From: Vicinamibacteria bacterium
GTDB taxonomy: Bacteria > Acidobacteriota > Vicinamibacteria > Fen-336
Reading direction: 5' to 3'
Length of the DNA stretch: 64,000 bases
Assembly: GCA_035691285.1 (NCBI GenBank)
Contig: DASSJI010000034.1
Span: 12,358-76,357, forward strand
Shown: positions 1-64,000 of the stretch, one piece after another
Position numbering within the stretch: the stretch's first letter is position 1
Layout of the letters: each line of letters starts with the position of its first letter
Translations under genes and position numbers: made by a program
The notes under the pieces: generated by a model
What the model was told of the DNA's origin: nothing
Database searches by the model: none
Seen by the model: the letters and a program-made list of their open reading frames with translations, nothing else

Positions 1-9081: not shown

Positions 9082-12000
9082 CCCATGTCCCTGAGACGAA
9101 GGACTCGCTTCACGAACGGGTCGCCGAGCTTCAAGGTGCGCCGCTGCTGGAGCAGGGGCTTGGGCCCGCACACCTCCGTGAAGTCGCACAGGTCGCAGGA
9201 CTGGGGCTCCTGGACGAACAGGCCCGAGGCAATGGCGTCCGCGAGCCCGCGCAGCAGCGTGCGGAAACCCTCGCCCTCGACCGCGGCGGGGTCGAACACG
9301 ACGCGTCGGCCGCCGTCGACGTAGTCGAGGAAGGCCTCCACGACGCGCTCCTCCGGGAACAGCTCGCGGGCCGCGAGGACGTAGAAGGGGATCTGGAGCT
9401 GGCGGCCGCCCTTGAGGAAGCCGCCGTCGTCCCTGAAGGGCGCGCGCCCGGTCTTGTAGTCTCGCAGCACCAGGCCGCCTTCGGGCCTGCGGTCGATCCG
9501 ATCGATGCGCCCCGAGATGCGGATCGCGCGGCCGTCGCCCAGGTCGATCGCGACGGGCTCCTCGCGCCAGGGCTCGCGGTTGCCCTCGGGCGCGGGCAGG
9601 CCGAAGCCCACCTCGAACCAGGCGGGCGTGCGCTTGTCGGCCTCCGCGGCCAGGCGTTCGAGCCAGGCCAGGGCGGTGGCCCGGAAGCGCGCCTTCTCGC
9701 GCTCCCAGAGGCTCGTGAAGCGCGGCGGGCTTCCCTCGACGAGCGCCTGCAGGGCGGCTTCGCACATCTCCAGGAGCCGGTCCTGGGAGGCGGCGTCGTT
9801 CGTGACGGGAAGCTGGCCCTGCTCGCGCCGCTCGCGCAGGAACTCCTCCGCCACCCTGTGGAAGAGGTTCCCGCGCTCGAGCGGCTCGAGGCGCTTGCGT
9901 TCCTCGGGGACCTCGCGCGCCTCGAGGCGCAGCACGTGCTCGAGCAGGTACTGGAAGCCGCAGCGGGCCCAGGTCGCGAGGCGCGTCGCTGAGAGCACCA
10001 GGCCCGGCCGCGAGGGGTCGAGGCGCTCCAGGAGGCGGGCCGCGTCCAGGGCGCCTTCGCCGTCCCGGGGCGAGAAGGCCACGAGGCCGTCGTAGGGCGT
10101 GAGGTGCCTCGACCAGCGGGCCAGGCTGGCGAGGCGGGACTGCCTGAAGAACCGCGAGCCCTGGGCCACGGCGAGGGCGGCCTCCCTTCCGCCCTTGCGG
10201 ACGCGGGCGCGGTCGCGCTCGCCCGCGTCGAGCGCCTCTTCGGCCGGGAGCAGGTCCTCGTCGTCCTCGCTCACGCGTGCGTGGAGCTCCGAGAGACCGA
10301 GGGGCTGCGCGGCGAGCGTCGAGGCCGCCGCCACGAAGAACAGCGACGGCATGCGCTCGCGTCCCGAGCGCGGGTCGGCGCGGGGATAGCTCAGGACGAG
10401 CTTCTCCGTGGCCTGGGACACGGCGCGATGGAAGGCGCGGCGCGCCTCGCGCAAGCGGTCCTGGGTCGTGGCCAGCGCCGCCGCGGCGGGGGGCGCGGCG
10501 TCGAAGAGCCCGAGCTGGCCGGCCTGCGTGGGACGGGCCGGCGCGGGGGGGGCCAGGGCCTCACGCTCTGCGTCGAGCAGGAAGGGGTCGGGGCGCGGCG
10601 CGCCCGGGAAGCCGCCCTCGCCGAGGCCAGGGAAGGCCAGCACGCGGAACGTGAGGCCCGCCATCGCGTCCATGGCCCCGACGTGGACCGCGCCGCCCGA
10701 GACCGGGGGCAGCGGCACGCGCTCCCACTCGAAGCGGGCCAGCAGCACGCTCTCGAGCTCCGCGGGAGTGGCGCGGGCGCCGCCGAGGCCGGCCAGGTCG
10801 TGGAGCACCTCGAGAACCGCCTCGCGATCGCGCTCCTCGCCCACGAAGCGATCGAGAGCCGCCCGCAGGCGCTGCGACCATTCCGACCAGCTCGCCTCGC
10901 CGGACAGGGCACCGAGGGTCTCGGCCAGCGCCTCGACCAGACGCTCGAGGTCCTGCGCGTCCGCGAGGCGCCGCTCGCGGCGCGCGCGCCGAGCCGGGTC
11001 GCGCTCGCCCCGGGCGGCGGCGGCCTCGTCGCGCAGCAGCACTCGCAACCCGGCCCGCCAGCGGTCGAGGCCCGACACCACCCGTGCGTCGCGGGAGAGC
11101 TGGTCCCAATGGCCGGCGCGCAAAGCGGCTCCCGGCCGCAGCAGCCGCTCGAGGGGCAGCGGCGCGAAGCTCAGGAACTCGAGGACCGCCGAGCGCTCGA
11201 GGCCGCGGCAGCGCAGCAGCAGGAGCAGCGAGCGCGCAGCGCGGCCGTAGCGCAGCGGCAGGGAGGGATGCAGCCGGTACGGGACGCCGAGCCGCTCGAG
11301 AAGGTCGGAGAACAGCGGCGCGTACTCCGCCGGCCGGGCCAGCACGATGCCCATCTGCTCGAAGGGCACGCCGCGGCGCGCCTCGCGCAGCAGGCGCCGG
11401 GCGATGGACCGGGCCTCGGCCGCCTCGCCGGGCGCCGTCAGCAGCTCGACCGAGCCGTCCTCCACGGGCTCGCCCACGGCGGGCTCGAAGAGGCTCGTGC
11501 GCAGGCGCCGGAGGCCGGCCGGCGGCTCCTCGGGCGCCACGCTCCCGAGCAGCGTCTCGGACCAGTCCACGGCGGCGATGCCCACGCCCTCGGCCCACGC
11601 GGCGAACGAGCCGTCGCGCACGCCCGGCGGGCGGAGGCGTTCCAGCCGGACGAGCCGGTGGCTGCGGGCCACGGCCTCGAGGAAGCGGCGATCGAGGGCG
11701 TCGGTCTCGACGTCGTCGACCACGAGCAGCGTGGCGCCGCGCAGGAAGGGCGAGTCCGGGGCGGACTCAGCGGCGGCGGCGAGGAGCGTCGCGGGATCGG
11801 CGCGTCCCTCGTGCTCCGCGTGGAATGCGCGGTACAGGAACGCCAGGGCGCGCCGCCGCGCGGCGTCCTCGGGCGTCGGGGCCTCCTGCGCGGCGAGCGC
11901 CTCGAGGGCGTCGGGGGCAAGGCCGGCGAGCCGCAGCTCGTGCAGGGTGCGCGCCAGCGCCGCCGCCACCGGAGCCCGGGGGGCTCCCTCGGGAAGGGTG

Positions 12001-12251
12001 AGGCCGTGGGGAGCGTCGAGCAGGCGCGCCGCAAGCAGCGCGTCGTGGCCGGGGTCCCACGCCTGGAGCCCGCGGCCGAGCAGCTCGGGCTCGGCGATGG
12101 CGCGCGCCAGCTCGCGCGGCTTCATCGCGTAGACGAAGGCGAGCGCCCGCCCGGTCTCCGCCAGGCGCCGCGGCCACTCCAGCGCGGCGGCCCGGGAGGG
12201 CACGACGAGGATCGTGGGGCCCTGGGACGGGCCTACGGCGCTTCCTCCCAC
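9078..12251 (-). CDS. addB: AddB-type helicase-nuclease subunit (degenerate helicase, C-terminal Fe-S PD-(D/E)XK nuclease)
   Basis: C-terminal RDYKTGRAP and CDLCDFTEVCG Fe-S/nuclease motifs typical of AddB; N-terminal degenerate P-loop region PTILVVPSRAAALEW; likely GTG start ~12251 (first 220 aa of track ORF are artefact); translationally coupled to addA. Confidence 0.8.
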   Translation of the reverse strand: MGGSAVGPSQGPTILVVPSRAAALEWPRRLAETGRALAFVYAMKPRELARAIAEPELLGRGLQAWDPGHDALLAARLLDAPHGLTLPEGAPRAPVAAALARTLHELRLAGLAPDALEALAAQEAPTPEDAARRRALAFLYRAFHAEHEGRADPATLLAAAAESAPDSPFLRGATLLVVDDVETDALDRRFLEAVARSHRLVRLERLRPPGVRDGSFAAWAEGVGIAAVDWSETLLGSVAPEEPPAGLRRLRTSLFEPAVGEPVEDGSVELLTAPGEAAEARSIARRLLREARRGVPFEQMGIVLARPAEYAPLFSDLLERLGVPYRLHPSLPLRYGRAARSLLLLLRCRGLERSAVLEFLSFAPLPLERLLRPGAALRAGHWDQLSRDARVVSGLDRWRAGLRVLLRDEAAAARGERDPARRARRERRLADAQDLERLVEALAETLGALSGEASWSEWSQRLRAALDRFVGEERDREAVLEVLHDLAGLGGARATPAELESVLLARFEWERVPLPPVSGGAVHVGAMDAMAGLTFRVLAFPGLGEGGFPGAPRPDPFLLDAEREALAPPAPARPTQAGQLGLFDAAPPAAAALATTQDRLREARRAFHRAVSQATEKLVLSYPRADPRSGRERMPSLFFVAAASTLAAQPLGLSELHARVSEDDEDLLPAEEALDAGERDRARVRKGGREAALAVAQGSRFFRQSRLASLARWSRHLTPYDGLVAFSPRDGEGALDAARLLERLDPSRPGLVLSATRLATWARCGFQYLLEHVLRLEAREVPEERKRLEPLERGNLFHRVAEEFLRERREQGQLPVTNDAASQDRLLEMCEAALQALVEGSPPRFTSLWEREKARFRATALAWLERLAAEADKRTPAWFEVGFGLPAPEGNREPWREEPVAIDLGDGRAIRISGRIDRIDRRPEGGLVLRDYKTGRAPFRDDGGFLKGGRQLQIPFYVLAARELFPEERVVEAFLDYVDGGRRVVFDPAAVEGEGFRTLLRGLADAIASGLFVQEPQSCDLCDFTEVCGPKPLLQQRRTLKLGDPFVKRVLRLRDMG

Positions 12252-13009
12252 TTCTTGCGGATCCGCTCGCGTTCGCCCGAGGCCACGAGCTCGCGCACCG
12301 CGGCCTGCACCTGCGCCGCGAGGCCGGCGTCGCTCCGCCGCAAGCCCACGTGGTAGCCCAGACGGTTGAGGGTCTCGCCCACGGTCTTGAAGGAGCCGTC
12401 CCGGGCCACGCGCCACTTCACGTACGGCGAGTCGTACAGGATCGCGCCGAGCTTGTCCGCCTTGAGGTCGTCGAAGAGCGTCTCCTGCTTGTCGTAGACC
12501 TTGAGGGCGCCCGCGCCCACGGAGCGCAGCGTGCGCTCCACCACCTGGGACTGGAAATGGCCCACCGTGATCTTCTTCAGGTCGCCGAGACCCGTCACCT
12601 TCGCATCGTCGGCCCGCGCCGCGAGCAGGAGACCCCACTCGTAGTAGGCCGTCGAGGCGGCGATCTCGGGCGGCGTCCGCGGGCCGGGCGTCCAGGCGCA
12701 GACGATCGCGTCGATGCGCCCTCGTACCAGGGCCCGCTCCAGGTCGAACCACGCCACCGGCACGATCACGAGCGGGCGCCCGAGCCGCTGGCTCAGGAAC
12801 TGGGCGACGTCGACGTCGATGCCCGTCGCCTTCTTGAGCTGCGCCTCGGTCACCCGCGGGTCGGCGTTCGCGTCCTCGGCCGAGTAGTCGAGCCCCGGCA
12901 CGAAGGACCACGGCGGCGAGCGCGTGTCCATCCCCACCCGGAAGACCGGGTCCGCGGCGCTCGCGGAGACGGTCGCGCCGAGGGCGAGGGCGACGGCCAA
13001 GGAGCGCAT
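12233..13009 (-). CDS. ABC transporter substrate-binding protein (family 3, amino-acid type), secreted
   Basis: ATG at 13009 (MRSLAVALALGATVSASAADP signal peptide); periplasmic binding protein type 3 features; stop overlaps presumed addB start region. Confidence 0.75.
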   Translation of the reverse strand: MRSLAVALALGATVSASAADPVFRVGMDTRSPPWSFVPGLDYSAEDANADPRVTEAQLKKATGIDVDVAQFLSQRLGRPLVIVPVAWFDLERALVRGRIDAIVCAWTPGPRTPPEIAASTAYYEWGLLLAARADDAKVTGLGDLKKITVGHFQSQVVERTLRSVGAGALKVYDKQETLFDDLKADKLGAILYDSPYVKWRVARDGSFKTVGETLNRLGYHVGLRRSDAGLAAQVQAAVRELVASGERERIRKKWEEAP

Positions 13010-13088
13010 GGAACGTCCCGAAGCTATCACGAACGGACGCCGCCTTGACCGCGTCGGCGCGCGTCCCTTAGCCTTCGGACGCCAGCTC

Positions 13089-14579
13089 ATGAACCCGACC
13101 AAGGTGGGCCGCTACGGGATCGTGGGCGTCGTCTCCCGCGGCCCCGACGAGGACGTCCTCGTGGGCGAGCACGGCTCGCGCCGGGCCACGATCCGGGTCT
13201 TCCACGGCCAGGATCGCGCGGGCATCCTGGAGGACGCGCGGCGCGTGGCGGCCCTCGCCCATCCCAACGTCGCGCAGCAGGAGGTCGGCCTGCACGGCGA
13301 CGAGCCGTTCCTCGCCGCCGAGATCGCCGGCGAGACGCTGCCGAAATGGGGCGAGCGCGAGCGCGCTCTCCCAGAGCAGCTCCTGGTCCTCGAGGGGGTC
13401 GCGGCCGGCATCGGCCACGCCCATGACCACGGCGTCGTCCACGGCCGCTTGACGCCCGAGCGCATCGCGGTCGGGGGGGACGGCGTCGCCCGTATCTGGG
13501 GCTTCGGCCTGCGCAGCGCCGCCGGGCAGCCCCTGGCCGCGTCCGCCTACACCGCTCCCGAGATGGCCGGTGGCGAAGAGCCGACAGCCTTGGCCGACGT
13601 CTACGCGGTCGGCGTCGTCTTCTACGAGCTCCTCACCCGCGAGAGGCCCACGGGAGAGGCTCCGGTGCCGCTCCGCGAGCTGCGCAAGGACCTGCCCAAG
13701 GACCTGGCCGACGCCATCATGGCGTGTCGAGAGCGCTCGGCGGACTGGCGCCCCAAGGACCTCGACTACCTCCTCGAGTGCGTGCACCGGGTGCGGGGCA
13801 CGCTGCCCGCCCTGAAGCTGGCGACGCCGAAGGTTGCGCCGGTCGCCGTCGCGCCGCGGCTGCGCGCGGAGGAGCGGCGCTCTCCCGTCCCGCTGCTGCC
13901 CATCGCCGTGGGCGTGGTCGTGTTCCTGGGTGGAGCCGTGGCCCTCTACCGGCTCGCTGGCTCGAAGGCGGCGGCGCCCGAGCCGGCCCCGACCACCCTG
14001 GCCCAGGCGCCGGCTCCCGCCGCGGCGACGCGCCCGGCCTCTCCGGTCGGCGTCGCCGAGCCGCAGCTCGCGACGCCCGCGCCCGCGCCGACGCGCACGC
14101 CCACAGCAGCGTCCACCGCTCCGACACCCTCGCCCGCCGCAGCCGCGCGGCCCTCGGCCACGCCGGCGCCGACACCCGCCCAGGCCGCGACCCCTCCTCC
14201 GGTCGCCGCGGCGACGGCGCTCCCAAGCGTCGCGGCACAGACGCCCACGCCTCCTCCCGTCACGAGCGCGCCGGCGACGCTCGCGCCGGCGCCTGGACCC
14301 GCCCTGCTCACCGCCGTATCGCCGCCCACCCTGCGCCGTGGCCTCCGGACCCTCGTCGACGTCCGCGGCCAGGGTCTTTACCCCGGGCTCGGCGCGGCGC
14401 TGCTCCGGGGCGGGCGGCCCGCCGAGGGCGTGCACGCCCGCCAGCAGCGCTTCGTCAGCGCGGGCCTGGTGCAGGTCTTCGTCGAGGTCGACGCCGACGC
14501 GGCGGCGGGCGCCTACGGGCTCTTGCTGAGCGACGGCCAGAACGTCACGAACGTCGTTCGCTTCGACGTGCTGAAGTAG
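13089..14579 (+). CDS. membrane-anchored protein-kinase-like protein (predicted pseudokinase) with Pro/Ala/Thr-rich linker and C-terminal beta domain
   Basis: ATG at 13089; kinase fold recognisable (APE motif YTAPEM, activation segment WGFG) but catalytic signatures degenerate: no VAIK lysine, HRD -> HGRLTPER, DFG -> GFG; TM helix LLPIAVGVVVFLGGAVALY; ~130 aa PT-rich low-complexity region. Confidence 0.6.
   Translation: MNPTKVGRYGIVGVVSRGPDEDVLVGEHGSRRATIRVFHGQDRAGILEDARRVAALAHPNVAQQEVGLHGDEPFLAAEIAGETLPKWGERERALPEQLLVLEGVAAGIGHAHDHGVVHGRLTPERIAVGGDGVARIWGFGLRSAAGQPLAASAYTAPEMAGGEEPTALADVYAVGVVFYELLTRERPTGEAPVPLRELRKDLPKDLADAIMACRERSADWRPKDLDYLLECVHRVRGTLPALKLATPKVAPVAVAPRLRAEERRSPVPLLPIAVGVVVFLGGAVALYRLAGSKAAAPEPAPTTLAQAPAPAAATRPASPVGVAEPQLATPAPAPTRTPTAASTAPTPSPAAAARPSATPAPTPAQAATPPPVAAATALPSVAAQTPTPPPVTSAPATLAPAPGPALLTAVSPPTLRRGLRTLVDVRGQGLYPGLGAALLRGGRPAEGVHARQQRFVSAGLVQVFVEVDADAAAGAYGLLLSDGQNVTNVVRFDVLK
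13980..14300 (+). repeat. low-complexity Pro/Ala/Thr-rich coding region (linker of pseudokinase)
   Basis: Translation APEPAPTTLAQAPAPAAATRPASP...TPTPPPVTSAPATLAPAPGP; compositionally biased, internally repetitive. Confidence 0.4.
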
Positions 14580-15723
14580 GGACGAGCGCCAGCAGGAGGC
14601 CCGCGGCGCAGGCGGCGAGAGCGGCGCCCGTGCCGAGCGCCGCTCCCGCCCCGCGCCAGTGCCAGAGCGCGCCGGTCAGGAGGCTCGCCGGCAGGAGCGC
14701 CGCTCCGGTGACGGCGTGGTACCAGCCGAAGGCGCGGCCGCGGGCGCCCTCGGGCACGAGGTCGGCGACGAGGGCGCGCTCGGCGCCCTCGGTGGCCGCG
14801 TGGAACACGCCGTAGAGGCCGAAGAGCAGCCAGGCGTGGAGCGGGGCGTGCGCCGCGGCGAAGCCGACGTAGGAGAGCGCGTACACGACCCAGCCGAAGG
14901 CGATCGCGCGCTTCCGCCCGAGGCGGTCCGAAAGCGCCCCCAGCGGCGTGCCGAGGCCCGCCTTGACCACGTGATGGAACATCCAGAGGAGCGGCACCGC
15001 GACGAGCGGTACGCCGAGCTCCTGGGCGCGCAGGATCAGGAACGCGTCCGAGGAGTTCCCGAGCGTGAAGACGCCGAGCGCGGCCAGGTAGCGCGCGAAG
15101 CCGGGCGACAGCCGCGAGCCTGCCCCGCGCGGAGCCGGCGAGCCTCGCGCTCCGTCGCTCACGCCGAGGACGAGGACCAGGACGCTCAGGAGGCCAGGCA
15201 CGAGCGCCAGGGCGAAGACGGCGCGCAGCTCGAAGCCGGCGGCCAGGGCGGCTGCTGCGATGAGCGGGCCGAGCACGGCGCCGGCGTTGTCCATCGCGCG
15301 GTGGAAGCCGAAGGCGCGACCGCGCTCCTGGGGTGCCACGGCCCCGGCGACCAGCGCGTCGCGCGGCGCGCCCCGCACTCCCTTTCCGACGCGATCGAGC
15401 AGACGGATCGCGAGCACGTGGGCCGGAGCGCCGGCCAGGGCCATGCATGGACGGACGACCGCCGAGAGCGAGTAGCCGGCGACGACGAGAGGCTTCGCTC
15501 GGCCAAGCCGGTCGGCGAGGGCGCCCGAGGCGATCTTGAGCAGGCTCGCGGCGGCCTCGGCCACGCCTTCCACGAGGCCGAGGAAGGCGGGGCCGGCGTG
15601 GAGCGTCCCGGTCAGGAACGCGGGCAGCAGCGGGTAGATCATCTCGCTCGAGGCGTCGGTGAGCAGGCTGACGCCGCCGAGCCGTCGCACCACGGGAGGC
15701 AGCGGCGGGGCCATGCCGGCCAT
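14545..15723 (-). CDS. MFS transporter
   Basis: 392 aa, 12 predicted hydrophobic segments, MFS-like loops (GRAKPLV, DRLGRKRAI); 35-nt convergent overlap with upstream gene. Confidence 0.75.
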   Translation of the reverse strand: MAGMAPPLPPVVRRLGGVSLLTDASSEMIYPLLPAFLTGTLHAGPAFLGLVEGVAEAAASLLKIASGALADRLGRAKPLVVAGYSLSAVVRPCMALAGAPAHVLAIRLLDRVGKGVRGAPRDALVAGAVAPQERGRAFGFHRAMDNAGAVLGPLIAAAALAAGFELRAVFALALVPGLLSVLVLVLGVSDGARGSPAPRGAGSRLSPGFARYLAALGVFTLGNSSDAFLILRAQELGVPLVAVPLLWMFHHVVKAGLGTPLGALSDRLGRKRAIAFGWVVYALSYVGFAAAHAPLHAWLLFGLYGVFHAATEGAERALVADLVPEGARGRAFGWYHAVTGAALLPASLLTGALWHWRGAGAALGTGAALAACAAGLLLALVPTSARRSERRS

Positions 15724-15767
15724 CTTAGGCGCGCGGGTCCGAAGTAAGATCCCTGCGAGGAGGCGTG

Positions 15768-17693
15768 ATGGCAGAGCGGCGTTACGATCGGCTGACCCAT
15801 CCCCTGGTGCGCCGGGACGGCGCCCTCGTGCCGGCGAGCTGGGAGGAGGCGCTCGCGCGGGCGGCGGACGGCTTCCGTCCCTACCAGGGCGCGCGCGCGA
15901 CGTCGGGGTTCGGAGTCTTCAGCTGCTCGAAGGCGACGAACGAGATGAACTTCCTGGCGCAGAAGCTCGCGCGCCAAGTGATGGGCAGCCACAACATCGA
16001 CTCGTGTAACCGCACCTGACACGCCCCCAGCGTCGTCGGTCTGGCGACGGTGTTCGGGGCAGGCGGCGGAACGAGCTCGTACGCTGAGGTCGAGAAGGCC
16101 GACCTCATCGTGCTGTGGGGGTCGAACGCCCGGGAGACGCACCCGATCTTCTTCCATCACGTCCTCAAGGGCGTGCGGAACGGGGCGCGGCTCTACGTGA
16201 TCGACCCGCGCCGGACGAGCTCCGCCCAGTGGGCCGACGGCTGGCTGGGTCTCGACGTGGGCGCCGACATCGCGCTCGCCCACGCCGTGGGGCGCGAGAT
16301 CCTCGCCGCCGGGCTCCACAACCGGGCCTTCGTGGAGCGGGCCACGTCGGGCTTCGAGGCCTACCGCGCGTGCGTCGAGCCTTACACCCTCGCGGAAGGA
16401 GAGCGGCTGACCGGCGTGCCCGCGACGCTGATCCGCGAGCTCGCCCACGCGTATGCCCGCGCAGACCGCGCCCAGCTCTGCTGGACGCTGGGAATCACGG
16501 AGCACCACAACGCCGTGGACAACGTCCTCGCCCTCATCAACCTCGCGCTCCTCACCGGGCACGTGGGCCGCTACGGCTCCGGCCTCAACCCGCTGCGGGG
16601 CCAGAACAACGTCCAGGGCGGCGGCGACATGGGGGCGATCCCGAACAAGTACCCGGGCTTCCAGGACATCGAGGATCCCGGGGCGCGGGCGAAGTTCGAG
16701 AAGGCCTGGGGCGTCGCGCTGCCTCCGAAACGCGGCTGGCACTTGACGCAGATGTTCGAGGCGATGGAGCGCGGCGAGCTCCGCTCGCTGTACGTGATCG
16801 GCGAGAACCCGTGCCAGTCCGAGGCCGACATGCACCGCGCGACGAAGCTCCTGGCGGGTCTGGAGCATCTCGTGGTGCAGGACCTCTTCATGACCGCCAC
16901 CGCCCGGATGGCCCACGTCGTCCTCCCCGCGGCCGCGGCGTGGTGCGAGAGCGAGGGCACGGTCACGAGCAGCGAGAGGCGCGTCCAGCGCGTGCGCAAG
17001 GCCATGGATCCGCCCGGAGAGGCGCGCCAGGACATCGACATCCTGTGCGGCATGGCGCGGGCGCTCGGGCGCGACTGGGGCCGGGTGAGCGCGGAGGCGG
17101 CCTGGGACGAGCTGCGCACCCTCTCGCCGATGCACGCAGGCATGTCGTACGCCCGCCTCGAGGCGCAGGGCGGGATCCAGTGGCCGTGTCCGGACGAGGG
17201 CCATCCCGGCTCGCCGTTCCTCCACGGCCGGCTCTGGGAGGAGCCCGTGCAGGGCCCGCGGGCGCCGTTCTCGGCCGTCGCGTTCGAGCCGCCCGTGGAC
17301 GAGCTGAGCGACGAGTTCCCGATCCGCCTCACGACCGGTCGCCGGCTCGACTCGTTCAACACCGGGGTCCAGACCGCGGGCTACACGTCGCCGCTCCGGC
17401 GCGGCGAGAGCCTCGACCTGTCCCCCGAGGACGCGAGGCGATACTCGGTGAGGGAGGGCGAGACCGTGGTGGCGCGCTCCCGCCGCGGCGAGGTCCGCGT
17501 CCCGGTCCGCATCGACTCGAGCCTGCGCCCGGGCCTGGCGTTCATGACGCTGCACTTCCCCGACGACGTGGCGACGAACCTCCTGACCATCGACGCGACC
17601 GACCCGAAGTCCGGCACCGCCGAGTTCAAGGCCACGGCGATCCGCATCGAGAAACCGGCGGCTCCCGAGCCGGCTCTGGCAGGCCGCGGCTGA
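15768..17693 (+). CDS. fdhA: formate dehydrogenase catalytic (molybdopterin, bis-MGD) domain, selenocysteine-containing (UGA at 16017-16019 read as Sec); lacks N-terminal Fe-S domains
   Basis: GGAGG SD then ATG 15768; track ORFs 15765..16019 and 16050..17693 are the same frame separated only by TGA; context GSHNIDSCNRT-U-HAPSVVGL matches the Sec/Cys active-site region of FdhF/FdsA (NID.CAR.(U/C)HGPSVAGL); downstream molybdopterin oxidoreductase motifs. Confidence 0.8.
16017..16019 (+). other. in-frame UGA decoded as selenocysteine (predicted)
   Basis: Position corresponds exactly to Sec140 of E. coli FdhF; reading frame continues without interruption; SECIS-like hairpin follows. Confidence 0.6.
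16020..16060 (+). promoter_or_regulatory. candidate bacterial SECIS element (mRNA hairpin immediately 3' of UGA)
   Basis: cacGCCCCcagCGTCGtcGGUCUGgCGACGgtgttcGGGGC: nested stems GCCCC/GGGGC and CGTCG/CGACG with apical loop containing GGUCUG, resembling the fdhF SECIS loop (GGUCUG region) that binds SelB. Confidence 0.45.
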
Positions 17694-19549
17694 TGGACCT
17701 CCGCTTCCGCGAGGCGCGGCCGACCGCCGCCGAGCGCCGCGCCGTCGACGCCGTCCTCGGGCCGCCCAGCTCGGGCTGGGAGGGCGGGCGACGCCGGGCA
17801 GAGAGCGACGGCCGCGCCGCGAGCGCGGGCCACGATGCACGCGCCCGCCGCCACCTGCTGTTGCCCGCGCTCCACGCCGCCCAGGGCCGCGTCGGGTGGA
17901 TCAGCGAGGGCGCCCTCAACTACATCTGCCAGCGCCTGACGCTGCCGCCGGCCGAGGCGTACGGCGTGGCGTCGTTCTACGGGATGCTGAGCCTGGAGCG
18001 GCGCGCGCCGGCCGTGGCCCACGTCTGCGACGACCTCGTCTGCCGCCTGAACGGCGCGGAGGCCCTGTGCGGTCGGATGGAGCACGCGCTGGGGCCCGAG
18101 GGCGGGCGCGGGCGGGCCGGCGCGACGTGGGTGCGCAGCCCTTGCCTCGGGCTGTGCGAGCAGGCCCCGGCCGCGCTCGTCTCCCGGGCGGGGGCGCCGC
18201 CCGTCGAGACGGCCGTGGGCGGCGCGACCGCCGAGGGCCTCGTCGCGGCGCTCAGGAGCGAGGTCCAGCCCGCGCCGGCGAAGGCCCGCCTGCCGCAGCA
18301 CGGCGAGCCGGGCCTCCGGCTGCTGCGCCGCGTCGGACGCGTGGACCCCGAGAGCCTGGACGACTACCGGGCGCGGGACGGCTACCGGGCGCTGCGCGTC
18401 GCGCTCGATCTCGGCCCCGAGGGCGTGATCCGCGAGGTGACCGACTCCAGGCTCTTCGGGCGCGGCGGCGCCGCCTTTCCGACAGGACGCAAGTGGGACG
18501 CCGTCGCCAAGGCCCCGGTGCGCACCCACTACCTCGTGTGCAACGCCGACGAGTCCGAGCCGGGCACCTTCAAGGACCGCGTGCTGCTGGAGGAGGACCC
18601 GTTCGCGATCGTCGAGGCGATGACGATCGCGGCCTACGCGACGGGCTGCGAGAAGGGCTTCCTGTACGTGCGCGGCGAGTACCCTCTCGCCGCCCAGCGG
18701 CTCTCCCGCGCCGTCGCCGCCGCCCGGTCGCGCGGCTACCTCGGCGACGACGTGATGGGCCACGGCTTCCGCTTCGACATCGAGGTGCGCAGGGGAGCGG
18801 GCGCCTACATCTGCGGCGAGGAGACCGCGCTCTTCAACTCGATCGAGGGCTACCGCGGCGAGCCCCGCAACAAGCCGCCGTTCCCGACCGTGGCCGGCCT
18901 CTTCGGCAAGCCCACCGTGGTCAACAACGTCGAGACGCTGGCCAACGTCCTCGAAGTCATGCTGGCAGGGGGCCCGGCCTACGCGGGCAACGGAACCGCG
19001 CGCTCGACGGGCACCAAGCTCTTCTGCGTGACGGGGCATGTCGGACGGCCCGGCCTCTACGAGGTGCCCTTCGGCGTCTCCATGGCCGACCTGCTGGCGC
19101 GGGCCGGAGGCCTGCGCGAGGGCAGGAGCCTCAAGGCTGTGCTGCTGGGGGGCGCCGCGGGGACCTTCCTCACGCCCGACGAGACCCGCGTCCCGCTGAC
19201 GTTCGAGGACACCTGGGCGATCGGGGCGAGCCTCGGCTCGGGCGTGGTGCTGGCCCTGGACGAGAGCGCCGACCTGATGGACCTGTCGCTGCGCATCGCG
19301 GCGTTCTTCCGCCACGAGTCGTGCGGACAGTGCGTCCCGTGCCGCGTCGGCACCGTGCGGCAGGAGGAGGCTCTGCGCCGCATCGCCAGGGGCCGGCTCC
19401 TGGGCACCCCGAAGGACGAGGCCCGGCTGCTCGCCGACCTCGGCCAGGCCATGCGCGATGCCTCGATCTGCGGCCTGGGGCACACCGCGTCGAGCGCCGT
19501 GGCCTCGGCGGTCGCCAAGCTCGGCCTCCTCGACGGAGGGCGCCCGTGA
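17693..19549 (+). CDS. NAD-linked formate dehydrogenase beta subunit, fused NuoE-like (2Fe-2S) + NuoF-like (FMN/NAD, 4Fe-4S) protein
   Basis: ATG 17693 overlaps fdhA stop (TGATG); N-term NuoE motifs (LLPALHAAQ...YGVASFYGM...CLGLCEQAP), then NuoF motifs GRGGAAFPTGRKW, NADESEPGTFKDR, YICGEETALFNSIEG, ESCGQCVPCR. Confidence 0.85.
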   Translation: MDLRFREARPTAAERRAVDAVLGPPSSGWEGGRRRAESDGRAASAGHDARARRHLLLPALHAAQGRVGWISEGALNYICQRLTLPPAEAYGVASFYGMLSLERRAPAVAHVCDDLVCRLNGAEALCGRMEHALGPEGGRGRAGATWVRSPCLGLCEQAPAALVSRAGAPPVETAVGGATAEGLVAALRSEVQPAPAKARLPQHGEPGLRLLRRVGRVDPESLDDYRARDGYRALRVALDLGPEGVIREVTDSRLFGRGGAAFPTGRKWDAVAKAPVRTHYLVCNADESEPGTFKDRVLLEEDPFAIVEAMTIAAYATGCEKGFLYVRGEYPLAAQRLSRAVAAARSRGYLGDDVMGHGFRFDIEVRRGAGAYICGEETALFNSIEGYRGEPRNKPPFPTVAGLFGKPTVVNNVETLANVLEVMLAGGPAYAGNGTARSTGTKLFCVTGHVGRPGLYEVPFGVSMADLLARAGGLREGRSLKAVLLGGAAGTFLTPDETRVPLTFEDTWAIGASLGSGVVLALDESADLMDLSLRIAAFFRHESCGQCVPCRVGTVRQEEALRRIARGRLLGTPKDEARLLADLGQAMRDASICGLGHTASSAVASAVAKLGLLDGGRP

Positions 19550-20409
19550 GCGAGGGGCACGCGCGCCGCCCCGTCGAGATCACGATCGACGGCCGTCCGG
19601 TGACCGTCGCCGAGGGCACGACGCTGCTCGAGGCCTGCCGCGCCCAGGGCATCGACACGCCCACGCTCTGCTTCCTGGAGAACCTGACGCCGGTGAACGT
19701 GTGCCGCGTGTGCGTCGTGGAGGTGGAGGGATCCCGCACCCTCGTGCCCGCGTGCTCGCGCGTCGCCGAGCCGGGCATGCGGGTGAGGACCGACTCCGAG
19801 CGCGTGCGCCACTCCCGCCGCCTGGTGCTGGAGCTCCTGGCCTCGTCGGTGGACCTCTCCACGGCGCCCGAGGCCCGGGCGTACCTGGCGCGCTACGAGG
19901 CCAGGCCCGAGCGCTTCGGCTCCGAGGCCGCCACGGTGCGCCAGCCGGCGAAGGTCGACAACGAGCTCTACGTCCGCGACTACTCGAAGTGCATCCTCTG
20001 CTACAAGTGCGTCGAAGCCTGCGGCGAGGACGCGCAGAACACCTTCGCGATCGCCGTGGCCGGGCGCGGCTTCGGCGCGGGCATCTCCACCGAGTTCGGG
20101 ACGCCGCTGCCCGACTCCGCGTGCGTCTACTGCGGCAACTGCATCGGCGTGTGCCCGACCGGCGCGCTCATGTTCAAGAGCGAGCACGACCTGCGCCGGG
20201 CGGGGCGCTGGGACGAGTCGCGCCAGACCCGGACCACGACGATCTGCGCCTATTGCGGCGTCGGCTGCAACCTCACGCTCCACGTCCAGGACAACCGGAT
20301 CGTGAAGGTCACCTCGCCCCTCGACCACGACGTCACGAACGGCCACCTGTGCATCAAGGGCCGCTTCGGCTGGCAGTTCGTCCAGAGCCGCGACGACGAC
20401 GACGTCTAG
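19546..20409 (+). CDS. formate dehydrogenase alpha-subunit N-terminal Fe-S fragment (NuoG-like 2Fe-2S + 4Fe-4S domains plus first Cys cluster of the Mo domain)
   Basis: GTG 19546 overlaps stop of previous gene (GTGA); 2Fe-2S ferredoxin-like CxxC..C, CILCYKCVEAC and CVYCGNCIGVCP ferredoxin motifs, and CAYCGVGCNL...LCIKGRFG which is the start of the bis-MGD domain; protein ends where fdhA (15768) begins in alignment to FdhF. Confidence 0.8.
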   Translation: MSEGHARRPVEITIDGRPVTVAEGTTLLEACRAQGIDTPTLCFLENLTPVNVCRVCVVEVEGSRTLVPACSRVAEPGMRVRTDSERVRHSRRLVLELLASSVDLSTAPEARAYLARYEARPERFGSEAATVRQPAKVDNELYVRDYSKCILCYKCVEACGEDAQNTFAIAVAGRGFGAGISTEFGTPLPDSACVYCGNCIGVCPTGALMFKSEHDLRRAGRWDESRQTRTTTICAYCGVGCNLTLHVQDNRIVKVTSPLDHDVTNGHLCIKGRFGWQFVQSRDDDDV

Positions 20410-20410
20410 G

Positions 20411-20776
20411 CTAGACCGGCTGCGCCTGCTCCACAGGCGTCACCGCGGCCTGGTCCTCCTCGCCGGTGCGGATGCGGTAGACCTTCTCGACGGGCAGCAC
20501 GAAGATCTTGCCGTCGCCGACATCCCCGGTGCGGGCCGCGGCCAGGATCGCCTCGACGGTCGGCGCGACGAAGTGGTCCGAGACGCCGATCTCGAGGCGC
20601 ACCTTCTCGGACAGCTCCATCTTCACGCTGGTGCCGCGGTAGGTCTCGACGCGCTCGGTCTCGCCGCCGTGGCCCTGGACGCGGTTGATGGTCAGCCCGC
20701 GGACCTCGGCGCGAAACAGCGCCTCCAGGACCTCGCCCAGCTTCTCCGGGCGGACGACCGCCACCACGAGCTTCAT
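20411..20776 (-). CDS. glnK: P-II family nitrogen regulatory protein
   Basis: 121 aa MKLVVAVVRPEKLGEVLEALFRAEVRGLTINRVQGHGG...; P-II fold pattern; 4-nt overlap with upstream amt gene. Confidence 0.8.
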   Translation of the reverse strand: MKLVVAVVRPEKLGEVLEALFRAEVRGLTINRVQGHGGETERVETYRGTSVKMELSEKVRLEIGVSDHFVAPTVEAILAAARTGDVGDGKIFVLPVEKVYRIRTGEEDQAAVTPVEQAQPV

Positions 20777-22059
20777 GCGCGGCCTCCCTCCATGGCCGGG
20801 CTCGCGACCGGCGCCGGCCCTGACGCCTCGGCCTCGGGCAGGATCAGGATCGCGCCCTCCTCGCGCGCGTAGGCCTCCTCACCGTGCTGGCTCACGTCGA
20901 GGCCGAGGCCCTCCTCGCGCGGCGAGGCGCGCAGCGCCGTCCCGAGCGCGATGAGCCGGAGCAGCACGAACGTCATGCCGGCGCTCCACGCGGCGGCGAC
21001 TGCCACGGCCAGGAGCTGTACGGCGAGCTGGCGGGCGCCGCCGTACAGGAGGCCGTCGGCGGGACTGGCCCACGCCTTCGACGCGAACACGCCGGTGAGC
21101 AGGGCGCCGAGCGTGCCCCCGAGGCCGTGAGCCGCCACCACGTCCAGCGAGTCGTCGAGGCGGGTGCGGGCGCGGAGCAGCAGGCCGAAATAGCTGGGCA
21201 GCGCCGCCAGGGCGCCCAGGGCGAGGGCGAGGAGCGGGCTCACGTAGCCGGCCGCCGGCGTCACCGCCACGAGACCCACCACGATGGCCGTGGCGGCGCC
21301 CACCGCGGTCACGCGGCCGCTTCGCGAGAAGTCGAGGAGCGTCCACGCCACGAGCGTCGCGGCGGGAGCGAGCAGGGTGTTGGCGAAGGCGAGGGCGGCC
21401 TGGCCGTTCGCGGCGAGGGCGCTGCCGGCGTTGAAACCGAACCAGCCGAACCACAGCAGCCCGGCGCCGAGAACCACGAACGGGACGTTGTGGGGGAGCA
21501 CCGCCTGCCGGGCGTAGTCCTTGCGGGGACCCACGACCAGGGCCGACACCAGCGCCGCGGCGGCGGCGTTCACGTGCACCACCGTCCCGCCGGCGAAGTC
21601 GAGGGCGCCGAGCCGGGCCAGGAAGCCGTCGCCCCACACCCAGTGGGCGAGCGGCGCGTAGACGAGCAGGCTCCAGCCCGTGACGAACGCGAGGTACGCG
21701 CCGAAGCGCATGCGCTCGACGATCGCGCCCGAGACGAGCGCGGCCGTGACGATCGCGAACGTCGCCTGGAAGGCGAAGAAGGCCAGAGCCGGAACGCTGC
21801 CCCGCGCCTCCATGCCCACGCCGCGGAGCAGCGCGTGGCCGAGGCCGCCGCTCAGGACGGAGCCCGGGGCGAACGCGAGCGAATAGCCCAGGAGCGCCCA
21901 GGCGAGGCCCACGCAGCCGGCCGCCGACACGCTCATCATCAGCGTGTTCAGGGCGTTCTTGGAGCGCACGAGACCGCCGTAGAAGAAGCCCAGGGCCGGC
22001 GTCATCAACAGCACCAGCGCGGCCGAGGTCAGGACGAACGCGGTGTCGCACCCACTCAT
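20773..22059 (-). CDS. amtB: ammonium transporter (Amt family)
   Basis: 428 aa, 11-TM Amt signature (MSGCDTAFVLTSAALVLLMTPALGFFYGGLVRSKN...); amt-glnK operon arrangement. Confidence 0.9.
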   Translation of the reverse strand: MSGCDTAFVLTSAALVLLMTPALGFFYGGLVRSKNALNTLMMSVSAAGCVGLAWALLGYSLAFAPGSVLSGGLGHALLRGVGMEARGSVPALAFFAFQATFAIVTAALVSGAIVERMRFGAYLAFVTGWSLLVYAPLAHWVWGDGFLARLGALDFAGGTVVHVNAAAAALVSALVVGPRKDYARQAVLPHNVPFVVLGAGLLWFGWFGFNAGSALAANGQAALAFANTLLAPAATLVAWTLLDFSRSGRVTAVGAATAIVVGLVAVTPAAGYVSPLLALALGALAALPSYFGLLLRARTRLDDSLDVVAAHGLGGTLGALLTGVFASKAWASPADGLLYGGARQLAVQLLAVAVAAAWSAGMTFVLLRLIALGTALRASPREEGLGLDVSQHGEEAYAREEGAILILPEAEASGPAPVASPAMEGGRA

Positions 22060-22231
22060 GGCACCTCCTGGCCTCCCGTGACAGCAATTCGCGTGCGCAC
22101 GCTTCCTCGCGACGACCCGTGTGCCCCAATCTCCTGAGCCGTCTCAGGTTGGCGGCGCGGTGGCGGCGCGATCGGCCGCCTCCGGGTCCGACAGGAATGT
22201 CGGAGCGCGGGGCGGGAGCGACGGGGCTGTT

Positions 22232-23767
<1,536 letters not shown>

Positions 23768-23785
23768 GGCTCGGACGCCTGCTAG

Positions 23786-23814
23786 ATCCTACAAAATTGT
23801 CGGATGTTGATCAA
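23786..23814 (-). promoter_or_regulatory. candidate sigma70-type promoter for the NifA-like regulator (TTGATC-N17-TAGGAT) in an AT-rich island
   Basis: Minus strand reads TTGATCaacatccgacaattttgTAGGATctagcaggcgtccgagccATG; conspicuous local AT-richness in a ~73% GC genome; very short leader. Confidence 0.3.
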
Positions 23815-23944
23815 CGGGGCACGTCGGTGTCGCTGACGGCCGACCATGGAGCGGACCAGGGCGTTGCCGTCCGGCAGCGGACCCGGCGTGGGCGTCTTCC
23901 TGGCCGCCCCGCGAGGAGCGCGAGCGCCACGAGCGCGACGCGCA

Positions 23945-25528
23945 TCAGAACGGGAGCTGGACCCGGAAGAGCGTGCGCGTCTTGTCGGCCAGGGCGTCGT
24001 CCAGGGGGCGGGCGAGCTCGAGGCGCAGGAAGGCGCCGCCCGTCGCGGGCCAGCGCAGGCCCGCACCGATGCCGCTCTTGAAGCCTTTGCCGGGAGCGCC
24101 CTCGCTCCACACCTCGCCGCCATCGTAGAACGCCACGAGGCGAGGCAGGCCATGGCCCGGGTCGAAGCCGTACTCGGCGGTGAGCAGCAGGAAATCCTCG
24201 CCCTCGAACGCGGCGTACGGATGGCCGCGCAGGGAGCCCACGCCCCCCAGCACGAAGCGCTTCTGGGCAGGCAGCCGGTCGTCGCCCAGGCCGAGGAGCA
24301 GGCGGCCGTCGAGCAGGTGGCGCGTGCCGAGGAAGCGGCGGGCGCGCAGCGCGCCGACGAGGCGCGTGAAGCTGAAGCTTCCTCCCAGGGCGTCCGCATC
24401 GGCGATCTCGAGGCTCACCTCGACGCGCAGCGCCTGCGGCGCCTCCGTCGCGCTCCCGTAGAGGCTGCGGAGCAGGAAGCTCTCGCGCTCGTGTGCGGCC
24501 TCGTCGAACAGCGCCCCGCCGGCCTCGTAGCGCAGCGTCCCGATCAGCGAGTGCATGCGGCCCTCGTCCACCGCCGGGTTCGGCTCTTCGGCGTCGGTGA
24601 CGACCGGCAGGCTCGCGTAGCGGTCGCTCCTGAAGCTGATCCCGAGATGGAAGCGGCTTCCGCGCAGGAACGCGAACGCCTCGTCGCCGCGCCGGCCGTA
24701 GTAGCGGCTGTAGGTGTCCGTCCAGATCGCCTCGCCCCAGGCCTCGTCCGTGCCCGTCCCGCGCCAGACGTCGTCGCTGTCCGTGATGTCGTGATGCTCG
24801 TAGCCCAGCACCAGGCGGTCGCCCCCGAAGAAGGGACGCTGCACCCCGGCATGCCAGCGCCACGCGTCGGGGCCCGTGGCGTAGGCAGCTCGCCCGTAGA
24901 GGCGGGTGTGGTTGTAGTGGCTGCGGTCGAAGAGCGTGAGCTCGACGCCCAGGGGCTGCGTCCAGTCGTCGACGCGGTTCTTTCGTCCCGCCCCGGCGAA
25001 GGCCGCGATGGAGAGACCGGCCTCGGCCGATCGCGAGCGCGGCTCGAGCACGAGGCACGCCCCGCCCTCCCCCTCCTCGACGCGGAAGCCGCCGCGGACC
25101 AGCGCTCCCCCCGAGGCCTCCTCCAGGCGGTCGAACGCGGCCCACACGTCGCCTTCACGCAGGACGCGGCCCGCCTCGAGGTCGGCGATCCGGACCGCGC
25201 GAGACGCCGCACCCGGCGAGAGGCCCTCGGCCCGGACCTCGGCCAGGCGGCCCTCGTCCACGTCCAGCCTCAGCGTGCCGGTTCCCGCGTCGAACGCGCC
25301 GCGCACGCGCGCGGCGGGGAACCCGTCGATGCGGTAGCGCCGCTCGAGGGTCTCGGCCACGGCCTCGGCGCTGCGCAGCAGCGGCGAGCCCGCCGAAAGC
25401 CGAAGGATGCCCTCGACCTGGGACTGCGTGTATGCGCTTACGCCGGCGGTTTCGACCTGACGGATTCGGGGAGCCTCGTCGGCAGCGGCAAGCGCCGCGA
25501 AGATCAGCGGCGCGAGGAGGACGCGCAC
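23945..25528 (-). CDS. outer-membrane beta-barrel protein, Omp85/TpsB-like (POTRA-like N-terminus, C-terminal Phe)
   Basis: Signal peptide MRVLLAPLIFAALAAA; alternating beta-strand pattern over C-terminal ~300 aa ending ...LFRVQLPF (aromatic C-terminus typical of OMPs). Confidence 0.55.
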   Translation of the reverse strand: MRVLLAPLIFAALAAADEAPRIRQVETAGVSAYTQSQVEGILRLSAGSPLLRSAEAVAETLERRYRIDGFPAARVRGAFDAGTGTLRLDVDEGRLAEVRAEGLSPGAASRAVRIADLEAGRVLREGDVWAAFDRLEEASGGALVRGGFRVEEGEGGACLVLEPRSRSAEAGLSIAAFAGAGRKNRVDDWTQPLGVELTLFDRSHYNHTRLYGRAAYATGPDAWRWHAGVQRPFFGGDRLVLGYEHHDITDSDDVWRGTGTDEAWGEAIWTDTYSRYYGRRGDEAFAFLRGSRFHLGISFRSDRYASLPVVTDAEEPNPAVDEGRMHSLIGTLRYEAGGALFDEAAHERESFLLRSLYGSATEAPQALRVEVSLEIADADALGGSFSFTRLVGALRARRFLGTRHLLDGRLLLGLGDDRLPAQKRFVLGGVGSLRGHPYAAFEGEDFLLLTAEYGFDPGHGLPRLVAFYDGGEVWSEGAPGKGFKSGIGAGLRWPATGGAFLRLELARPLDDALADKTRTLFRVQLPF

Positions 25529-25537
25529 CCCGGCATC

Positions 25538-26689
<1,152 letters not shown>

Positions 26690-26769
26690 GGGATCAGCGT
26701 TCCGTTTCCAGAGGGAGTCCTTGAGGATAAGATAGTCGAGCCGCGGGTTTCAAGTCCCGAGGCGCAACG

Positions 26770-27459
26770 ATGCTCGCCCTCCTTCTCGCCCTCCTCCTCG
26801 GCGGCGCCGACGTGACCTTCGAGCAGACGACGGTCGTGCAGGCGCCCGGCGCGCCGCCGGGCCCCGGGGTGAAGACCCGCGTCCGCTACTCGGGCCAGCG
26901 GATGCGCCTCGAAAGCGGCGAGGGCGAGGGACCGGCGTTCGTGCTGCGCCTCGACGACCAGAGAGCCTTCCGGCTCGACCCGGCCCGGCGCACGGCGCTG
27001 GTGCTGGACGTGGGGCGGCTGCGCGCCCGCGCCCAGGGCGACGTGGCGATGGCCGGCGACCTGATGGGCGCCCGCGACGCACGGCCGCGCACCAGGCCGC
27101 TGGCCAAGCCGCTGGACGTCGCGGGCTACGCGTGTCAGGGCTACCGGATCACGGCGGGACCGACGACCCTGGACGTCTACGTCACCGAGGCGCTGCCCGT
27201 GGGCATGGAGCGCTTCGCGGCCCTGCTCGAGTGGACGGGGGCCGACGCCTCGCTCGGCCCGCTCGCCGAGGCGCTGCGCGCCCTCAAGGGCTTCCCGCTC
27301 GAGACGCGCTCGCGGGTCGTGGTCCTGGGCGAGGCCCAGGAGACGCACACGACGGTGACACGGGTCGTGGTCGGTCCGGTCCCGCCGGCCCTCTTCGAGG
27401 TGCCGCCGGGCTACGCCGTCGCATACGAGGACGCGAACGATAGGGAGGGTCGGCGATGA
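26770..27459 (+). CDS. hypothetical secreted protein
   Basis: Signal peptide MLALLLALLLGGADV; normal codon usage; no recognised motif. Confidence 0.5.
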   Translation: MLALLLALLLGGADVTFEQTTVVQAPGAPPGPGVKTRVRYSGQRMRLESGEGEGPAFVLRLDDQRAFRLDPARRTALVLDVGRLRARAQGDVAMAGDLMGARDARPRTRPLAKPLDVAGYACQGYRITAGPTTLDVYVTEALPVGMERFAALLEWTGADASLGPLAEALRALKGFPLETRSRVVVLGEAQETHTTVTRVVVGPVPPALFEVPPGYAVAYEDANDREGRR

Positions 27460-27812
27460 GGCTGCTCCTGGGCATCGTCGGAAACGCCGTCGCCCTGCTC
27501 GCCACCACCATCGTGCCGGGCATCCACTTCAGCGGGAGCTGGCTGACGCTCCTGCTCGCGGGCGTCGTGTTCGGCCTGTTCAACCTGATCGTGCGCCCGA
27601 TCGCGCTCTTCCTTTCCCTTCCCGCGCTGGTCCTGACCCTCGGCCTCTTCTACTTCGTGCTCAACGGGATCCTCTTGTGGCTGGCCGGCAAGGTCGTGCC
27701 CGGCTACGACGTCTCGGGCATCCTCGCGGGCATGCTGGGAGCGATCGTGCTTTCCATCGCGAACTGGGCGTTCCACGCGGTCTTCGGGCCCGCAAGGCGG
27801 AGCGACGAGTAG
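27456..27812 (+). CDS. phage-holin-family / DUF360 small membrane protein
   Basis: 118 aa, 4 TM segments, pattern typical of PF04020 (holin superfamily IV-like); start overlaps previous stop (ATGA). Confidence 0.55.
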   Translation: MRLLLGIVGNAVALLATTIVPGIHFSGSWLTLLLAGVVFGLFNLIVRPIALFLSLPALVLTLGLFYFVLNGILLWLAGKVVPGYDVSGILAGMLGAIVLSIANWAFHAVFGPARRSDE

Positions 27813-27823
27813 CGCTTCGGACC

Positions 27824-28818
<995 letters not shown>

Positions 28819-28822
<4 letters not shown>

Positions 28823-29535
28823 GCGAGCGCGTTCTCCTTGAGGATGGCGAGCACGTCCTCGGGGCCACGGGCGCGCAACAGGATCCCCATGTCCTTGGCG
28901 CGGACCTTGTCGCGGGCCACGGCCGTCCTCTGGAGCCAGTCCACGAGGCCGTCCCAGTAACCATCATCGGAGACCAGGATCACCGGAAACGGCTCGATCT
29001 TCGTGGTCTGGATCAGCGTCACGGCCTCGAAGAGCTCGTCGAGTGTGCCGAAGCCGCCCGGCATGATGACGAAGGCTCGGCTGTACTTCACGAACATGAC
29101 CTTGCGCACGAAGAAGTAGCGGAAGGTCACGACCTTCGTCAGGTACGCGTTGGGGCGGGGCTCGTACGGGAGCTCGATGGCGAGGCCGACGGACGCTCCG
29201 CCGGCCTCCAGGGCGCCCTTGTTCGCCGCCTCCATGTCCCCGGGCCCGCCCCCGGTGATCACGGTACAGCCCGCCTCGGCCAGGGCACGCCCCATGCGCT
29301 CCGCTCGCGCGTAATCGGGGGAGCCGGGCTTCGTCCGGGCGGAGCCGAAGACGCCCACGCCGCGCTGTATCTGCGCCAGCGTTTCGAAGCCGTCCACGAA
29401 CTCGCCCATGATCCGAAACATCCGCCAGCTGTCGCGGGCGGACAGCTCGACTTCGAGCATGGGATCGCGGGTCTCGGGCAAGCCGTTTTCCTTCAAGGGG
29501 TTGCAATCGTATCGGATCCGGGGCGGGACCGCCAC
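28819..29535 (-). CDS. LOG family protein (cytokinin riboside 5'-monophosphate phosphoribohydrolase / TIGR00730)
   Basis: GVFGSARTKPG...VITGGGPGDMEAAN...PGGFGTLDELFE motifs; GTG start at 29535 (alternative ATG at 29460); overlaps IDH start by 4 nt. Confidence 0.8.
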
Positions 29536-29583
29536 CTGGAACCTAGGCCCGCCTTCGGGCGTTACCGGAACGACGCGACTTCA

Positions 29584-29961
29584 ATGCGGACCTCCCTGCT
29601 CGCCCGCGCCGCGATCCTGACGCTCGCCGTCGCCCTGGAGGCCTGCTTCGTCGACACGCGGACGACGAACGACGCGGCGGCGGCGTTCGCGAAAGCTCGG
29701 GCCGAGGCGGCCGAGGTCCAGGGCAAGCCGGGTCGGCCGGGCAAGCTGAAGGCGCTGGTGTTCGAGCCCGAGAAGCGCGAACTGACCGAGATCTCGGTGC
29801 CCATGTGGCTCTGGCGGAAGGTAGGCAAGGACGTGGACTTCGGGGACGGCGCAGAGATGGCCGAGGCGCTCCGGCCGGACGCCCTCGACCGCGCGGGCCG
29901 CGGCCTGCTCCTCGAGGTCGTCGAGGAGGACGGCGGCCAGGTCCTCGTCTGGCTGCGCTAG
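29584..29961 (+). CDS. hypothetical lipoprotein
   Basis: Signal peptide with lipobox LAVALEAC; 125 aa. Confidence 0.5.
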   Translation: MRTSLLARAAILTLAVALEACFVDTRTTNDAAAAFAKARAEAAEVQGKPGRPGKLKALVFEPEKRELTEISVPMWLWRKVGKDVDFGDGAEMAEALRPDALDRAGRGLLLEVVEEDGGQVLVWLR

Positions 29962-29964
29962 GGT

Positions 29965-30543
29965 GTGTGGTCCAATGCCGCGGTGGATGTCCCGGACGGC
30001 GAGCTCATGCGGCGCCTGGCGCGCGGCGAGCGCGACGCGCTTCGGCCCCTCATGGAGCGCCATCACCGGCGCGTGTATCGGATCGCGCTGGCCTACCTCC
30101 GGAATCCCGACGACGCGCTGGACGTGGTGCAGGAGACGTTCGTGAGGGCCTTCGAGCACGCCGGCCGCTGGCACTCCGGAACGGAGGTGGGCCCGTGGCT
30201 CACCCGGATCGCCGTCAACCAGGCGATCGACCGCTACCGCCGCGAGAAGCGGCGGCGCGAGACCATGGAGCCGCTCGAGCCGGGCGACCACCAGGAGCGC
30301 CTCGGCGACGGCGCCGCGTCGCCCGAACAGCAGGCCCACGGCCGCGAGCTGGGAGCGCGCATCGCCCGCGCCCTCAAGGCGCTGCCCGAGCGGCAGCGGG
30401 CGGTCTTCGTCCTGAGGCATTATGAGGAGCGGAGCCTCGAGGAGATCGCCTCGGCCCTCGGGATCCGCCTCGGCACCGTGAAGAGCAGCCTGCATCGCGC
30501 CACCCACGAGCTGCGCCGCCGCCTGCAGGGGGTGTGGGCATGA
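29965..30543 (+). CDS. ECF (sigma-70 family group IV) RNA polymerase sigma factor
   Basis: Region 2 (YRIALAYLRNPDDALDVVQETFVRAF) and region 4 (LPERQRAVFVLRHYEERSLEEIASALGIRLGTVKSSLHRA) signatures; GTG 29965 or ATG 30007 start. Confidence 0.85.
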   Translation: MWSNAAVDVPDGELMRRLARGERDALRPLMERHHRRVYRIALAYLRNPDDALDVVQETFVRAFEHAGRWHSGTEVGPWLTRIAVNQAIDRYRREKRRRETMEPLEPGDHQERLGDGAASPEQQAHGRELGARIARALKALPERQRAVFVLRHYEERSLEEIASALGIRLGTVKSSLHRATHELRRRLQGVWA

Positions 30544-31304
30544 GCCTGCGCGGACTCCTCCACGAGCGCTGGCGCACCCGGGTCACGCTGCTGGCCTCGG
30601 GCTGTCTCGAGGGCCCGGAGCGGGAGCGGACCCTCGCGCATCTGGAGGCGTGCCCCACGTGCCGCCGCGAGCACGACGAGGTGCGCGCCCTGGTCGCGGC
30701 CGTGGCGCAGGATCCCGCTCGCACCGCGGAGCCGCCCGTGGCGCTGCCGTTCCTCGTCACGCGGGTGGAGGCGCACCTCGACGCCGTGGTGCGGTCGCGG
30801 CCGTGGCGGTGGGGCTGGCTCGCCGCGGGCATCGCGATCGGCCTCCTGGCCGCGCCGATCGCCGTCCGCCTCGTGGAACGCCAGCGCGCCGCGGAGGCGC
30901 CACCGGCGCCGGCGATCGCGATGGACGAGGCGGCCCTGCGCCGGCTCGAGCGCGTCCTGGCCCGGGAGCAGGCCGTGCGCTACCTGGCCGAGGCCGAGAA
31001 CGTGCTGGTGAACCTGAAGGCCCATCCGCGGCCTTGCCCGAGCGAGCACGCCCACGTCGAGCTGGAGGAGGAGGTGCTGCGCAGCAGGGAGCTCGTGGCG
31101 CGGCGGGCGCTGCTCGTGGACCTCGAAGGGGACGCGCTGATGCCGGCCCGGGACGTGCTCGTGGACGTGGACAACGTGCTGCGCGAGGTCGCCGCGCTCC
31201 AGAGCTGCTCGCGCCGCGACGAGCTCGAGCGCCTGCGCCGCGAGATGGACGAGCGGCGGCTCCTGATGAAGGTGCGGCTCCTGTCCCGGGAGCTGCTCTC
31301 GTGA
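30540..31304 (+). CDS. anti-sigma factor (zinc-finger HxxxCxxC type, single TM)
   Basis: ATG overlaps sigma stop (ATGA); HLEACPTCRREHDE zinc motif; TM helix GWLAAGIAIGLLAAPIAV. Confidence 0.7.
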   Translation: MSLRGLLHERWRTRVTLLASGCLEGPERERTLAHLEACPTCRREHDEVRALVAAVAQDPARTAEPPVALPFLVTRVEAHLDAVVRSRPWRWGWLAAGIAIGLLAAPIAVRLVERQRAAEAPPAPAIAMDEAALRRLERVLAREQAVRYLAEAENVLVNLKAHPRPCPSEHAHVELEEEVLRSRELVARRALLVDLEGDALMPARDVLVDVDNVLREVAALQSCSRRDELERLRREMDERRLLMKVRLLSRELLS

Positions 31305-32122
31305 AGGCGCTCGTCCTCGCCCTGCTCTTCCCGGCCCTCCTCGCCGCGGACGAGGACCGCCTGCGCGGCGCGAAGGCGCTGGTCTTCGACCGCAAGTACG
31401 CCGAGGCTCGCGCCGCGTGGCAGGAGATCCTGCGGGCCTCGAGCGGGGAGGACGCGGCGACCGCCGCGTACTGGATCGCTCGCTGCTCGGAGAGCCTCAA
31501 GGAGGATGCCCGGGCCCTCGAGGAGTACTCGGCCTTCCTGGAGCGGAGGCCGCGCGACTCGGCCCTCGCCGAGGAGGCGCGCCAGAACCGGGTCGCCCTC
31601 GCGGCGCGGCTCTACCGCTCCGGCCAGAAGCAGCACCTGCCGGTGGTCCAGGGGGCGCTCGCCGACCCCAGCCGGAACGTGCGCACCTTCGCCGCCTTCC
31701 AGCTCGCCGAGCTGGGCCGGCCCGCGGCGAACGAGGCGATCCCGATCCTGAAGCGGATCGCGGTCGAGGAGAAGGACCCCGACCTCGTGAACCGGGCGAC
31801 GCTTCTGCTCCTGCGTCTCGACCCGAAGTCGCTCCCGGCGGCCGGAACGACGCCCAAGCCCGACGCGCCGACGGGAGCGGTGCGCTTCCTGCGCGTGCGG
31901 GTGTTCGAGGGCCCGGGCGCCAAGCCGACGGTGTCGATCAACCTGCCCATGGGGCTCGCCGAGTTCGCCTTCAAGAGCCTTCCCGAAGACGCGAAGCGCG
32001 AGCTCAAGGAGCAGGGCTACGACGCCGAGAACTTCTGGGAGCGGCTCAAGGCGCTGGGACCGACAGAGATCCTCACGGTCGAGGGCCGGGACGGCGAGCG
32101 CGTCCAGATCTGGATCGAGTAG
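31301..32122 (+). CDS. hypothetical secreted protein co-transcribed with ECF sigma/anti-sigma
   Basis: GTG overlaps anti-sigma stop (GTGA); signal peptide VKALVLALLFPALLAADE; 273 aa. Confidence 0.5.
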   Translation: MKALVLALLFPALLAADEDRLRGAKALVFDRKYAEARAAWQEILRASSGEDAATAAYWIARCSESLKEDARALEEYSAFLERRPRDSALAEEARQNRVALAARLYRSGQKQHLPVVQGALADPSRNVRTFAAFQLAELGRPAANEAIPILKRIAVEEKDPDLVNRATLLLLRLDPKSLPAAGTTPKPDAPTGAVRFLRVRVFEGPGAKPTVSINLPMGLAEFAFKSLPEDAKRELKEQGYDAENFWERLKALGPTEILTVEGRDGERVQIWIE

Positions 32123-32235
32123 CTGTCCAGGCGCGCGGACAGCCGGCCACCGCGGCGCGCCCGTAACTGCCTGATCCCGCGGGACGATCGCCTGGAACGT
32201 CGCTTGCTTCGCGGACACCCATGGGAGGTGTCCTG

Positions 32236-32505
32236 ATGAGACGCGGCTTATCCCTCCTGGCGGCGTCGTTCCTCGCACTCGCCCTCGCGGGGACGGCCGA
32301 GGCCAAACACCGCCACTCGCGCGGCTGCGGCCACAGCCATGGTCATGCGAGCCACTACTCGCCGGGCTACGTGCGTTACCACGCCCCGCGCCCGATCGTC
32401 GTGTACCGGCCGTACTACAGGCCTGTGTACGTGCCCTACGACCGCCCGTACTACTACGGCCGGCCGCACGGATACGTGAGCCTGCACTTCAGCTTCGGCC
32501 GCTGA
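32236..32505 (+). CDS. small secreted His/Tyr/Pro-rich protein
   Basis: GGGAGGTG SD 5 nt before ATG 32236; signal peptide MRRGLSLLAASFLALALAGTAEA; mature part HRHSRGCGHSHGHASHYSPGYVRYHAPRPIVVYRPYYRPVYVPYDRPYYYGRPHGYV. Confidence 0.45.
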   Translation: MRRGLSLLAASFLALALAGTAEAKHRHSRGCGHSHGHASHYSPGYVRYHAPRPIVVYRPYYRPVYVPYDRPYYYGRPHGYVSLHFSFGR

Positions 32506-32557
32506 GGTCCGCGCCGAGCGGCCGCTTCCAGGGCCGCCTGTGGCATGATCCCGCGCG

Positions 32558-33136
32558 ATGAGCGATCGCCGCCGCCTGCTGGGCGCCTTCGTGCGTCGCC
32601 CGACGCGGACGGGGGCGGTGATCCCCAGCTCGCGCGAGCTCGCGGAGCTGATGACCGCCGACCTCGGCCTCCACGAGGCCGAGACGGTCGTGGAGTTCGG
32701 GGCCGGCACGGGCGTGTTCACGCGGCTGATCGGCGAGCGGGTCAAGGACGGCGCGCTGGTCCTGGCCTTCGAGATCGACTCGGAGCTCGCCGCGGAGCTG
32801 CAGGGCGAGGTCAGAGGCGTGCGGATCGTGAACGACTCGGCGGAGCGCGTCCTCGCGCACCTCAAGGCCGCCGGCCGGGAAGCCGCCGACTGCATCGTCT
32901 CCGGCCTTCCCTGGGCGCTCTTCTCCCACGAGCTGCAGGCGCGCCTCCTCGCCGCCGTCGTGGGCGCCCTGAAGCCGGGCGGCCGCTTCGCGACGTTCGC
33001 CTACGTTCCCGCGGCCTGGCTGCCGACCGGCCGCCGCTTTCGCAAGCTCCTGCACCATCACTTCCAGCGCGTCGAGACGACCCACGTGGTGTGGAAGAAT
33101 TTCCCGCCGGCGTTCGTGTACCGCTGCACGAACTGA
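32558..33136 (+). CDS. class I SAM-dependent methyltransferase
   Basis: VVEFGAGTGVFT motif I, acidic motif II (LAFEID); 192 aa. Confidence 0.75.
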   Translation: MSDRRRLLGAFVRRPTRTGAVIPSSRELAELMTADLGLHEAETVVEFGAGTGVFTRLIGERVKDGALVLAFEIDSELAAELQGEVRGVRIVNDSAERVLAHLKAAGREAADCIVSGLPWALFSHELQARLLAAVVGALKPGGRFATFAYVPAAWLPTGRRFRKLLHHHFQRVETTHVVWKNFPPAFVYRCTN

Positions 33137-33180
33137 CAGGACGTGCATCGGCCGGGCGCTCGCCTTGCATCGCGGCGCCT

Positions 33181-33561
33181 TCAGGCCGTCCGGTAGAGCT
33201 CGAGCCCGGGCAGGTCCTCGAAGTCCCGTCGATTGAGCGTCCAAAGGCGTGCGCCGAGGGTCAAGGCGCAGGCCGCGATCGCGAGGTCGATCTCCCGGCC
33301 CCGGCAGCGGCGAAGAAGGACGCAGAGCCGGGCTGCGCGCGCCGCCTCGAGAGGGCCAAAGGGCAAGGCCAGCGCCGATGGAAACAGCGCGTCCTGCGCC
33401 GCGAGCTCCTCGGGAAGCCTGGGGCCGCGGAGCCATTCGTAGAGGACGAGACTCGGCACCAGGAGACGCTCGCCCGCCGCGATCGCGCGACGCAGCGCCG
33501 CTGCCGAGCGCCGGGGTCCGCTGAGCGCGTCGATGAGGACCGACGTGTCGAGGACGATCAA
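33181..33561 (-). CDS. vapC: type II toxin VapC (PIN domain ribonuclease)
   Basis: MIVLDTSVLIDAL... PIN acidic residues; 126 aa; 4-nt overlap with upstream antitoxin. Confidence 0.85.
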   Translation of the reverse strand: MIVLDTSVLIDALSGPRRSAAALRRAIAAGERLLVPSLVLYEWLRGPRLPEELAAQDALFPSALALPFGPLEAARAARLCVLLRRCRGREIDLAIAACALTLGARLWTLNRRDFEDLPGLELYRTA

Positions 33562-33857
33562 CCCGCGAGGCCGCGGCCGACGCTTCGGCGTCCGCCCGCA
33601 CGGCGGGCGCGGCGAAGCCCTTCGAGCTCGCGCTCCACCCCGGGGCGGGAACGCTTCGGAATCAGGGGCACCAGGCGATCGAATGCGTCGAGCTGCTGCC
33701 GGCGCTCCGACTCGCCGAGCCTTCCCGCGCGCTCGCTGAAGTCACGGATGGCATGGCGCACGACGGCGCTCTTCGGGACCGCGAGTCGTTCAGCGGCCGC
33801 GCTCAGGCGTGCCAGCGTTTCGTCGTCGAGCGTGAAGGTGACCTTGGTGGTCGCCAT
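33558..33857 (-). CDS. vapB: type II antitoxin (ribbon-helix-helix/VapB-like)
   Basis: 99 aa MATTKVTFTLDDETLARLSAAAERL... (RHH pattern); immediately upstream of and overlapping vapC. Confidence 0.7.
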   Translation of the reverse strand: MATTKVTFTLDDETLARLSAAAERLAVPKSAVVRHAIRDFSERAGRLGESERRQQLDAFDRLVPLIPKRSRPGVERELEGLRRARRAGGRRSVGRGLAG

Positions 33858-33893
33858 ACCATGGGAATACTACCATACTCGCGCCGCAGCCGC

Positions 33894-34817
33894 CTATGAC
33901 GGCGCGTAGTACCCGAGCTTGTGGCGCACCATGAGGTCGACGCGGTCCGGCACGCGCACTACGATGCGCCGCCACTTCCCGTCGCGGCGCTTGTTGGTCG
34001 AGACGTAGCCCAGGTTGTACTGGGTGCGCAGCTCCTCGGCGATCTTGTCGTAGACCGTGTCGAGCTCGGAGATCGAGTTCGGCATGAAGAGCTGGCCGCC
34101 GGTGTCGCGGCACAGGGTCGTGAGGAGGTGCACGGCCTGGCTGAACTCCAGTCGATCCCGGTCCGAGGCGCGGGTGGGCCGCAGGCTGATCGCGTAGATG
34201 GCGATCTCGGTCTTGCGGGCGAGGTCGATCACCTGCTCGTCGCTGACGAGGGACGCCGTGTCCTCGCCGTCCGAGAGCAGGACGATCGCGCGGCGCCGGA
34301 GCTCGCCCGCCTTCTTCTGCTTCGAGAGGTCGCGCAGGGTCACGTAGAGGGCGTTGTGGAGCGCCGTGGGCCCGGAGGCGCTGGTGCGCCGCAGCGCCCC
34401 GTCGAGGAGCTCGACATCCGAGGTGTAGTCCTGGAGCACGCTGATGCGCTCGTTGAACTGGGTCACCTGGGCCAGGTCCTGGGCGCGCAGGGTCTTGACG
34501 AAGCGGACTCCCGCCTCCTGGGCGGCGGACAGCTTCTCGTCCATCGAAGCGGACGTGTCGAGGAGCAGCGCCAGGGAGATCGGCAGGTTCTCGTGGGTGT
34601 AGAGGCTCAGGTCCTGGCGCACGCCGTCCTCGTACACGGCGAAGCTCTTGTCGCCGAGGTCGGTGACGTAGCGCCCGCGGCCGTCGGTCACCGACACGTT
34701 CAGGTTGATCACCTCGATCTCGACCCCGAAGGTCGGCGGTCGCGGCGTCGCCTGCGGCGTCTGGGCCGCGGCGGGCCCCGCAATCACCGTCGCCAGCAAC
34801 AAGCCTGCAGGACGCAT
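33894..34817 (-). CDS. von Willebrand factor A (VWA) domain protein, secreted
   Basis: ATG 34817 (MRPAGLLLATVIAGPAAAQT signal); MIDAS motif LLLDTSASM; first 99 aa of track ORF are artefact. Confidence 0.7.
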   Translation of the reverse strand: MRPAGLLLATVIAGPAAAQTPQATPRPPTFGVEIEVINLNVSVTDGRGRYVTDLGDKSFAVYEDGVRQDLSLYTHENLPISLALLLDTSASMDEKLSAAQEAGVRFVKTLRAQDLAQVTQFNERISVLQDYTSDVELLDGALRRTSASGPTALHNALYVTLRDLSKQKKAGELRRRAIVLLSDGEDTASLVSDEQVIDLARKTEIAIYAISLRPTRASDRDRLEFSQAVHLLTTLCRDTGGQLFMPNSISELDTVYDKIAEELRTQYNLGYVSTNKRRDGKWRRIVVRVPDRVDLMVRHKLGYYAPS

Positions 34818-34819
34818 GG

Positions 34820-35650
34820 TCAACGCCCCGGCAGGGCCCGCGCGCGGAGGCCGGGGCGTGAGACCTGGACCTCGACCTTGCGCTCCTTCAGCCCGGGCGG
34901 GGTCTCGTAGGAGAGGCGCAGGCCCGGCGCGAGGTCTTCGGCGAAGCCCGGCACGATCTTCGGCGCGGCCATGGCCGTGATCGATCGCTCGTGGCGCCCT
35001 CCAGGCTTCCTGGCCAGGTGGCTCATCACGTAGTCGTAGCTCGTCCGGTTCTCGAGGCTGGCGCCGCCCTCGTCGAACGAGAAGAAGAGGTAGAGATCGG
35101 CCCGCTGCTGGCACTCCTCGACGACGCGGAAGCGGTCGCGGCTCGAGAACTCGGTGGTCATGCCCGTGACCGCCACCACCGCGAGGCGCTCGCCCTCGCG
35201 CTTCTTGTGGAGCTCCGTGGTCACCTCGACCAGCGCATCGAGCAGGGTGTTCCCTCCCGATGGTACGACCCGCTTCAGCGCCACGGCCGCGCCCCTGTCC
35301 TCGGTGAGGTCCACGAGCTTGCGCGGGCGGTCTCCCGTCACCCAGATGCCGTAGCGGGCGCCCCGGGGCAGCGTCTTCACCAGGGTCGCGACGGCGTCGA
35401 CCAGGTACAGGCGATAGATCGACGAGATCTCCTCGCTGGAGTCCACCAGGACGGCGACGCTCAGCGGGCGCTCGTCGGGTGCGATCCTCACGATGTCGCG
35501 CACCACGCCGTTCTCGACGAGGGCCAGCTCGTCGGAGGTCAGGTCCTGCACCGGGCGGCCGCCGGCGTCGGTCACGACGACGTCGACGGTGCGCGTCACG
35601 AGGGCCGGCGCTGCGGCCTGGAGGAGCAGCGCGGCCAGCCCAGCCAGCAT
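34820..35650 (-). CDS. VWA-like domain protein (second of tandem pair)
   Basis: ATG 35650 ([18 protein letters not shown]); [11 protein letters not shown]-x-S-x-E-like motif; 2 nt upstream of the VWA gene. Confidence 0.5.
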
Positions 35651-35668
35651 ATGATCCGAACCTATCAC

Positions 35669-36148
35669 ATGCCGGCGAGGGCGGCGGTCATCACCGTCAG
35701 CGATTCCGCCGCGGCGGGGGCACGCCAGGACGCCTCGGGCCCCGAGGCGCGACGGATCCTGCTGGAGGCCGGCTTCGAGACGGGCGCAGCGGTCGTCGTG
35801 CCCGACGAGCGCGACCGGATCGCCGCGGCCATCCGCGCGGCGGCCGCGGGCGCGAGCCTCGTCGTCACCACGGGCGGAACCGGGCTCGGGCCGCGGGACG
35901 TGACTCCCGAGGCGACGGGAGACGTGGTCGAGAGGGAGGCTCCCGGCATCGCGGAGCTCCTGCGGAGGATGGGGTTCGAGGAGACGCCGCTCGCGCCGCT
36001 GGGGCGCGGACGCGCCGGGACCGTGGGCCGCTGCCTCGTGGTCAACCTGCCCGGCAGCCCCAAGGGCGTGCGGCACGGCCTCGCGGTCCTGCTCCCGCTC
36101 CTGCCGCACGCCCTCGATCTGCTCGCCGGCCGGACCGAGCACGGGTGA
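35669..36148 (+). CDS. moaB: molybdenum cofactor biosynthesis protein B (MoaB/MogA family)
   Basis: [13 protein letters not shown]...[16 protein letters not shown]...NLPGSPKG MogA/MoaB signature; alternative ATG 35651 forms CATATG with divergent VWA start. Confidence 0.75.
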
Positions 36149-36153
36149 CGCGC

Positions 36154-36183
36154 TTGACGCCCTTCCGGGGGGTCCCCTAAGAT
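36154..36183 (+). promoter_or_regulatory. candidate sigma70-type promoter upstream of nuoL (TTGACG-N18-TAAGAT)
   Basis: cgcTTGACGcccttccggggggtcccCTAAGATcgccgcg; SD GCAGGAG then GTG 36218. Confidence 0.35.
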
Positions 36184-36217
36184 CGCCGCGCTCCCCTTAA
36201 CGCAGGAGTTCCCAAGC

Positions 36218-38323
36218 GTGAGCCCGTTCGTCGCTCTTATCCCGCTCCTTCCGCTCCTCGGCTTCCTGTTCAACCTGACCGTCGGCGTGCGCGTGCTGAC
36301 GAAGCGGCACGGCCACGGCGAGGCACAGCACGGCCCGTCGCCGATCATCGGCCTGGTGGCCTGCGGCTCGGTGCTCGCCTCGCTGCTCGTCTCGATCGCC
36401 GCCGTCGTCCAGGCCCGGGCGCAGCCCGGAGGCGTCCTGGTGGAGACGCTCTGGACCTGGCTGCCCGGCGGCGCCGCCGGGGTCGCGCCGTTCCAGATCG
36501 AGTGGGCCTACCAGGTCGATCCGCTCTCGTCGGTGATGCTGCTCGTCGTCAACTTCGTGAGCTTCCTGATCCACGTCTACTCGACGGGCTACATGGCCCA
36601 CGATCCCGGCTACGCGCGCTACATGGCGTACCTGAACCTCTTCATGTTCGCCATGCTGACGCTGGTGCTCGGCGCCAACTACCCGATCCTCTTCATCGGC
36701 TGGGAGGGCGTGGGCCTGTGCTCCTACCTGCTGATCGGCTTCTGGTTCGAGAAGCAGAGCGCCTCGGACGCGGGCAAGAAGGCGTTCATCGTGAACCGCA
36801 TCGGCGATGCCTTCTTCATCCTGGGCATGCTGCTCCTGTTCGAGACCTTCGGAAGCCTGGACTTCCGGACGGTGTTCGCCGCCGCCGAGCACCTGCCCGC
36901 CGAGCACGCCTGGGGCGGCACGCTCACCCTCGCCTGCCTGTTCCTGTTCCTCGGCGCCTGCGGCAAGAGCGCGCAGATCCCGCTCTACGTCTGGCTGCCC
37001 GACGCCATGGAGGGCCCCACCCCGGTGTCGGCCCTGATCCACGCGGCCACCATGGTGACGGCCGGCGTGTACATGGTGGCGCGCTCCTCGGTCCTCTACG
37101 CCCACGCGCCGAACGCGCTCCTGGTCGTGGCCGTGGTCGGCGCCGCGACGGCGCTCTTCGCGGCCTCGATCGGTCTCGTCCAGTACGACATCAAGCGCGT
37201 GCTGGCCTACTCCACGGTCAGCCAGCTCGGCTACATGTTCCTGGCGTGCGGCGTCGGAGCCTTCGCGGCAGGCGTCTTCCACCTGATGACCCACGCGTTC
37301 TTCAAGGCGCTGCTGTTCCTCGGCTCGGGCTCGGTGATCCACGCCATGTCGGGGGAGCAGGACATGCGGAAGATGGGCGGCCTGAAGGAGAAGCTGCCCG
37401 TCACGCACCTCACGATGTTCGTCGGCTGCCTGGCCATCGCCGGCGTGCCGTTCCTGGCCGGCTTCTTCTCGAAGGACGAGATCCTGTGGTCGGCCTACAA
37501 GCTCGGCGGCTACGGCCGCTGGGTATGGATGATCGGCCTGGTGACCGCCGGCATGACCGCCTTCTACATGTTCCGCCTCTTCTACATGACCTTCCACGGC
37601 GCCTTCCGGGGGACGCCCGAGCAGGCGCACCACGTCCACGAGTCGCCTTCCTCGATGACCGTGCCCCTCGTGGTGCTGGCGGGAGGATCGGCGCTGGCCG
37701 GCTACCTGGGCCTGCCGGCGGTGACGGGCCTGCCCAACGTGTTCGAGCACTTCCTCGAGCCCGTGCTCGAGCCCGCCCAGCACGCGCTGCGCGAGCTGTT
37801 CACGAGGCCCGTGCCCGGCCACGGCGTGGAGTGGGCCCTCATGGGGACGAGCGTCGCCTTTGGTCTCCTCGGCATATTCGTCGGGCGCCACTTCTTCAAA
37901 ACGCGCCCGGAGATTCCCGAGCGCCTGGCGAGGGCGTTCGCCGGGCCGCACCGCGTCCTGCTGAACAAGTACTACGTTGACGAGCTGTACGGCGCCGCTT
38001 TCGTGCGCGGCGTCGCGCTCGGCGGCGGCGGGATGCTCCACGGCCTCGACCGTCATGTGGTGGACGGCGGCGACGGCGAGGTGCGCCCCGGCCTCGGCGT
38101 GAACGGCCTGGCCTGGCTCGCCCGGGACATCGTGGCGCGCCTTTCCAACTTCTGGGACAAGTGGATCGTCGACGGCGGCTTGACCAAGGTCCCGCCCCTG
38201 GTCCTCGAGAACCTGAGCTACGTCTTCCGGGCCGTGCAGAACGGCCTCGTCCAGCACTACGCCCTGGCCATGTTCATCGGCGTGTTCCTGCTGATCGCCA
38301 TGACCCTCGGCCTTCCGTACTAG
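36218..38323 (+). CDS. nuoL: NADH-quinone oxidoreductase subunit L (antiporter-like)
   Basis: 701 aa, NuoL/ND5 signature incl. long C-terminal extension. Confidence 0.85.
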   Translation: MSPFVALIPLLPLLGFLFNLTVGVRVLTKRHGHGEAQHGPSPIIGLVACGSVLASLLVSIAAVVQARAQPGGVLVETLWTWLPGGAAGVAPFQIEWAYQVDPLSSVMLLVVNFVSFLIHVYSTGYMAHDPGYARYMAYLNLFMFAMLTLVLGANYPILFIGWEGVGLCSYLLIGFWFEKQSASDAGKKAFIVNRIGDAFFILGMLLLFETFGSLDFRTVFAAAEHLPAEHAWGGTLTLACLFLFLGACGKSAQIPLYVWLPDAMEGPTPVSALIHAATMVTAGVYMVARSSVLYAHAPNALLVVAVVGAATALFAASIGLVQYDIKRVLAYSTVSQLGYMFLACGVGAFAAGVFHLMTHAFFKALLFLGSGSVIHAMSGEQDMRKMGGLKEKLPVTHLTMFVGCLAIAGVPFLAGFFSKDEILWSAYKLGGYGRWVWMIGLVTAGMTAFYMFRLFYMTFHGAFRGTPEQAHHVHESPSSMTVPLVVLAGGSALAGYLGLPAVTGLPNVFEHFLEPVLEPAQHALRELFTRPVPGHGVEWALMGTSVAFGLLGIFVGRHFFKTRPEIPERLARAFAGPHRVLLNKYYVDELYGAAFVRGVALGGGGMLHGLDRHVVDGGDGEVRPGLGVNGLAWLARDIVARLSNFWDKWIVDGGLTKVPPLVLENLSYVFRAVQNGLVQHYALAMFIGVFLLIAMTLGLPY

Positions 38324-38335
38324 GAGCCGCATCGC

Positions 38336-39964
38336 ATGGACCTCTTCTCCGGCCACCTGCTCTCGGCGATCACCTTCACGCCCCTCGCCGGGGCGCTGCT
38401 GCTGCTGCTGCCCGTCTTCCGGGGCAAGGACGACGCGGTGCGCTGGTTCGCGAACGGCGTCGGGCTTCTGGGGTTCCTGGTCAGCCTGCCCTTGTGGACG
38501 CAGTTCGACCGGGCGAAGGCGGGCTTCCAGTTCGAAGAGCGCTACGACTGGATCCCGTCGATCGGCGTCAGCTACTACTTCGGCGTGGACGGGATCAGCG
38601 CGCTCCTGATCCTGCTCACGACCCTGCTCGGCTTCGTCTCGATCCTCAGCTCCTGGAAGGCGATCACGGAGCGGGTGCGCCAGTACTACGTGTTCCTGCT
38701 GCTGCTCCAGACCGGAATGCTCGGCGTCTTCTGCGCCCTGGACCTGTTCCTGTTCTACGTGTTCTGGGAGGTGATGCTCGTCCCGATGTACTTCCTGATC
38801 GGGATCTGGGGCGGGACCCGAAGGCTCTACGCCGCGATCAAGTTCTTCCTCTACACCCTGGTGGGCTCCGTGGTGATGCTGCTCGGCATCCTGGCCCTCT
38901 ACTTCCACTCGCGCAAGCTCCCCGGCCTGGAGGCGACCGGCACCTTCGACTTCACGAAGTGGCTGGAGATGGGCATCCCGCCGGAGCTGCAGTTCTGGGT
39001 GTTCCTCGCCTTCTTCCTGGGCTTCGCCATCAAGGTGCCGATGTTCCCGTTCCACACCTGGCTGCCAGACGCCCACGTCGAGGCGCCCACCGCCGGCTCG
39101 GTGATCCTGGCCGGCGTGCTGCTGAAGATGGGGACCTACGGCTTCGTGCGCTTCTCCTTGCCGCTGCTGCCCGACGCGATCTTCGCGCCGCTCCTGGGCA
39201 TGACCATCCAGGGCTGGATGGTGCTGCTGTCGATCATCGGCATCGTGTACGCGGGCCTCGTCACCCTGGTCCAGAAGGACATGAAGAGGCTCGTGGCCTA
39301 CTCGTCGGTGAGCCACCTGGGCTTCGTGATGCTGGGGATGTTCGCGCTGTCGCCGCTCGGGATCGAAGGCAGCGTGCTCCAGATGGTGAACCACGGCCTC
39401 AGCACGGGGGCGCTGTTCCTCCTCGTGGGGATCGTCTACGAGCGCCGCCACACCAAGGAGATCGCACAGTTCGGTGGCCTCGCCCACGTCACGCCCGTGT
39501 ACGCGGCCTTCACGTTGATCTTCTTCCTGGCGTCGATGGGCATGCCGCTGCTCAACGGCTTCATCGGCGAGTTCATGATCCTGCAGGCGGCGTTCCTGGC
39601 GAACCGCACGTGGGCGTACTGGGCGGTGTGGGGCGTGGTGCTCGGCGCCGCCTACCTGCTGTGGCTCTATCAGCGCGTGTTCTGGGGCAGGCTCACCCAC
39701 GACGAGAACCGGGACCTGCCGGACCTCTCGAGCCGCGAGCTCGCGACCCTCGTGCCCCTGGCCGTGCTCTGCTTCTGGATCGGCCTCTACCCCAAGCCGT
39801 TCCTGGAGTTCCTCCACGTCCCCGCCGCCAGGATCGCGGACGTGATCCAGCCCGGAAAGTTCACGCCCAAGGCGGCCCAGACCAACGAGCCGATGGCAGA
39901 GGCGCCCGTCACGCCGCTCGCGGAGCCACAGGTCGTGCCCGACCGTACCCCGGCGACGAACTGA
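38336..39964 (+). CDS. nuoM: NADH-quinone oxidoreductase subunit M
   Basis: 542 aa NuoM/ND4 family (conserved FFLGFAIKVPMFPFHTWLPDAHVEAPT). Confidence 0.85.
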   Translation: MDLFSGHLLSAITFTPLAGALLLLLPVFRGKDDAVRWFANGVGLLGFLVSLPLWTQFDRAKAGFQFEERYDWIPSIGVSYYFGVDGISALLILLTTLLGFVSILSSWKAITERVRQYYVFLLLLQTGMLGVFCALDLFLFYVFWEVMLVPMYFLIGIWGGTRRLYAAIKFFLYTLVGSVVMLLGILALYFHSRKLPGLEATGTFDFTKWLEMGIPPELQFWVFLAFFLGFAIKVPMFPFHTWLPDAHVEAPTAGSVILAGVLLKMGTYGFVRFSLPLLPDAIFAPLLGMTIQGWMVLLSIIGIVYAGLVTLVQKDMKRLVAYSSVSHLGFVMLGMFALSPLGIEGSVLQMVNHGLSTGALFLLVGIVYERRHTKEIAQFGGLAHVTPVYAAFTLIFFLASMGMPLLNGFIGEFMILQAAFLANRTWAYWAVWGVVLGAAYLLWLYQRVFWGRLTHDENRDLPDLSSRELATLVPLAVLCFWIGLYPKPFLEFLHVPAARIADVIQPGKFTPKAAQTNEPMAEAPVTPLAEPQVVPDRTPATN

Positions 39965-39979
39965 ACGGGCCGACGCGCG

Positions 39980-40513
39980 CTATTCCCGCCGCGCGCTGGC
40001 GTCGCCGTCGAACTCGAAGCCCGGCGGCGCCTGTTCCAGCCCCACGCGCCCGGCGACGATCTGCGCCCGCGCATAGCTCTCTGGACGCACGGGGGCGCCG
40101 TGCATCCCGCGCAGCATCGCCAGCTGTCCGACATGGGTGAGGGCGTCGGCGAGGGGCCCCTGGATGAGCTTGTCGATCGAGCCCTCGAAGGGTCCCTCCG
40201 CGGCGAGCAAGGCGTCCAGATCGGCCAGGGCGTCGAAGAACCGCCTGACCTCGACTTCCCAGCTCGCTCCGCCGCCGGCTTTCCACGCCTGACCGCCGCG
40301 GGCGATCGAGACCCCCCATGTCATCAGGTCGGCCATGTGCGCCACGATCTCGACCGGCCGCCGCGTCGCGGCCCCGAAGACGACCGCGGCGAAGCCCGGG
40401 GGCGAGTCGCGCATCACCTTGGCGGCGCGGTATGCGAGCGTCGCCGCGAGCTGTCTCAACGCCCTGCGCTCACCGTCGAGGGCTGACGGCCGGGACGGCT
40501 GTTCGTCGGACAT
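39980..40513 (-). CDS. DinB_2/DUF664-like protein (hypothetical)
   Basis: ATG 40513 (MSDEQPSRPS...); 177 aa C-terminal part of track ORF; weak similarity pattern to DinB-fold four-helix proteins. Confidence 0.4.
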   Translation of the reverse strand: MSDEQPSRPSALDGERRALRQLAATLAYRAAKVMRDSPPGFAAVVFGAATRRPVEIVAHMADLMTWGVSIARGGQAWKAGGGASWEVEVRRFFDALADLDALLAAEGPFEGSIDKLIQGPLADALTHVGQLAMLRGMHGAPVRPESYARAQIVAGRVGLEQAPPGFEFDGDASARRE

Positions 40514-40579
40514 CGCGCGGCAGTATAGCCTCGCCCATCGAGGAGCCGACCCCGCCGCGGTGCTATTCTCGGGCGATCC

Positions 40580-41692
40580 GTGCCCGAGATGACGCCGCAC
40601 CCGCGCCGACGAGCCATCGATCGCTACCGGGTCCTCGTCCCCCTCGCCGCTTTCCTGGGGGTCGTGGCGCTCCTGGCGTTCCTCGTGTTCCGCTACTTCC
40701 TCGCGGTGTTCACCGTCGCGGGCTCGGTGGCGCTCCTGCTCCAGCCGCTGCACCGCCGCACGCGGCGGGCGCTGCGGGGCCGCGACCACCTCTCCGCGGC
40801 GATCCTGGTGCTGCTCACGACCCTCGTGATCCTGCTGCCGGTGGCCACGTCCGCGCTGCTCCTCTCCCAGCAGGCCGTGCAGTTCTTCGAGTGGCTGCGA
40901 CCGCGGCTCGAGCCGCAGGCGCTCGAGGAGCTCTGGCGCGAGACGCTGCCCGAGCGCTTCCCCTTCCTGCAGGCCTACCTGCGCTTCGACGAGCAGGAGG
41001 CCTCGCAGGCGGCCTCGGCCATCCTGGAGCGCCTCGCCGGCGGCGCCCAGCGTCTGCTCCAGGGCGGCCTGGCCGGCGCCACCGAGGCGCTCTTCGAGCT
41101 GGTGCTGTTCATGATGATGCTGTTCTTCCTGCTGAAGGACGGCGAGCGGCTGCGGAACGAGATCAAGCACCTCTCCCCTCTTTCGGCGGACCAGGAGGAG
41201 ATGATCTTCGACAACATCGCCCGCACCGTGCGCGGCGTCCTGCAGGCGCTGGTGCTGGTGCCTGTCGTCCAGGGCGTCGTCGCCGGGATCGGCTTCATCC
41301 TCTTCGGCGTGCCGTCGCCGATCCTGTGGAGCGTGACGGTGGTGCTCGCCGCCTTCGTGCCGATCGTCGGCTCGCCCCTCGGCTGGCTCCCGGCCGTGGC
41401 GTGGCTGTTCATCTACGGATCGGATTGGAGCTGGCTCGGGCTGCTCGTCTACGGCACGCTGCTCGTCAGCGGCATCGACAACGTCGTGAAGCCGCTGGTG
41501 CTCCAGGGCGTCGCCCGCATCCATCCGCTGCTGGCCTTCCTCTCCATCCTGGGGGGCGTGTTCGCCTTCGGACCCCTGGGCTTCCTCATCGGCCCGGTGG
41601 TGCTCTCACTGGTGCTCTCGGCCATCCGTATCTACCGCGACGTCCTGCGCGCCCCGGCGCCCGCGGCGGTCTTCCCGCCCGGGGCGGCGTGA
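40580..41692 (+). CDS. AI-2E family transporter (PerM/YhhT-like)
   Basis: 370 aa, 8 TM, characteristic large central loop and GIDNVVKPLV motif. Confidence 0.8.
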   Translation: MPEMTPHPRRRAIDRYRVLVPLAAFLGVVALLAFLVFRYFLAVFTVAGSVALLLQPLHRRTRRALRGRDHLSAAILVLLTTLVILLPVATSALLLSQQAVQFFEWLRPRLEPQALEELWRETLPERFPFLQAYLRFDEQEASQAASAILERLAGGAQRLLQGGLAGATEALFELVLFMMMLFFLLKDGERLRNEIKHLSPLSADQEEMIFDNIARTVRGVLQALVLVPVVQGVVAGIGFILFGVPSPILWSVTVVLAAFVPIVGSPLGWLPAVAWLFIYGSDWSWLGLLVYGTLLVSGIDNVVKPLVLQGVARIHPLLAFLSILGGVFAFGPLGFLIGPVVLSLVLSAIRIYRDVLRAPAPAAVFPPGAA

Positions 41693-41852
41693 GGCGACGC
41701 ACACGGCGCCCAGGGGCGCCGTGCTAGAGTGACAGACGGCGTTCCTCGCGCGCCCGAGGCCACCTCGACGCGCGCGCCGAGTCCCATGCGTGCCGCCGCG
41801 GCGCGGCGGAGGAGCCTGGTCCCCATTCGATGCTTCCCAGCGGAGGTGCCCC

Positions 41853-43103
41853 GTGAGCGACTTCCACCAGAGCGGTCCCGTCACGGCCTTGCCGCGGCTC
41901 GTCTCGCGCCCCGTCGAGGAGCTGGAGGCGCAGGTGCGCAAGTGGACCCGGCGCTTCCCCATCGCCCTCGTGCTCCCCATGGTCCCGGGAGAGATGGACC
42001 GGCCGGCGCTGGGACGCATCCTTTCCGAGCTCAAGGCGGTGGACTACGTGGACACGCTGGTCGTATCCCTGAACAAGGCCACCGCCTGGGACTACGCCCG
42101 CGCCACCACCTTCTTCTCCGCCTATCCGGGCCGGAAGGTGATCCTGTGGAACGAGGCGCCCGCCGTGCAGGCCTTCGTGGACCAGATCGGAGCCGCCGGC
42201 CTCTACACCGGGGAGCCCGGCAAGGGGCGCGCCTGCTGGCTCGCCCTGGGCCTCGTGCTGGCCGAGGAGCGCACCGAGTACGTGGCCTTCCAGGATGCCG
42301 ACGTCGTGAACTTCTCCCGCGAGATGCTGGCGCGGCTGGCGCTGCCGGCCGTGGACCCGACCGTCGACTTCGACTTCGTGAAGGGCTACTACGCCCGCGT
42401 CTCCGACCGCCTCCACGGCCGGGTGACGCGCCTGCTGCTGGCTCCCCTGCTCGCGGCCTTCACGCGCCTGATGGGCCAGGATCCCTACGTGCGCTACGTG
42501 GCCTCCTTCCGCTACGCCCTCTCGGGTGAGTTCGCGGTGAAGTGCGACCTGGCGCAGCGGATGCGCCTCGCATGCGACTGGGGCCTCGAGATCGTCACGC
42601 TCTTCGAGGCGCTGCGCCACCGCGCGGCGAACCGCATCTGCCAGGTGGAGCTCGCGGAGCGCTACGACCACAAGCATCAGGAGCTCTCGCCCGACGACCC
42701 GACCCAGGGCATCCACCGCATGGCCCGGGACGTGGTCAAGCACCTCCTGCGCACGCTGGCGGCCTCCGGCGTGAACCTCACGAGCGGACTCCTGCGCAGC
42801 CTGCTGGTCGCCTACCAGCGCGAGGCCGAGGACGCCGTCGCGGACAGCTACGCGGTGGCCACGATGAACGGCCTCGTCTACGATCGGCACGACGAGGAGA
42901 CCTCGGTCCAGGTCTTCACCCTGGCGCTGCGCGCCTCCATCGACGAGTTCCTCGCCGACCCGCTCGGTACGCCCCTCGTGCCCAACTGGGTGAGGGTGTG
43001 GGCGGGCCTGCCCGACACCAGCCCGCGGCTCCTCGACGCGGTGCGGCGCTCGTCCGACGGCGTGCCGCTGCGCAACCCCGAGGGCGCCGCCGTGCGCGGA
43101 TGA
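41853..43103 (+). CDS. glucosyl-/mannosyl-3-phosphoglycerate synthase-like glycosyltransferase
   Basis: GGAGGTG SD then GTG 41853; GT-A DxD-like (FQDADVV); adjacent to MPGP/GpgP-family phosphatase. Confidence 0.55.
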   Translation: MSDFHQSGPVTALPRLVSRPVEELEAQVRKWTRRFPIALVLPMVPGEMDRPALGRILSELKAVDYVDTLVVSLNKATAWDYARATTFFSAYPGRKVILWNEAPAVQAFVDQIGAAGLYTGEPGKGRACWLALGLVLAEERTEYVAFQDADVVNFSREMLARLALPAVDPTVDFDFVKGYYARVSDRLHGRVTRLLLAPLLAAFTRLMGQDPYVRYVASFRYALSGEFAVKCDLAQRMRLACDWGLEIVTLFEALRHRAANRICQVELAERYDHKHQELSPDDPTQGIHRMARDVVKHLLRTLAASGVNLTSGLLRSLLVAYQREAEDAVADSYAVATMNGLVYDRHDEETSVQVFTLALRASIDEFLADPLGTPLVPNWVRVWAGLPDTSPRLLDAVRRSSDGVPLRNPEGAAVRG

Positions 43104-43933
43104 GCGATCTGCTGGTCGCGACCGACCTCGACTCGTGCCTGCTCGACGAGTCGTACTCACCCGAGCCGGCGCTTCCGGCCGTCCGCGCCCTGCGGGAGGC
43201 GGGCGTGCCCCTCGTGCTCGCCAGCAGCAAGACCCGCGCGGAGGTCGAGCCCCTGTGGCGCGAGCTGCAGCTCGACGCGCCCTTCGTCGTCGAGAACGGC
43301 GGCGCCCTGCTCTTCCCCGAGGACCCTCACCTGCCCTGGGCCCGGCCCAACGGCGGCCTCCACGCCCTCGAGCTCGGGGTGCAGCGGCGCGAGCTGCTCC
43401 TGGCTCTCCACGAGATCGCCGACGAGACGGGCACGCGCCTGCTGGGCTTCGCTTCGCTGGGTCCGTCGGGCATCGCGGCGGCCACGGGCCTCTCGCCGGC
43501 CGCGGCCCAGCTCGCGGCGGCCCGCGAGTTCGACGAGCCCTTCCTGTGCGAGGGGGACGATCCGGACGCGGTCGCCCGGGTCGTGGCGCGGGCGGCCGCT
43601 CGAGGCCTCCGGGTGACGCGGGGCGGACGCTTCCTCCACCTGAGCGGAAGCGTGGACAAGGGCCACGCGCTCCTGGCGCTGCTCCGCCACGAGACGGCCC
43701 GCGGACGGCGGCATGCGACCGTCGGCCTGGGAGATGCCGGCAACGACCTCGGCCTGCTGCAGGTCGTGGACCGCCCGATCCTGGTGCCGCGCCCCAACGG
43801 CCAGGTCGATCCCGAGCTCGAGCAAGCCCTCCCGCGCGCGGAGCGCGCGCCCTCGCCCGGTCCCGCGGGCTGGAACACGGCGGTGCTGGCCGTGCTCAAG
43901 GGCGAGCGCCTGACGCGGGCGGTGGAGGCGTGA
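43100..43933 (+). CDS. mannosyl/glucosyl-3-phosphoglycerate phosphatase family HAD-IIB hydrolase
   Basis: ATG overlaps previous stop (ATGA); HAD motif I LLVATDLDSCLLD, motif III/IV GDAGNDLGLL; YedP/MPGP family features. Confidence 0.7.
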   Translation: MSDLLVATDLDSCLLDESYSPEPALPAVRALREAGVPLVLASSKTRAEVEPLWRELQLDAPFVVENGGALLFPEDPHLPWARPNGGLHALELGVQRRELLLALHEIADETGTRLLGFASLGPSGIAAATGLSPAAAQLAAAREFDEPFLCEGDDPDAVARVVARAAARGLRVTRGGRFLHLSGSVDKGHALLALLRHETARGRRHATVGLGDAGNDLGLLQVVDRPILVPRPNGQVDPELEQALPRAERAPSPGPAGWNTAVLAVLKGERLTRAVEA

Positions 43934-45786
43934 AGCTCGCCCGTCCCCTGGTCCCGCCGCGACTGACGCGCCTGCACCTGCCCGCCGCCGACTACACCCG
44001 CCCGCTCCTGGAAGTGAGGCCCGAGGACAGGCGGCGCATCCTGTCGCTGCTCCAGGTGCTCTACGGGAGGGCCCGCGCCGAGGCCTGCTACGCCGAGGTC
44101 GAGCGCCTGATGAAGGTGCACTTCGCCCACAAGACGCCCGAGATGATCGAGGACGACCGCGGCTTCGACCCGCGGGATCGCTTCAGCGAGCAGGACGTCA
44201 TCCTCATCACCTACGGCGACCTGATCCTGTCGCCGGGCAAGCGCCCGCTGCGCGCGCTCATGCACTTCCTCGACACCTTCATGCGCGGGGCGGTGAACAC
44301 CATCCACGTGCTGCCATTCTTCCCCTACTCCTCCGACCGCGGCTTCGCGGTGACGGACTTCGAGGAGGTGGACCCGCGCCTGGGCAGCTGGGAGGACATC
44401 GAGGAGCTCAGTCAACGCTACCGCATGATGTTCGACGGCGTCTTCAACCACGTCTCGGCCAGGAGCCGCTGGTTCCAGCGCTTCCTGTCCGGGCGACCCG
44501 GCTACGAGGACTTCTTCATCGCCTTCGGCACGACGAACGCGGTCTCGCCCGACCACCTGAAGCTCATCCTGCGCCCGCGCACCAGCGAGCTCCTCACGCC
44601 GTTCCACACCATGAACGGACCGCGCTTCGTGTGGACCACGTTCAGCCCGGACCAGGTCGACCTCAACTTCAAGAACGAGCGGGTCCTGCAGCGCGTGCTC
44701 GAGGTGCTGCTGCTCTACGTCCGCAAGGGCGCCGACGTGGTGCGCCTCGACGCCGTGACCTACATCTGGCACGAGCTGGGCACGCGCTGCGCTCACCTCA
44801 CCGAGACCCACGCCCTCGTGCAGCTCTTCCGCGCCGTGCTCGACGTGGTGGCGCCCCAGACCGCCCTCGTGACCGAGACCAACGTGCCCCACGCGGACAA
44901 CGTCGGCTACTTCGGTGACGGGCGGAACGAGGCGCAGATGATCTACAACTTCGCGCTGCCGCCGCTCGTGCTCCACACCTTCCACATCGGGAGCGTGGCC
45001 GCGCTCTCGCGCTGGGCCCGCGGCCTGCGGCCGCCCTCCAGCACCGCCACCTTCTTCAACTTCCTCGACTCCCACGACGGCATCGGCCTGCTCGGCGCCG
45101 AAGGCATCCTCTCGCCCGACGAGATCGCGGCGCTCGTGGCGCGCTGCGGGCGCCACGGCGGACTCGTCTCCCAGCGCAGCAAGGACGGCAGCGACGTGCC
45201 GTACGAGCTCAACATCACCTGGTGGAGCGCCATGAACCGCGACGACGCCGGCGAGCCCCAGGCGCTCCAGGTGGCCCGCTTCCTGGCCTCGCGAGCGATC
45301 GCCCTCGTGCTCCAGGGCGTGCCCGGCGTCTACCTGCCCAGCGCCTTCGGCGCGAAGAACGACACCGCGGCGGTCCTGGAGGGCGCCGAGAAGCGCAGCA
45401 TCAACCGCAAGACCCTCGACGAGACGTCGCTCCTCGCCCTGCTCCAGGACCGGGCGTCGTGGGTCTACGCCGTGGCGTCGGGGCTCCGGCGCCTCGCCAA
45501 GCGGCGCATCGCCACGAAGGCGTTCCACCCCAACTCGCCCCAGTCCGTGCTCGATGCCGGGGACGCGGTCTTCGCCGTGCTCCGCGGCGAGGGCGCAGGC
45601 CGGGTCGTCGCCCTGACCAACGTGACAGCCCGCGACCAGGTGCTGAGCCTCGACGTGGGCTCCCTGGGCGGCGGGGTCGCGGCATGGAGCGACCTGCTCT
45701 CGCGGCGCCGCTTCGCGGTCAAGGACGGGCGACTCGAGACGACGCTCAGGCCCTACGCGGTCGTCTGGCTGGCCCCCGCAGGCTGA
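43930..45786 (+). CDS. GH13_18 sucrose-phosphorylase-family enzyme (candidate glucosylglycerate phosphorylase)
   Basis: GTG overlaps previous stop (GTGA) with GGTGGAGG SD; aligns to sucrose phosphorylase (ILITYGD, HVLPFF, GVFNHVS, VRLDAVTYIW, NFLDSHDGIGL); ~75 aa N-terminal extension so start could be downstream. Confidence 0.7.
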   Translation: MKLARPLVPPRLTRLHLPAADYTRPLLEVRPEDRRRILSLLQVLYGRARAEACYAEVERLMKVHFAHKTPEMIEDDRGFDPRDRFSEQDVILITYGDLILSPGKRPLRALMHFLDTFMRGAVNTIHVLPFFPYSSDRGFAVTDFEEVDPRLGSWEDIEELSQRYRMMFDGVFNHVSARSRWFQRFLSGRPGYEDFFIAFGTTNAVSPDHLKLILRPRTSELLTPFHTMNGPRFVWTTFSPDQVDLNFKNERVLQRVLEVLLLYVRKGADVVRLDAVTYIWHELGTRCAHLTETHALVQLFRAVLDVVAPQTALVTETNVPHADNVGYFGDGRNEAQMIYNFALPPLVLHTFHIGSVAALSRWARGLRPPSSTATFFNFLDSHDGIGLLGAEGILSPDEIAALVARCGRHGGLVSQRSKDGSDVPYELNITWWSAMNRDDAGEPQALQVARFLASRAIALVLQGVPGVYLPSAFGAKNDTAAVLEGAEKRSINRKTLDETSLLALLQDRASWVYAVASGLRRLAKRRIATKAFHPNSPQSVLDAGDAVFAVLRGEGAGRVVALTNVTARDQVLSLDVGSLGGGVAAWSDLLSRRRFAVKDGRLETTLRPYAVVWLAPAG

Positions 45787-45986
45787 AGCGCCTTCGAAAC
45801 CCTGTCGCGCGAGGACCTCCGCGACATTCGGGATTACAATCGCCGCGGCATCGAACCACGAACCCGTGTGGACCCCGAGCAACCGGGGGGCGGCATGCGC
45901 TTCCATACCACGCGTTGCAGCGTGTTCCCGGACACCGCGGCCAGCCGCTCGCTGACATCTGGCGAGGGCGCCGGGGGCTGACGGCC

Positions 45987-47777
45987 GTGAGCGGGCAGGA
46001 CAGCTCCAGGCAGGCGAGGGTCGCAGGAGCGGGGGGCGAGCGCTGCGCGCAATGCGGCACGTACCTCGTGAGCGCCGGCGGGTCCGGCGCGCTCTGCTCG
46101 CGCTGCTCGCTGTCGCTCGCGACGGGGGCGAAGACAGAATCGGCTCCGCGACCGGCTGACGCGCGCTCTCCAGGCCCGGCCCGCGGCAGCCCCCTCTACT
46201 TCAGCGGCGGAATCTTGCGGCGCACACTGCAGCCGATCGGCTCGGGGGTCGTCGCACCGCTCTGGGCGATGCCCGCGGAGCTGGTGCGACAGGCGTCGCG
46301 GCGCCTGAGGATCGCCGCTCTCGGCGTGGGCCTTGCCTTCGCAACCACGATCGTGCTCATCAACCTGGTCGAGGTCACAGGGTGGTACTCGTTCTCCCAC
46401 CTCGCGGTCAGGAACGTGGTCTGCGCCGTCATGATCGGGATTTCCGCGGCCATGCTCTGGATCGTGCACTCGGGGCGGTTCGCGCCGGCCCGGCTGTTCG
46501 CTGTCGCGCTCGCTTTCGAGATCCTGGTGGCGTTCGCCATCTCGATCGGAGACCACCTTCAGCCTCTGTCCACGGAGCTGCCGCTCTTAGCCATCTCGTG
46601 GCTCTGCGTCTGGATCGTCATGTTCCCTCTCGTGGTCCCGGCCTCGCCGCGCTGGGCCCTCGTCGCGGGCGTCGCGGCAGCGTCGACGTGGCCCCTGGCC
46701 TATCGCATCGGCCTGACCCTGGGTAACCGTGCGGCGCCGGTCCCGGTCGTCCTGATGAACGCACTGGAGAACTACATCGCCGCGGCTCTTGCGATGTTCG
46801 CGACCGTGATCATCCAGCGGCTGCAGGAGCTGGGTTGCTACCATCTCGAAGAGAAGCTCGATCACGGCGGCATGGGCGAGATCTGGAGGGCCCGCCACCG
46901 CATGCTGGCCCGCCCCGTGGCCGTGAAGCTCATCCGGCCGGAGCTACTTGGCCTGAAGACGCCGGCGGAGGCCGCTGCCCTCGTCGGCCGCTTCCAGCGC
47001 GAGGCCGAGGCCACGGCCGCCCTCCAATCTCCCCACAGCGTCGCCCTCCACGACTTCGGTGTGACGCCGGACGGAGTCTTCTACTACGTCATGGACCTGC
47101 TCGAGGGACTCGATCTCGAGTCCCTGGTGAAGCGCTTCGGCGCAGTCCCGCCGGCACGCGCCGTCCACCTCCTGATCCAGGCGTGCGACTCGCTCGCCGA
47201 GGCGCACTCGGTCGGCCTGATCCATCGCGACGTCAAGCCAGCGAACATCATTGCCTGCCGCTGGGGTCTCAAGTGGGACTTCGTCAAGGTGCTGGACTTT
47301 GGACTGGTCAAGAGAACCTGGAGGATGGGCGAGGATGACCACCTCACCACGGAGGGCGTCATCACCGGAACCCCCGCCTTTATGGCGCCAGAGGCTGCGC
47401 TGGGAGGTCGTTCGCTCGATGCCCGAGTGGATCTCTACGGGCTCGGCTGCGTGGCCTACTGGCTGCTCACGGGGGAGCGGGTGTTCGCGGGTCGAACGCC
47501 GGTGGAGGTGCTGTTCCATCACGTGAAGACACCTCCCGTCCCTCCCTCGAAACGCAGTGATCAGCCGATTCCGGCGCAGCTCGAGGAGCTGGTCCTGGCT
47601 TGTCTCGCGAAGGAGCCCGAGGAGCGCCCGGCTTCGGCGGAGTGGCTCTCAGGACGCCTCTCTGAGTGCGAGATCGGCTCGCCTTGGACGGCTGAGCGCG
47701 CTCGTGAGTGGTGGGAGAGCAACGCCTCAGCGGCGTTCGGCGCGCGGCGTGAGACGGCCGGGGCGGCTCGACCCTAG
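45987..47777 (+). CDS. serine/threonine protein kinase with N-terminal zinc ribbon and 4 TM helices
   Basis: Likely GTG 45987; CAQCGTYLV...CSRC zinc ribbon; TM region; intact Hanks kinase motifs GEIWRA...VAVKLI, HRDVKPANI, DFG, APE. Confidence 0.8.
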   Translation: MSGQDSSRQARVAGAGGERCAQCGTYLVSAGGSGALCSRCSLSLATGAKTESAPRPADARSPGPARGSPLYFSGGILRRTLQPIGSGVVAPLWAMPAELVRQASRRLRIAALGVGLAFATTIVLINLVEVTGWYSFSHLAVRNVVCAVMIGISAAMLWIVHSGRFAPARLFAVALAFEILVAFAISIGDHLQPLSTELPLLAISWLCVWIVMFPLVVPASPRWALVAGVAAASTWPLAYRIGLTLGNRAAPVPVVLMNALENYIAAALAMFATVIIQRLQELGCYHLEEKLDHGGMGEIWRARHRMLARPVAVKLIRPELLGLKTPAEAAALVGRFQREAEATAALQSPHSVALHDFGVTPDGVFYYVMDLLEGLDLESLVKRFGAVPPARAVHLLIQACDSLAEAHSVGLIHRDVKPANIIACRWGLKWDFVKVLDFGLVKRTWRMGEDDHLTTEGVITGTPAFMAPEAALGGRSLDARVDLYGLGCVAYWLLTGERVFAGRTPVEVLFHHVKTPPVPPSKRSDQPIPAQLEELVLACLAKEPEERPASAEWLSGRLSECEIGSPWTAERAREWWESNASAAFGARRETAGAARP

Positions 47778-47791
47778 ACACGGCCAGGGTC

Positions 47792-48649
47792 ATGGTCGCT
47801 CGGTTGTCTGTTGCTCGCTGGCTGCTGGCATCCGCTCTCGTTGCCCTGCCCTCGGGCGCAGAGGAACACGCTTCACGGCGGGTCGAACAATCGGAGATCC
47901 TGGCCGCCATGCGCGCCAGCCGCGGCTACAACCCGGCGGCGACCACCAATGGAGCCCGCTTCCAGTCCGAGGTGCTCCGTCACCTGGCGAGGCAGGCGCT
48001 GGCTCGCGGGGCTCCGCATGAGCCGCTCCTGATCGGCCACGCCGAGTGGTTCTCGGCGGTGCTCGAACGGACGGGACTCACGCCTGCGGAGGCGCCCGCC
48101 TTCATCCGGCTCGGCAACGACCACGCGCAGGATATCTACCTTGAGTACGAGAGCGAGCGGGTCGTTCGCCAGGTGCTGAGCGGTCCCACGCCCGGCCTGG
48201 CCCTGAGCGTCACGATCGGATGGCGCGGCGGACGGGGCGTCCCCGGATCCTATTCGTACGAGGACCTGCTCTCGACGCCGAAGCTCAAGGTGACGAACAA
48301 GCGCGTGATCCGCTACCGCCTGCTCGACTTCGGAAACCTGGTCGTCTTCGACGACGTCACCGGGCTCAACGGACGACCGACCTCGGGCGTCCTGGGGCTG
48401 CTGTTCCAGCTGATCGGCGAAGGCCACGTGGTCGAGAACCGTATGGTCATCGCGCCCGACGGCCTGCAGGTCGCGAGGGCCCGCGCCAAGAAGGCGTTCA
48501 TCGACGTGGAGTCCACCGTGACTGTATATCCGGACGGCCGAACTGAGAAGGACCTTCCGCCGGGGCGCGGCGACCTCGCCCCACTGGAGGCACGCCTCAA
48601 GCAGGAGCTCCGGCTGGAGTACTGGCCGTCTGTGAACTGGCTGGACTAG
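47792..48649 (+). CDS. hypothetical secreted protein
   Basis: Signal peptide MVARLSVARWLLASALVALPSGAEE; 285 aa; 14 nt after kinase stop. Confidence 0.5.
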   Translation: MVARLSVARWLLASALVALPSGAEEHASRRVEQSEILAAMRASRGYNPAATTNGARFQSEVLRHLARQALARGAPHEPLLIGHAEWFSAVLERTGLTPAEAPAFIRLGNDHAQDIYLEYESERVVRQVLSGPTPGLALSVTIGWRGGRGVPGSYSYEDLLSTPKLKVTNKRVIRYRLLDFGNLVVFDDVTGLNGRPTSGVLGLLFQLIGEGHVVENRMVIAPDGLQVARARAKKAFIDVESTVTVYPDGRTEKDLPPGRGDLAPLEARLKQELRLEYWPSVNWLD

Positions 48650-48767
48650 GGAGTCGCGGTGCCCGGCATCAGCATCATGGTCGTGAGCAAGCCGAGAGCC
48701 CGATCCAGAGCGAAGCGATATCGCCGCGCCGAGGCAGCGCCGGCGTGGTAGACGTCGCCCACGTCCC

Positions 48768-50162
48768 TCACGGGACGAGCGGCCGGCCCGCCTGGCGCTT
48801 GACGAACTGACCGCGGCCGGCGCGGCCCTTGAACTCGCCGTGGTCCACGATCACCTCGCCGCGCGAGATGACCATGGCCGGCGAGCCCTTCACGACGCGT
48901 CCCTCGTAGGGGTTGTAGTCCACGCGCATGTGATGGGTGCGGGCCGAGAGTTGGACCTCCCGCTCGGGATCCCACAGCACCAGGTCGCCGTCGGAGCCCA
49001 CGGCGATGGCGCCCTTCTTGGGCCACAGGCCGAACATCTTCGCGGGGCTCGTAGACGTGACCTCGACGAAGCGGAAGAAGTCGATCTTCCCGGTCCGCAC
49101 GCCGTCCCACAGCAGCATCAGCCGGGTCTCGATGCCGGGCGCGCCGTTCGGGATCTTCGAGAAGTCGTCCTTGCCGAGCTGCTTCTGGGGCGGCTCGTTC
49201 ATGCAGAACGGGCAGTGGTCGGTGGAGACCACCTGCAGGTCGTTCTTCTGCAGCCCCTTCCACAGCGCGTCCTGGTTCCACTTCTCGCGGAGCGGCGGCG
49301 ACATCACGTACTTCGCGCCCTCGAAGCCGGGCTTCTCGTAGTCGTCGTAGGACAGGAACAGGTACTGCGGGCAGGTCTCGGCGTAGGCCGGCAGGCCCAT
49401 GTCGCGCGCCTGCTTGACCTTCTCCAGGGCGTCGGAGCAGGAGAGGTGGACGATGTAGATCGGCACGCCGGCCATCTCGGCGAGCGCGATCGCGCGACCG
49501 GTGGCCTCGCCCTCGGCGCGCGTCGGCCGGGTCAGCGCGTGGTACTTCGGCGCGGTGTGCCCCTGGCGCAGGGCCTCCTTCACCAGGGTGTCGATGACGC
49601 CGCCGTTCTCGGCGTGCATGCACACGAGCCCGCCGTTCTCCCGGGTCTTCAGGAGCGCCCGGAAGATCGTGGCGTCGTCCACCATGAATACGCCGGGATA
49701 CGCCATGAACAGCTTGAAGGACGTGATTCCCTCGTGGCGCGTCATCCTGTCCATGTCGTGGGAGGCCTGATCGCTCAACTCCCGCACGATCATGTGGAAG
49801 GCGTAGTCGATGGCGGCGCGCCCCTCGGCCTTCTTCATCCAGCCCTCGTAGGCCGGAAAGAGCCCCTCGCCGAAGCTCTGAATCGCGAAGTCGATCACCG
49901 TGGTCGTGCCGCCGTGGGCGGCGGCGATGGTGCCGGTTTCGAAGTCGTCGGCCGACGTCGTCCCGCCGAACGGCATGTCGAGGTGGGTGTGGACGTCGAT
50001 CCCGCCCGGGATGACGAGCTTCCCGGAGGCGTCCACCACGGTGTCGGCGGGGATGTTGAGCCCCTGGCCGATCAGCGTGATCACGCCGTTGTCGATAAAG
50101 ATGTCGCCGACGTACCGGTCCGCCGCCGTGACGATCGTCCCGTTCTTGACGAGCGTGGACAT
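48768..50162 (-). CDS. hydA: dihydropyrimidinase / D-hydantoinase
   Basis: 464 aa; GGIDVHTHLDMPF metal-binding HxH, carbamylated-Lys region, cyclic amidohydrolase signature. Confidence 0.9.
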   Translation of the reverse strand: MSTLVKNGTIVTAADRYVGDIFIDNGVITLIGQGLNIPADTVVDASGKLVIPGGIDVHTHLDMPFGGTTSADDFETGTIAAAHGGTTTVIDFAIQSFGEGLFPAYEGWMKKAEGRAAIDYAFHMIVRELSDQASHDMDRMTRHEGITSFKLFMAYPGVFMVDDATIFRALLKTRENGGLVCMHAENGGVIDTLVKEALRQGHTAPKYHALTRPTRAEGEATGRAIALAEMAGVPIYIVHLSCSDALEKVKQARDMGLPAYAETCPQYLFLSYDDYEKPGFEGAKYVMSPPLREKWNQDALWKGLQKNDLQVVSTDHCPFCMNEPPQKQLGKDDFSKIPNGAPGIETRLMLLWDGVRTGKIDFFRFVEVTSTSPAKMFGLWPKKGAIAVGSDGDLVLWDPEREVQLSARTHHMRVDYNPYEGRVVKGSPAMVISRGEVIVDHGEFKGRAGRGQFVKRQAGRPLVP

Positions 50163-50491
50163 GGCCTCCCCCGTCGAAGCTTGGCTGCGCTGGAGGTTAC
50201 CACGCCCCGGGAACCCGGGCGCGTCCCCCTGGTGTCCCAGGAGCAGGGCCTAAGATCCTGCCCTCGGGAGGCGTCTTGACCAGTGAGATGCCGGACACGG
50301 CGGCCGAGAGCCCGGACGACGCCTCCCTGCTGGCCCGGCTTCGACGGGAGCCAGCCCGCTGGCTTCCCACGGTCCTCGAGCGCTTCACGCCTCGGGGTGC
50401 GCGGCTTGCGGAGCCGAGGCCGACATCCGCCGGACGCTCAACCTGCTGCGCGAGCTCGACTGGCCGGCGTCCGGCTCTCCGCAGGGCGGGA

Positions 50492-51367
50492 CTAGCCCAG
50501 CCGCCGGCGCAGGGCCTGGATGAATCGGGGATCCGTGCCACAGCAGCCTCCCACGGCGGCGACGCCCAGGGCCGCGACCGCCGCCATGTCCTCCGCGAAG
50601 CGCTCGGGATCCTGCGCGTAGCGGACGCCGCCCTCGACCGTCGGCTGCGGCTGTCCGGCGTTGGGCTGCACGACGAGAGGCACGCTCAGGGTCGCGCGCG
50701 CCTCCGCGGCGAGGTCGCGCAGGTCGGGGCTGGCGAGGGTGCAGTTGGCGCCGACGGCGTCTGCGCCTGCCTCGACGAGCGCCTTGAGCGACGCGACGAG
50801 CGGGTCGCCCATCACGGTGAAGAAACCGCGCTTCTTGCGCTCGAAGGTCATGGAGACGAGGACGGGGAGGTGCGGGGCGACGGCCTTGAGCGACGCGAGG
50901 GCGACGCGGGCTTCACGCAGGTCGCTCATCGTCTCGACGTGGAGCGCGTCCGGGCCGGCCTCGGCCAGCGCGCGGCCCTGGCGCTCGAAGCCCGAGCGCC
51001 ACTCGGCCGCGTCGGCGCGACCCACCGGGGGCAGGTATTCGCCGCTCGGGCCCAGGTCGCCGATCACGAAGCGCGGGCTCGCGGCGCGGGCCAGGCGCAC
51101 GGCGGCGGCCTGGATCGCCTCGCAGCGGTCGAGGAGCCCGGCGCGGGCGAGGCGGGCCGGATGGCCGCCGAAGGTGTTCGTCTGGACGGCGTCGCTCCCG
51201 GCCTCCACGTAGGCGCGGTGGACCGCCGTCACTTCGTCGGGGCGGGCCTCGTTCCAGCTCTCGGGCGCCTGGCCCCGAGACAGACCCCGCGCGAGGATCA
51301 TCGAGCCGAGACCCCCGTCGAGCAGGAGCGTCAGCCCGCTCCGGAGGCGATCGAGGAACGGGCTCAT
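50492..51367 (-). CDS. homocysteine S-methyltransferase family protein
   Basis: ATG 51367 (MSPFLDRLRSGLTLLLDGGLGSMIL...); PF02574 pattern incl. C-terminal GGCCGTDP zinc-binding cysteines. Confidence 0.8.
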   Translation of the reverse strand: MSPFLDRLRSGLTLLLDGGLGSMILARGLSRGQAPESWNEARPDEVTAVHRAYVEAGSDAVQTNTFGGHPARLARAGLLDRCEAIQAAAVRLARAASPRFVIGDLGPSGEYLPPVGRADAAEWRSGFERQGRALAEAGPDALHVETMSDLREARVALASLKAVAPHLPVLVSMTFERKKRGFFTVMGDPLVASLKALVEAGADAVGANCTLASPDLRDLAAEARATLSVPLVVQPNAGQPQPTVEGGVRYAQDPERFAEDMAAVAALGVAAVGGCCGTDPRFIQALRRRLG

Positions 51368-52509
51368 GCGCGGCGGAACGGGAACGCGAGCTGACCGAGA
51401 TAGCCCTCGGGCACGGGGTCGCCGGCGATGCCGTAGCGGTCGGGCCACGCGCCGTCCGGGAGATACGCGGTTCCGAACAGCCGGTCCAGCCACGGCAGGT
51501 GAACGGCGAAGTTGCGGTCCCGCGCCTCGTCGGCAGCCGCGTGGTGCCAGTGGTGGAAGCGCGGCGTGACCAGCCAGGCCTCGAGGCCCCCGAAGGCGAA
51601 GCGCACGTTGGCATGGATGAAGACGGCGTGGAAGGAGACGAACACCAGGTAGGCGTAAAGCGCAGGCTCCGCGAAGCCGAGGAGCTGAAGCGGGACGAGC
51701 ACGAGGCCGCGGGTCACCACGGCGTCCACCACGTGGAGACGGGAGCCGGCCAGCCAGTCGAGGTCGCGGCTCGAGTGATGGATCGCGTGGAACCTCCAGA
51801 GCTGCGGCACCTGATGGAACGCGCGGTGCACCGCGTACTGGGCGAGGTCGGCGACGAGGACGGCGCACAGGAACTGCGCGACGAGCGGCAGCCCGCGCAC
51901 GACGGCGGCGAGCCCGGTGGGCTCCCAGAGGCGGGAAACCGCGACGGCGGGCAGCAAGATCAGGAACGACAGCACCTGTACGAGCAGATGGCTCATGAGG
52001 AAGTGGACCGTATCCGTGGTCCAGCCGAGGCGGAACGTGCCCTGCTCCGCACGGCGGGGAAAGAGGCGCTCAAGGGGCACGAACAGGAGCGCGAGGGCGA
52101 CGAGGTTCAGGAGGAACCAGTCGAGCCCGAGCGTGGGGCGGGACGACAGGCGCTCGGGCAGACCCACGCCGCCTCCGCCGAGGAGGGCGGCCAGGACCGA
52201 CAGCGCGGCGCCCGACATCCCCAGTACCTTGCGGCGCCGCAGCAGGAGACTGAGGCAGGCGCAGGCGAAGGCGAGCGCGATCACGGCCTGGATCAGCCCG
52301 CGCACGATGGGCAGCGGGTAGAGCGAGCGGAAGCGCGGCGTGCTCAGCCACTCCGGAAACCAGAGGACGAGGACAGAGAGCAGGCCGAGCGACCCCAGGA
52401 ACAGGCTGGCCGTACCGCTCAGCCAGCCGCTGCCGAGGCGCCCGGACTCCTGGTCGCCGAAGGCGCGCTCGAACCAGAGGTCGAGCGCCGGGCGCTGCGG
52501 GGGCAGCGG
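51364..52509 (-). CDS. sterol desaturase / fatty-acid hydroxylase superfamily membrane protein (start uncertain)
   Basis: His boxes HRAFH, HAIHHSS, HHWHH; hydrophobic TM segments upstream of M392 argue for start near 52509 (GGAGG SD after preA stop but no ATG/GTG; possible CTG) rather than the internal ATG. Confidence 0.65.
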   Translation of the reverse strand, partial: PLPPQRPALDLWFERAFGDQESGRLGSGWLSGTASLFLGSLGLLSVLVLWFPEWLSTPRFRSLYPLPIVRGLIQAVIALAFACACLSLLLRRRKVLGMSGAALSVLAALLGGGGVGLPERLSSRPTLGLDWFLLNLVALALLFVPLERLFPRRAEQGTFRLGWTTDTVHFLMSHLLVQVLSFLILLPAVAVSRLWEPTGLAAVVRGLPLVAQFLCAVLVADLAQYAVHRAFHQVPQLWRFHAIHHSSRDLDWLAGSRLHVVDAVVTRGLVLVPLQLLGFAEPALYAYLVFVSFHAVFIHANVRFAFGGLEAWLVTPRFHHWHHAAADEARDRNFAVHLPWLDRLFGTAYLPDGAWPDRYGIAGDPVPEGYLGQLAFPFRRA

Positions 52510-52523
52510 GGCCTGCCTCCTCG

Positions 52524-53645
52524 TTAGTCCTTCACCGGCGCCGCGTAGCCCTCGTGGACCTCGTAGCCGCCGGCGTACTCCTTGTCGTCGGGCCTGCGGA
52601 TCTGCGAGTGGGAGACGATGCGCTCGCGGCGGATGCCGCGGAAGCTTTCGAGCGTCGTCCAGCCCCGCGCCGCGTTCTTCTCGAGGAACTCGCGCATCCC
52701 GGCCACCAGCCGCTTGATCACGTTGGGGCCGACCGCGTGGTCGAGCATCGCCGCCGTGCACACCTGGACGGTCCCGCAGCCGAGCAGGAAGTAGTTGAGG
52801 GCATGGTTGAACTCGGAGATGCCGCCGATTCCCGAGAAGGCCTTCTCGGGGAACGCCTTGGTCATCTGGGCCATCTTGGCCAGGGACAGCGGCAGGATGG
52901 CGGGGCCGCCCAGGCCCCCCGAGGACACCAGGCCGTCCACGTTCATCTCGAACTCGAGGGTGTCGGGGTCGATGAGCGGAATCGAGGGGAAGGTGTTGGA
53001 CGACACCACGGCGTCGGCGCCGCCCGTGAACACCGCGCCGGCCTCGAGCACGATGTCGGACGTGGCTGGCGTGAGCTTGGCCCACACCGGCACCCTGGCC
53101 ACGTCCTTCACGACCTTGGTCACGAACGAGCAGAGCTGCTGGTCCTTGCCGATGTTCGAGCCCATGTCCTCGCGGTCCATGTGGGGGCAGGACAGGTTCA
53201 GCTCCAGCCCGTCGGCCCCGGCCTCCTGGCAGCCACGGGCGAGGGTGCGCCAGTTGTCCAGCTCGCGGTCGGAGCCCGAGCCCGCCATGATCGACGCGAT
53301 CAGCACCCGATCCGGGAAGGCCTCCTTGATGCGCTCGATGCGCGGCAGCCACCAGTCGAGGGGCTTGTCGGAGATGAGCTCCCAGTTCCACGACGCGACC
53401 AGCTCCCCCTCACGCCCCTTGTTCATCGAGTAGGCGCCGTTCGGGTAGTGGCGCAGGAACTTGGTCTTGGGCCCCGCGACGTTCACGACCGGATGCAGGC
53501 CGATGGTCTTGGTGACGACGCCGCCCCAGCCCGCGTCGAACGCCCGCAGTATGTTGCTCTCCGACTCCGTGGGGGGCGCCGAGGAGAGCAGGAACGGATT
53601 CTGGAAGCGGATGCCCGTGAACGTGACCGAGAGATCGATCGCCAT
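52524..53645 (-). CDS. preA: dihydropyrimidine/dihydroorotate dehydrogenase family (PreA-like, FMN TIM barrel)
   Basis: ATG 53645 (MAIDLSVTFTGIRFQNPFLLSSAPP...); DHOD family motifs NLSCPH, GGISE; 373 aa. Confidence 0.8.
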   Translation of the reverse strand: MAIDLSVTFTGIRFQNPFLLSSAPPTESESNILRAFDAGWGGVVTKTIGLHPVVNVAGPKTKFLRHYPNGAYSMNKGREGELVASWNWELISDKPLDWWLPRIERIKEAFPDRVLIASIMAGSGSDRELDNWRTLARGCQEAGADGLELNLSCPHMDREDMGSNIGKDQQLCSFVTKVVKDVARVPVWAKLTPATSDIVLEAGAVFTGGADAVVSSNTFPSIPLIDPDTLEFEMNVDGLVSSGGLGGPAILPLSLAKMAQMTKAFPEKAFSGIGGISEFNHALNYFLLGCGTVQVCTAAMLDHAVGPNVIKRLVAGMREFLEKNAARGWTTLESFRGIRRERIVSHSQIRRPDDKEYAGGYEVHEGYAAPVKD

Positions 53646-53656
53646 GCGTCCTCCGT

Positions 53657-54949
53657 CTAAGCTTTGCTCGCAGCCCCGAGGGCTGCGTCGATCGCGTCGG
53701 CGGCCTGGTCGGCGTCGGCCGCGGTCACGTTGAGCGGCGGCGAGATGCGCAGCACGTTCCCGAGCAGGCCACCCTTGCCGATGATAACGCCGCGGTCCTT
53801 GGCCGCCTCCATCACGGCGGCCGTGGCCTCTGGCGCGGGCTCCTTCGTCTTCCGATCCTTGACCAGCTCGACGCCCTGCATCAGGCCCATGCCACGGACC
53901 TCGCCGACGAGGGCGTGCTTCTCGGCGAGGGCGTCGAGGCGCTCTCGGAAGTGCGCGCCCACGGTCGCCGCGTTGTCCATCAGGCGGTCCTGGGCGATCA
54001 CGTCCACGACGGCCTTGCAGGCCGCCATGCTCACCGGGTTGCCGCCGAAGGTCGCGATCGTCGAGCCCCTGAACGAGTCGGCCACGGCGGCCTTCGCCAG
54101 GGTCATGCCGATGGGATGGCCGTTGCCGAGGCTCTTGGCGCCGACGACTAGATCGGGCTTCACGCCGTACTGCTCGATCCCGAACCACTTGCCGCCGGTG
54201 CGGCCCCAGCCGGTCTGCACCTCGTCGGCGATGTAAAGACCCTCGTGGCGGCGCACGATGTCGGCCACGATGCCGGGGTACTCCCTGGGCGGGGTGATGA
54301 ACCCGCCGACGCCCATGATCGGCTCAGCGATGAACGCCGCCGGCCGGCCCGAGGTCGTGGTCTTGATCACGTCCTCGACGTCGCTCGCACACGCGACGCC
54401 GCAGCTCGGGTACTCGAGCCTGAGCGGGCAGCGGTAGCAGTAGGGCGCCACCGCGTGGCGGATCTGCGGGTCGTGGACGCCGCCCAGACGCCAGCCGGCA
54501 TGGGCGGTGAGCGACATCGACAGCATCGAGCGTCCGTGGTAGCCGTGGCGCAGGGCGATGATCTCCGTGCGCTGCGTGTGGAGGCGCGCGGAGAGGATCG
54601 CCGTCTCGATGGCCTCGGTGCCGCTGTTGGTGAAGAAGGCCTTGGCCGGCTTCTCGCCGGGGAACAGGCTGCAGAGGGTCTCGGCCAGCTCGACGATGGG
54701 GATGGTCGGGAACAGGGTCGAGACGTGCTGGAGCGTCCTCGCCTGCTTCTCGATGGCGGCCACGACGCGGGGCTCGCAGTGGCCGAGGCTGACGGTGACG
54801 ATGCCGCCGAAGAAGTCGAGGTACTTCTTCCCGTCGGCGTCGAACAGGAACTTCCCCTCGCCCCGAACCATCGGCAGAGGCTCGGAGTAGTAGGTGGTGA
54901 GGCCGTAGAGGTATTGACGGAACTTCGCGACGATCTCGGTCTTGTTCAA
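53657..54949 (-). CDS. class III aminotransferase (beta-alanine/omega-amino acid-pyruvate type)
   Basis: Likely TTG start ~54949 (MNKTEIVAKF...); PLP lysine region and AT-III fingerprint (FFTNSGTEAIETA, ADEVQTGWGRTG); first 355 aa of track ORF artefact. Confidence 0.85.
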   Translation of the reverse strand: MNKTEIVAKFRQYLYGLTTYYSEPLPMVRGEGKFLFDADGKKYLDFFGGIVTVSLGHCEPRVVAAIEKQARTLQHVSTLFPTIPIVELAETLCSLFPGEKPAKAFFTNSGTEAIETAILSARLHTQRTEIIALRHGYHGRSMLSMSLTAHAGWRLGGVHDPQIRHAVAPYCYRCPLRLEYPSCGVACASDVEDVIKTTTSGRPAAFIAEPIMGVGGFITPPREYPGIVADIVRRHEGLYIADEVQTGWGRTGGKWFGIEQYGVKPDLVVGAKSLGNGHPIGMTLAKAAVADSFRGSTIATFGGNPVSMAACKAVVDVIAQDRLMDNAATVGAHFRERLDALAEKHALVGEVRGMGLMQGVELVKDRKTKEPAPEATAAVMEAAKDRGVIIGKGGLLGNVLRISPPLNVTAADADQAADAIDAALGAASKA

Positions 54950-55815
54950 GGCTGCACCAGGGGACCGTACTGATCCGGCCGACGGTCGCGGAAGAACTGC
55001 CACACGGCGCGGACCTCGTCGATGAGATCCAGGTTGAGATCGGCCACGACCACCGCGTCCCGATCGCGCGGGCCCTCGGCCAGGAACTTGCCGCGCGGGT
55101 CGCAGAAGTAGCTCTGGCCATAGAACTCGCCGATCTTCCAGGGCTTCTCCCAGCCGACGCGGTTGATGGCCCCGACGAAGTATCCGTTGGCAACCGCGTG
55201 GGCCGGCTGCTCGAGCCTCCAGAGGTACTCGCTGAGCCCGGCGACGGTGGCCGAGGGGTTGAAGACGATCTCGGCTCCGTTGAGGCCCAGGGCCCGGGCG
55301 CCCTCGGGGAAGTGGCGGTCGTAGCAGATGTAGATCCCGACCTTCGCGACCTGCGTCTCGAACACGGGATAGCCGAGGTTGCCGGGGCGGAAGTAGAACT
55401 TCTCCCAGAAGCCCGGCTTGCAGTGAGGAATGTGGGTCTTGCGGTACTTGCCGAGGTACTTGCCGTCGGCGTCGATCATCGCGGCGGTGTTGTAGTAGAT
55501 CCCGGCCTGCTCCTCTTCGTAGACCGGGACGACCATGGCCATTCCGTGCTTCCTCGCGAGCTTGCGCATCAGGGTCACGGTGGGCCCGTCGGGCACGCGC
55601 TCGGTCAGCTCGTACCAGCGCGTCTCCTGCTCGGCGCAGAAGTACGGCCCGTAGAACAGCTCCTGCAGGCACAGGATCTTCACCCTCTGCCGCGCGGCCT
55701 GCTCGATGAGCCTCAGGTGCTTGTCGAGCATGGCCTTCTTGATGGCCGGCAGGCCGGCCTCGGGGCCTTTGGGGTTGCTGGCCTGGATCAGGCCGCAGCG
55801 CACGACGCGGGGCAT
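54946..55815 (-). CDS. beta-ureidopropionase / N-carbamoyl-amino-acid hydrolase (nitrilase/CN-hydrolase superfamily)
   Basis: GGAGG SD then ATG 55815 (MPRVVRCGLIQ...); catalytic E-K-C triad context (ICYDRHFPE); 4-nt overlap with aminotransferase. Confidence 0.8.
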   Translation of the reverse strand: MPRVVRCGLIQASNPKGPEAGLPAIKKAMLDKHLRLIEQAARQRVKILCLQELFYGPYFCAEQETRWYELTERVPDGPTVTLMRKLARKHGMAMVVPVYEEEQAGIYYNTAAMIDADGKYLGKYRKTHIPHCKPGFWEKFYFRPGNLGYPVFETQVAKVGIYICYDRHFPEGARALGLNGAEIVFNPSATVAGLSEYLWRLEQPAHAVANGYFVGAINRVGWEKPWKIGEFYGQSYFCDPRGKFLAEGPRDRDAVVVADLNLDLIDEVRAVWQFFRDRRPDQYGPLVQP

Positions 55816-55916
55816 CACGCCTCCTTGGCTCTTCCCGTGACGAGGCGATGACCGTACGCTTCCCATTCGTGCGAGTCAAGGACGCCGGAGTGGGCCAGGA
55901 TCGAGGGACTCGCGTC

Positions 55917-56504
55917 ATGCGGGCCGCGTTCGGCTTCCGATCACACTCGGGCTTTGCGACACTCGTGGTCGCCACGGGCTCGCTAGCGAAGGGCCAGGTG
56001 CTCGAGCGGCGCCGCATCGAGCTCGTCGCTGCCGGCGTCCCGCGCCAGCCCTATCACGAGGCGCAGCCCCTGCCCTTCGCGGCGGCCGAGGCCCTCGTCG
56101 GCCGAGCCCGCGCGGAGGCCCTGCGCGCAGCCCAGGTGGCCGTCGCTGCGGCGCTCGAGGACGCCCGCAACCGCGGCCTGCTGGTCCAGAGAGCCGGCCT
56201 GCTCGTGGGCTCGGGGAAGCGACTGCCGCCCCTCGACAAGATCCTGGCCTCGCACGCGCTGATCCACGCCGCCGAGGGCGAGCTCTACCGGGAGGTCCTC
56301 CGCGGTGCCTGCGAGGCGGCGGGGCTTCGGGTGGCCCCCGTTCCCGAGAAGGAGGTGCGAGCGCGCGGTGCCGAGCTCCTCGGGGGCAAGGATGCGCTCG
56401 AGCGGCGCCTCGTCGCGCTGGGCCGCGAGCTGGGCGCGCCGTGGCGCGAGGACGAGAAGCACGCCGCGCTCGCGGCCTGGATGGCCGCAGGTAGTGGTCG
56501 CTGA
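55917..56504 (+). CDS. hypothetical protein
   Basis: ATG 55917 within track ORF 55848..56504; typical codon usage, no recognised motif; divergent from catabolic cluster. Confidence 0.4.
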   Translation: MRAAFGFRSHSGFATLVVATGSLAKGQVLERRRIELVAAGVPRQPYHEAQPLPFAAAEALVGRARAEALRAAQVAVAAALEDARNRGLLVQRAGLLVGSGKRLPPLDKILASHALIHAAEGELYREVLRGACEAAGLRVAPVPEKEVRARGAELLGGKDALERRLVALGRELGAPWREDEKHAALAAWMAAGSGR

Positions 56505-56634
56505 GGTCGAACGGCAAGGCTGGAGGTGTTACCTTCCGTAGTGGTGCCAGGGCGAGTTGCGACCCGGTCTTTGCCCCATCCAGGAGCGTGTGGTAGGCTC
56601 CGCGGTCGTCTGGACCTCGTCCCTTGAAGCCCTG

Positions 56635-56868
56635 AGCGTGTCTCCGCAGAAGAAGGGAGATGCCTCGGATTGGGTCCGCGTCCTGCGGGAGGCGGCTCCA
56701 TACCTGAGCCTGGGAACGAGCCTGGCCGTAACCGTGCTTCTGGGCGTGGGCCTGGGATACTGGGCGGACCGGAGGCTCGGGACACGGCCGTGGCTGTTCC
56801 TGCTCGGAGCGGCTGCGGGCCTGGTCCTGGCGCTCTATCAGTTCTTCAAGACGGTGAGCCGGCGGTGA
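56635..56868 (+). CDS. atpZ: AtpZ-like small membrane protein (putative F0F1 ATP synthase-associated)
   Basis: C-terminal 75 aa (DWVRVLREAAPYLSLGTSLAVTVLLGVGLGYWADRRLGTRPWLFLLGAAAGLVLALYQFF) matches AtpZ/PF09527 pattern; start codon uncertain (GTG ~56635 or ATG 56557). Confidence 0.5.
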   Translation, partial: SVSPQKKGDASDWVRVLREAAPYLSLGTSLAVTVLLGVGLGYWADRRLGTRPWLFLLGAAAGLVLALYQFFKTVSRR

Positions 56869-57248
56869 GTTTCCTGAGCTACGCGACGGTCGTGACCGCG
56901 ACGGTGCTCCTGTCCTGCGCCCTCGTGTTCCTGGCCGGGGGTGCCTTGCCCGAAGGGTCTCTGCCGGCGTTCGCGTTCGGCGCGGCGGTCGCGGGCCTCA
57001 ACGCCCTGGCGTCGATGGGCCTGCTCGAGTGGACGCGCGGCCGCTCCCACGTGGCGTTCATGCGGGCGCTGCTCGGCGGGATGGTGGGCCGGTTGGCCGC
57101 GATGCTGGGCGGAGTGGCCTTCGGCCTGCTGGCGCTCGACCTGCCCCGGACGCCACTCTTGATCGGCCTGCTCGGGCACTTCGTCCTGTTCCTGGCCCTG
57201 GAGCTCGGGATCGTGCATCGCGGCTTCAAGCCCGCGGGGGCGCGGTGA
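56865..57248 (+). CDS. atpI: ATP synthase protein I-like membrane protein
   Basis: GTG overlaps previous stop (GTGA); 4 hydrophobic helices; position directly upstream of atpB. Confidence 0.55.
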   Translation: MSFLSYATVVTATVLLSCALVFLAGGALPEGSLPAFAFGAAVAGLNALASMGLLEWTRGRSHVAFMRALLGGMVGRLAAMLGGVAFGLLALDLPRTPLLIGLLGHFVLFLALELGIVHRGFKPAGAR

Positions 57249-58063
57249 GCGGCCTCGCCCCGGCGCTCCTGCTCCTGGCCCAGGGCCCGACCCACGAGGC
57301 GAGCCCGGCCGCCGAGCACGGGCCAGCCGAGGTCCTGATGCACCACGTGCTCGACGGGCCCATCTTCGGCCTGCCCTCGAAGCATCTCGGCTTCTTCCTG
57401 GTCGCGGCCGCCGTGGTGATCCTGCTGGCGCGCCTGGCCGTGCGCAGCTACGACCCGAAGCGCCGGCCGAAGGGGCTCGGCACCGTGGTCGAGACCTTCG
57501 TCGTGTTCATCCGCGACGACATCGCCGAGGCCAACATCGGCCATGACGGCCACCGCTTCGTGCCGCTCCTGTGCAGCTTCTTCTTCTTCATCCTGGTGGC
57601 GGCGCTGCTCGGCCTGCTGCCCTTCTCGGCCACCTCGACGGGCAACATCGCCGTGACGATGGGCCTCGCCCTCGTGTCCTTCATCGCGCAGCAGTACGCG
57701 GGGATCTCGAAGTACGGGATCTTCGGCCACTTCAAGAACCTGGTGCCCCACGGGCTGCCCGTCGCGCTGCTGCCGATCATGATCCCGGTCGAGATCCTGT
57801 CGATGTTCACGAAGCCCTTCGCGCTCATGGTCCGGCTCTTCGCGAACATGCTGGCGGGCCACATGGTGATCGCCGCGCTCTTGATGCTGATCCCGCTCAT
57901 GGCCCAGATCAGCGCGGCCTTCGGCATCCTGATCGCGCCGGTGTCGGTGGGCCTGGCCCTGTTCATCATGCTGCTGGAGCTCCTGGTGGCGCTGATCCAG
58001 GCCTACATCTTCACGCTGCTCACGGCCATCTTCATCGGGATGTACGCACATCCCGCCCATTAG
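57245..58063 (+). CDS. atpB: F0F1 ATP synthase subunit a
   Basis: GTG overlaps previous stop; conserved MVRLFANMLAGHMV (essential Arg) and C-terminal helices. Confidence 0.9.
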   Translation: MSGLAPALLLLAQGPTHEASPAAEHGPAEVLMHHVLDGPIFGLPSKHLGFFLVAAAVVILLARLAVRSYDPKRRPKGLGTVVETFVVFIRDDIAEANIGHDGHRFVPLLCSFFFFILVAALLGLLPFSATSTGNIAVTMGLALVSFIAQQYAGISKYGIFGHFKNLVPHGLPVALLPIMIPVEILSMFTKPFALMVRLFANMLAGHMVIAALLMLIPLMAQISAAFGILIAPVSVGLALFIMLLELLVALIQAYIFTLLTAIFIGMYAHPAH

Positions 58064-58091
58064 CGATAGAGTTACAGGAGGAAGGAACCCC

Positions 58092-58319
58092 ATGGACCCC
58101 AAGGCTCTGGCGTACTTCGCCGCCGGCATCGGCGCCGGCCTCACGATCATGGGCGGCGCGGCCGGCATCGGCCGCCTCGCGGCCTCGGCGATGGAAGGCA
58201 TCGCTCGCCAGCCCAACGCCGCGGGCGACATCCGCGGCGCGATGATCGTGGCGGCCGGTCTCATCGAAGGCGTCACGTTCTTCGCGCTGATCGTGACGAT
58301 CCTGCTCGCGATCAAGTAG
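58092..58319 (+). CDS. atpE: F0F1 ATP synthase subunit c
   Basis: 75 aa hairpin proteolipid, GIARQPNA loop, conserved carboxylate in helix 2 (GLIEGVTFFALIV). Confidence 0.9.
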   Translation: MDPKALAYFAAGIGAGLTIMGGAAGIGRLAASAMEGIARQPNAAGDIRGAMIVAAGLIEGVTFFALIVTILLAIK

Positions 58320-58323
58320 GGCC

Positions 58324-58857
58324 ATGCCGCAGATTCCCCTCGCCGGCGCGCTGCTCGCCGCCGGCGGGCTGACCGACATCAACTTCGTCCTGACCGTGGC
58401 GACGATCGTGCTGTTCGCGATCTTCGCCCTCGTGCTGGCGAAGTTCGCCTGGGGCCCGCTCCTGAGGCTGATCGAGGAGCGCGAGAAGGGCATCAAGGAC
58501 GCGGTGGAGGGGGCCGAGAAGGCCTCGGCCGAGGCCAAGGAGCTTCTCGAGAAGCACAAGGAGATGCTGCGCGAGGCCGGCCGCGAGCGCGAAGAGATCA
58601 TCAAGAAGGCGCTCAAGGAGGCCGAGACGCTGAAGGTCGACCTGCAGACGAAGGCCCGCGCCGAGTCCGAGGCCATGATCGGCCGCGCCAAGGAGCAGGT
58701 CGCGAGAGAGAAGGAACTCGCGATCCTGGAGCTGCGCGGGCAGGTCGCCGACCTCGCTATCGAGGCCGCCTCACGCATCGTGAAGTCGTCGCTGACGCCG
58801 GAGGCCCAGAAGCAGCTCGTGGACGACTTCATCCGGGACCTGCCCAAGGCACATTAG
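58324..58857 (+). CDS. atpF: F0F1 ATP synthase subunit b
   Basis: N-terminal TM then long charged coiled coil (EEREKGIKDAVEGAEKASAEAKELLEKHKEML...). Confidence 0.85.
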   Translation: MPQIPLAGALLAAGGLTDINFVLTVATIVLFAIFALVLAKFAWGPLLRLIEEREKGIKDAVEGAEKASAEAKELLEKHKEMLREAGREREEIIKKALKEAETLKVDLQTKARAESEAMIGRAKEQVAREKELAILELRGQVADLAIEAASRIVKSSLTPEAQKQLVDDFIRDLPKAH

Positions 58858-58888
58858 GCCGTAACACGCCACCGGAGTTGGCTGGGCC

Positions 58889-59476
58889 GTGACGCCCCGG
58901 TTCTTCCCCACGCCGGCCAGGTGGCGCGCGTGGCTCCTGGCGCATCACGCGGACCGCAGCGAGCTGTGGGTCGGGTTCTACAAGCGCGCTTCGGGGCGGC
59001 CCAGCATCACCTGGCCGGAATCGGTCGACCAGGCGCTGTGCTTCGGCTGGATCGACGGCGTGCGCAAGAGCCTCGACGCGAAGAGCTACGTCATCCGCTT
59101 CACGCCCCGACGGCCCGGAAGCGTCTGGAGCGACGTCAATACGCGGCGGGTGAAGCAGCTCATCGCCCAGGGCCTCGTCCACGAGGCCGGGCTCGCGGCC
59201 TTCCGCCGGCGAGAGGACAGCAAGGCCTCGCGCTACTCCTTCGAGCAGCGGCGGCGCCCGAAGCTTCCGCCGGCGCTGCTGAAGCGGTTCAAGGCCGATG
59301 GCAGGGCGTGGACGTTCTTCCGCCGGCAGCCGCCGGGCTACCAGAGGCTCGCGACCTGGTGGATCGTGAGCGCCAAGAAGGACGAGACCCGCTCGAAGCG
59401 ACTCGAGATCCTGATCGCAGACTCTCGGGCCGGGCGCCGCCTCGGGCCGCTGCAGCGCAAGACCGCCGCCGGCTGA
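58889..59476 (+). CDS. YdeI/OmpD-associated family-like hypothetical protein
   Basis: 195 aa, basic; recalled similarity pattern to YdeI/DUF1801-type proteins; low confidence in family. Confidence 0.4.
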   Translation: MTPRFFPTPARWRAWLLAHHADRSELWVGFYKRASGRPSITWPESVDQALCFGWIDGVRKSLDAKSYVIRFTPRRPGSVWSDVNTRRVKQLIAQGLVHEAGLAAFRRREDSKASRYSFEQRRRPKLPPALLKRFKADGRAWTFFRRQPPGYQRLATWWIVSAKKDETRSKRLEILIADSRAGRRLGPLQRKTAAG

Positions 59477-59482
59477 CGGCGT

Positions 59483-64000: not shown

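What the first reader, a model, noticed from the sequence alone, without database searches (positions are those of the whole stretch)
15768..20409. Split and gene-order-permuted selenocysteine NAD-type formate dehydrogenase
The FDH alpha subunit is encoded in two pieces in reversed order. The Mo/bis-MGD catalytic domain (15768..17693, containing the in-frame UGA) comes first. A fused NuoE+NuoF diaphorase follows (17693..19549). The N-terminal NuoG-like Fe-S domain plus the first Cys cluster of the Mo domain is a separate last ORF (19546..20409). The last ORF ends (…LCIKGRFGWQFVQSRDDDDV) exactly where the first begins (MAERRYDRLTHPLVRRDG…) when aligned to FdhF/FdsA, so the protein is cleanly fissioned at a domain linker and the halves swapped around the beta subunit. 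All three genes are translationally coupled (TGATG, GTGA overlaps). Canonical fdsGBA loci encode G, B, then an intact A.
Basis: partly seen in the sequence, partly recalled or inferred. Interest (0 to 1): 0.75.

Follow-up and report, generated by a model that had tools for sequence, protein, structure and literature searches.

The report
Split, reordered selenocysteine formate dehydrogenase
This soil acidobacterium encodes a formate-oxidising enzyme whose large catalytic subunit is cut into two genes placed in swapped order around the NADH-binding subunit; the layout is real and shared by at least 80 species in about nine phyla, and I found no description of it in the literature.

Summary
Three coupled + strand genes encode:
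- g1 (15768-17693): the Mo/W-pterin catalytic domain, with an in-frame UGA.
- g2 (17693-19549): a fused NuoE+NuoF flavoprotein.
- g3 (19546-20409): the NuoG-like Fe-S module plus the catalytic subunit's own first [4Fe-4S] domain (FS0).

g3 aligns to residues 23-307 of R. capsulatus FdsA and g1 to residues 306-936, so the fission is clean.

It is not an assembly artefact. The same order recurs in 67 complete loci from Acidobacteriota, Chloroflexota, Actinomycetota (including cultured Streptomyces) and other phyla. It also holds in members only about 40% identical (44%).

The UGA is conserved in 61 loci and replaced by Cys only in Streptomyces. It is followed by a conserved hairpin whose GGUCUG lies in the same register as in the E. 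coli fdhF SECIS.

The host is a Vicinamibacteria MAG, not Myxococcota. The family has also lost the off-pathway His-ligated cluster A4. fdhD follows g3 in many relatives.

Most likely this is a cytoplasmic heterotrimeric formate:NAD(P)+ oxidoreductase in which FS0 is supplied in trans. That makes it a new variant of a known enzyme kind. Assembly, activity and nucleotide specificity are inferred, not shown.

The parts
15757..15763 (+). Shine-Dalgarno GAGGAGG of g1, 4 nt before the ATG. An in-frame TAG at 15726-15728 rules out any upstream extension of g1.
   Evidence: sequence read directly
15768..17693 (+). g1: C-terminal about two thirds of the FDH alpha subunit (641 codons). It holds the Mo/W-bis-pterin binding domains, Sec84-His85 and Arg277, and has no FS0 domain.
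   Evidence: TIGR01591 positions 50-672 matched (643.5 bits). Aligns to FdsA residues 306-936 and to E. coli FdhH residues 61-689.
16017..16019 (+). In-frame UGA read as selenocysteine (the Mo/W ligand), in the context CNRT-U-HAPS.
   Evidence: TGA at the aligned codon in 61 related loci; TGC/TGT (Cys) in 7 loci, all Streptomyces. It aligns with Sec140 of E. coli FdhH.
16032..16048 (+). SECIS-like hairpin GUCGUC-GGUCU-GGCGAC. GGUCUG sits at positions 22-27 counted from the U of UGA.
   Evidence: The loop and its synonymous sites are invariant in 60/60 sequences. Helix cells are 93.8% paired, with one clean G-C/C-G swap inside the 6-bp core. Same register as E. coli fdhF.
17693..19549 (+). g2: fused NuoE-like ([2Fe-2S], Cys112/117/151/155) and NuoF-like diaphorase. 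It carries FMN motif GRGGA 256-260, GAGAYICGEE 368-377, and a [4Fe-4S] at Cys544/547/550/593. Its start overlaps the g1 stop (TGATG).
19546..20409 (+). g3: N-terminal third of the FDH alpha subunit (287 aa). It holds a [2Fe-2S] (Cys42/53/56/70), two ferredoxin-type [4Fe-4S] (149-159, 193-203) and the FS0 [4Fe-4S] domain (Cys234/237/241/269) with Lys271. It lacks the His-ligated cluster. A GTGA overlap joins it to g2, and its stop is TAG.

Best explanation
The three genes encode one soluble, cytoplasmic, metal-dependent formate dehydrogenase of the NuoEFG-related (FdsABG / Fdh1AB) kind, built from three polypeptides instead of an intact alpha.

Proposed electron path (inferred from homology to R. 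capsulatus FDH):
1. Formate is oxidised at the Mo/W-bis-pterin centre of g1, which is ligated by Sec84 with His85 and Arg277 nearby.
2. Electrons cross a subunit interface to FS0, carried on the C-terminal domain of g3, next to the conserved Lys271.
3. They then pass through the two ferredoxin-type [4Fe-4S] clusters and the [2Fe-2S] of g3.
4. They reach the [4Fe-4S] and FMN of g2, where NAD(P)+ is reduced. The NuoE-type [2Fe-2S] of g2 lies off-path.

The reverse reaction, CO2 reduction, is chemically possible. UGA84 is recoded through a SECIS hairpin immediately downstream.

The layout is inherited, not a local accident. A single fission after the FS0 domain, together with relocation of the C-terminal half in front of the beta gene, created a three-gene cassette. 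That cassette spread widely, probably by horizontal transfer, among soil-associated phyla.

Status of the steps:
- Shown: domain content, the clean complementary fission, conservation of the order, the Sec/Cys alternation and the SECIS-like element.
- Inferred: physical reassembly, electron path, direction of catalysis, nucleotide specificity.
For: Fission and domain content:
- Complementary, non-overlapping alignment of g3 and g1 to FdsA (23-307 and 306-936) and to TIGR01591 (1-52 and 50-672).
- All cofactor motifs of the on-path chain are present.
- Active-site U-H and LRGQNNVQG are present.

Conservation:
- The g1-g2-g3 order holds in 67 complete loci. It also holds in distant members at 58% identity and about 40% identity (39% by BLASTP; 44%).
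- Split members form one clade in a rough NJ tree.
- All 120 closest g3 homologues end 13-34 residues after the KGRF motif and keep the 2Fe-2S, two fd-type and FS0 motifs.
- The stop codon of g3 varies (TGA 27, TAG 23, TAA 17), so it is a true stop.
- The g1 stop and g2 start overlap or abut in many loci.

Selenocysteine:
- TGA in 61 loci versus Cys codons in 7 Streptomyces loci.
- The SECIS loop is invariant, including the rare Gly codon GGT (5 of 159 Gly codons in this operon). Cys-type loci have GGC there instead.
- The hairpin is conserved and in the same register as E. coli fdhF.

Formate link:
- fdhD lies next to the cassette in 31 loci.
- fhs and folD lie next to it in L087.
- A monocarboxylate / oxalate-formate-family MFS transporter was identified upstream of g1 in L001. 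Homologous ORFs lie upstream of g1 in about 7 further loci.
Against: - There is no biochemical or expression evidence.
- A Mo/W-bisPGD enzyme with FS0 supplied in trans has no characterised precedent that I could find, so reassembly is inferred only.
- The AlphaFold model of g3 was poor (mean pLDDT 54), and no multimer prediction was possible.
- The 64-kb window holds no tRNA-Sec and no fdhD. No selA/B/D appeared among the ORFs I scanned, and several stretches of the window were not scanned.
- The hairpin's folding energy is not exceptional in this 74% GC sequence (z = -0.46). No Rfam family matched. Support for the SECIS is therefore comparative only.
- g1 alone scores just below the curated TIGR01591 cut-off (643.5 versus 666.25).
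- Two relatives (L021, L063) have g2-g3 without an adjacent g1.
Confidence: 0.8

Rival explanations
1. Assembly or rearrangement artefact, or a decaying pseudogene: an originally intact fdhA broken and shuffled in this MAG only.
For: The window comes from a metagenome-assembled genome. Gene callers break g1 at the UGA.
Against: The same fission point and order occur in 67 complete loci from independent projects, including closed chromosomes and cultured Streptomyces. The proteins are 53-79% identical across phyla, and the Fe-S and active-site motifs checked are conserved. Start signals and coupled junctions are intact.
Confidence: 0.01
2. g1 is not a formate dehydrogenase but another FdhF-like molybdoenzyme, such as an assimilatory nitrate reductase. 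On this reading g2-g3 is a general HoxFU-like NAD(P)H diaphorase serving it or other partners.
For: g1 also matches NasC/NasA profiles, at 396 and 360 bits, far below their cut-offs. g3's best NCBIfam rows are hydrogenase A6 N-terminus and HoxU. L021 and L063 carry g2-g3 without an adjacent g1. An ammonium transporter and a P-II gene lie downstream in the window.
Against: The best profile is Fdh-alpha, at 643.5 bits plus 56.4 bits from g3. The best solved relatives are all FDHs. The Sec/Cys-His dyad and the Arg of LRGQNNVQG are FDH hallmarks. fdhD is adjacent in 31 loci, and fhs/folD in L087. The Amt/P-II genes are on the opposite strand and are not conserved neighbours.
Confidence: 0.06
3. 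An electron-bifurcating or confurcating Hyl/Bfu-type FDH that also uses ferredoxin. g3 would play the role of HylA.
For: A separate Fe-S subunit recalls HylA of HylCBA-FdhA (described in PMC5736913). The best solved matches of g2 include bifurcating HydB-like and StnB-like subunits.
Against: g2 ends with the NuoF [4Fe-4S] region at residue about 608 of 618. It lacks the extra C-terminal ferredoxin-type clusters described for HylB. g3 carries FS0 itself rather than leaving it on the Mo subunit. No further Fe-S subunit is conserved next to the cassette.
Confidence: 0.05
4. The UGA is a genuine stop, and g1 is made as two separate products or only as the 547-aa downstream ORF.
For: Automatic gene calls split it this way. 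No Sec machinery was seen in the window.
Against: The codon aligns with the catalytic Sec/Cys. TGA is kept in 61 loci and replaced only by Cys codons. SECIS-like constraints act on synonymous sites. Coding periodicity is continuous across the codon.
Confidence: 0.03

Closest known systems
FdsABG(D), the NAD+-dependent Mo-FDH of Rhodobacter capsulatus / Cupriavidus necator (PDB 6tg9, 6vw7; PMC7171172)
   Same: Same cofactor chain: bis-MGD, FS0 (A1), two fd-type [4Fe-4S] (A2, A3), [2Fe-2S] (A5), NuoF [4Fe-4S] and FMN, plus an off-path NuoE-type [2Fe-2S]. g3 and g1 together align end to end with FdsA. g2 matches FdsB.
   Different: Alpha is one polypeptide there and two here, with the C-half gene moved in front of beta. 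FdsA uses Cys386 where g1 has Sec. FdsG and FdsB are separate there and fused here. The His117/Cys121/124/130 cluster A4 at the dimer interface is absent from all 120 family members checked. No fdsD was noticed here.
Fdh1AB (MeFDH1), the tungsten NAD-FDH of Methylobacterium extorquens (PDB 7e5z, 7vw6), and the FdhAB described in Chloroflexi (PMC5736913)
   Same: Per PMC5736913, the Chloroflexi FdhB is a single protein with NuoE-like and NuoF-like domains, like g2. That the MeFDH1 beta subunit is such a fusion is my own knowledge, not checked here. The enzymes are soluble and NAD(P)-linked. g1 and g3 both hit MeFDH1 alpha.
   Different: Alpha is intact there, and the gene order is not permuted.
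E. coli formate dehydrogenase H (FdhF, PDB 1aa6) and its SECIS
   Same: Sec-His dyad, catalytic Arg, Lys next to FS0, and a UGA followed by a hairpin with GGUCUG at positions 22-27.
   Different: FdhF carries its own FS0 at residues 1-60 on the same chain. It has no NuoG-like extension and delivers electrons to hydrogenase 3, not to NAD+.
HylCBA-FdhA (FdhF2) of Clostridium acidurici-type organisms
   Same: The NuoG/[FeFe]-hydrogenase-like Fe-S module is a separate polypeptide from the Mo subunit (PMC5736913).
   Different: There FdhA is described as keeping its own Fe-S-binding domains, so the boundary lies elsewhere. Here FS0 travels with the Fe-S module. Per that paper, HylB has two extra 4Fe-4S domains, HylC is a separate subunit, and the complex is bifurcating.
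Formylmethanofuran dehydrogenase FwdB/FwdD
   Same: A natural two-gene split of an FDH-like Mo/W-bisPGD catalytic subunit. PMC7171172 notes that the FdsA C-terminus is replaced by an additional subunit in Methanothermobacter wolfeii.
   Different: That split removes the C-terminal domain, which I take to be the Molydop_binding domain (domain IV) from my own knowledge. It does not remove the N-terminal FS0 domain, and no permutation around a diaphorase gene occurs.

Membership tests
Metal-dependent formate dehydrogenase alpha (TIGR01591 / FdhF-FdsA type) | Molybdopterin and Molydop_binding domains with full-length similarity to FDH catalytic subunits | tested here: met
   Pfam scores 222 and 85 bits. 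The best solved relatives are all FDHs, with E-values 1e-142 to 1e-110.
Metal-dependent formate dehydrogenase alpha (TIGR01591 / FdhF-FdsA type) | Score above the curated equivalog cut-off on one polypeptide | tested here: not met
   g1 scores 643.5 against a cut-off of 666.25, because profile positions 1-49 are missing. g3 supplies positions 1-52 at 56.4 bits. The two halves together would exceed the cut-off.
Metal-dependent formate dehydrogenase alpha (TIGR01591 / FdhF-FdsA type) | Sec or Cys metal ligand followed by His, plus the catalytic Arg | tested here: met
   U84-H85 and R277 in LRGQNNVQG. The Sec/Cys alternation is seen across relatives.
Metal-dependent formate dehydrogenase alpha (TIGR01591 / FdhF-FdsA type) | FS0 [4Fe-4S] domain (four Cys) with adjacent Lys, on the same chain as the pterin domain | tested here: not met
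   FS0 (Cys234/237/241/269, Lys271) is on g3, not on g1. It is present in the system, but in trans.
Metal-dependent formate dehydrogenase alpha (TIGR01591 / FdhF-FdsA type) | [quoted passage not shown] | not testable with these tools
   Indirect support only: fdhD adjacent in 31 relatives and fhs/folD adjacent in L087.
NAD+-linked FdsABG-type FDH | NuoF-like subunit with FMN and NAD(H) motifs and a [4Fe-4S]; NuoE-like [2Fe-2S] | tested here: met
   GRGGA, GAGAYICGEE, CxxCxxC...C, and Cx4C...Cx3C.
NAD+-linked FdsABG-type FDH | Single alpha subunit carrying A1-A5, including the His-ligated A4; gene order G-B-A | tested here: not met
   Alpha is split and permuted. The A4 motif is absent in 0/120 family members.
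NAD+-linked FdsABG-type FDH | Specificity for NAD+ rather than NADP+ | not tested
   The acidic GEE motif is kept. Equivalence to FdsB Glu259 was not established by alignment.
Bacterial selenoprotein gene (SelB-dependent UGA recoding) | In-frame UGA at a position occupied by Cys in homologues | tested here: met
   61 TGA, 7 TGC/TGT.
Bacterial selenoprotein gene (SelB-dependent UGA recoding) | Hairpin immediately downstream, with a conserved G/U-containing apical loop at the fdhF-like distance | tested here: met
   The loop GGUCU is invariant in 60 sequences and in the same register as E. coli fdhF. The thermodynamic z-score alone is not significant.
Bacterial selenoprotein gene (SelB-dependent UGA recoding) | selA, selB, selD and tRNA-Sec in the same genome | not testable with these tools
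   There is no tRNA in the window, and no sel genes appeared among the ORFs scanned. Several stretches of the window were not scanned, and the rest of the genome was not available.
Bfu/Hyl-type electron-bifurcating FDH | HydB/HylB-like subunit with additional C-terminal ferredoxin-type [4Fe-4S] clusters | tested here: not met
   g2 ends at the NuoF cluster region and has no Fer4 domains. The unsplit relative in L085 does have them.

The most novel reading that the evidence does not exclude
The fission and reordering may be functional rather than neutral.

- Putting the selenoprotein gene first, translationally coupled to the genes behind it, could make UGA84 decoding a checkpoint. Without selenium, ribosomes would stop at codon 84, and polarity would prevent wasteful synthesis of the Fe-S and flavin subunits.
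- Detaching FS0 from the pterin domain could let the Mo/Sec half be loaded and sulfurated (by FdhD) on its own, and then plug into a pre-assembled g2-g3 diaphorase.
- That module might also serve other partners. L021 and L063 have g2-g3 without an adjacent g1.
- On this reading, a plug-in, A4-less and possibly monomeric Sec-FDH would be the standard way that dominant, largely aerobic soil phyla oxidise formate.
Probability: 0.12. Interest if true: 0.7.

Novelty: new variant of a known kind. Interest (0 to 1): 0.5.

Why it matters
- **Interest in the enzyme class.** Metal-dependent FDHs are studied intensively for CO2 reduction and NADH regeneration. All structurally characterised NAD-linked ones that I found have an intact alpha subunit.
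- **A natural experiment.** Here the first Fe-S cluster and its conserved Lys sit on a different polypeptide from the pterin cofactor. This bears on inter-domain electron transfer, cofactor insertion and subunit assembly.
- **Distribution.** The family is common in abundant soil phyla: Acidobacteriota, Chloroflexota, Dormibacterota, Eremiobacterota, Gemmatimonadota and Actinomycetota. It is mostly selenium-dependent. In this MAG, NCBI names g2 and g3 only generically ('2Fe-2S iron-sulfur cluster-binding protein', 'NAD(P)H-dependent oxidoreductase subunit E'), and g1 scores just below the curated Fdh-alpha cut-off. Surveys that rely on such names or cut-offs could therefore undercount formate oxidation capacity and selenoprotein use.
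- **Tractable material.** Cys-type copies in cultured Streptomyces can be used for experiments.

Tried and rejected
- **Single-sequence folding of the region after the UGA.** The energy was no better than shuffled sequence in this GC-rich DNA, so I relied on comparative evidence instead.
- **Rfam scan of the window.** No family matched.
- **tRNA scan.** Nothing found, so Sec machinery could not be confirmed locally.
- **Structure prediction.** g3 with a 33-sequence alignment gave mean pLDDT 54. That is too poor for a fold search, so none was run.
- **Plasmid collection search.** Only canonical intact fdhF/fdsA genes below 40% identity were found, and no annotation of the split type.
- **Conserved neighbours.** Most clusters were wrong-frame shadow ORFs of a high-GC genome. 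After choosing frames by GC3, only fdhD emerged as a recurrent neighbour, plus an ORF cluster upstream of g1 in about 8 loci that is a monocarboxylate / oxalate-formate-family MFS transporter in L001. The window's own divergent MFS gene is a generic drug-type transporter, and I do not count it as part of the system.
- **Literature.** Seven full-text searches and several papers read. No description of an FDH alpha split after FS0, or of this gene order. The library lacks most subscription-journal papers, so absence is not proof.
- **Exact-sequence look-ups.** P0001 was not found in the contig index. The two g1 ORF fragments were not in the protein collection.
Full report
**1. What is in the sequence**

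The region lies in DNA of about 74% GC. Third-codon-position GC of 0.9-1.0 identifies three co-directional + strand genes. It also shows the reading frame running straight through the TGA at 16017-16019.

- g1 starts at ATG 15768. A GAGGAGG Shine-Dalgarno lies 4 nt upstream, and an in-frame TAG lies 13 codons upstream, so no N-terminal extension is possible. It ends at TGA 17691-17693.
- g2 starts at ATG 17693, in a TGATG overlap with the g1 stop, and ends at TGA 19547-19549.
- g3 starts at GTG 19546, in a GTGA overlap with the g2 stop and with a GGAGG just upstream. It ends at TAG 20407-20409.

Flanking genes are on the other strand. Upstream is a generic MFS transporter. Downstream are P-II and an ammonium transporter. 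The three genes therefore form a self-contained unit.

**2. Domain content and the fission point**

Pfam and NCBIfam results:

- g1 holds Molybdopterin and Molydop_binding domains. It matches positions 50-672 of the 672-position Fdh-alpha profile TIGR01591.
- g2 holds a NuoE-type thioredoxin-like [2Fe-2S] domain, followed by the NuoF FMN, SLBB and [4Fe-4S] domains.
- g3 holds Fer2_4, two ferredoxin-type [4Fe-4S] motifs and the Molybdop_Fe4S4 (FS0) domain. It matches TIGR01591 positions 1-52.

Against solved structures, g3 aligns to residues 23-307 of R. capsulatus FdsA (6tg9_A) and g1 to residues 306-936 of the same chain. Against E. coli FdhH read from NC_000913.3:

- g3 ends ...CIKGRFGWQFVQSRDDDDV, where FdhH has ...CLKGYYGWDFINDTQ.
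- g1 begins MAERRYDRLTHPLVRRDG, where FdhH has ...TPRLKTPMIRRQRGG.

All cofactor ligands expected for the on-path electron chain are present:

- In g1: U84-H85 and R277.
- In g3: the [2Fe-2S] Cys, two CxxCxxCxxxC motifs, and the FS0 Cys with Lys271.
- In g2: the NuoE Cys, GRGGA, GAGAYICGEE and the NuoF cluster.

g2 ends at the NuoF cluster. It has no extra ferredoxin domains.

**3. Is it an artefact?**

No.

- g3 is 100% identical to NCBI HET7291373.1 and g2 to HET7291372.1. Both come from a 91,940-nt contig of a Vicinamibacteria (Acidobacteriota) MAG.
- The 120 best database homologues of g3 are all 278-392 aa long. All have the same truncated architecture, with no Molybdopterin domain.
- A scan of one genome per GTDB species returned the tool's maximum of 80 loci. 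tblastn with g1, g2 and g3 shows the order g1-g2-g3 throughout.
- 67 loci hold all three genes essentially complete. Most of the remainder are cut by contig ends.
- The loci come from Acidobacteriota (Terriglobia, Bryobacterales, Thermoanaerobaculia), Chloroflexota, Dormibacterota, Eremiobacterota, Actinomycetota (Acidimicrobiia, Gaiellales, Streptosporangiaceae and seven cultured Streptomyces), Gemmatimonadota, Planctomycetota, Verrucomicrobiota and Eisenbacteria. Several are closed chromosomes.
- The stop codon of g3 varies among TGA, TAG and TAA. It is therefore a real terminator and not a second recoding site.
- Flanking genes are not conserved, so the unit behaves as a three-gene cassette.

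In a search of 50%-identity cluster representatives, the split type collapses into a few representatives of 286-321 aa. The next relatives, at about 37-43% identity, are intact FdhA proteins of 735-957 aa or UGA-truncated N-terminal fragments of about 360 aa. A rough neighbour-joining tree of the g3-like region puts all split members in one clade.

Distant split members keep the permuted order: P0122 at 58% identity (L089), and P0209 at about 40% (39% by BLASTP; 44%; L087). An intact relative, P0203 (L085), sits in the canonical order nuoE-nuoF-fdhA-fdhD.

I infer a single old fission-plus-relocation event followed by wide lateral spread. The proteins are 66-79% identical between phyla as distant as Acidobacteriota and Actinomycetota.

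**4. The UGA**

- The codon aligned with g1 position 84 is TGA in 61 loci and TGC or TGT in seven, all of them Streptomyces. One further locus is a frameshifted assembly.
- The 51 nt starting at the UGA were aligned for 60 TGA-type loci (A1).
- Positions 21-27 (C GGUCU G) are invariant, including the synonymous third positions 21, 24 and 27. Nearby synonymous sites 9, 12, 36 and 42 vary freely.
- The Gly codon in the loop is GGT in 60/60 sequences, although GGT accounts for only 5 of 159 Gly codons in this operon. Cys-type Streptomyces have GGC there.
- The flanking helix (columns 15-21 with 27-33) has 93.8% of cells paired, with U-A/U-G/C-G alternations and one clean G-C to C-G swap inside the 6-bp core. 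It exceeds all 500 column shuffles on the covariation score and beats the slid registers.
- In E. coli fdhF, GGUCUG occupies exactly the same positions, 22-27 from the U of UGA. From my own knowledge, G23 and U24 of that loop are the SelB-contacting bases.
- The folding energy alone is unremarkable (z = -0.46) and Rfam reports nothing. The case therefore rests on comparative data, and there it is strong.
- The window holds no tRNA-Sec, and I saw no sel genes among the ORFs scanned.

**5. Further features of the family**

- *(a) Loss of cluster A4.* g3 lacks the HxxxCxxCxxxxxC motif. None of the 120 homologues has it, while 119-120 keep each of the other motifs. In R. capsulatus FDH this motif (His117, Cys121, Cys124, Cys130) binds cluster A4. 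That cluster lies off the main pathway at the dimer interface and may connect the two protomers (PMC7171172). Its loss predicts a different quaternary structure but leaves the chain from bis-MGD to FMN intact.
- *(b) fdhD.* This gene lies next to the cassette in 31 loci, usually directly after g3. It encodes the sulfurtransferase needed for FDH cofactor maturation. There is none in this window.
- *(c) Formate-related neighbours.* The MFS gene upstream of g1 in L001 is of the monocarboxylate / oxalate-formate family. Homologous ORFs lie upstream of g1 in about seven further loci. L087 has fhs and folD upstream.
- *(d) Variation.* L050 and L052 have a DUF5946 gene inserted between g1 and g2. L021 and L063 have g2-g3 with unrelated genes upstream.

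**6. How it most likely works**

By homology to FdsABG, the electron path is:

1. Formate is oxidised at the Sec-ligated Mo or W centre of g1.
2. Electrons pass to FS0 on g3, across a subunit interface.
3. They continue through the two ferredoxin-type clusters and the [2Fe-2S] of g3.
4. They reach the NuoF cluster and FMN of g2, and then NAD(P)+.

g3 is the physical bridge between g2 and g1. Tight or overlapping junctions in many loci suggest coupled, stoichiometric translation. The domain content and its conservation are shown. Assembly, direction of catalysis and nucleotide preference are inferred.

I considered four rivals and rate each unlikely:

- An assembly artefact or pseudogene.
- A different molybdoenzyme, such as a nitrate reductase.
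- A Hyl-type bifurcating complex.
- A true stop at UGA.

The reasons are given under each rival explanation.

How the order arose is open. Tandem duplication of a beta-alpha operon followed by loss of both ends would give C-half, beta, N-half. That is the operon-level analogue of circular permutation. However, the frequent position of fdhD after g3 fits simple relocation of the C-half at least as well. Both are speculation.

**7. Comparison with known systems**

The enzyme works like FdsABG or Fdh1AB. It fails two membership features of that family as defined by the solved examples: a single alpha chain with FS0 in cis, and cluster A4.

- Fused NuoE-NuoF beta subunits are described for a Chloroflexi FdhAB (PMC5736913). 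I also know them from MeFDH1, although I did not check that here.
- Separate Fe-S subunits are known (HylA), and C-terminal splits of the catalytic subunit are known (FwdB/FwdD). In those cases FS0 stays with the pterin domain.
- I found no description of a split after FS0 or of this gene order in seven full-text searches. The library is incomplete.
- In this MAG, NCBI gives g2 and g3 generic names. g1 alone falls just under the curated Fdh-alpha cut-off.

**8. Verdict**

This is a new variant of a known kind. It is widespread, conserved, mostly selenium-dependent, and uncharacterised as far as I could find. Interest is moderate (0.5). It is a useful natural split for FDH enzymology and relevant to formate and selenium use in soil bacteria, but the chemistry is not new.

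Noticed in passing
window 19546-20409 (g3), residues about 99-110; family-wide: The His-x3-Cys-x2-Cys-x5-Cys motif is absent from g3 and from all 120 closest homologues. In R. capsulatus FdsA this motif binds the off-pathway, dimer-interface cluster A4.
   Followed up: yes
L064, L068, L070, L076, L077, L078, L080 (Streptomyces): Cultured Streptomyces species carry the same split, permuted cassette with Cys instead of Sec, and fdhD directly after g3. Their loop codon is GGC instead of GGU. These are tractable organisms for experiments.
   Followed up: partly
L021:5049-7822 and L063:3474-6424: In these two loci g2-g3 pairs are preceded by unrelated genes (Ig-like or galactose-binding-domain proteins), and no g1 lies within the fetched flanks. 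g1 may be elsewhere in the genome, or the diaphorase module may serve another partner.
   Followed up: partly
L050:4262-4783 and L052:4463-4945: A DUF5946 gene is inserted between g1 and g2 in two Chloroflexota loci.
   Followed up: no
L087:868-2216: In a distant split-family member (about 40% identical g3), formate-tetrahydrofolate ligase (fhs) and folD lie directly upstream of g1. This links the cassette to C1 metabolism.
   Followed up: no
L086:41-4258 (P0129): A 1405-aa protein whose Pfam list repeats the FdhA domain series (Fer2_4 ... Molydop_binding, then Fer2_4 again). It looks like a tandem fusion of two FdhA-like units, followed by separate nuoE and nuoF genes.
   Followed up: no
L035 (DATLRQ010000161.1): A contig carrying the bacterial-type cassette, about 70% identical to the window, is labelled 'Candidatus Micrarchaeaceae archaeon'. 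This is most likely a binning error.
   Followed up: no
window 36158-39964 (+): Two adjacent proton-antiporter-like genes (NuoL-like, 721 aa, and NuoM-like, 546 aa). I did not check whether they belong to a full complex I operon or to an Mrp-like or other module.
   Followed up: no
window 20411-23767 (-): A P-II gene, an ammonium transporter and a sigma-54 activator with a GAF domain lie convergent to the FDH cassette. They are not conserved next to it in relatives.
   Followed up: partly
window 9078-12911 (-): A long ORF (1277 aa) with only a C-terminal PD-(D/E)XK nuclease domain recognised, possibly AddB-like. GC3 supports the frame.
   Followed up: no
L004, L044, L087, L088: Several long-read metagenome assemblies show the cassette broken by many frameshifts. 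The 50%-identity representative library therefore contains numerous chimeric or fragmentary 'proteins' of this family.
   Followed up: no

What the first reader, a model, noticed from the sequence alone, without database searches (positions are those of the whole stretch)
16017..16060. In-frame UGA with SECIS-like hairpin in the FDH catalytic gene
TGA at 16017 sits at the position of Sec140 of FdhF (…SCNRT-U-HAPSVVGL…), and the frame continues for 558 more codons. Immediately downstream is a nested hairpin whose apical loop carries GGUCUG, as in the E. coli fdhF SECIS that recruits SelB. This implies the organism has selA/selB/selC/selD, and that automated annotation would truncate or split this gene.
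Basis: partly seen in the sequence, partly recalled or inferred. Interest (0 to 1): 0.6.

Follow-up and report, generated by a model that had tools for sequence, protein, structure and literature searches.

The report
Selenocysteine codon in formate dehydrogenase gene
The in-frame TGA at 16017 is very probably a genuine selenocysteine codon with its RNA hairpin signal inside a formate dehydrogenase gene, which is the classic and most widespread case of this recoding and so correct but ordinary.

Summary
TGA at 16017-16019 is codon 84 of a 641-codon gene (15768..17693, +) for the molybdopterin catalytic part of a formate dehydrogenase. It aligns without gaps to Sec140 of E. coli FdhF.

All 82 orthologous genes examined, including the window's, have TGA at this codon; the 81 relatives span at least eight phyla. 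Among 248 conserved fourfold-degenerate codons in the gene, the only third positions that are nearly invariant are in codons 89 and 91-93, which lie on the hairpin. Cys-type (TGC) orthologues encode the same amino acids there but with different codons and no hairpin.

It is a 6-bp stem with a GGUCU loop at 16032..16048, with G23 and U24 at the same distance from UGA as in E. coli fdhF. The lower stem is not supported.

The 64-kb window holds no sel genes and no tRNA-Sec, so their presence in this genome is inferred. In 12 related loci, selD, selA/selB and/or tRNA-Sec lie just upstream of the orthologue. Public gene calls do split or truncate this gene.

Side finding: the alpha subunit is split, with gene order catalytic part, NuoEF fusion, Fe-S part, and this order is widely conserved.

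The parts
15768..17693 (+). Gene for the catalytic (Mo/W-bis-PGD) part of the formate dehydrogenase alpha subunit. It has 641 codons with one internal TGA and lacks the N-terminal Fe4S4 domain.
   Evidence: Pfam PF00384 and PF01568. TIGR01591 Fdh-alpha scores 643.5 bits and matches profile positions 50-672 only. Best PDB relatives are 7bkb_D, 7qv7_S, 1aa6_A and 6tg9_A. GC3 is 0.86-0.98 on both sides of the TGA.
15757..15763 (+). Shine-Dalgarno-like GAGGAGG, ending 4 nt before ATG 15768.
   Evidence: Read directly from the sequence.
16017..16019 (+). In-frame TGA (codon 84), read as the selenocysteine codon for the Mo/W ligand.
   Evidence: It aligns to residue 140 of FdhF 1aa6_A and to Cys386 of 6tg9_A. 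TGA is present in the window and in all 81 relatives L001-L081. Cys-type orthologues have TGC at this codon.
16032..16048 (+). Conserved SECIS core GUCGUCGGUCUGGCGAC. The helix pairs 16032-16037 with 16043-16048. The loop GGUCU is at 16038-16042, with G23 at 16039 and U24 at 16040.
   Evidence: RNAalifold consensus. 99.5% of cells are paired, with one compensatory change, against 47-70% for partners slid by three columns. Third codon positions are frozen only here. The 17-mer is unique in the window.
16023..16060 (+). The part outside the core is possible in this mRNA but is not conserved.
   Evidence: -25.3 kcal/mol, z-score -0.58. Pairs 18-33, 15-36 and 20-31 are broken in 24-49% of relatives. 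In the lower stem the only variable pair, 9-42, is paired in 48% of sequences against 40% in shuffles.
17693..19549 (+). NuoE-NuoF fusion of 618 aa: the NAD(H)/FMN diaphorase module. Its start overlaps the stop of the catalytic gene (TGATG).
   Evidence: Pfam 2Fe-2S_thioredx, Complex1_51K, SLBB and NADH_4Fe-4S. NCBIfam nuoF_fam and nuoE_fam.
19546..20409 (+). Fe-S protein of 287 aa with 2Fe-2S, two 4Fe-4S and the Molybdop_Fe4S4 domain. This is the part that is normally the N-terminus of the alpha subunit.
   Evidence: Pfam Fer2_4, Fer4_7 and PF04879. Residues 232-283 match TIGR01591 positions 1-52, which complements the catalytic gene's match to positions 50-672.

Best explanation
UGA 16017 is decoded as selenocysteine, the Mo/W ligand of a formate dehydrogenase.

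**Mechanism (inferred from the E. coli paradigm)**
- When the ribosome reaches the UGA, the first roughly 12-15 nt downstream lie inside the mRNA channel.
- The 17-nt hairpin at nt 16-32 (window 16032..16048) stays folded at the channel entrance.
- The hairpin presents G23 and U24 of its GGUCU loop to the C-terminal domain of SelB.
- SelB-GTP carrying Sec-tRNASec(UCA) is thereby tethered and delivers Sec to the A site, in competition with RF2.
- Translation then continues for 557 more codons.

**The enzyme (inferred from domains)**
- The product is the catalytic half of a split alpha subunit.
- It presumably assembles with the NuoEF-like diaphorase and the Fe-S protein encoded downstream into an NAD(H)-linked formate dehydrogenase.

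**Shown here**
- The codon, its homology position and the intact active-site motifs.
- Conservation of TGA in all orthologues examined.
- Selection on the RNA sequence and pairing of the hairpin.
- Physical linkage of orthologues to sel genes in other genomes.

**Inferred, not shown**
- SelB binding and actual Sec insertion.
- The presence of sel genes in this genome.
For: **Homology**
- Position 84 equals Sec140 of FdhF.
- The U-H-x-P motif and the catalytic Arg are present.

**Conservation of the codon**
- 80 of 80 genome loci from Acidobacteriota, Actinomycetota, Chloroflexota, Dormibacterota, Gemmatimonadota, Methylomirabilota/Rokubacteria, Eremiobacterota, Planctomycetota and others have TGA here.
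- So does the closest relative, L081.
- tblastn alignments run through the TGA in one frame.

**RNA-level selection**
- Of 248 conserved fourfold codons (mean third-position entropy 1.31 bits), only codons 89, 91, 92 and 93 fall below 0.3 bits.
- GGT is 8% of Gly codons elsewhere in these genes but 79 of 81 at codon 91. CTG is 43% of Leu codons elsewhere but 81 of 81 at codon 92.

**Pairing**
- Helix 16-21/27-32 is paired in 99.5% of cells.
- L021 carries a compensatory change, C18-G30 to G18-C30.
- Pair 20-28 occurs as U.G, C-G or U-A, never C.A.

**Control**
- TGC orthologues (Streptomyces, Saccharopolyspora, one metagenome contig) encode the same S-V-[AV]-G-L with other codons, and the hairpin is lost.

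**bSECIS model (PMC13188914, Fig. 2)**
- Loop 5 nt, stem 6 bp, GG at the start of the loop, 18-nt spacing, -8.3 kcal/mol or lower.

**Linkage to the Sec machinery**
- tRNA-Sec is in L008, L012 and L057.
- SelA, the SelB GTPase and SelD are identified by Pfam in L057/L008.
- sel genes lie within 6 kb upstream of the orthologue in 12 loci.

**Ordinary stop function of TGA**
- TGA terminates 9 of 18 genes in the window, including this one.
Against: - The 64 kb holds no tRNA-Sec, selA, selB or selD.
- The hairpin's free energy is not better than that of shuffled sequence (z = -0.58).
- Rfam SECIS_3 matches over its full length but at only 16.4 bits against a gathering score of 63, and there is no hit at gathering thresholds.
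- The bulged U17 that matters in E. coli is absent.
- Much of the hairpin sequence is also constrained by the conserved peptide SVVGLA.
- There is no experimental evidence.
Confidence: 0.9

Rival explanations
1. The TGA is a nonsense mutation or a sequencing error (TGC to TGA), and the gene is a pseudogene or is misread.
For: Cys-type orthologues with TGC exist. One relative, L085, has a single-base variant (CGA) at this codon. That shows errors or mutations do occur at the site.
Against: TGA is present in 82 of 82 independent assemblies, counting the window. Both flanks keep a full coding signature and homology. A codon-usage-defying hairpin is conserved only in the TGA genes.
Confidence: 0.02
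2. The TGA is a real stop. The locus makes an 83-aa peptide and a separate 547-aa protein that starts at GTG 16050, as automated gene calls suggest.
For: ORF lists and public gene calls give exactly these two pieces.
Against: The 547-aa piece would lack the metal ligand and the preceding conserved residues. The two pieces stay in the same frame with no indel in all relatives, and the stop is always TGA, never TAA or TAG. The pieces are contiguous in Cys-type orthologues. There is no obvious Shine-Dalgarno sequence before 16050.
Confidence: 0.02
3. The UGA and hairpin are used by a SelB-type factor, but the residue inserted is not Sec. One example would be Cys delivered by a tRNASec-like tRNACys(UCA) (selC*). 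Another would be suppression by an allo-tRNA of the kind reported in Acidobacteria.
For: Such tRNAs are described in PMC5389517: selC* tRNACys in anaerobic Firmicutes, Thermodesulfobacteria, Nitrospirae and Proteobacteria, and allo-tRNAs in Acidobacteria. The window seems related to Vicinamibacteria. The tRNA of this genome is unknown.
Against: Related loci carry canonical tRNA-Sec(UCA) together with SelA and SelD. These are needed only for Sec. The paper does not report selC* in these phyla.
Confidence: 0.04

Closest known systems
E. coli fdhF (FDH-H) Sec140 codon and its SECIS
   Same: - The UGA is at the homologous residue.
- UGACAC follows the codon, and GGUCUG occupies nt 22-27 in both.
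- G23 and U24 lie in the apical loop.
- The 5' strand of the helix occupies nt 16-21.
- The core is about 17 nt and starts about 12 nt after the UGA.
   Different: - The loop is GGUCU (5 nt) closed by C21-G27. In E. coli it is GGUC closed by A21-U26.
- There is no bulged U17; here U17 pairs with A31 or G31.
- The host protein lacks the Fe4S4 domain and belongs to an NAD-linked, NuoEF-associated enzyme rather than to formate hydrogenlyase.
Rfam RF01989 SECIS_3 (the SECIS model that detected the elements in mycobacterial fdhA; bioRxiv 10.64898/2026.03.03.709296)
   Same: The match covers the full model (positions 1-59) at 16014-16075. The apical pairs are the same (C18-G30, G19-C29, U20.G28, C21-G27), and the loop is centred on GUC.
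   Different: The score is 16.4 bits against a gathering score of 63. The model forces a U17 bulge and mismatches here. By Rfam's own threshold this element is not a member.
Tungsten/molybdenum NAD-dependent FDHs with NuoEF-type partners: M. extorquens FDH1 (7e5z/7vw6), R. capsulatus and C. necator FdsGBA (6tg9)
   Same: - The cofactor-domain set is the same: NuoE, NuoF, 2Fe-2S, 4Fe-4S clusters, Molybdop_Fe4S4 and the Mo/W-bisPGD domains.
- NuoE and NuoF are fused, as I recall for Fdh1B of M. extorquens (from my own knowledge, not tested here).
   Different: - Those enzymes have Cys at the ligand position (Cys386 in 6tg9) and a single alpha chain of about 950-990 aa.
- Here the ligand is Sec, and the alpha chain is split after the Fe4S4 domain.
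- The catalytic half is encoded first: order CAT, EF, FES.
Cys-type orthologues in Streptomyces, Saccharopolyspora, Nonomuraea and related genera, annotated 'molybdopterin-dependent oxidoreductase / formate dehydrogenase major subunit'
   Same: 65-69% identity over the full length. They share the split architecture and the operon order CAT, EF, FES, with FdhD adjacent in the Streptomyces and metagenome loci.
   Different: They have TGC instead of TGA, and there is no hairpin; the codons over the site differ.

Membership tests
Bacterial SECIS (consensus bSECIS model, as given in PMC13188914 Fig. 2) | Apical loop of 3-9 nt on an upper stem of 4-16 bp | tested here: met
   5-nt loop (GGUCU) on a 6-bp stem at 16-21/27-32.
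Bacterial SECIS (consensus bSECIS model, as given in PMC13188914 Fig. 2) | At least one G in the first two loop positions, usually followed by G or U | tested here: met
   The loop begins G22 G23 U24. G22 and G23 are invariant in 81 of 81 sequences and U24 is present in 79 of 81.
Bacterial SECIS (consensus bSECIS model, as given in PMC13188914 Fig. 2) | [quoted passage not shown] | tested here: met
   18 nt (positions 4-21) lie between the UGA and the loop.
Bacterial SECIS (consensus bSECIS model, as given in PMC13188914 Fig. 2) | Minimum free energy of -7.5 kcal/mol or lower | tested here: met
   -8.3 kcal/mol for the apical helix in context, -17.2 with the lower stem, -24.5 for the MFE fold. 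Energy alone does not beat shuffled sequence.
Bacterial SECIS | Binds SelB and directs Sec insertion at the upstream UGA | not testable with these tools
   Needs a gel shift with the cognate SelB, reporter read-through assays or 75Se labelling.
E. coli fdhF-type SECIS | G23 and U24 exposed in the apical loop at that distance from the UGA (from established knowledge of the E. coli element) | tested here: met
   GGUCUG lies at nt 22-27 in both. The E. coli sequence was verified against 5419 genomes.
E. coli fdhF-type SECIS | Bulged U17 in the upper stem (from established knowledge of the E. coli element) | tested here: not met
   U17 pairs with A31 (68 sequences) or G31 (12 sequences). Only L014 could form a U17 bulge.
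Rfam RF01989 SECIS_3 | Score at or above the gathering threshold (63 bits) | tested here: not met
   16.4 bits, E = 0.32 in a 181-nt search. No hit at gathering thresholds in the whole window.
Selenoprotein FdhA (formate dehydrogenase alpha) | Sec at the metal-ligand position within the U-H-x-P motif | tested here: met
   The motif is U-H-A-P. It aligns to residue 140 of 1aa6_A and to Cys386 of 6tg9_A. The motif is listed in Table 1 of PMC13188914.
Selenoprotein FdhA (formate dehydrogenase alpha) | Whole-protein score above the TIGR01591 cut-off (666.25 bits) | tested here: not met
   643.5 bits. Only profile positions 50-672 are matched. Positions 1-52 are matched by the separate Fe-S protein at 19546..20409. 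The shortfall is explained by the gene split, not by divergence.
Sec-decoding trait of the organism | selA, selB, selC (tRNA-Sec) and selD present in the genome | not testable with these tools
   None is in the 64-kb window. The rest of the genome is not available. In 12 related loci sel genes and/or tRNA-Sec flank the orthologue.

The most novel reading that the evidence does not exclude
The locus may belong to a biochemically uncharacterised class of NAD(H)-linked, selenocysteine-containing formate dehydrogenase.
- The alpha subunit is split exactly after its Fe4S4 domain.
- The genes are permuted: catalytic half first, then a NuoEF fusion, then the Fe-S half.
- The operon occurs at 70-76% protein identity in at least eight mostly soil-dwelling phyla, with an almost invariant 17-nt SECIS.
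- This pattern would point to repeated horizontal transfer, possibly together with the sel genes that flank it in Chloroflexota.
- It would also mean a large, systematically mis-annotated pool of selenoproteins in soil metagenomes.
Probability: 0.35. Interest if true: 0.45.

Novelty: new member of a known kind. Interest (0 to 1): 0.3.

Why it matters
The finding itself matters mainly for annotation. The gene should be called as one 641-codon selenoprotein gene, and the organism should be scored as Sec-decoding.

In public databases the Sec-type orthologues are stored as N-terminally truncated proteins of 496-561 aa, or as an 83-aa fragment plus a second gene. Those records lose the catalytic residue.

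The comparative data also give a clean natural experiment on a SECIS. Synonymous sites are frozen only over a 17-nt hairpin in TGA genes and are free in TGC genes. This defines the minimal conserved element for this widespread FDH family.

The split, permuted alpha subunit is a separate point that may deserve biochemical attention.

Tried and rejected
**Checks that gave no support or no result**
- Folding energy as evidence: z = -0.58 against shuffles, so it is uninformative in this GC-rich DNA.
- Rfam at gathering thresholds: no hit. In the permissive search SECIS_3 was sub-threshold, and the mir-5881 and ftsZ-DE hits look spurious.
- An N-terminal Fe4S4 domain upstream of the gene in any + frame: none. 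The frame is closed 13 codons upstream, and a divergent MFS gene follows.
- tRNA-Sec and selA/selB/selD in the window: not found by ARAGORN, by a Pfam scan of the large ORFs, or by tblastn with SelA/SelB/SelD taken from L057 and L008.
- FdhD in the window: absent.
- Source contig or genome by exact protein look-up, using the NuoEF and Amt proteins: not on record.
- Literature on the split FDH architecture: two searches found nothing specific. These were limited searches and do not prove absence.

**Structures rejected**
- The long MFE apical stem (13-22/29-38): pairs 18-33, 15-36 and 20-31 fail in 24-49% of relatives.
- The lower stem 7-11/40-44 as an established part: its only variable pair shows marginal enrichment.

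**Interpretation rejected**
- General reassignment of TGA: it terminates 9 of 18 genes in the window.
Full report
**1. What is in the sequence**

The window is 71.6% GC. An ATG at 15768, preceded by GAGGAGG at 15757-15763, opens a frame that runs to a TGA at 17691-17693 with a single internal stop, the TGA at 16017-16019. There are 83 sense codons before that TGA, and 557 sense codons plus the terminator after it.

Third-position GC is 0.86-0.98 on both sides of the TGA, in the same frame. Across the whole 64 kb, on both strands, this is the only in-frame TGA with coding-like composition for 70 codons on either side.

**2. What the gene is**

The conceptual product has the Molybdopterin and Molydop_binding domains. 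It scores 643.5 bits on TIGR01591 (formate dehydrogenase alpha), but only over profile positions 50-672.

Its best solved relatives are formate dehydrogenases: 7bkb_D, 7qv7_S, FdhF 1aa6_A and R. capsulatus FdsA 6tg9_A. A 104-residue fragment around the TGA aligns without gaps to 1aa6_A residues 112-205. This places the TGA at residue 140, the selenocysteine of E. coli FDH-H, and at Cys386 of 6tg9_A.

The motif is DSCNRT-U-HAPSVVGL, which fits the U-H-x-P signature listed for FdhA in PMC13188914. The PLRGQNNVQG segment containing the catalytic Arg is also present.

The position is codon 84 here rather than 140 because the N-terminal Fe4S4 domain is missing from this gene. No + frame upstream encodes it, and a divergent MFS gene lies there.

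**3. Is TGA conserved?**

A scan of one genome per species returned more than 594 relatives. The best 80 have 70-76% protein identity. They come from:
- Acidobacteriota (Vicinamibacteria, Terriglobia, Bryobacterales)
- Actinomycetota (Gaiellales, Thermoleophilia, Solirubrobacterales)
- Chloroflexota
- Dormibacterota
- Gemmatimonadota
- Methylomirabilota/Rokubacteria
- Eremiobacterota
- Planctomycetota
- genomes labelled Spirochaetia

All 80 have TGA at this codon inside DSCNRT-x-HAPS. tblastn alignments run through it in one frame.

The closest relative found is L081, with 86% nucleotide identity. It shares upstream synteny with the window (MFS, solute-binding protein, large PD-(D/E)XK protein) and also has TGA.

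More distant orthologues, at 65-69% identity, have TGC (Cys) at the same place. These come from Streptomyces, Saccharopolyspora, Nonomuraea and others.

TGA works as an ordinary terminator in 9 of 18 Pfam-supported genes of the window, including this gene's own end. A general codon reassignment is therefore excluded.

**4. Is the hairpin real?**

Shuffled sequences fold about as well (z = -0.58). Stability alone is therefore no evidence in this GC-rich DNA. The comparative data are decisive.

*Synonymous sites.* I built a codon alignment of the 81 genes. Among 248 conserved fourfold-degenerate codons, with a mean third-position entropy of 1.31 bits, the only ones below 0.3 bits are codons 89, 91, 92 and 93. 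Codon 90 is also invariant wherever it encodes Val. These are nt 16-30 after the U of UGA.

The neighbouring third positions 9, 12, 33, 36, 42, 45 and 48 use all four bases freely.

Codon usage at the hairpin defies the usage in the rest of the same genes:

| Codon | Share elsewhere | Share at hairpin codon |
|---|---|---|
| GGT (Gly) | 8% | 79 of 81 at codon 91 |
| CTG (Leu) | 43% | 81 of 81 at codon 92 |

*Consensus structure.* RNAalifold on the 81 sequences predicts one helix, 16-21 with 27-32, capped by G22 G23 U24 C25 U26. On that helix:
- 99.5% of cells are paired.
- L021 has a compensatory change, C18-G30 to G18-C30. Both changes are synonymous.
- Pair 20-28 occurs as U.G, C-G or U-A, never as C.A.
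- Pair 17-31 occurs as U-A or U.G.
- Sliding the 3' partner by three columns drops pairing to 47-70%.

*The long stem is not conserved.* The window's own MFE apical stem (13-22/29-38) is not kept in relatives. Pairs 18-33, 15-36 and 20-31 are unpaired in 24-49% of them. The outer helix 7-11/40-44 is fixed by the Ala, Pro and Gly codons. Its only free pair, 9-42, is paired in 48% of sequences against 40% in shuffles, so it is not demonstrated.

*Natural control.* The TGC orthologues encode the same S-V-[AV]-G-L but as GTG GCG GGG CTG, GTG GCT GGG CTG or GTG GTC GGC CTC. The hairpin is lost in them.

The conserved element is therefore window 16032..16048, GUCGUCGGUCUGGCGAC. It occurs once in the window.

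**5. Comparison with known SECIS elements**

I verified the E. coli fdhF sequence UGACACGGCCCAUCGGUUGCAGGUCUGCACC... against 5419 E. coli genomes. Both elements have UGACAC after the codon and GGUCUG at nt 22-27. G23 and U24, the SelB contacts in E. coli according to established knowledge, sit in the loop at the same distance from the UGA.

Two differences stand out:
- The loop here is GGUCU closed by C21-G27. In E. coli it is GGUC closed by A21-U26.
- There is no bulged U17.

All four constraints of the published bSECIS model (PMC13188914, Fig. 2) are met:

| Constraint | Requirement | Observed here |
|---|---|---|
| Apical loop | 3-9 nt | 5 nt |
| Upper stem | 4-16 bp | 6 bp |
| First two loop positions | at least one G | GG |
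| Spacing from UGA | 16-37 nt | 18 nt |
| Free energy | -7.5 kcal/mol or lower | -8.3 for the apical helix in context |

Rfam SECIS_3, the model that picks up mycobacterial fdhA SECIS elements (bioRxiv 10.64898/2026.03.03.709296), aligns over its full length at 16014-16075 with the same apical pairs. It scores only 16.4 bits against a gathering score of 63. By Rfam's threshold the element is not a member of that family.

**6. The Sec machinery**

The window has no tRNA gene at all. A Pfam scan of its large ORFs found no SelA, SelB or SelD. tblastn with SelA/SelB/SelD taken from relatives gave no hit better than E = 0.6. The source genome could not be retrieved by exact protein look-up.

It is supported indirectly:
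- tRNA-Sec(UCA) lies 2.5-5 kb upstream of the orthologue in L008, L012 and L057.
- Pfam identifies SelA, a SelB-type GTPase and SelD there.
- tblastn finds selD and/or selA/selB within 6 kb upstream in 11 Chloroflexota-type loci.

Linkage of fdhA to sel operons is a known pattern (PMC1794560). FdhA is the most widespread bacterial selenoprotein (PMC1794560, PMC13188914).

**7. Annotation**

On the contig of the closest relative, the public gene calls are an 83-residue fragment ending at the TGA and a separate 517-residue protein.

In the protein database the orthologues at 75-89% identity are 496-561 aa long and cover only 77-86% of the query. One example starts at MFGAGGG, which corresponds to GTG 16050 in the window. 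The full-length entries of 633-663 aa that I inspected are Cys-type, apart from P0002 with Arg.

**8. Mechanism**

*Shown:*
- a UGA at the ligand position
- purifying selection on the sequence and pairing of a 17-nt hairpin starting 12 nt after it, in TGA genes only
- co-location of orthologues with sel genes

*Inferred from the E. coli paradigm:*
- With the UGA in the A site, the first roughly 12-15 nt downstream are inside the ribosome.
- That would melt the lower stem and the first pairs of the long MFE stem, leaving hairpin 16-32 at the channel entrance.
- SelB-GTP-Sec-tRNASec would bind the hairpin through G23/U24 and deliver Sec in competition with RF2.

**9. Rivals**

- A sequencing error or nonsense mutation is excluded by 82 independent TGA-bearing sequences and by the TGA-specific hairpin.
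- A true stop yielding two polypeptides does not fit the invariant frame, the invariant choice of TGA, or the loss of the metal ligand.
- Insertion of Cys or another residue by a tRNASec-like suppressor (PMC5389517) cannot be excluded without the genome. Relatives, however, carry canonical tRNA-Sec together with SelA and SelD.

**10. Side finding**

The alpha subunit is split. The 287-aa product of 19546..20409 carries 2Fe-2S, two 4Fe-4S and the Molybdop_Fe4S4 domain. Its residues 232-283 match TIGR01591 positions 1-52, which complements the catalytic gene's match to positions 50-672. A NuoE-NuoF fusion (17693..19549) lies between them, and the start and stop codons overlap.

The order CAT, EF, FES is kept in every Sec-type locus long enough to show it, about 75 of the 80; in the rest the held sequence ends within or before EF or FES. 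It is also kept in the Cys-type actinomycete operons. Two limited literature searches did not turn up a description of this architecture.

**11. Verdict**

- The conserved SECIS is the short 6-bp/GGUCU hairpin.
- The lower stem is not established.
- The presence of sel genes in this genome remains an inference.

This is a new member of the best-known selenoprotein family and of little surprise to a specialist. Its value is correct annotation and a clean comparative definition of the element.

Noticed in passing
window 15768..20409: The FDH alpha subunit is split and its genes are permuted. The catalytic part (TIGR01591 positions 50-672) comes first, then a NuoE-NuoF fusion, then a 287-aa Fe-S protein whose C-terminus is the Molybdop_Fe4S4 domain (TIGR01591 positions 1-52). 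Starts and stops overlap (TGATG at 17691-17695, GTGA at 19546-19549). The order is conserved in every Sec-type locus long enough to show it (about 75 of 80, from at least eight phyla) and in the Cys-type Streptomyces and Saccharopolyspora operons.
   Followed up: partly
L085:413-460 (protein P0002, ENA farmland metagenome contig of 2.2 kb): One orthologue has CGA (Arg) at the Sec position but keeps a perfect SECIS hairpin (GTCGTCGGTCTGACGAC). This is either a sequencing error or a recent inactivating T-to-C change. As a result it is one of the few 'full-length' database entries of the Sec-type clade.
   Followed up: no
L057:904-5999, L008:442-4558, and also L012, L013, L028, L036, L043, L059, L071, L075, L077: In Chloroflexota-type relatives a sel cluster (selD, tRNA-Sec, selA, selB) sits directly upstream of the orthologous FDH gene. 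In nine of these twelve loci, 1-4 kb of DNA lies between the catalytic gene and the NuoEF gene; the ORFs tested there (in L008 and L057) have no Pfam match.
   Followed up: partly
L057:904-3672 (-) and L057:4695-5999 (+): SelA and the SelB GTPase fall in one 922-aa ORF joined by a low-complexity, junk-like linker, and the SelD ORF has a junk-like C-terminus. These are probably frameshift errors in a long-read MAG rather than real fusions.
   Followed up: no
window 1..64000; L001-L080: FdhD, the sulfurtransferase needed for FDH maturation, is adjacent to the operon in 37 of 80 Sec-type loci and in two of the three Cys-type loci examined (L082, L084). tblastn finds none in the 64-kb window.
   Followed up: yes
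window 5200..5793 (-): An ORF of 197 aa matches Pfam PF24675 (NpmA, 16S rRNA adenine-1408 N1-methyltransferase; E = 2.5e-44, 151.6 bits). That family is associated with aminoglycoside resistance.
   Followed up: no
window 16081..16111 (+): A second, near-perfect hairpin (ACGCUGAGGUCG AGAAGG CCGACCUCAUCGU) lies about 65 nt downstream of the UGA. It surfaced as a spurious sub-threshold mir-5881 match. Third-position entropies at codons 105 and 107-110 (0.55-0.95 bits) are well above those of the SECIS codons (<0.3 bits).
   Followed up: partly
protein database hits P0001-P0120: Sec-type orthologues are stored almost only as N-terminally truncated proteins of 496-561 aa named 'formate dehydrogenase major subunit' or 'YjgC'. 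This indicates systematic mis-annotation of this family in metagenome gene catalogues.
   Followed up: partly
window 9078..15723 compared with L081 and L001: Upstream synteny (large PD-(D/E)XK protein, solute-binding protein, MFS transporter) is shared with JGI metagenome contig Ga0075428_100007834 at 76-80% amino-acid identity. It is partly shared with a Vicinamibacteria MAG at 55%. This suggests the window comes from an acidobacterial (Vicinamibacteria-like) lineage.
   Followed up: partly
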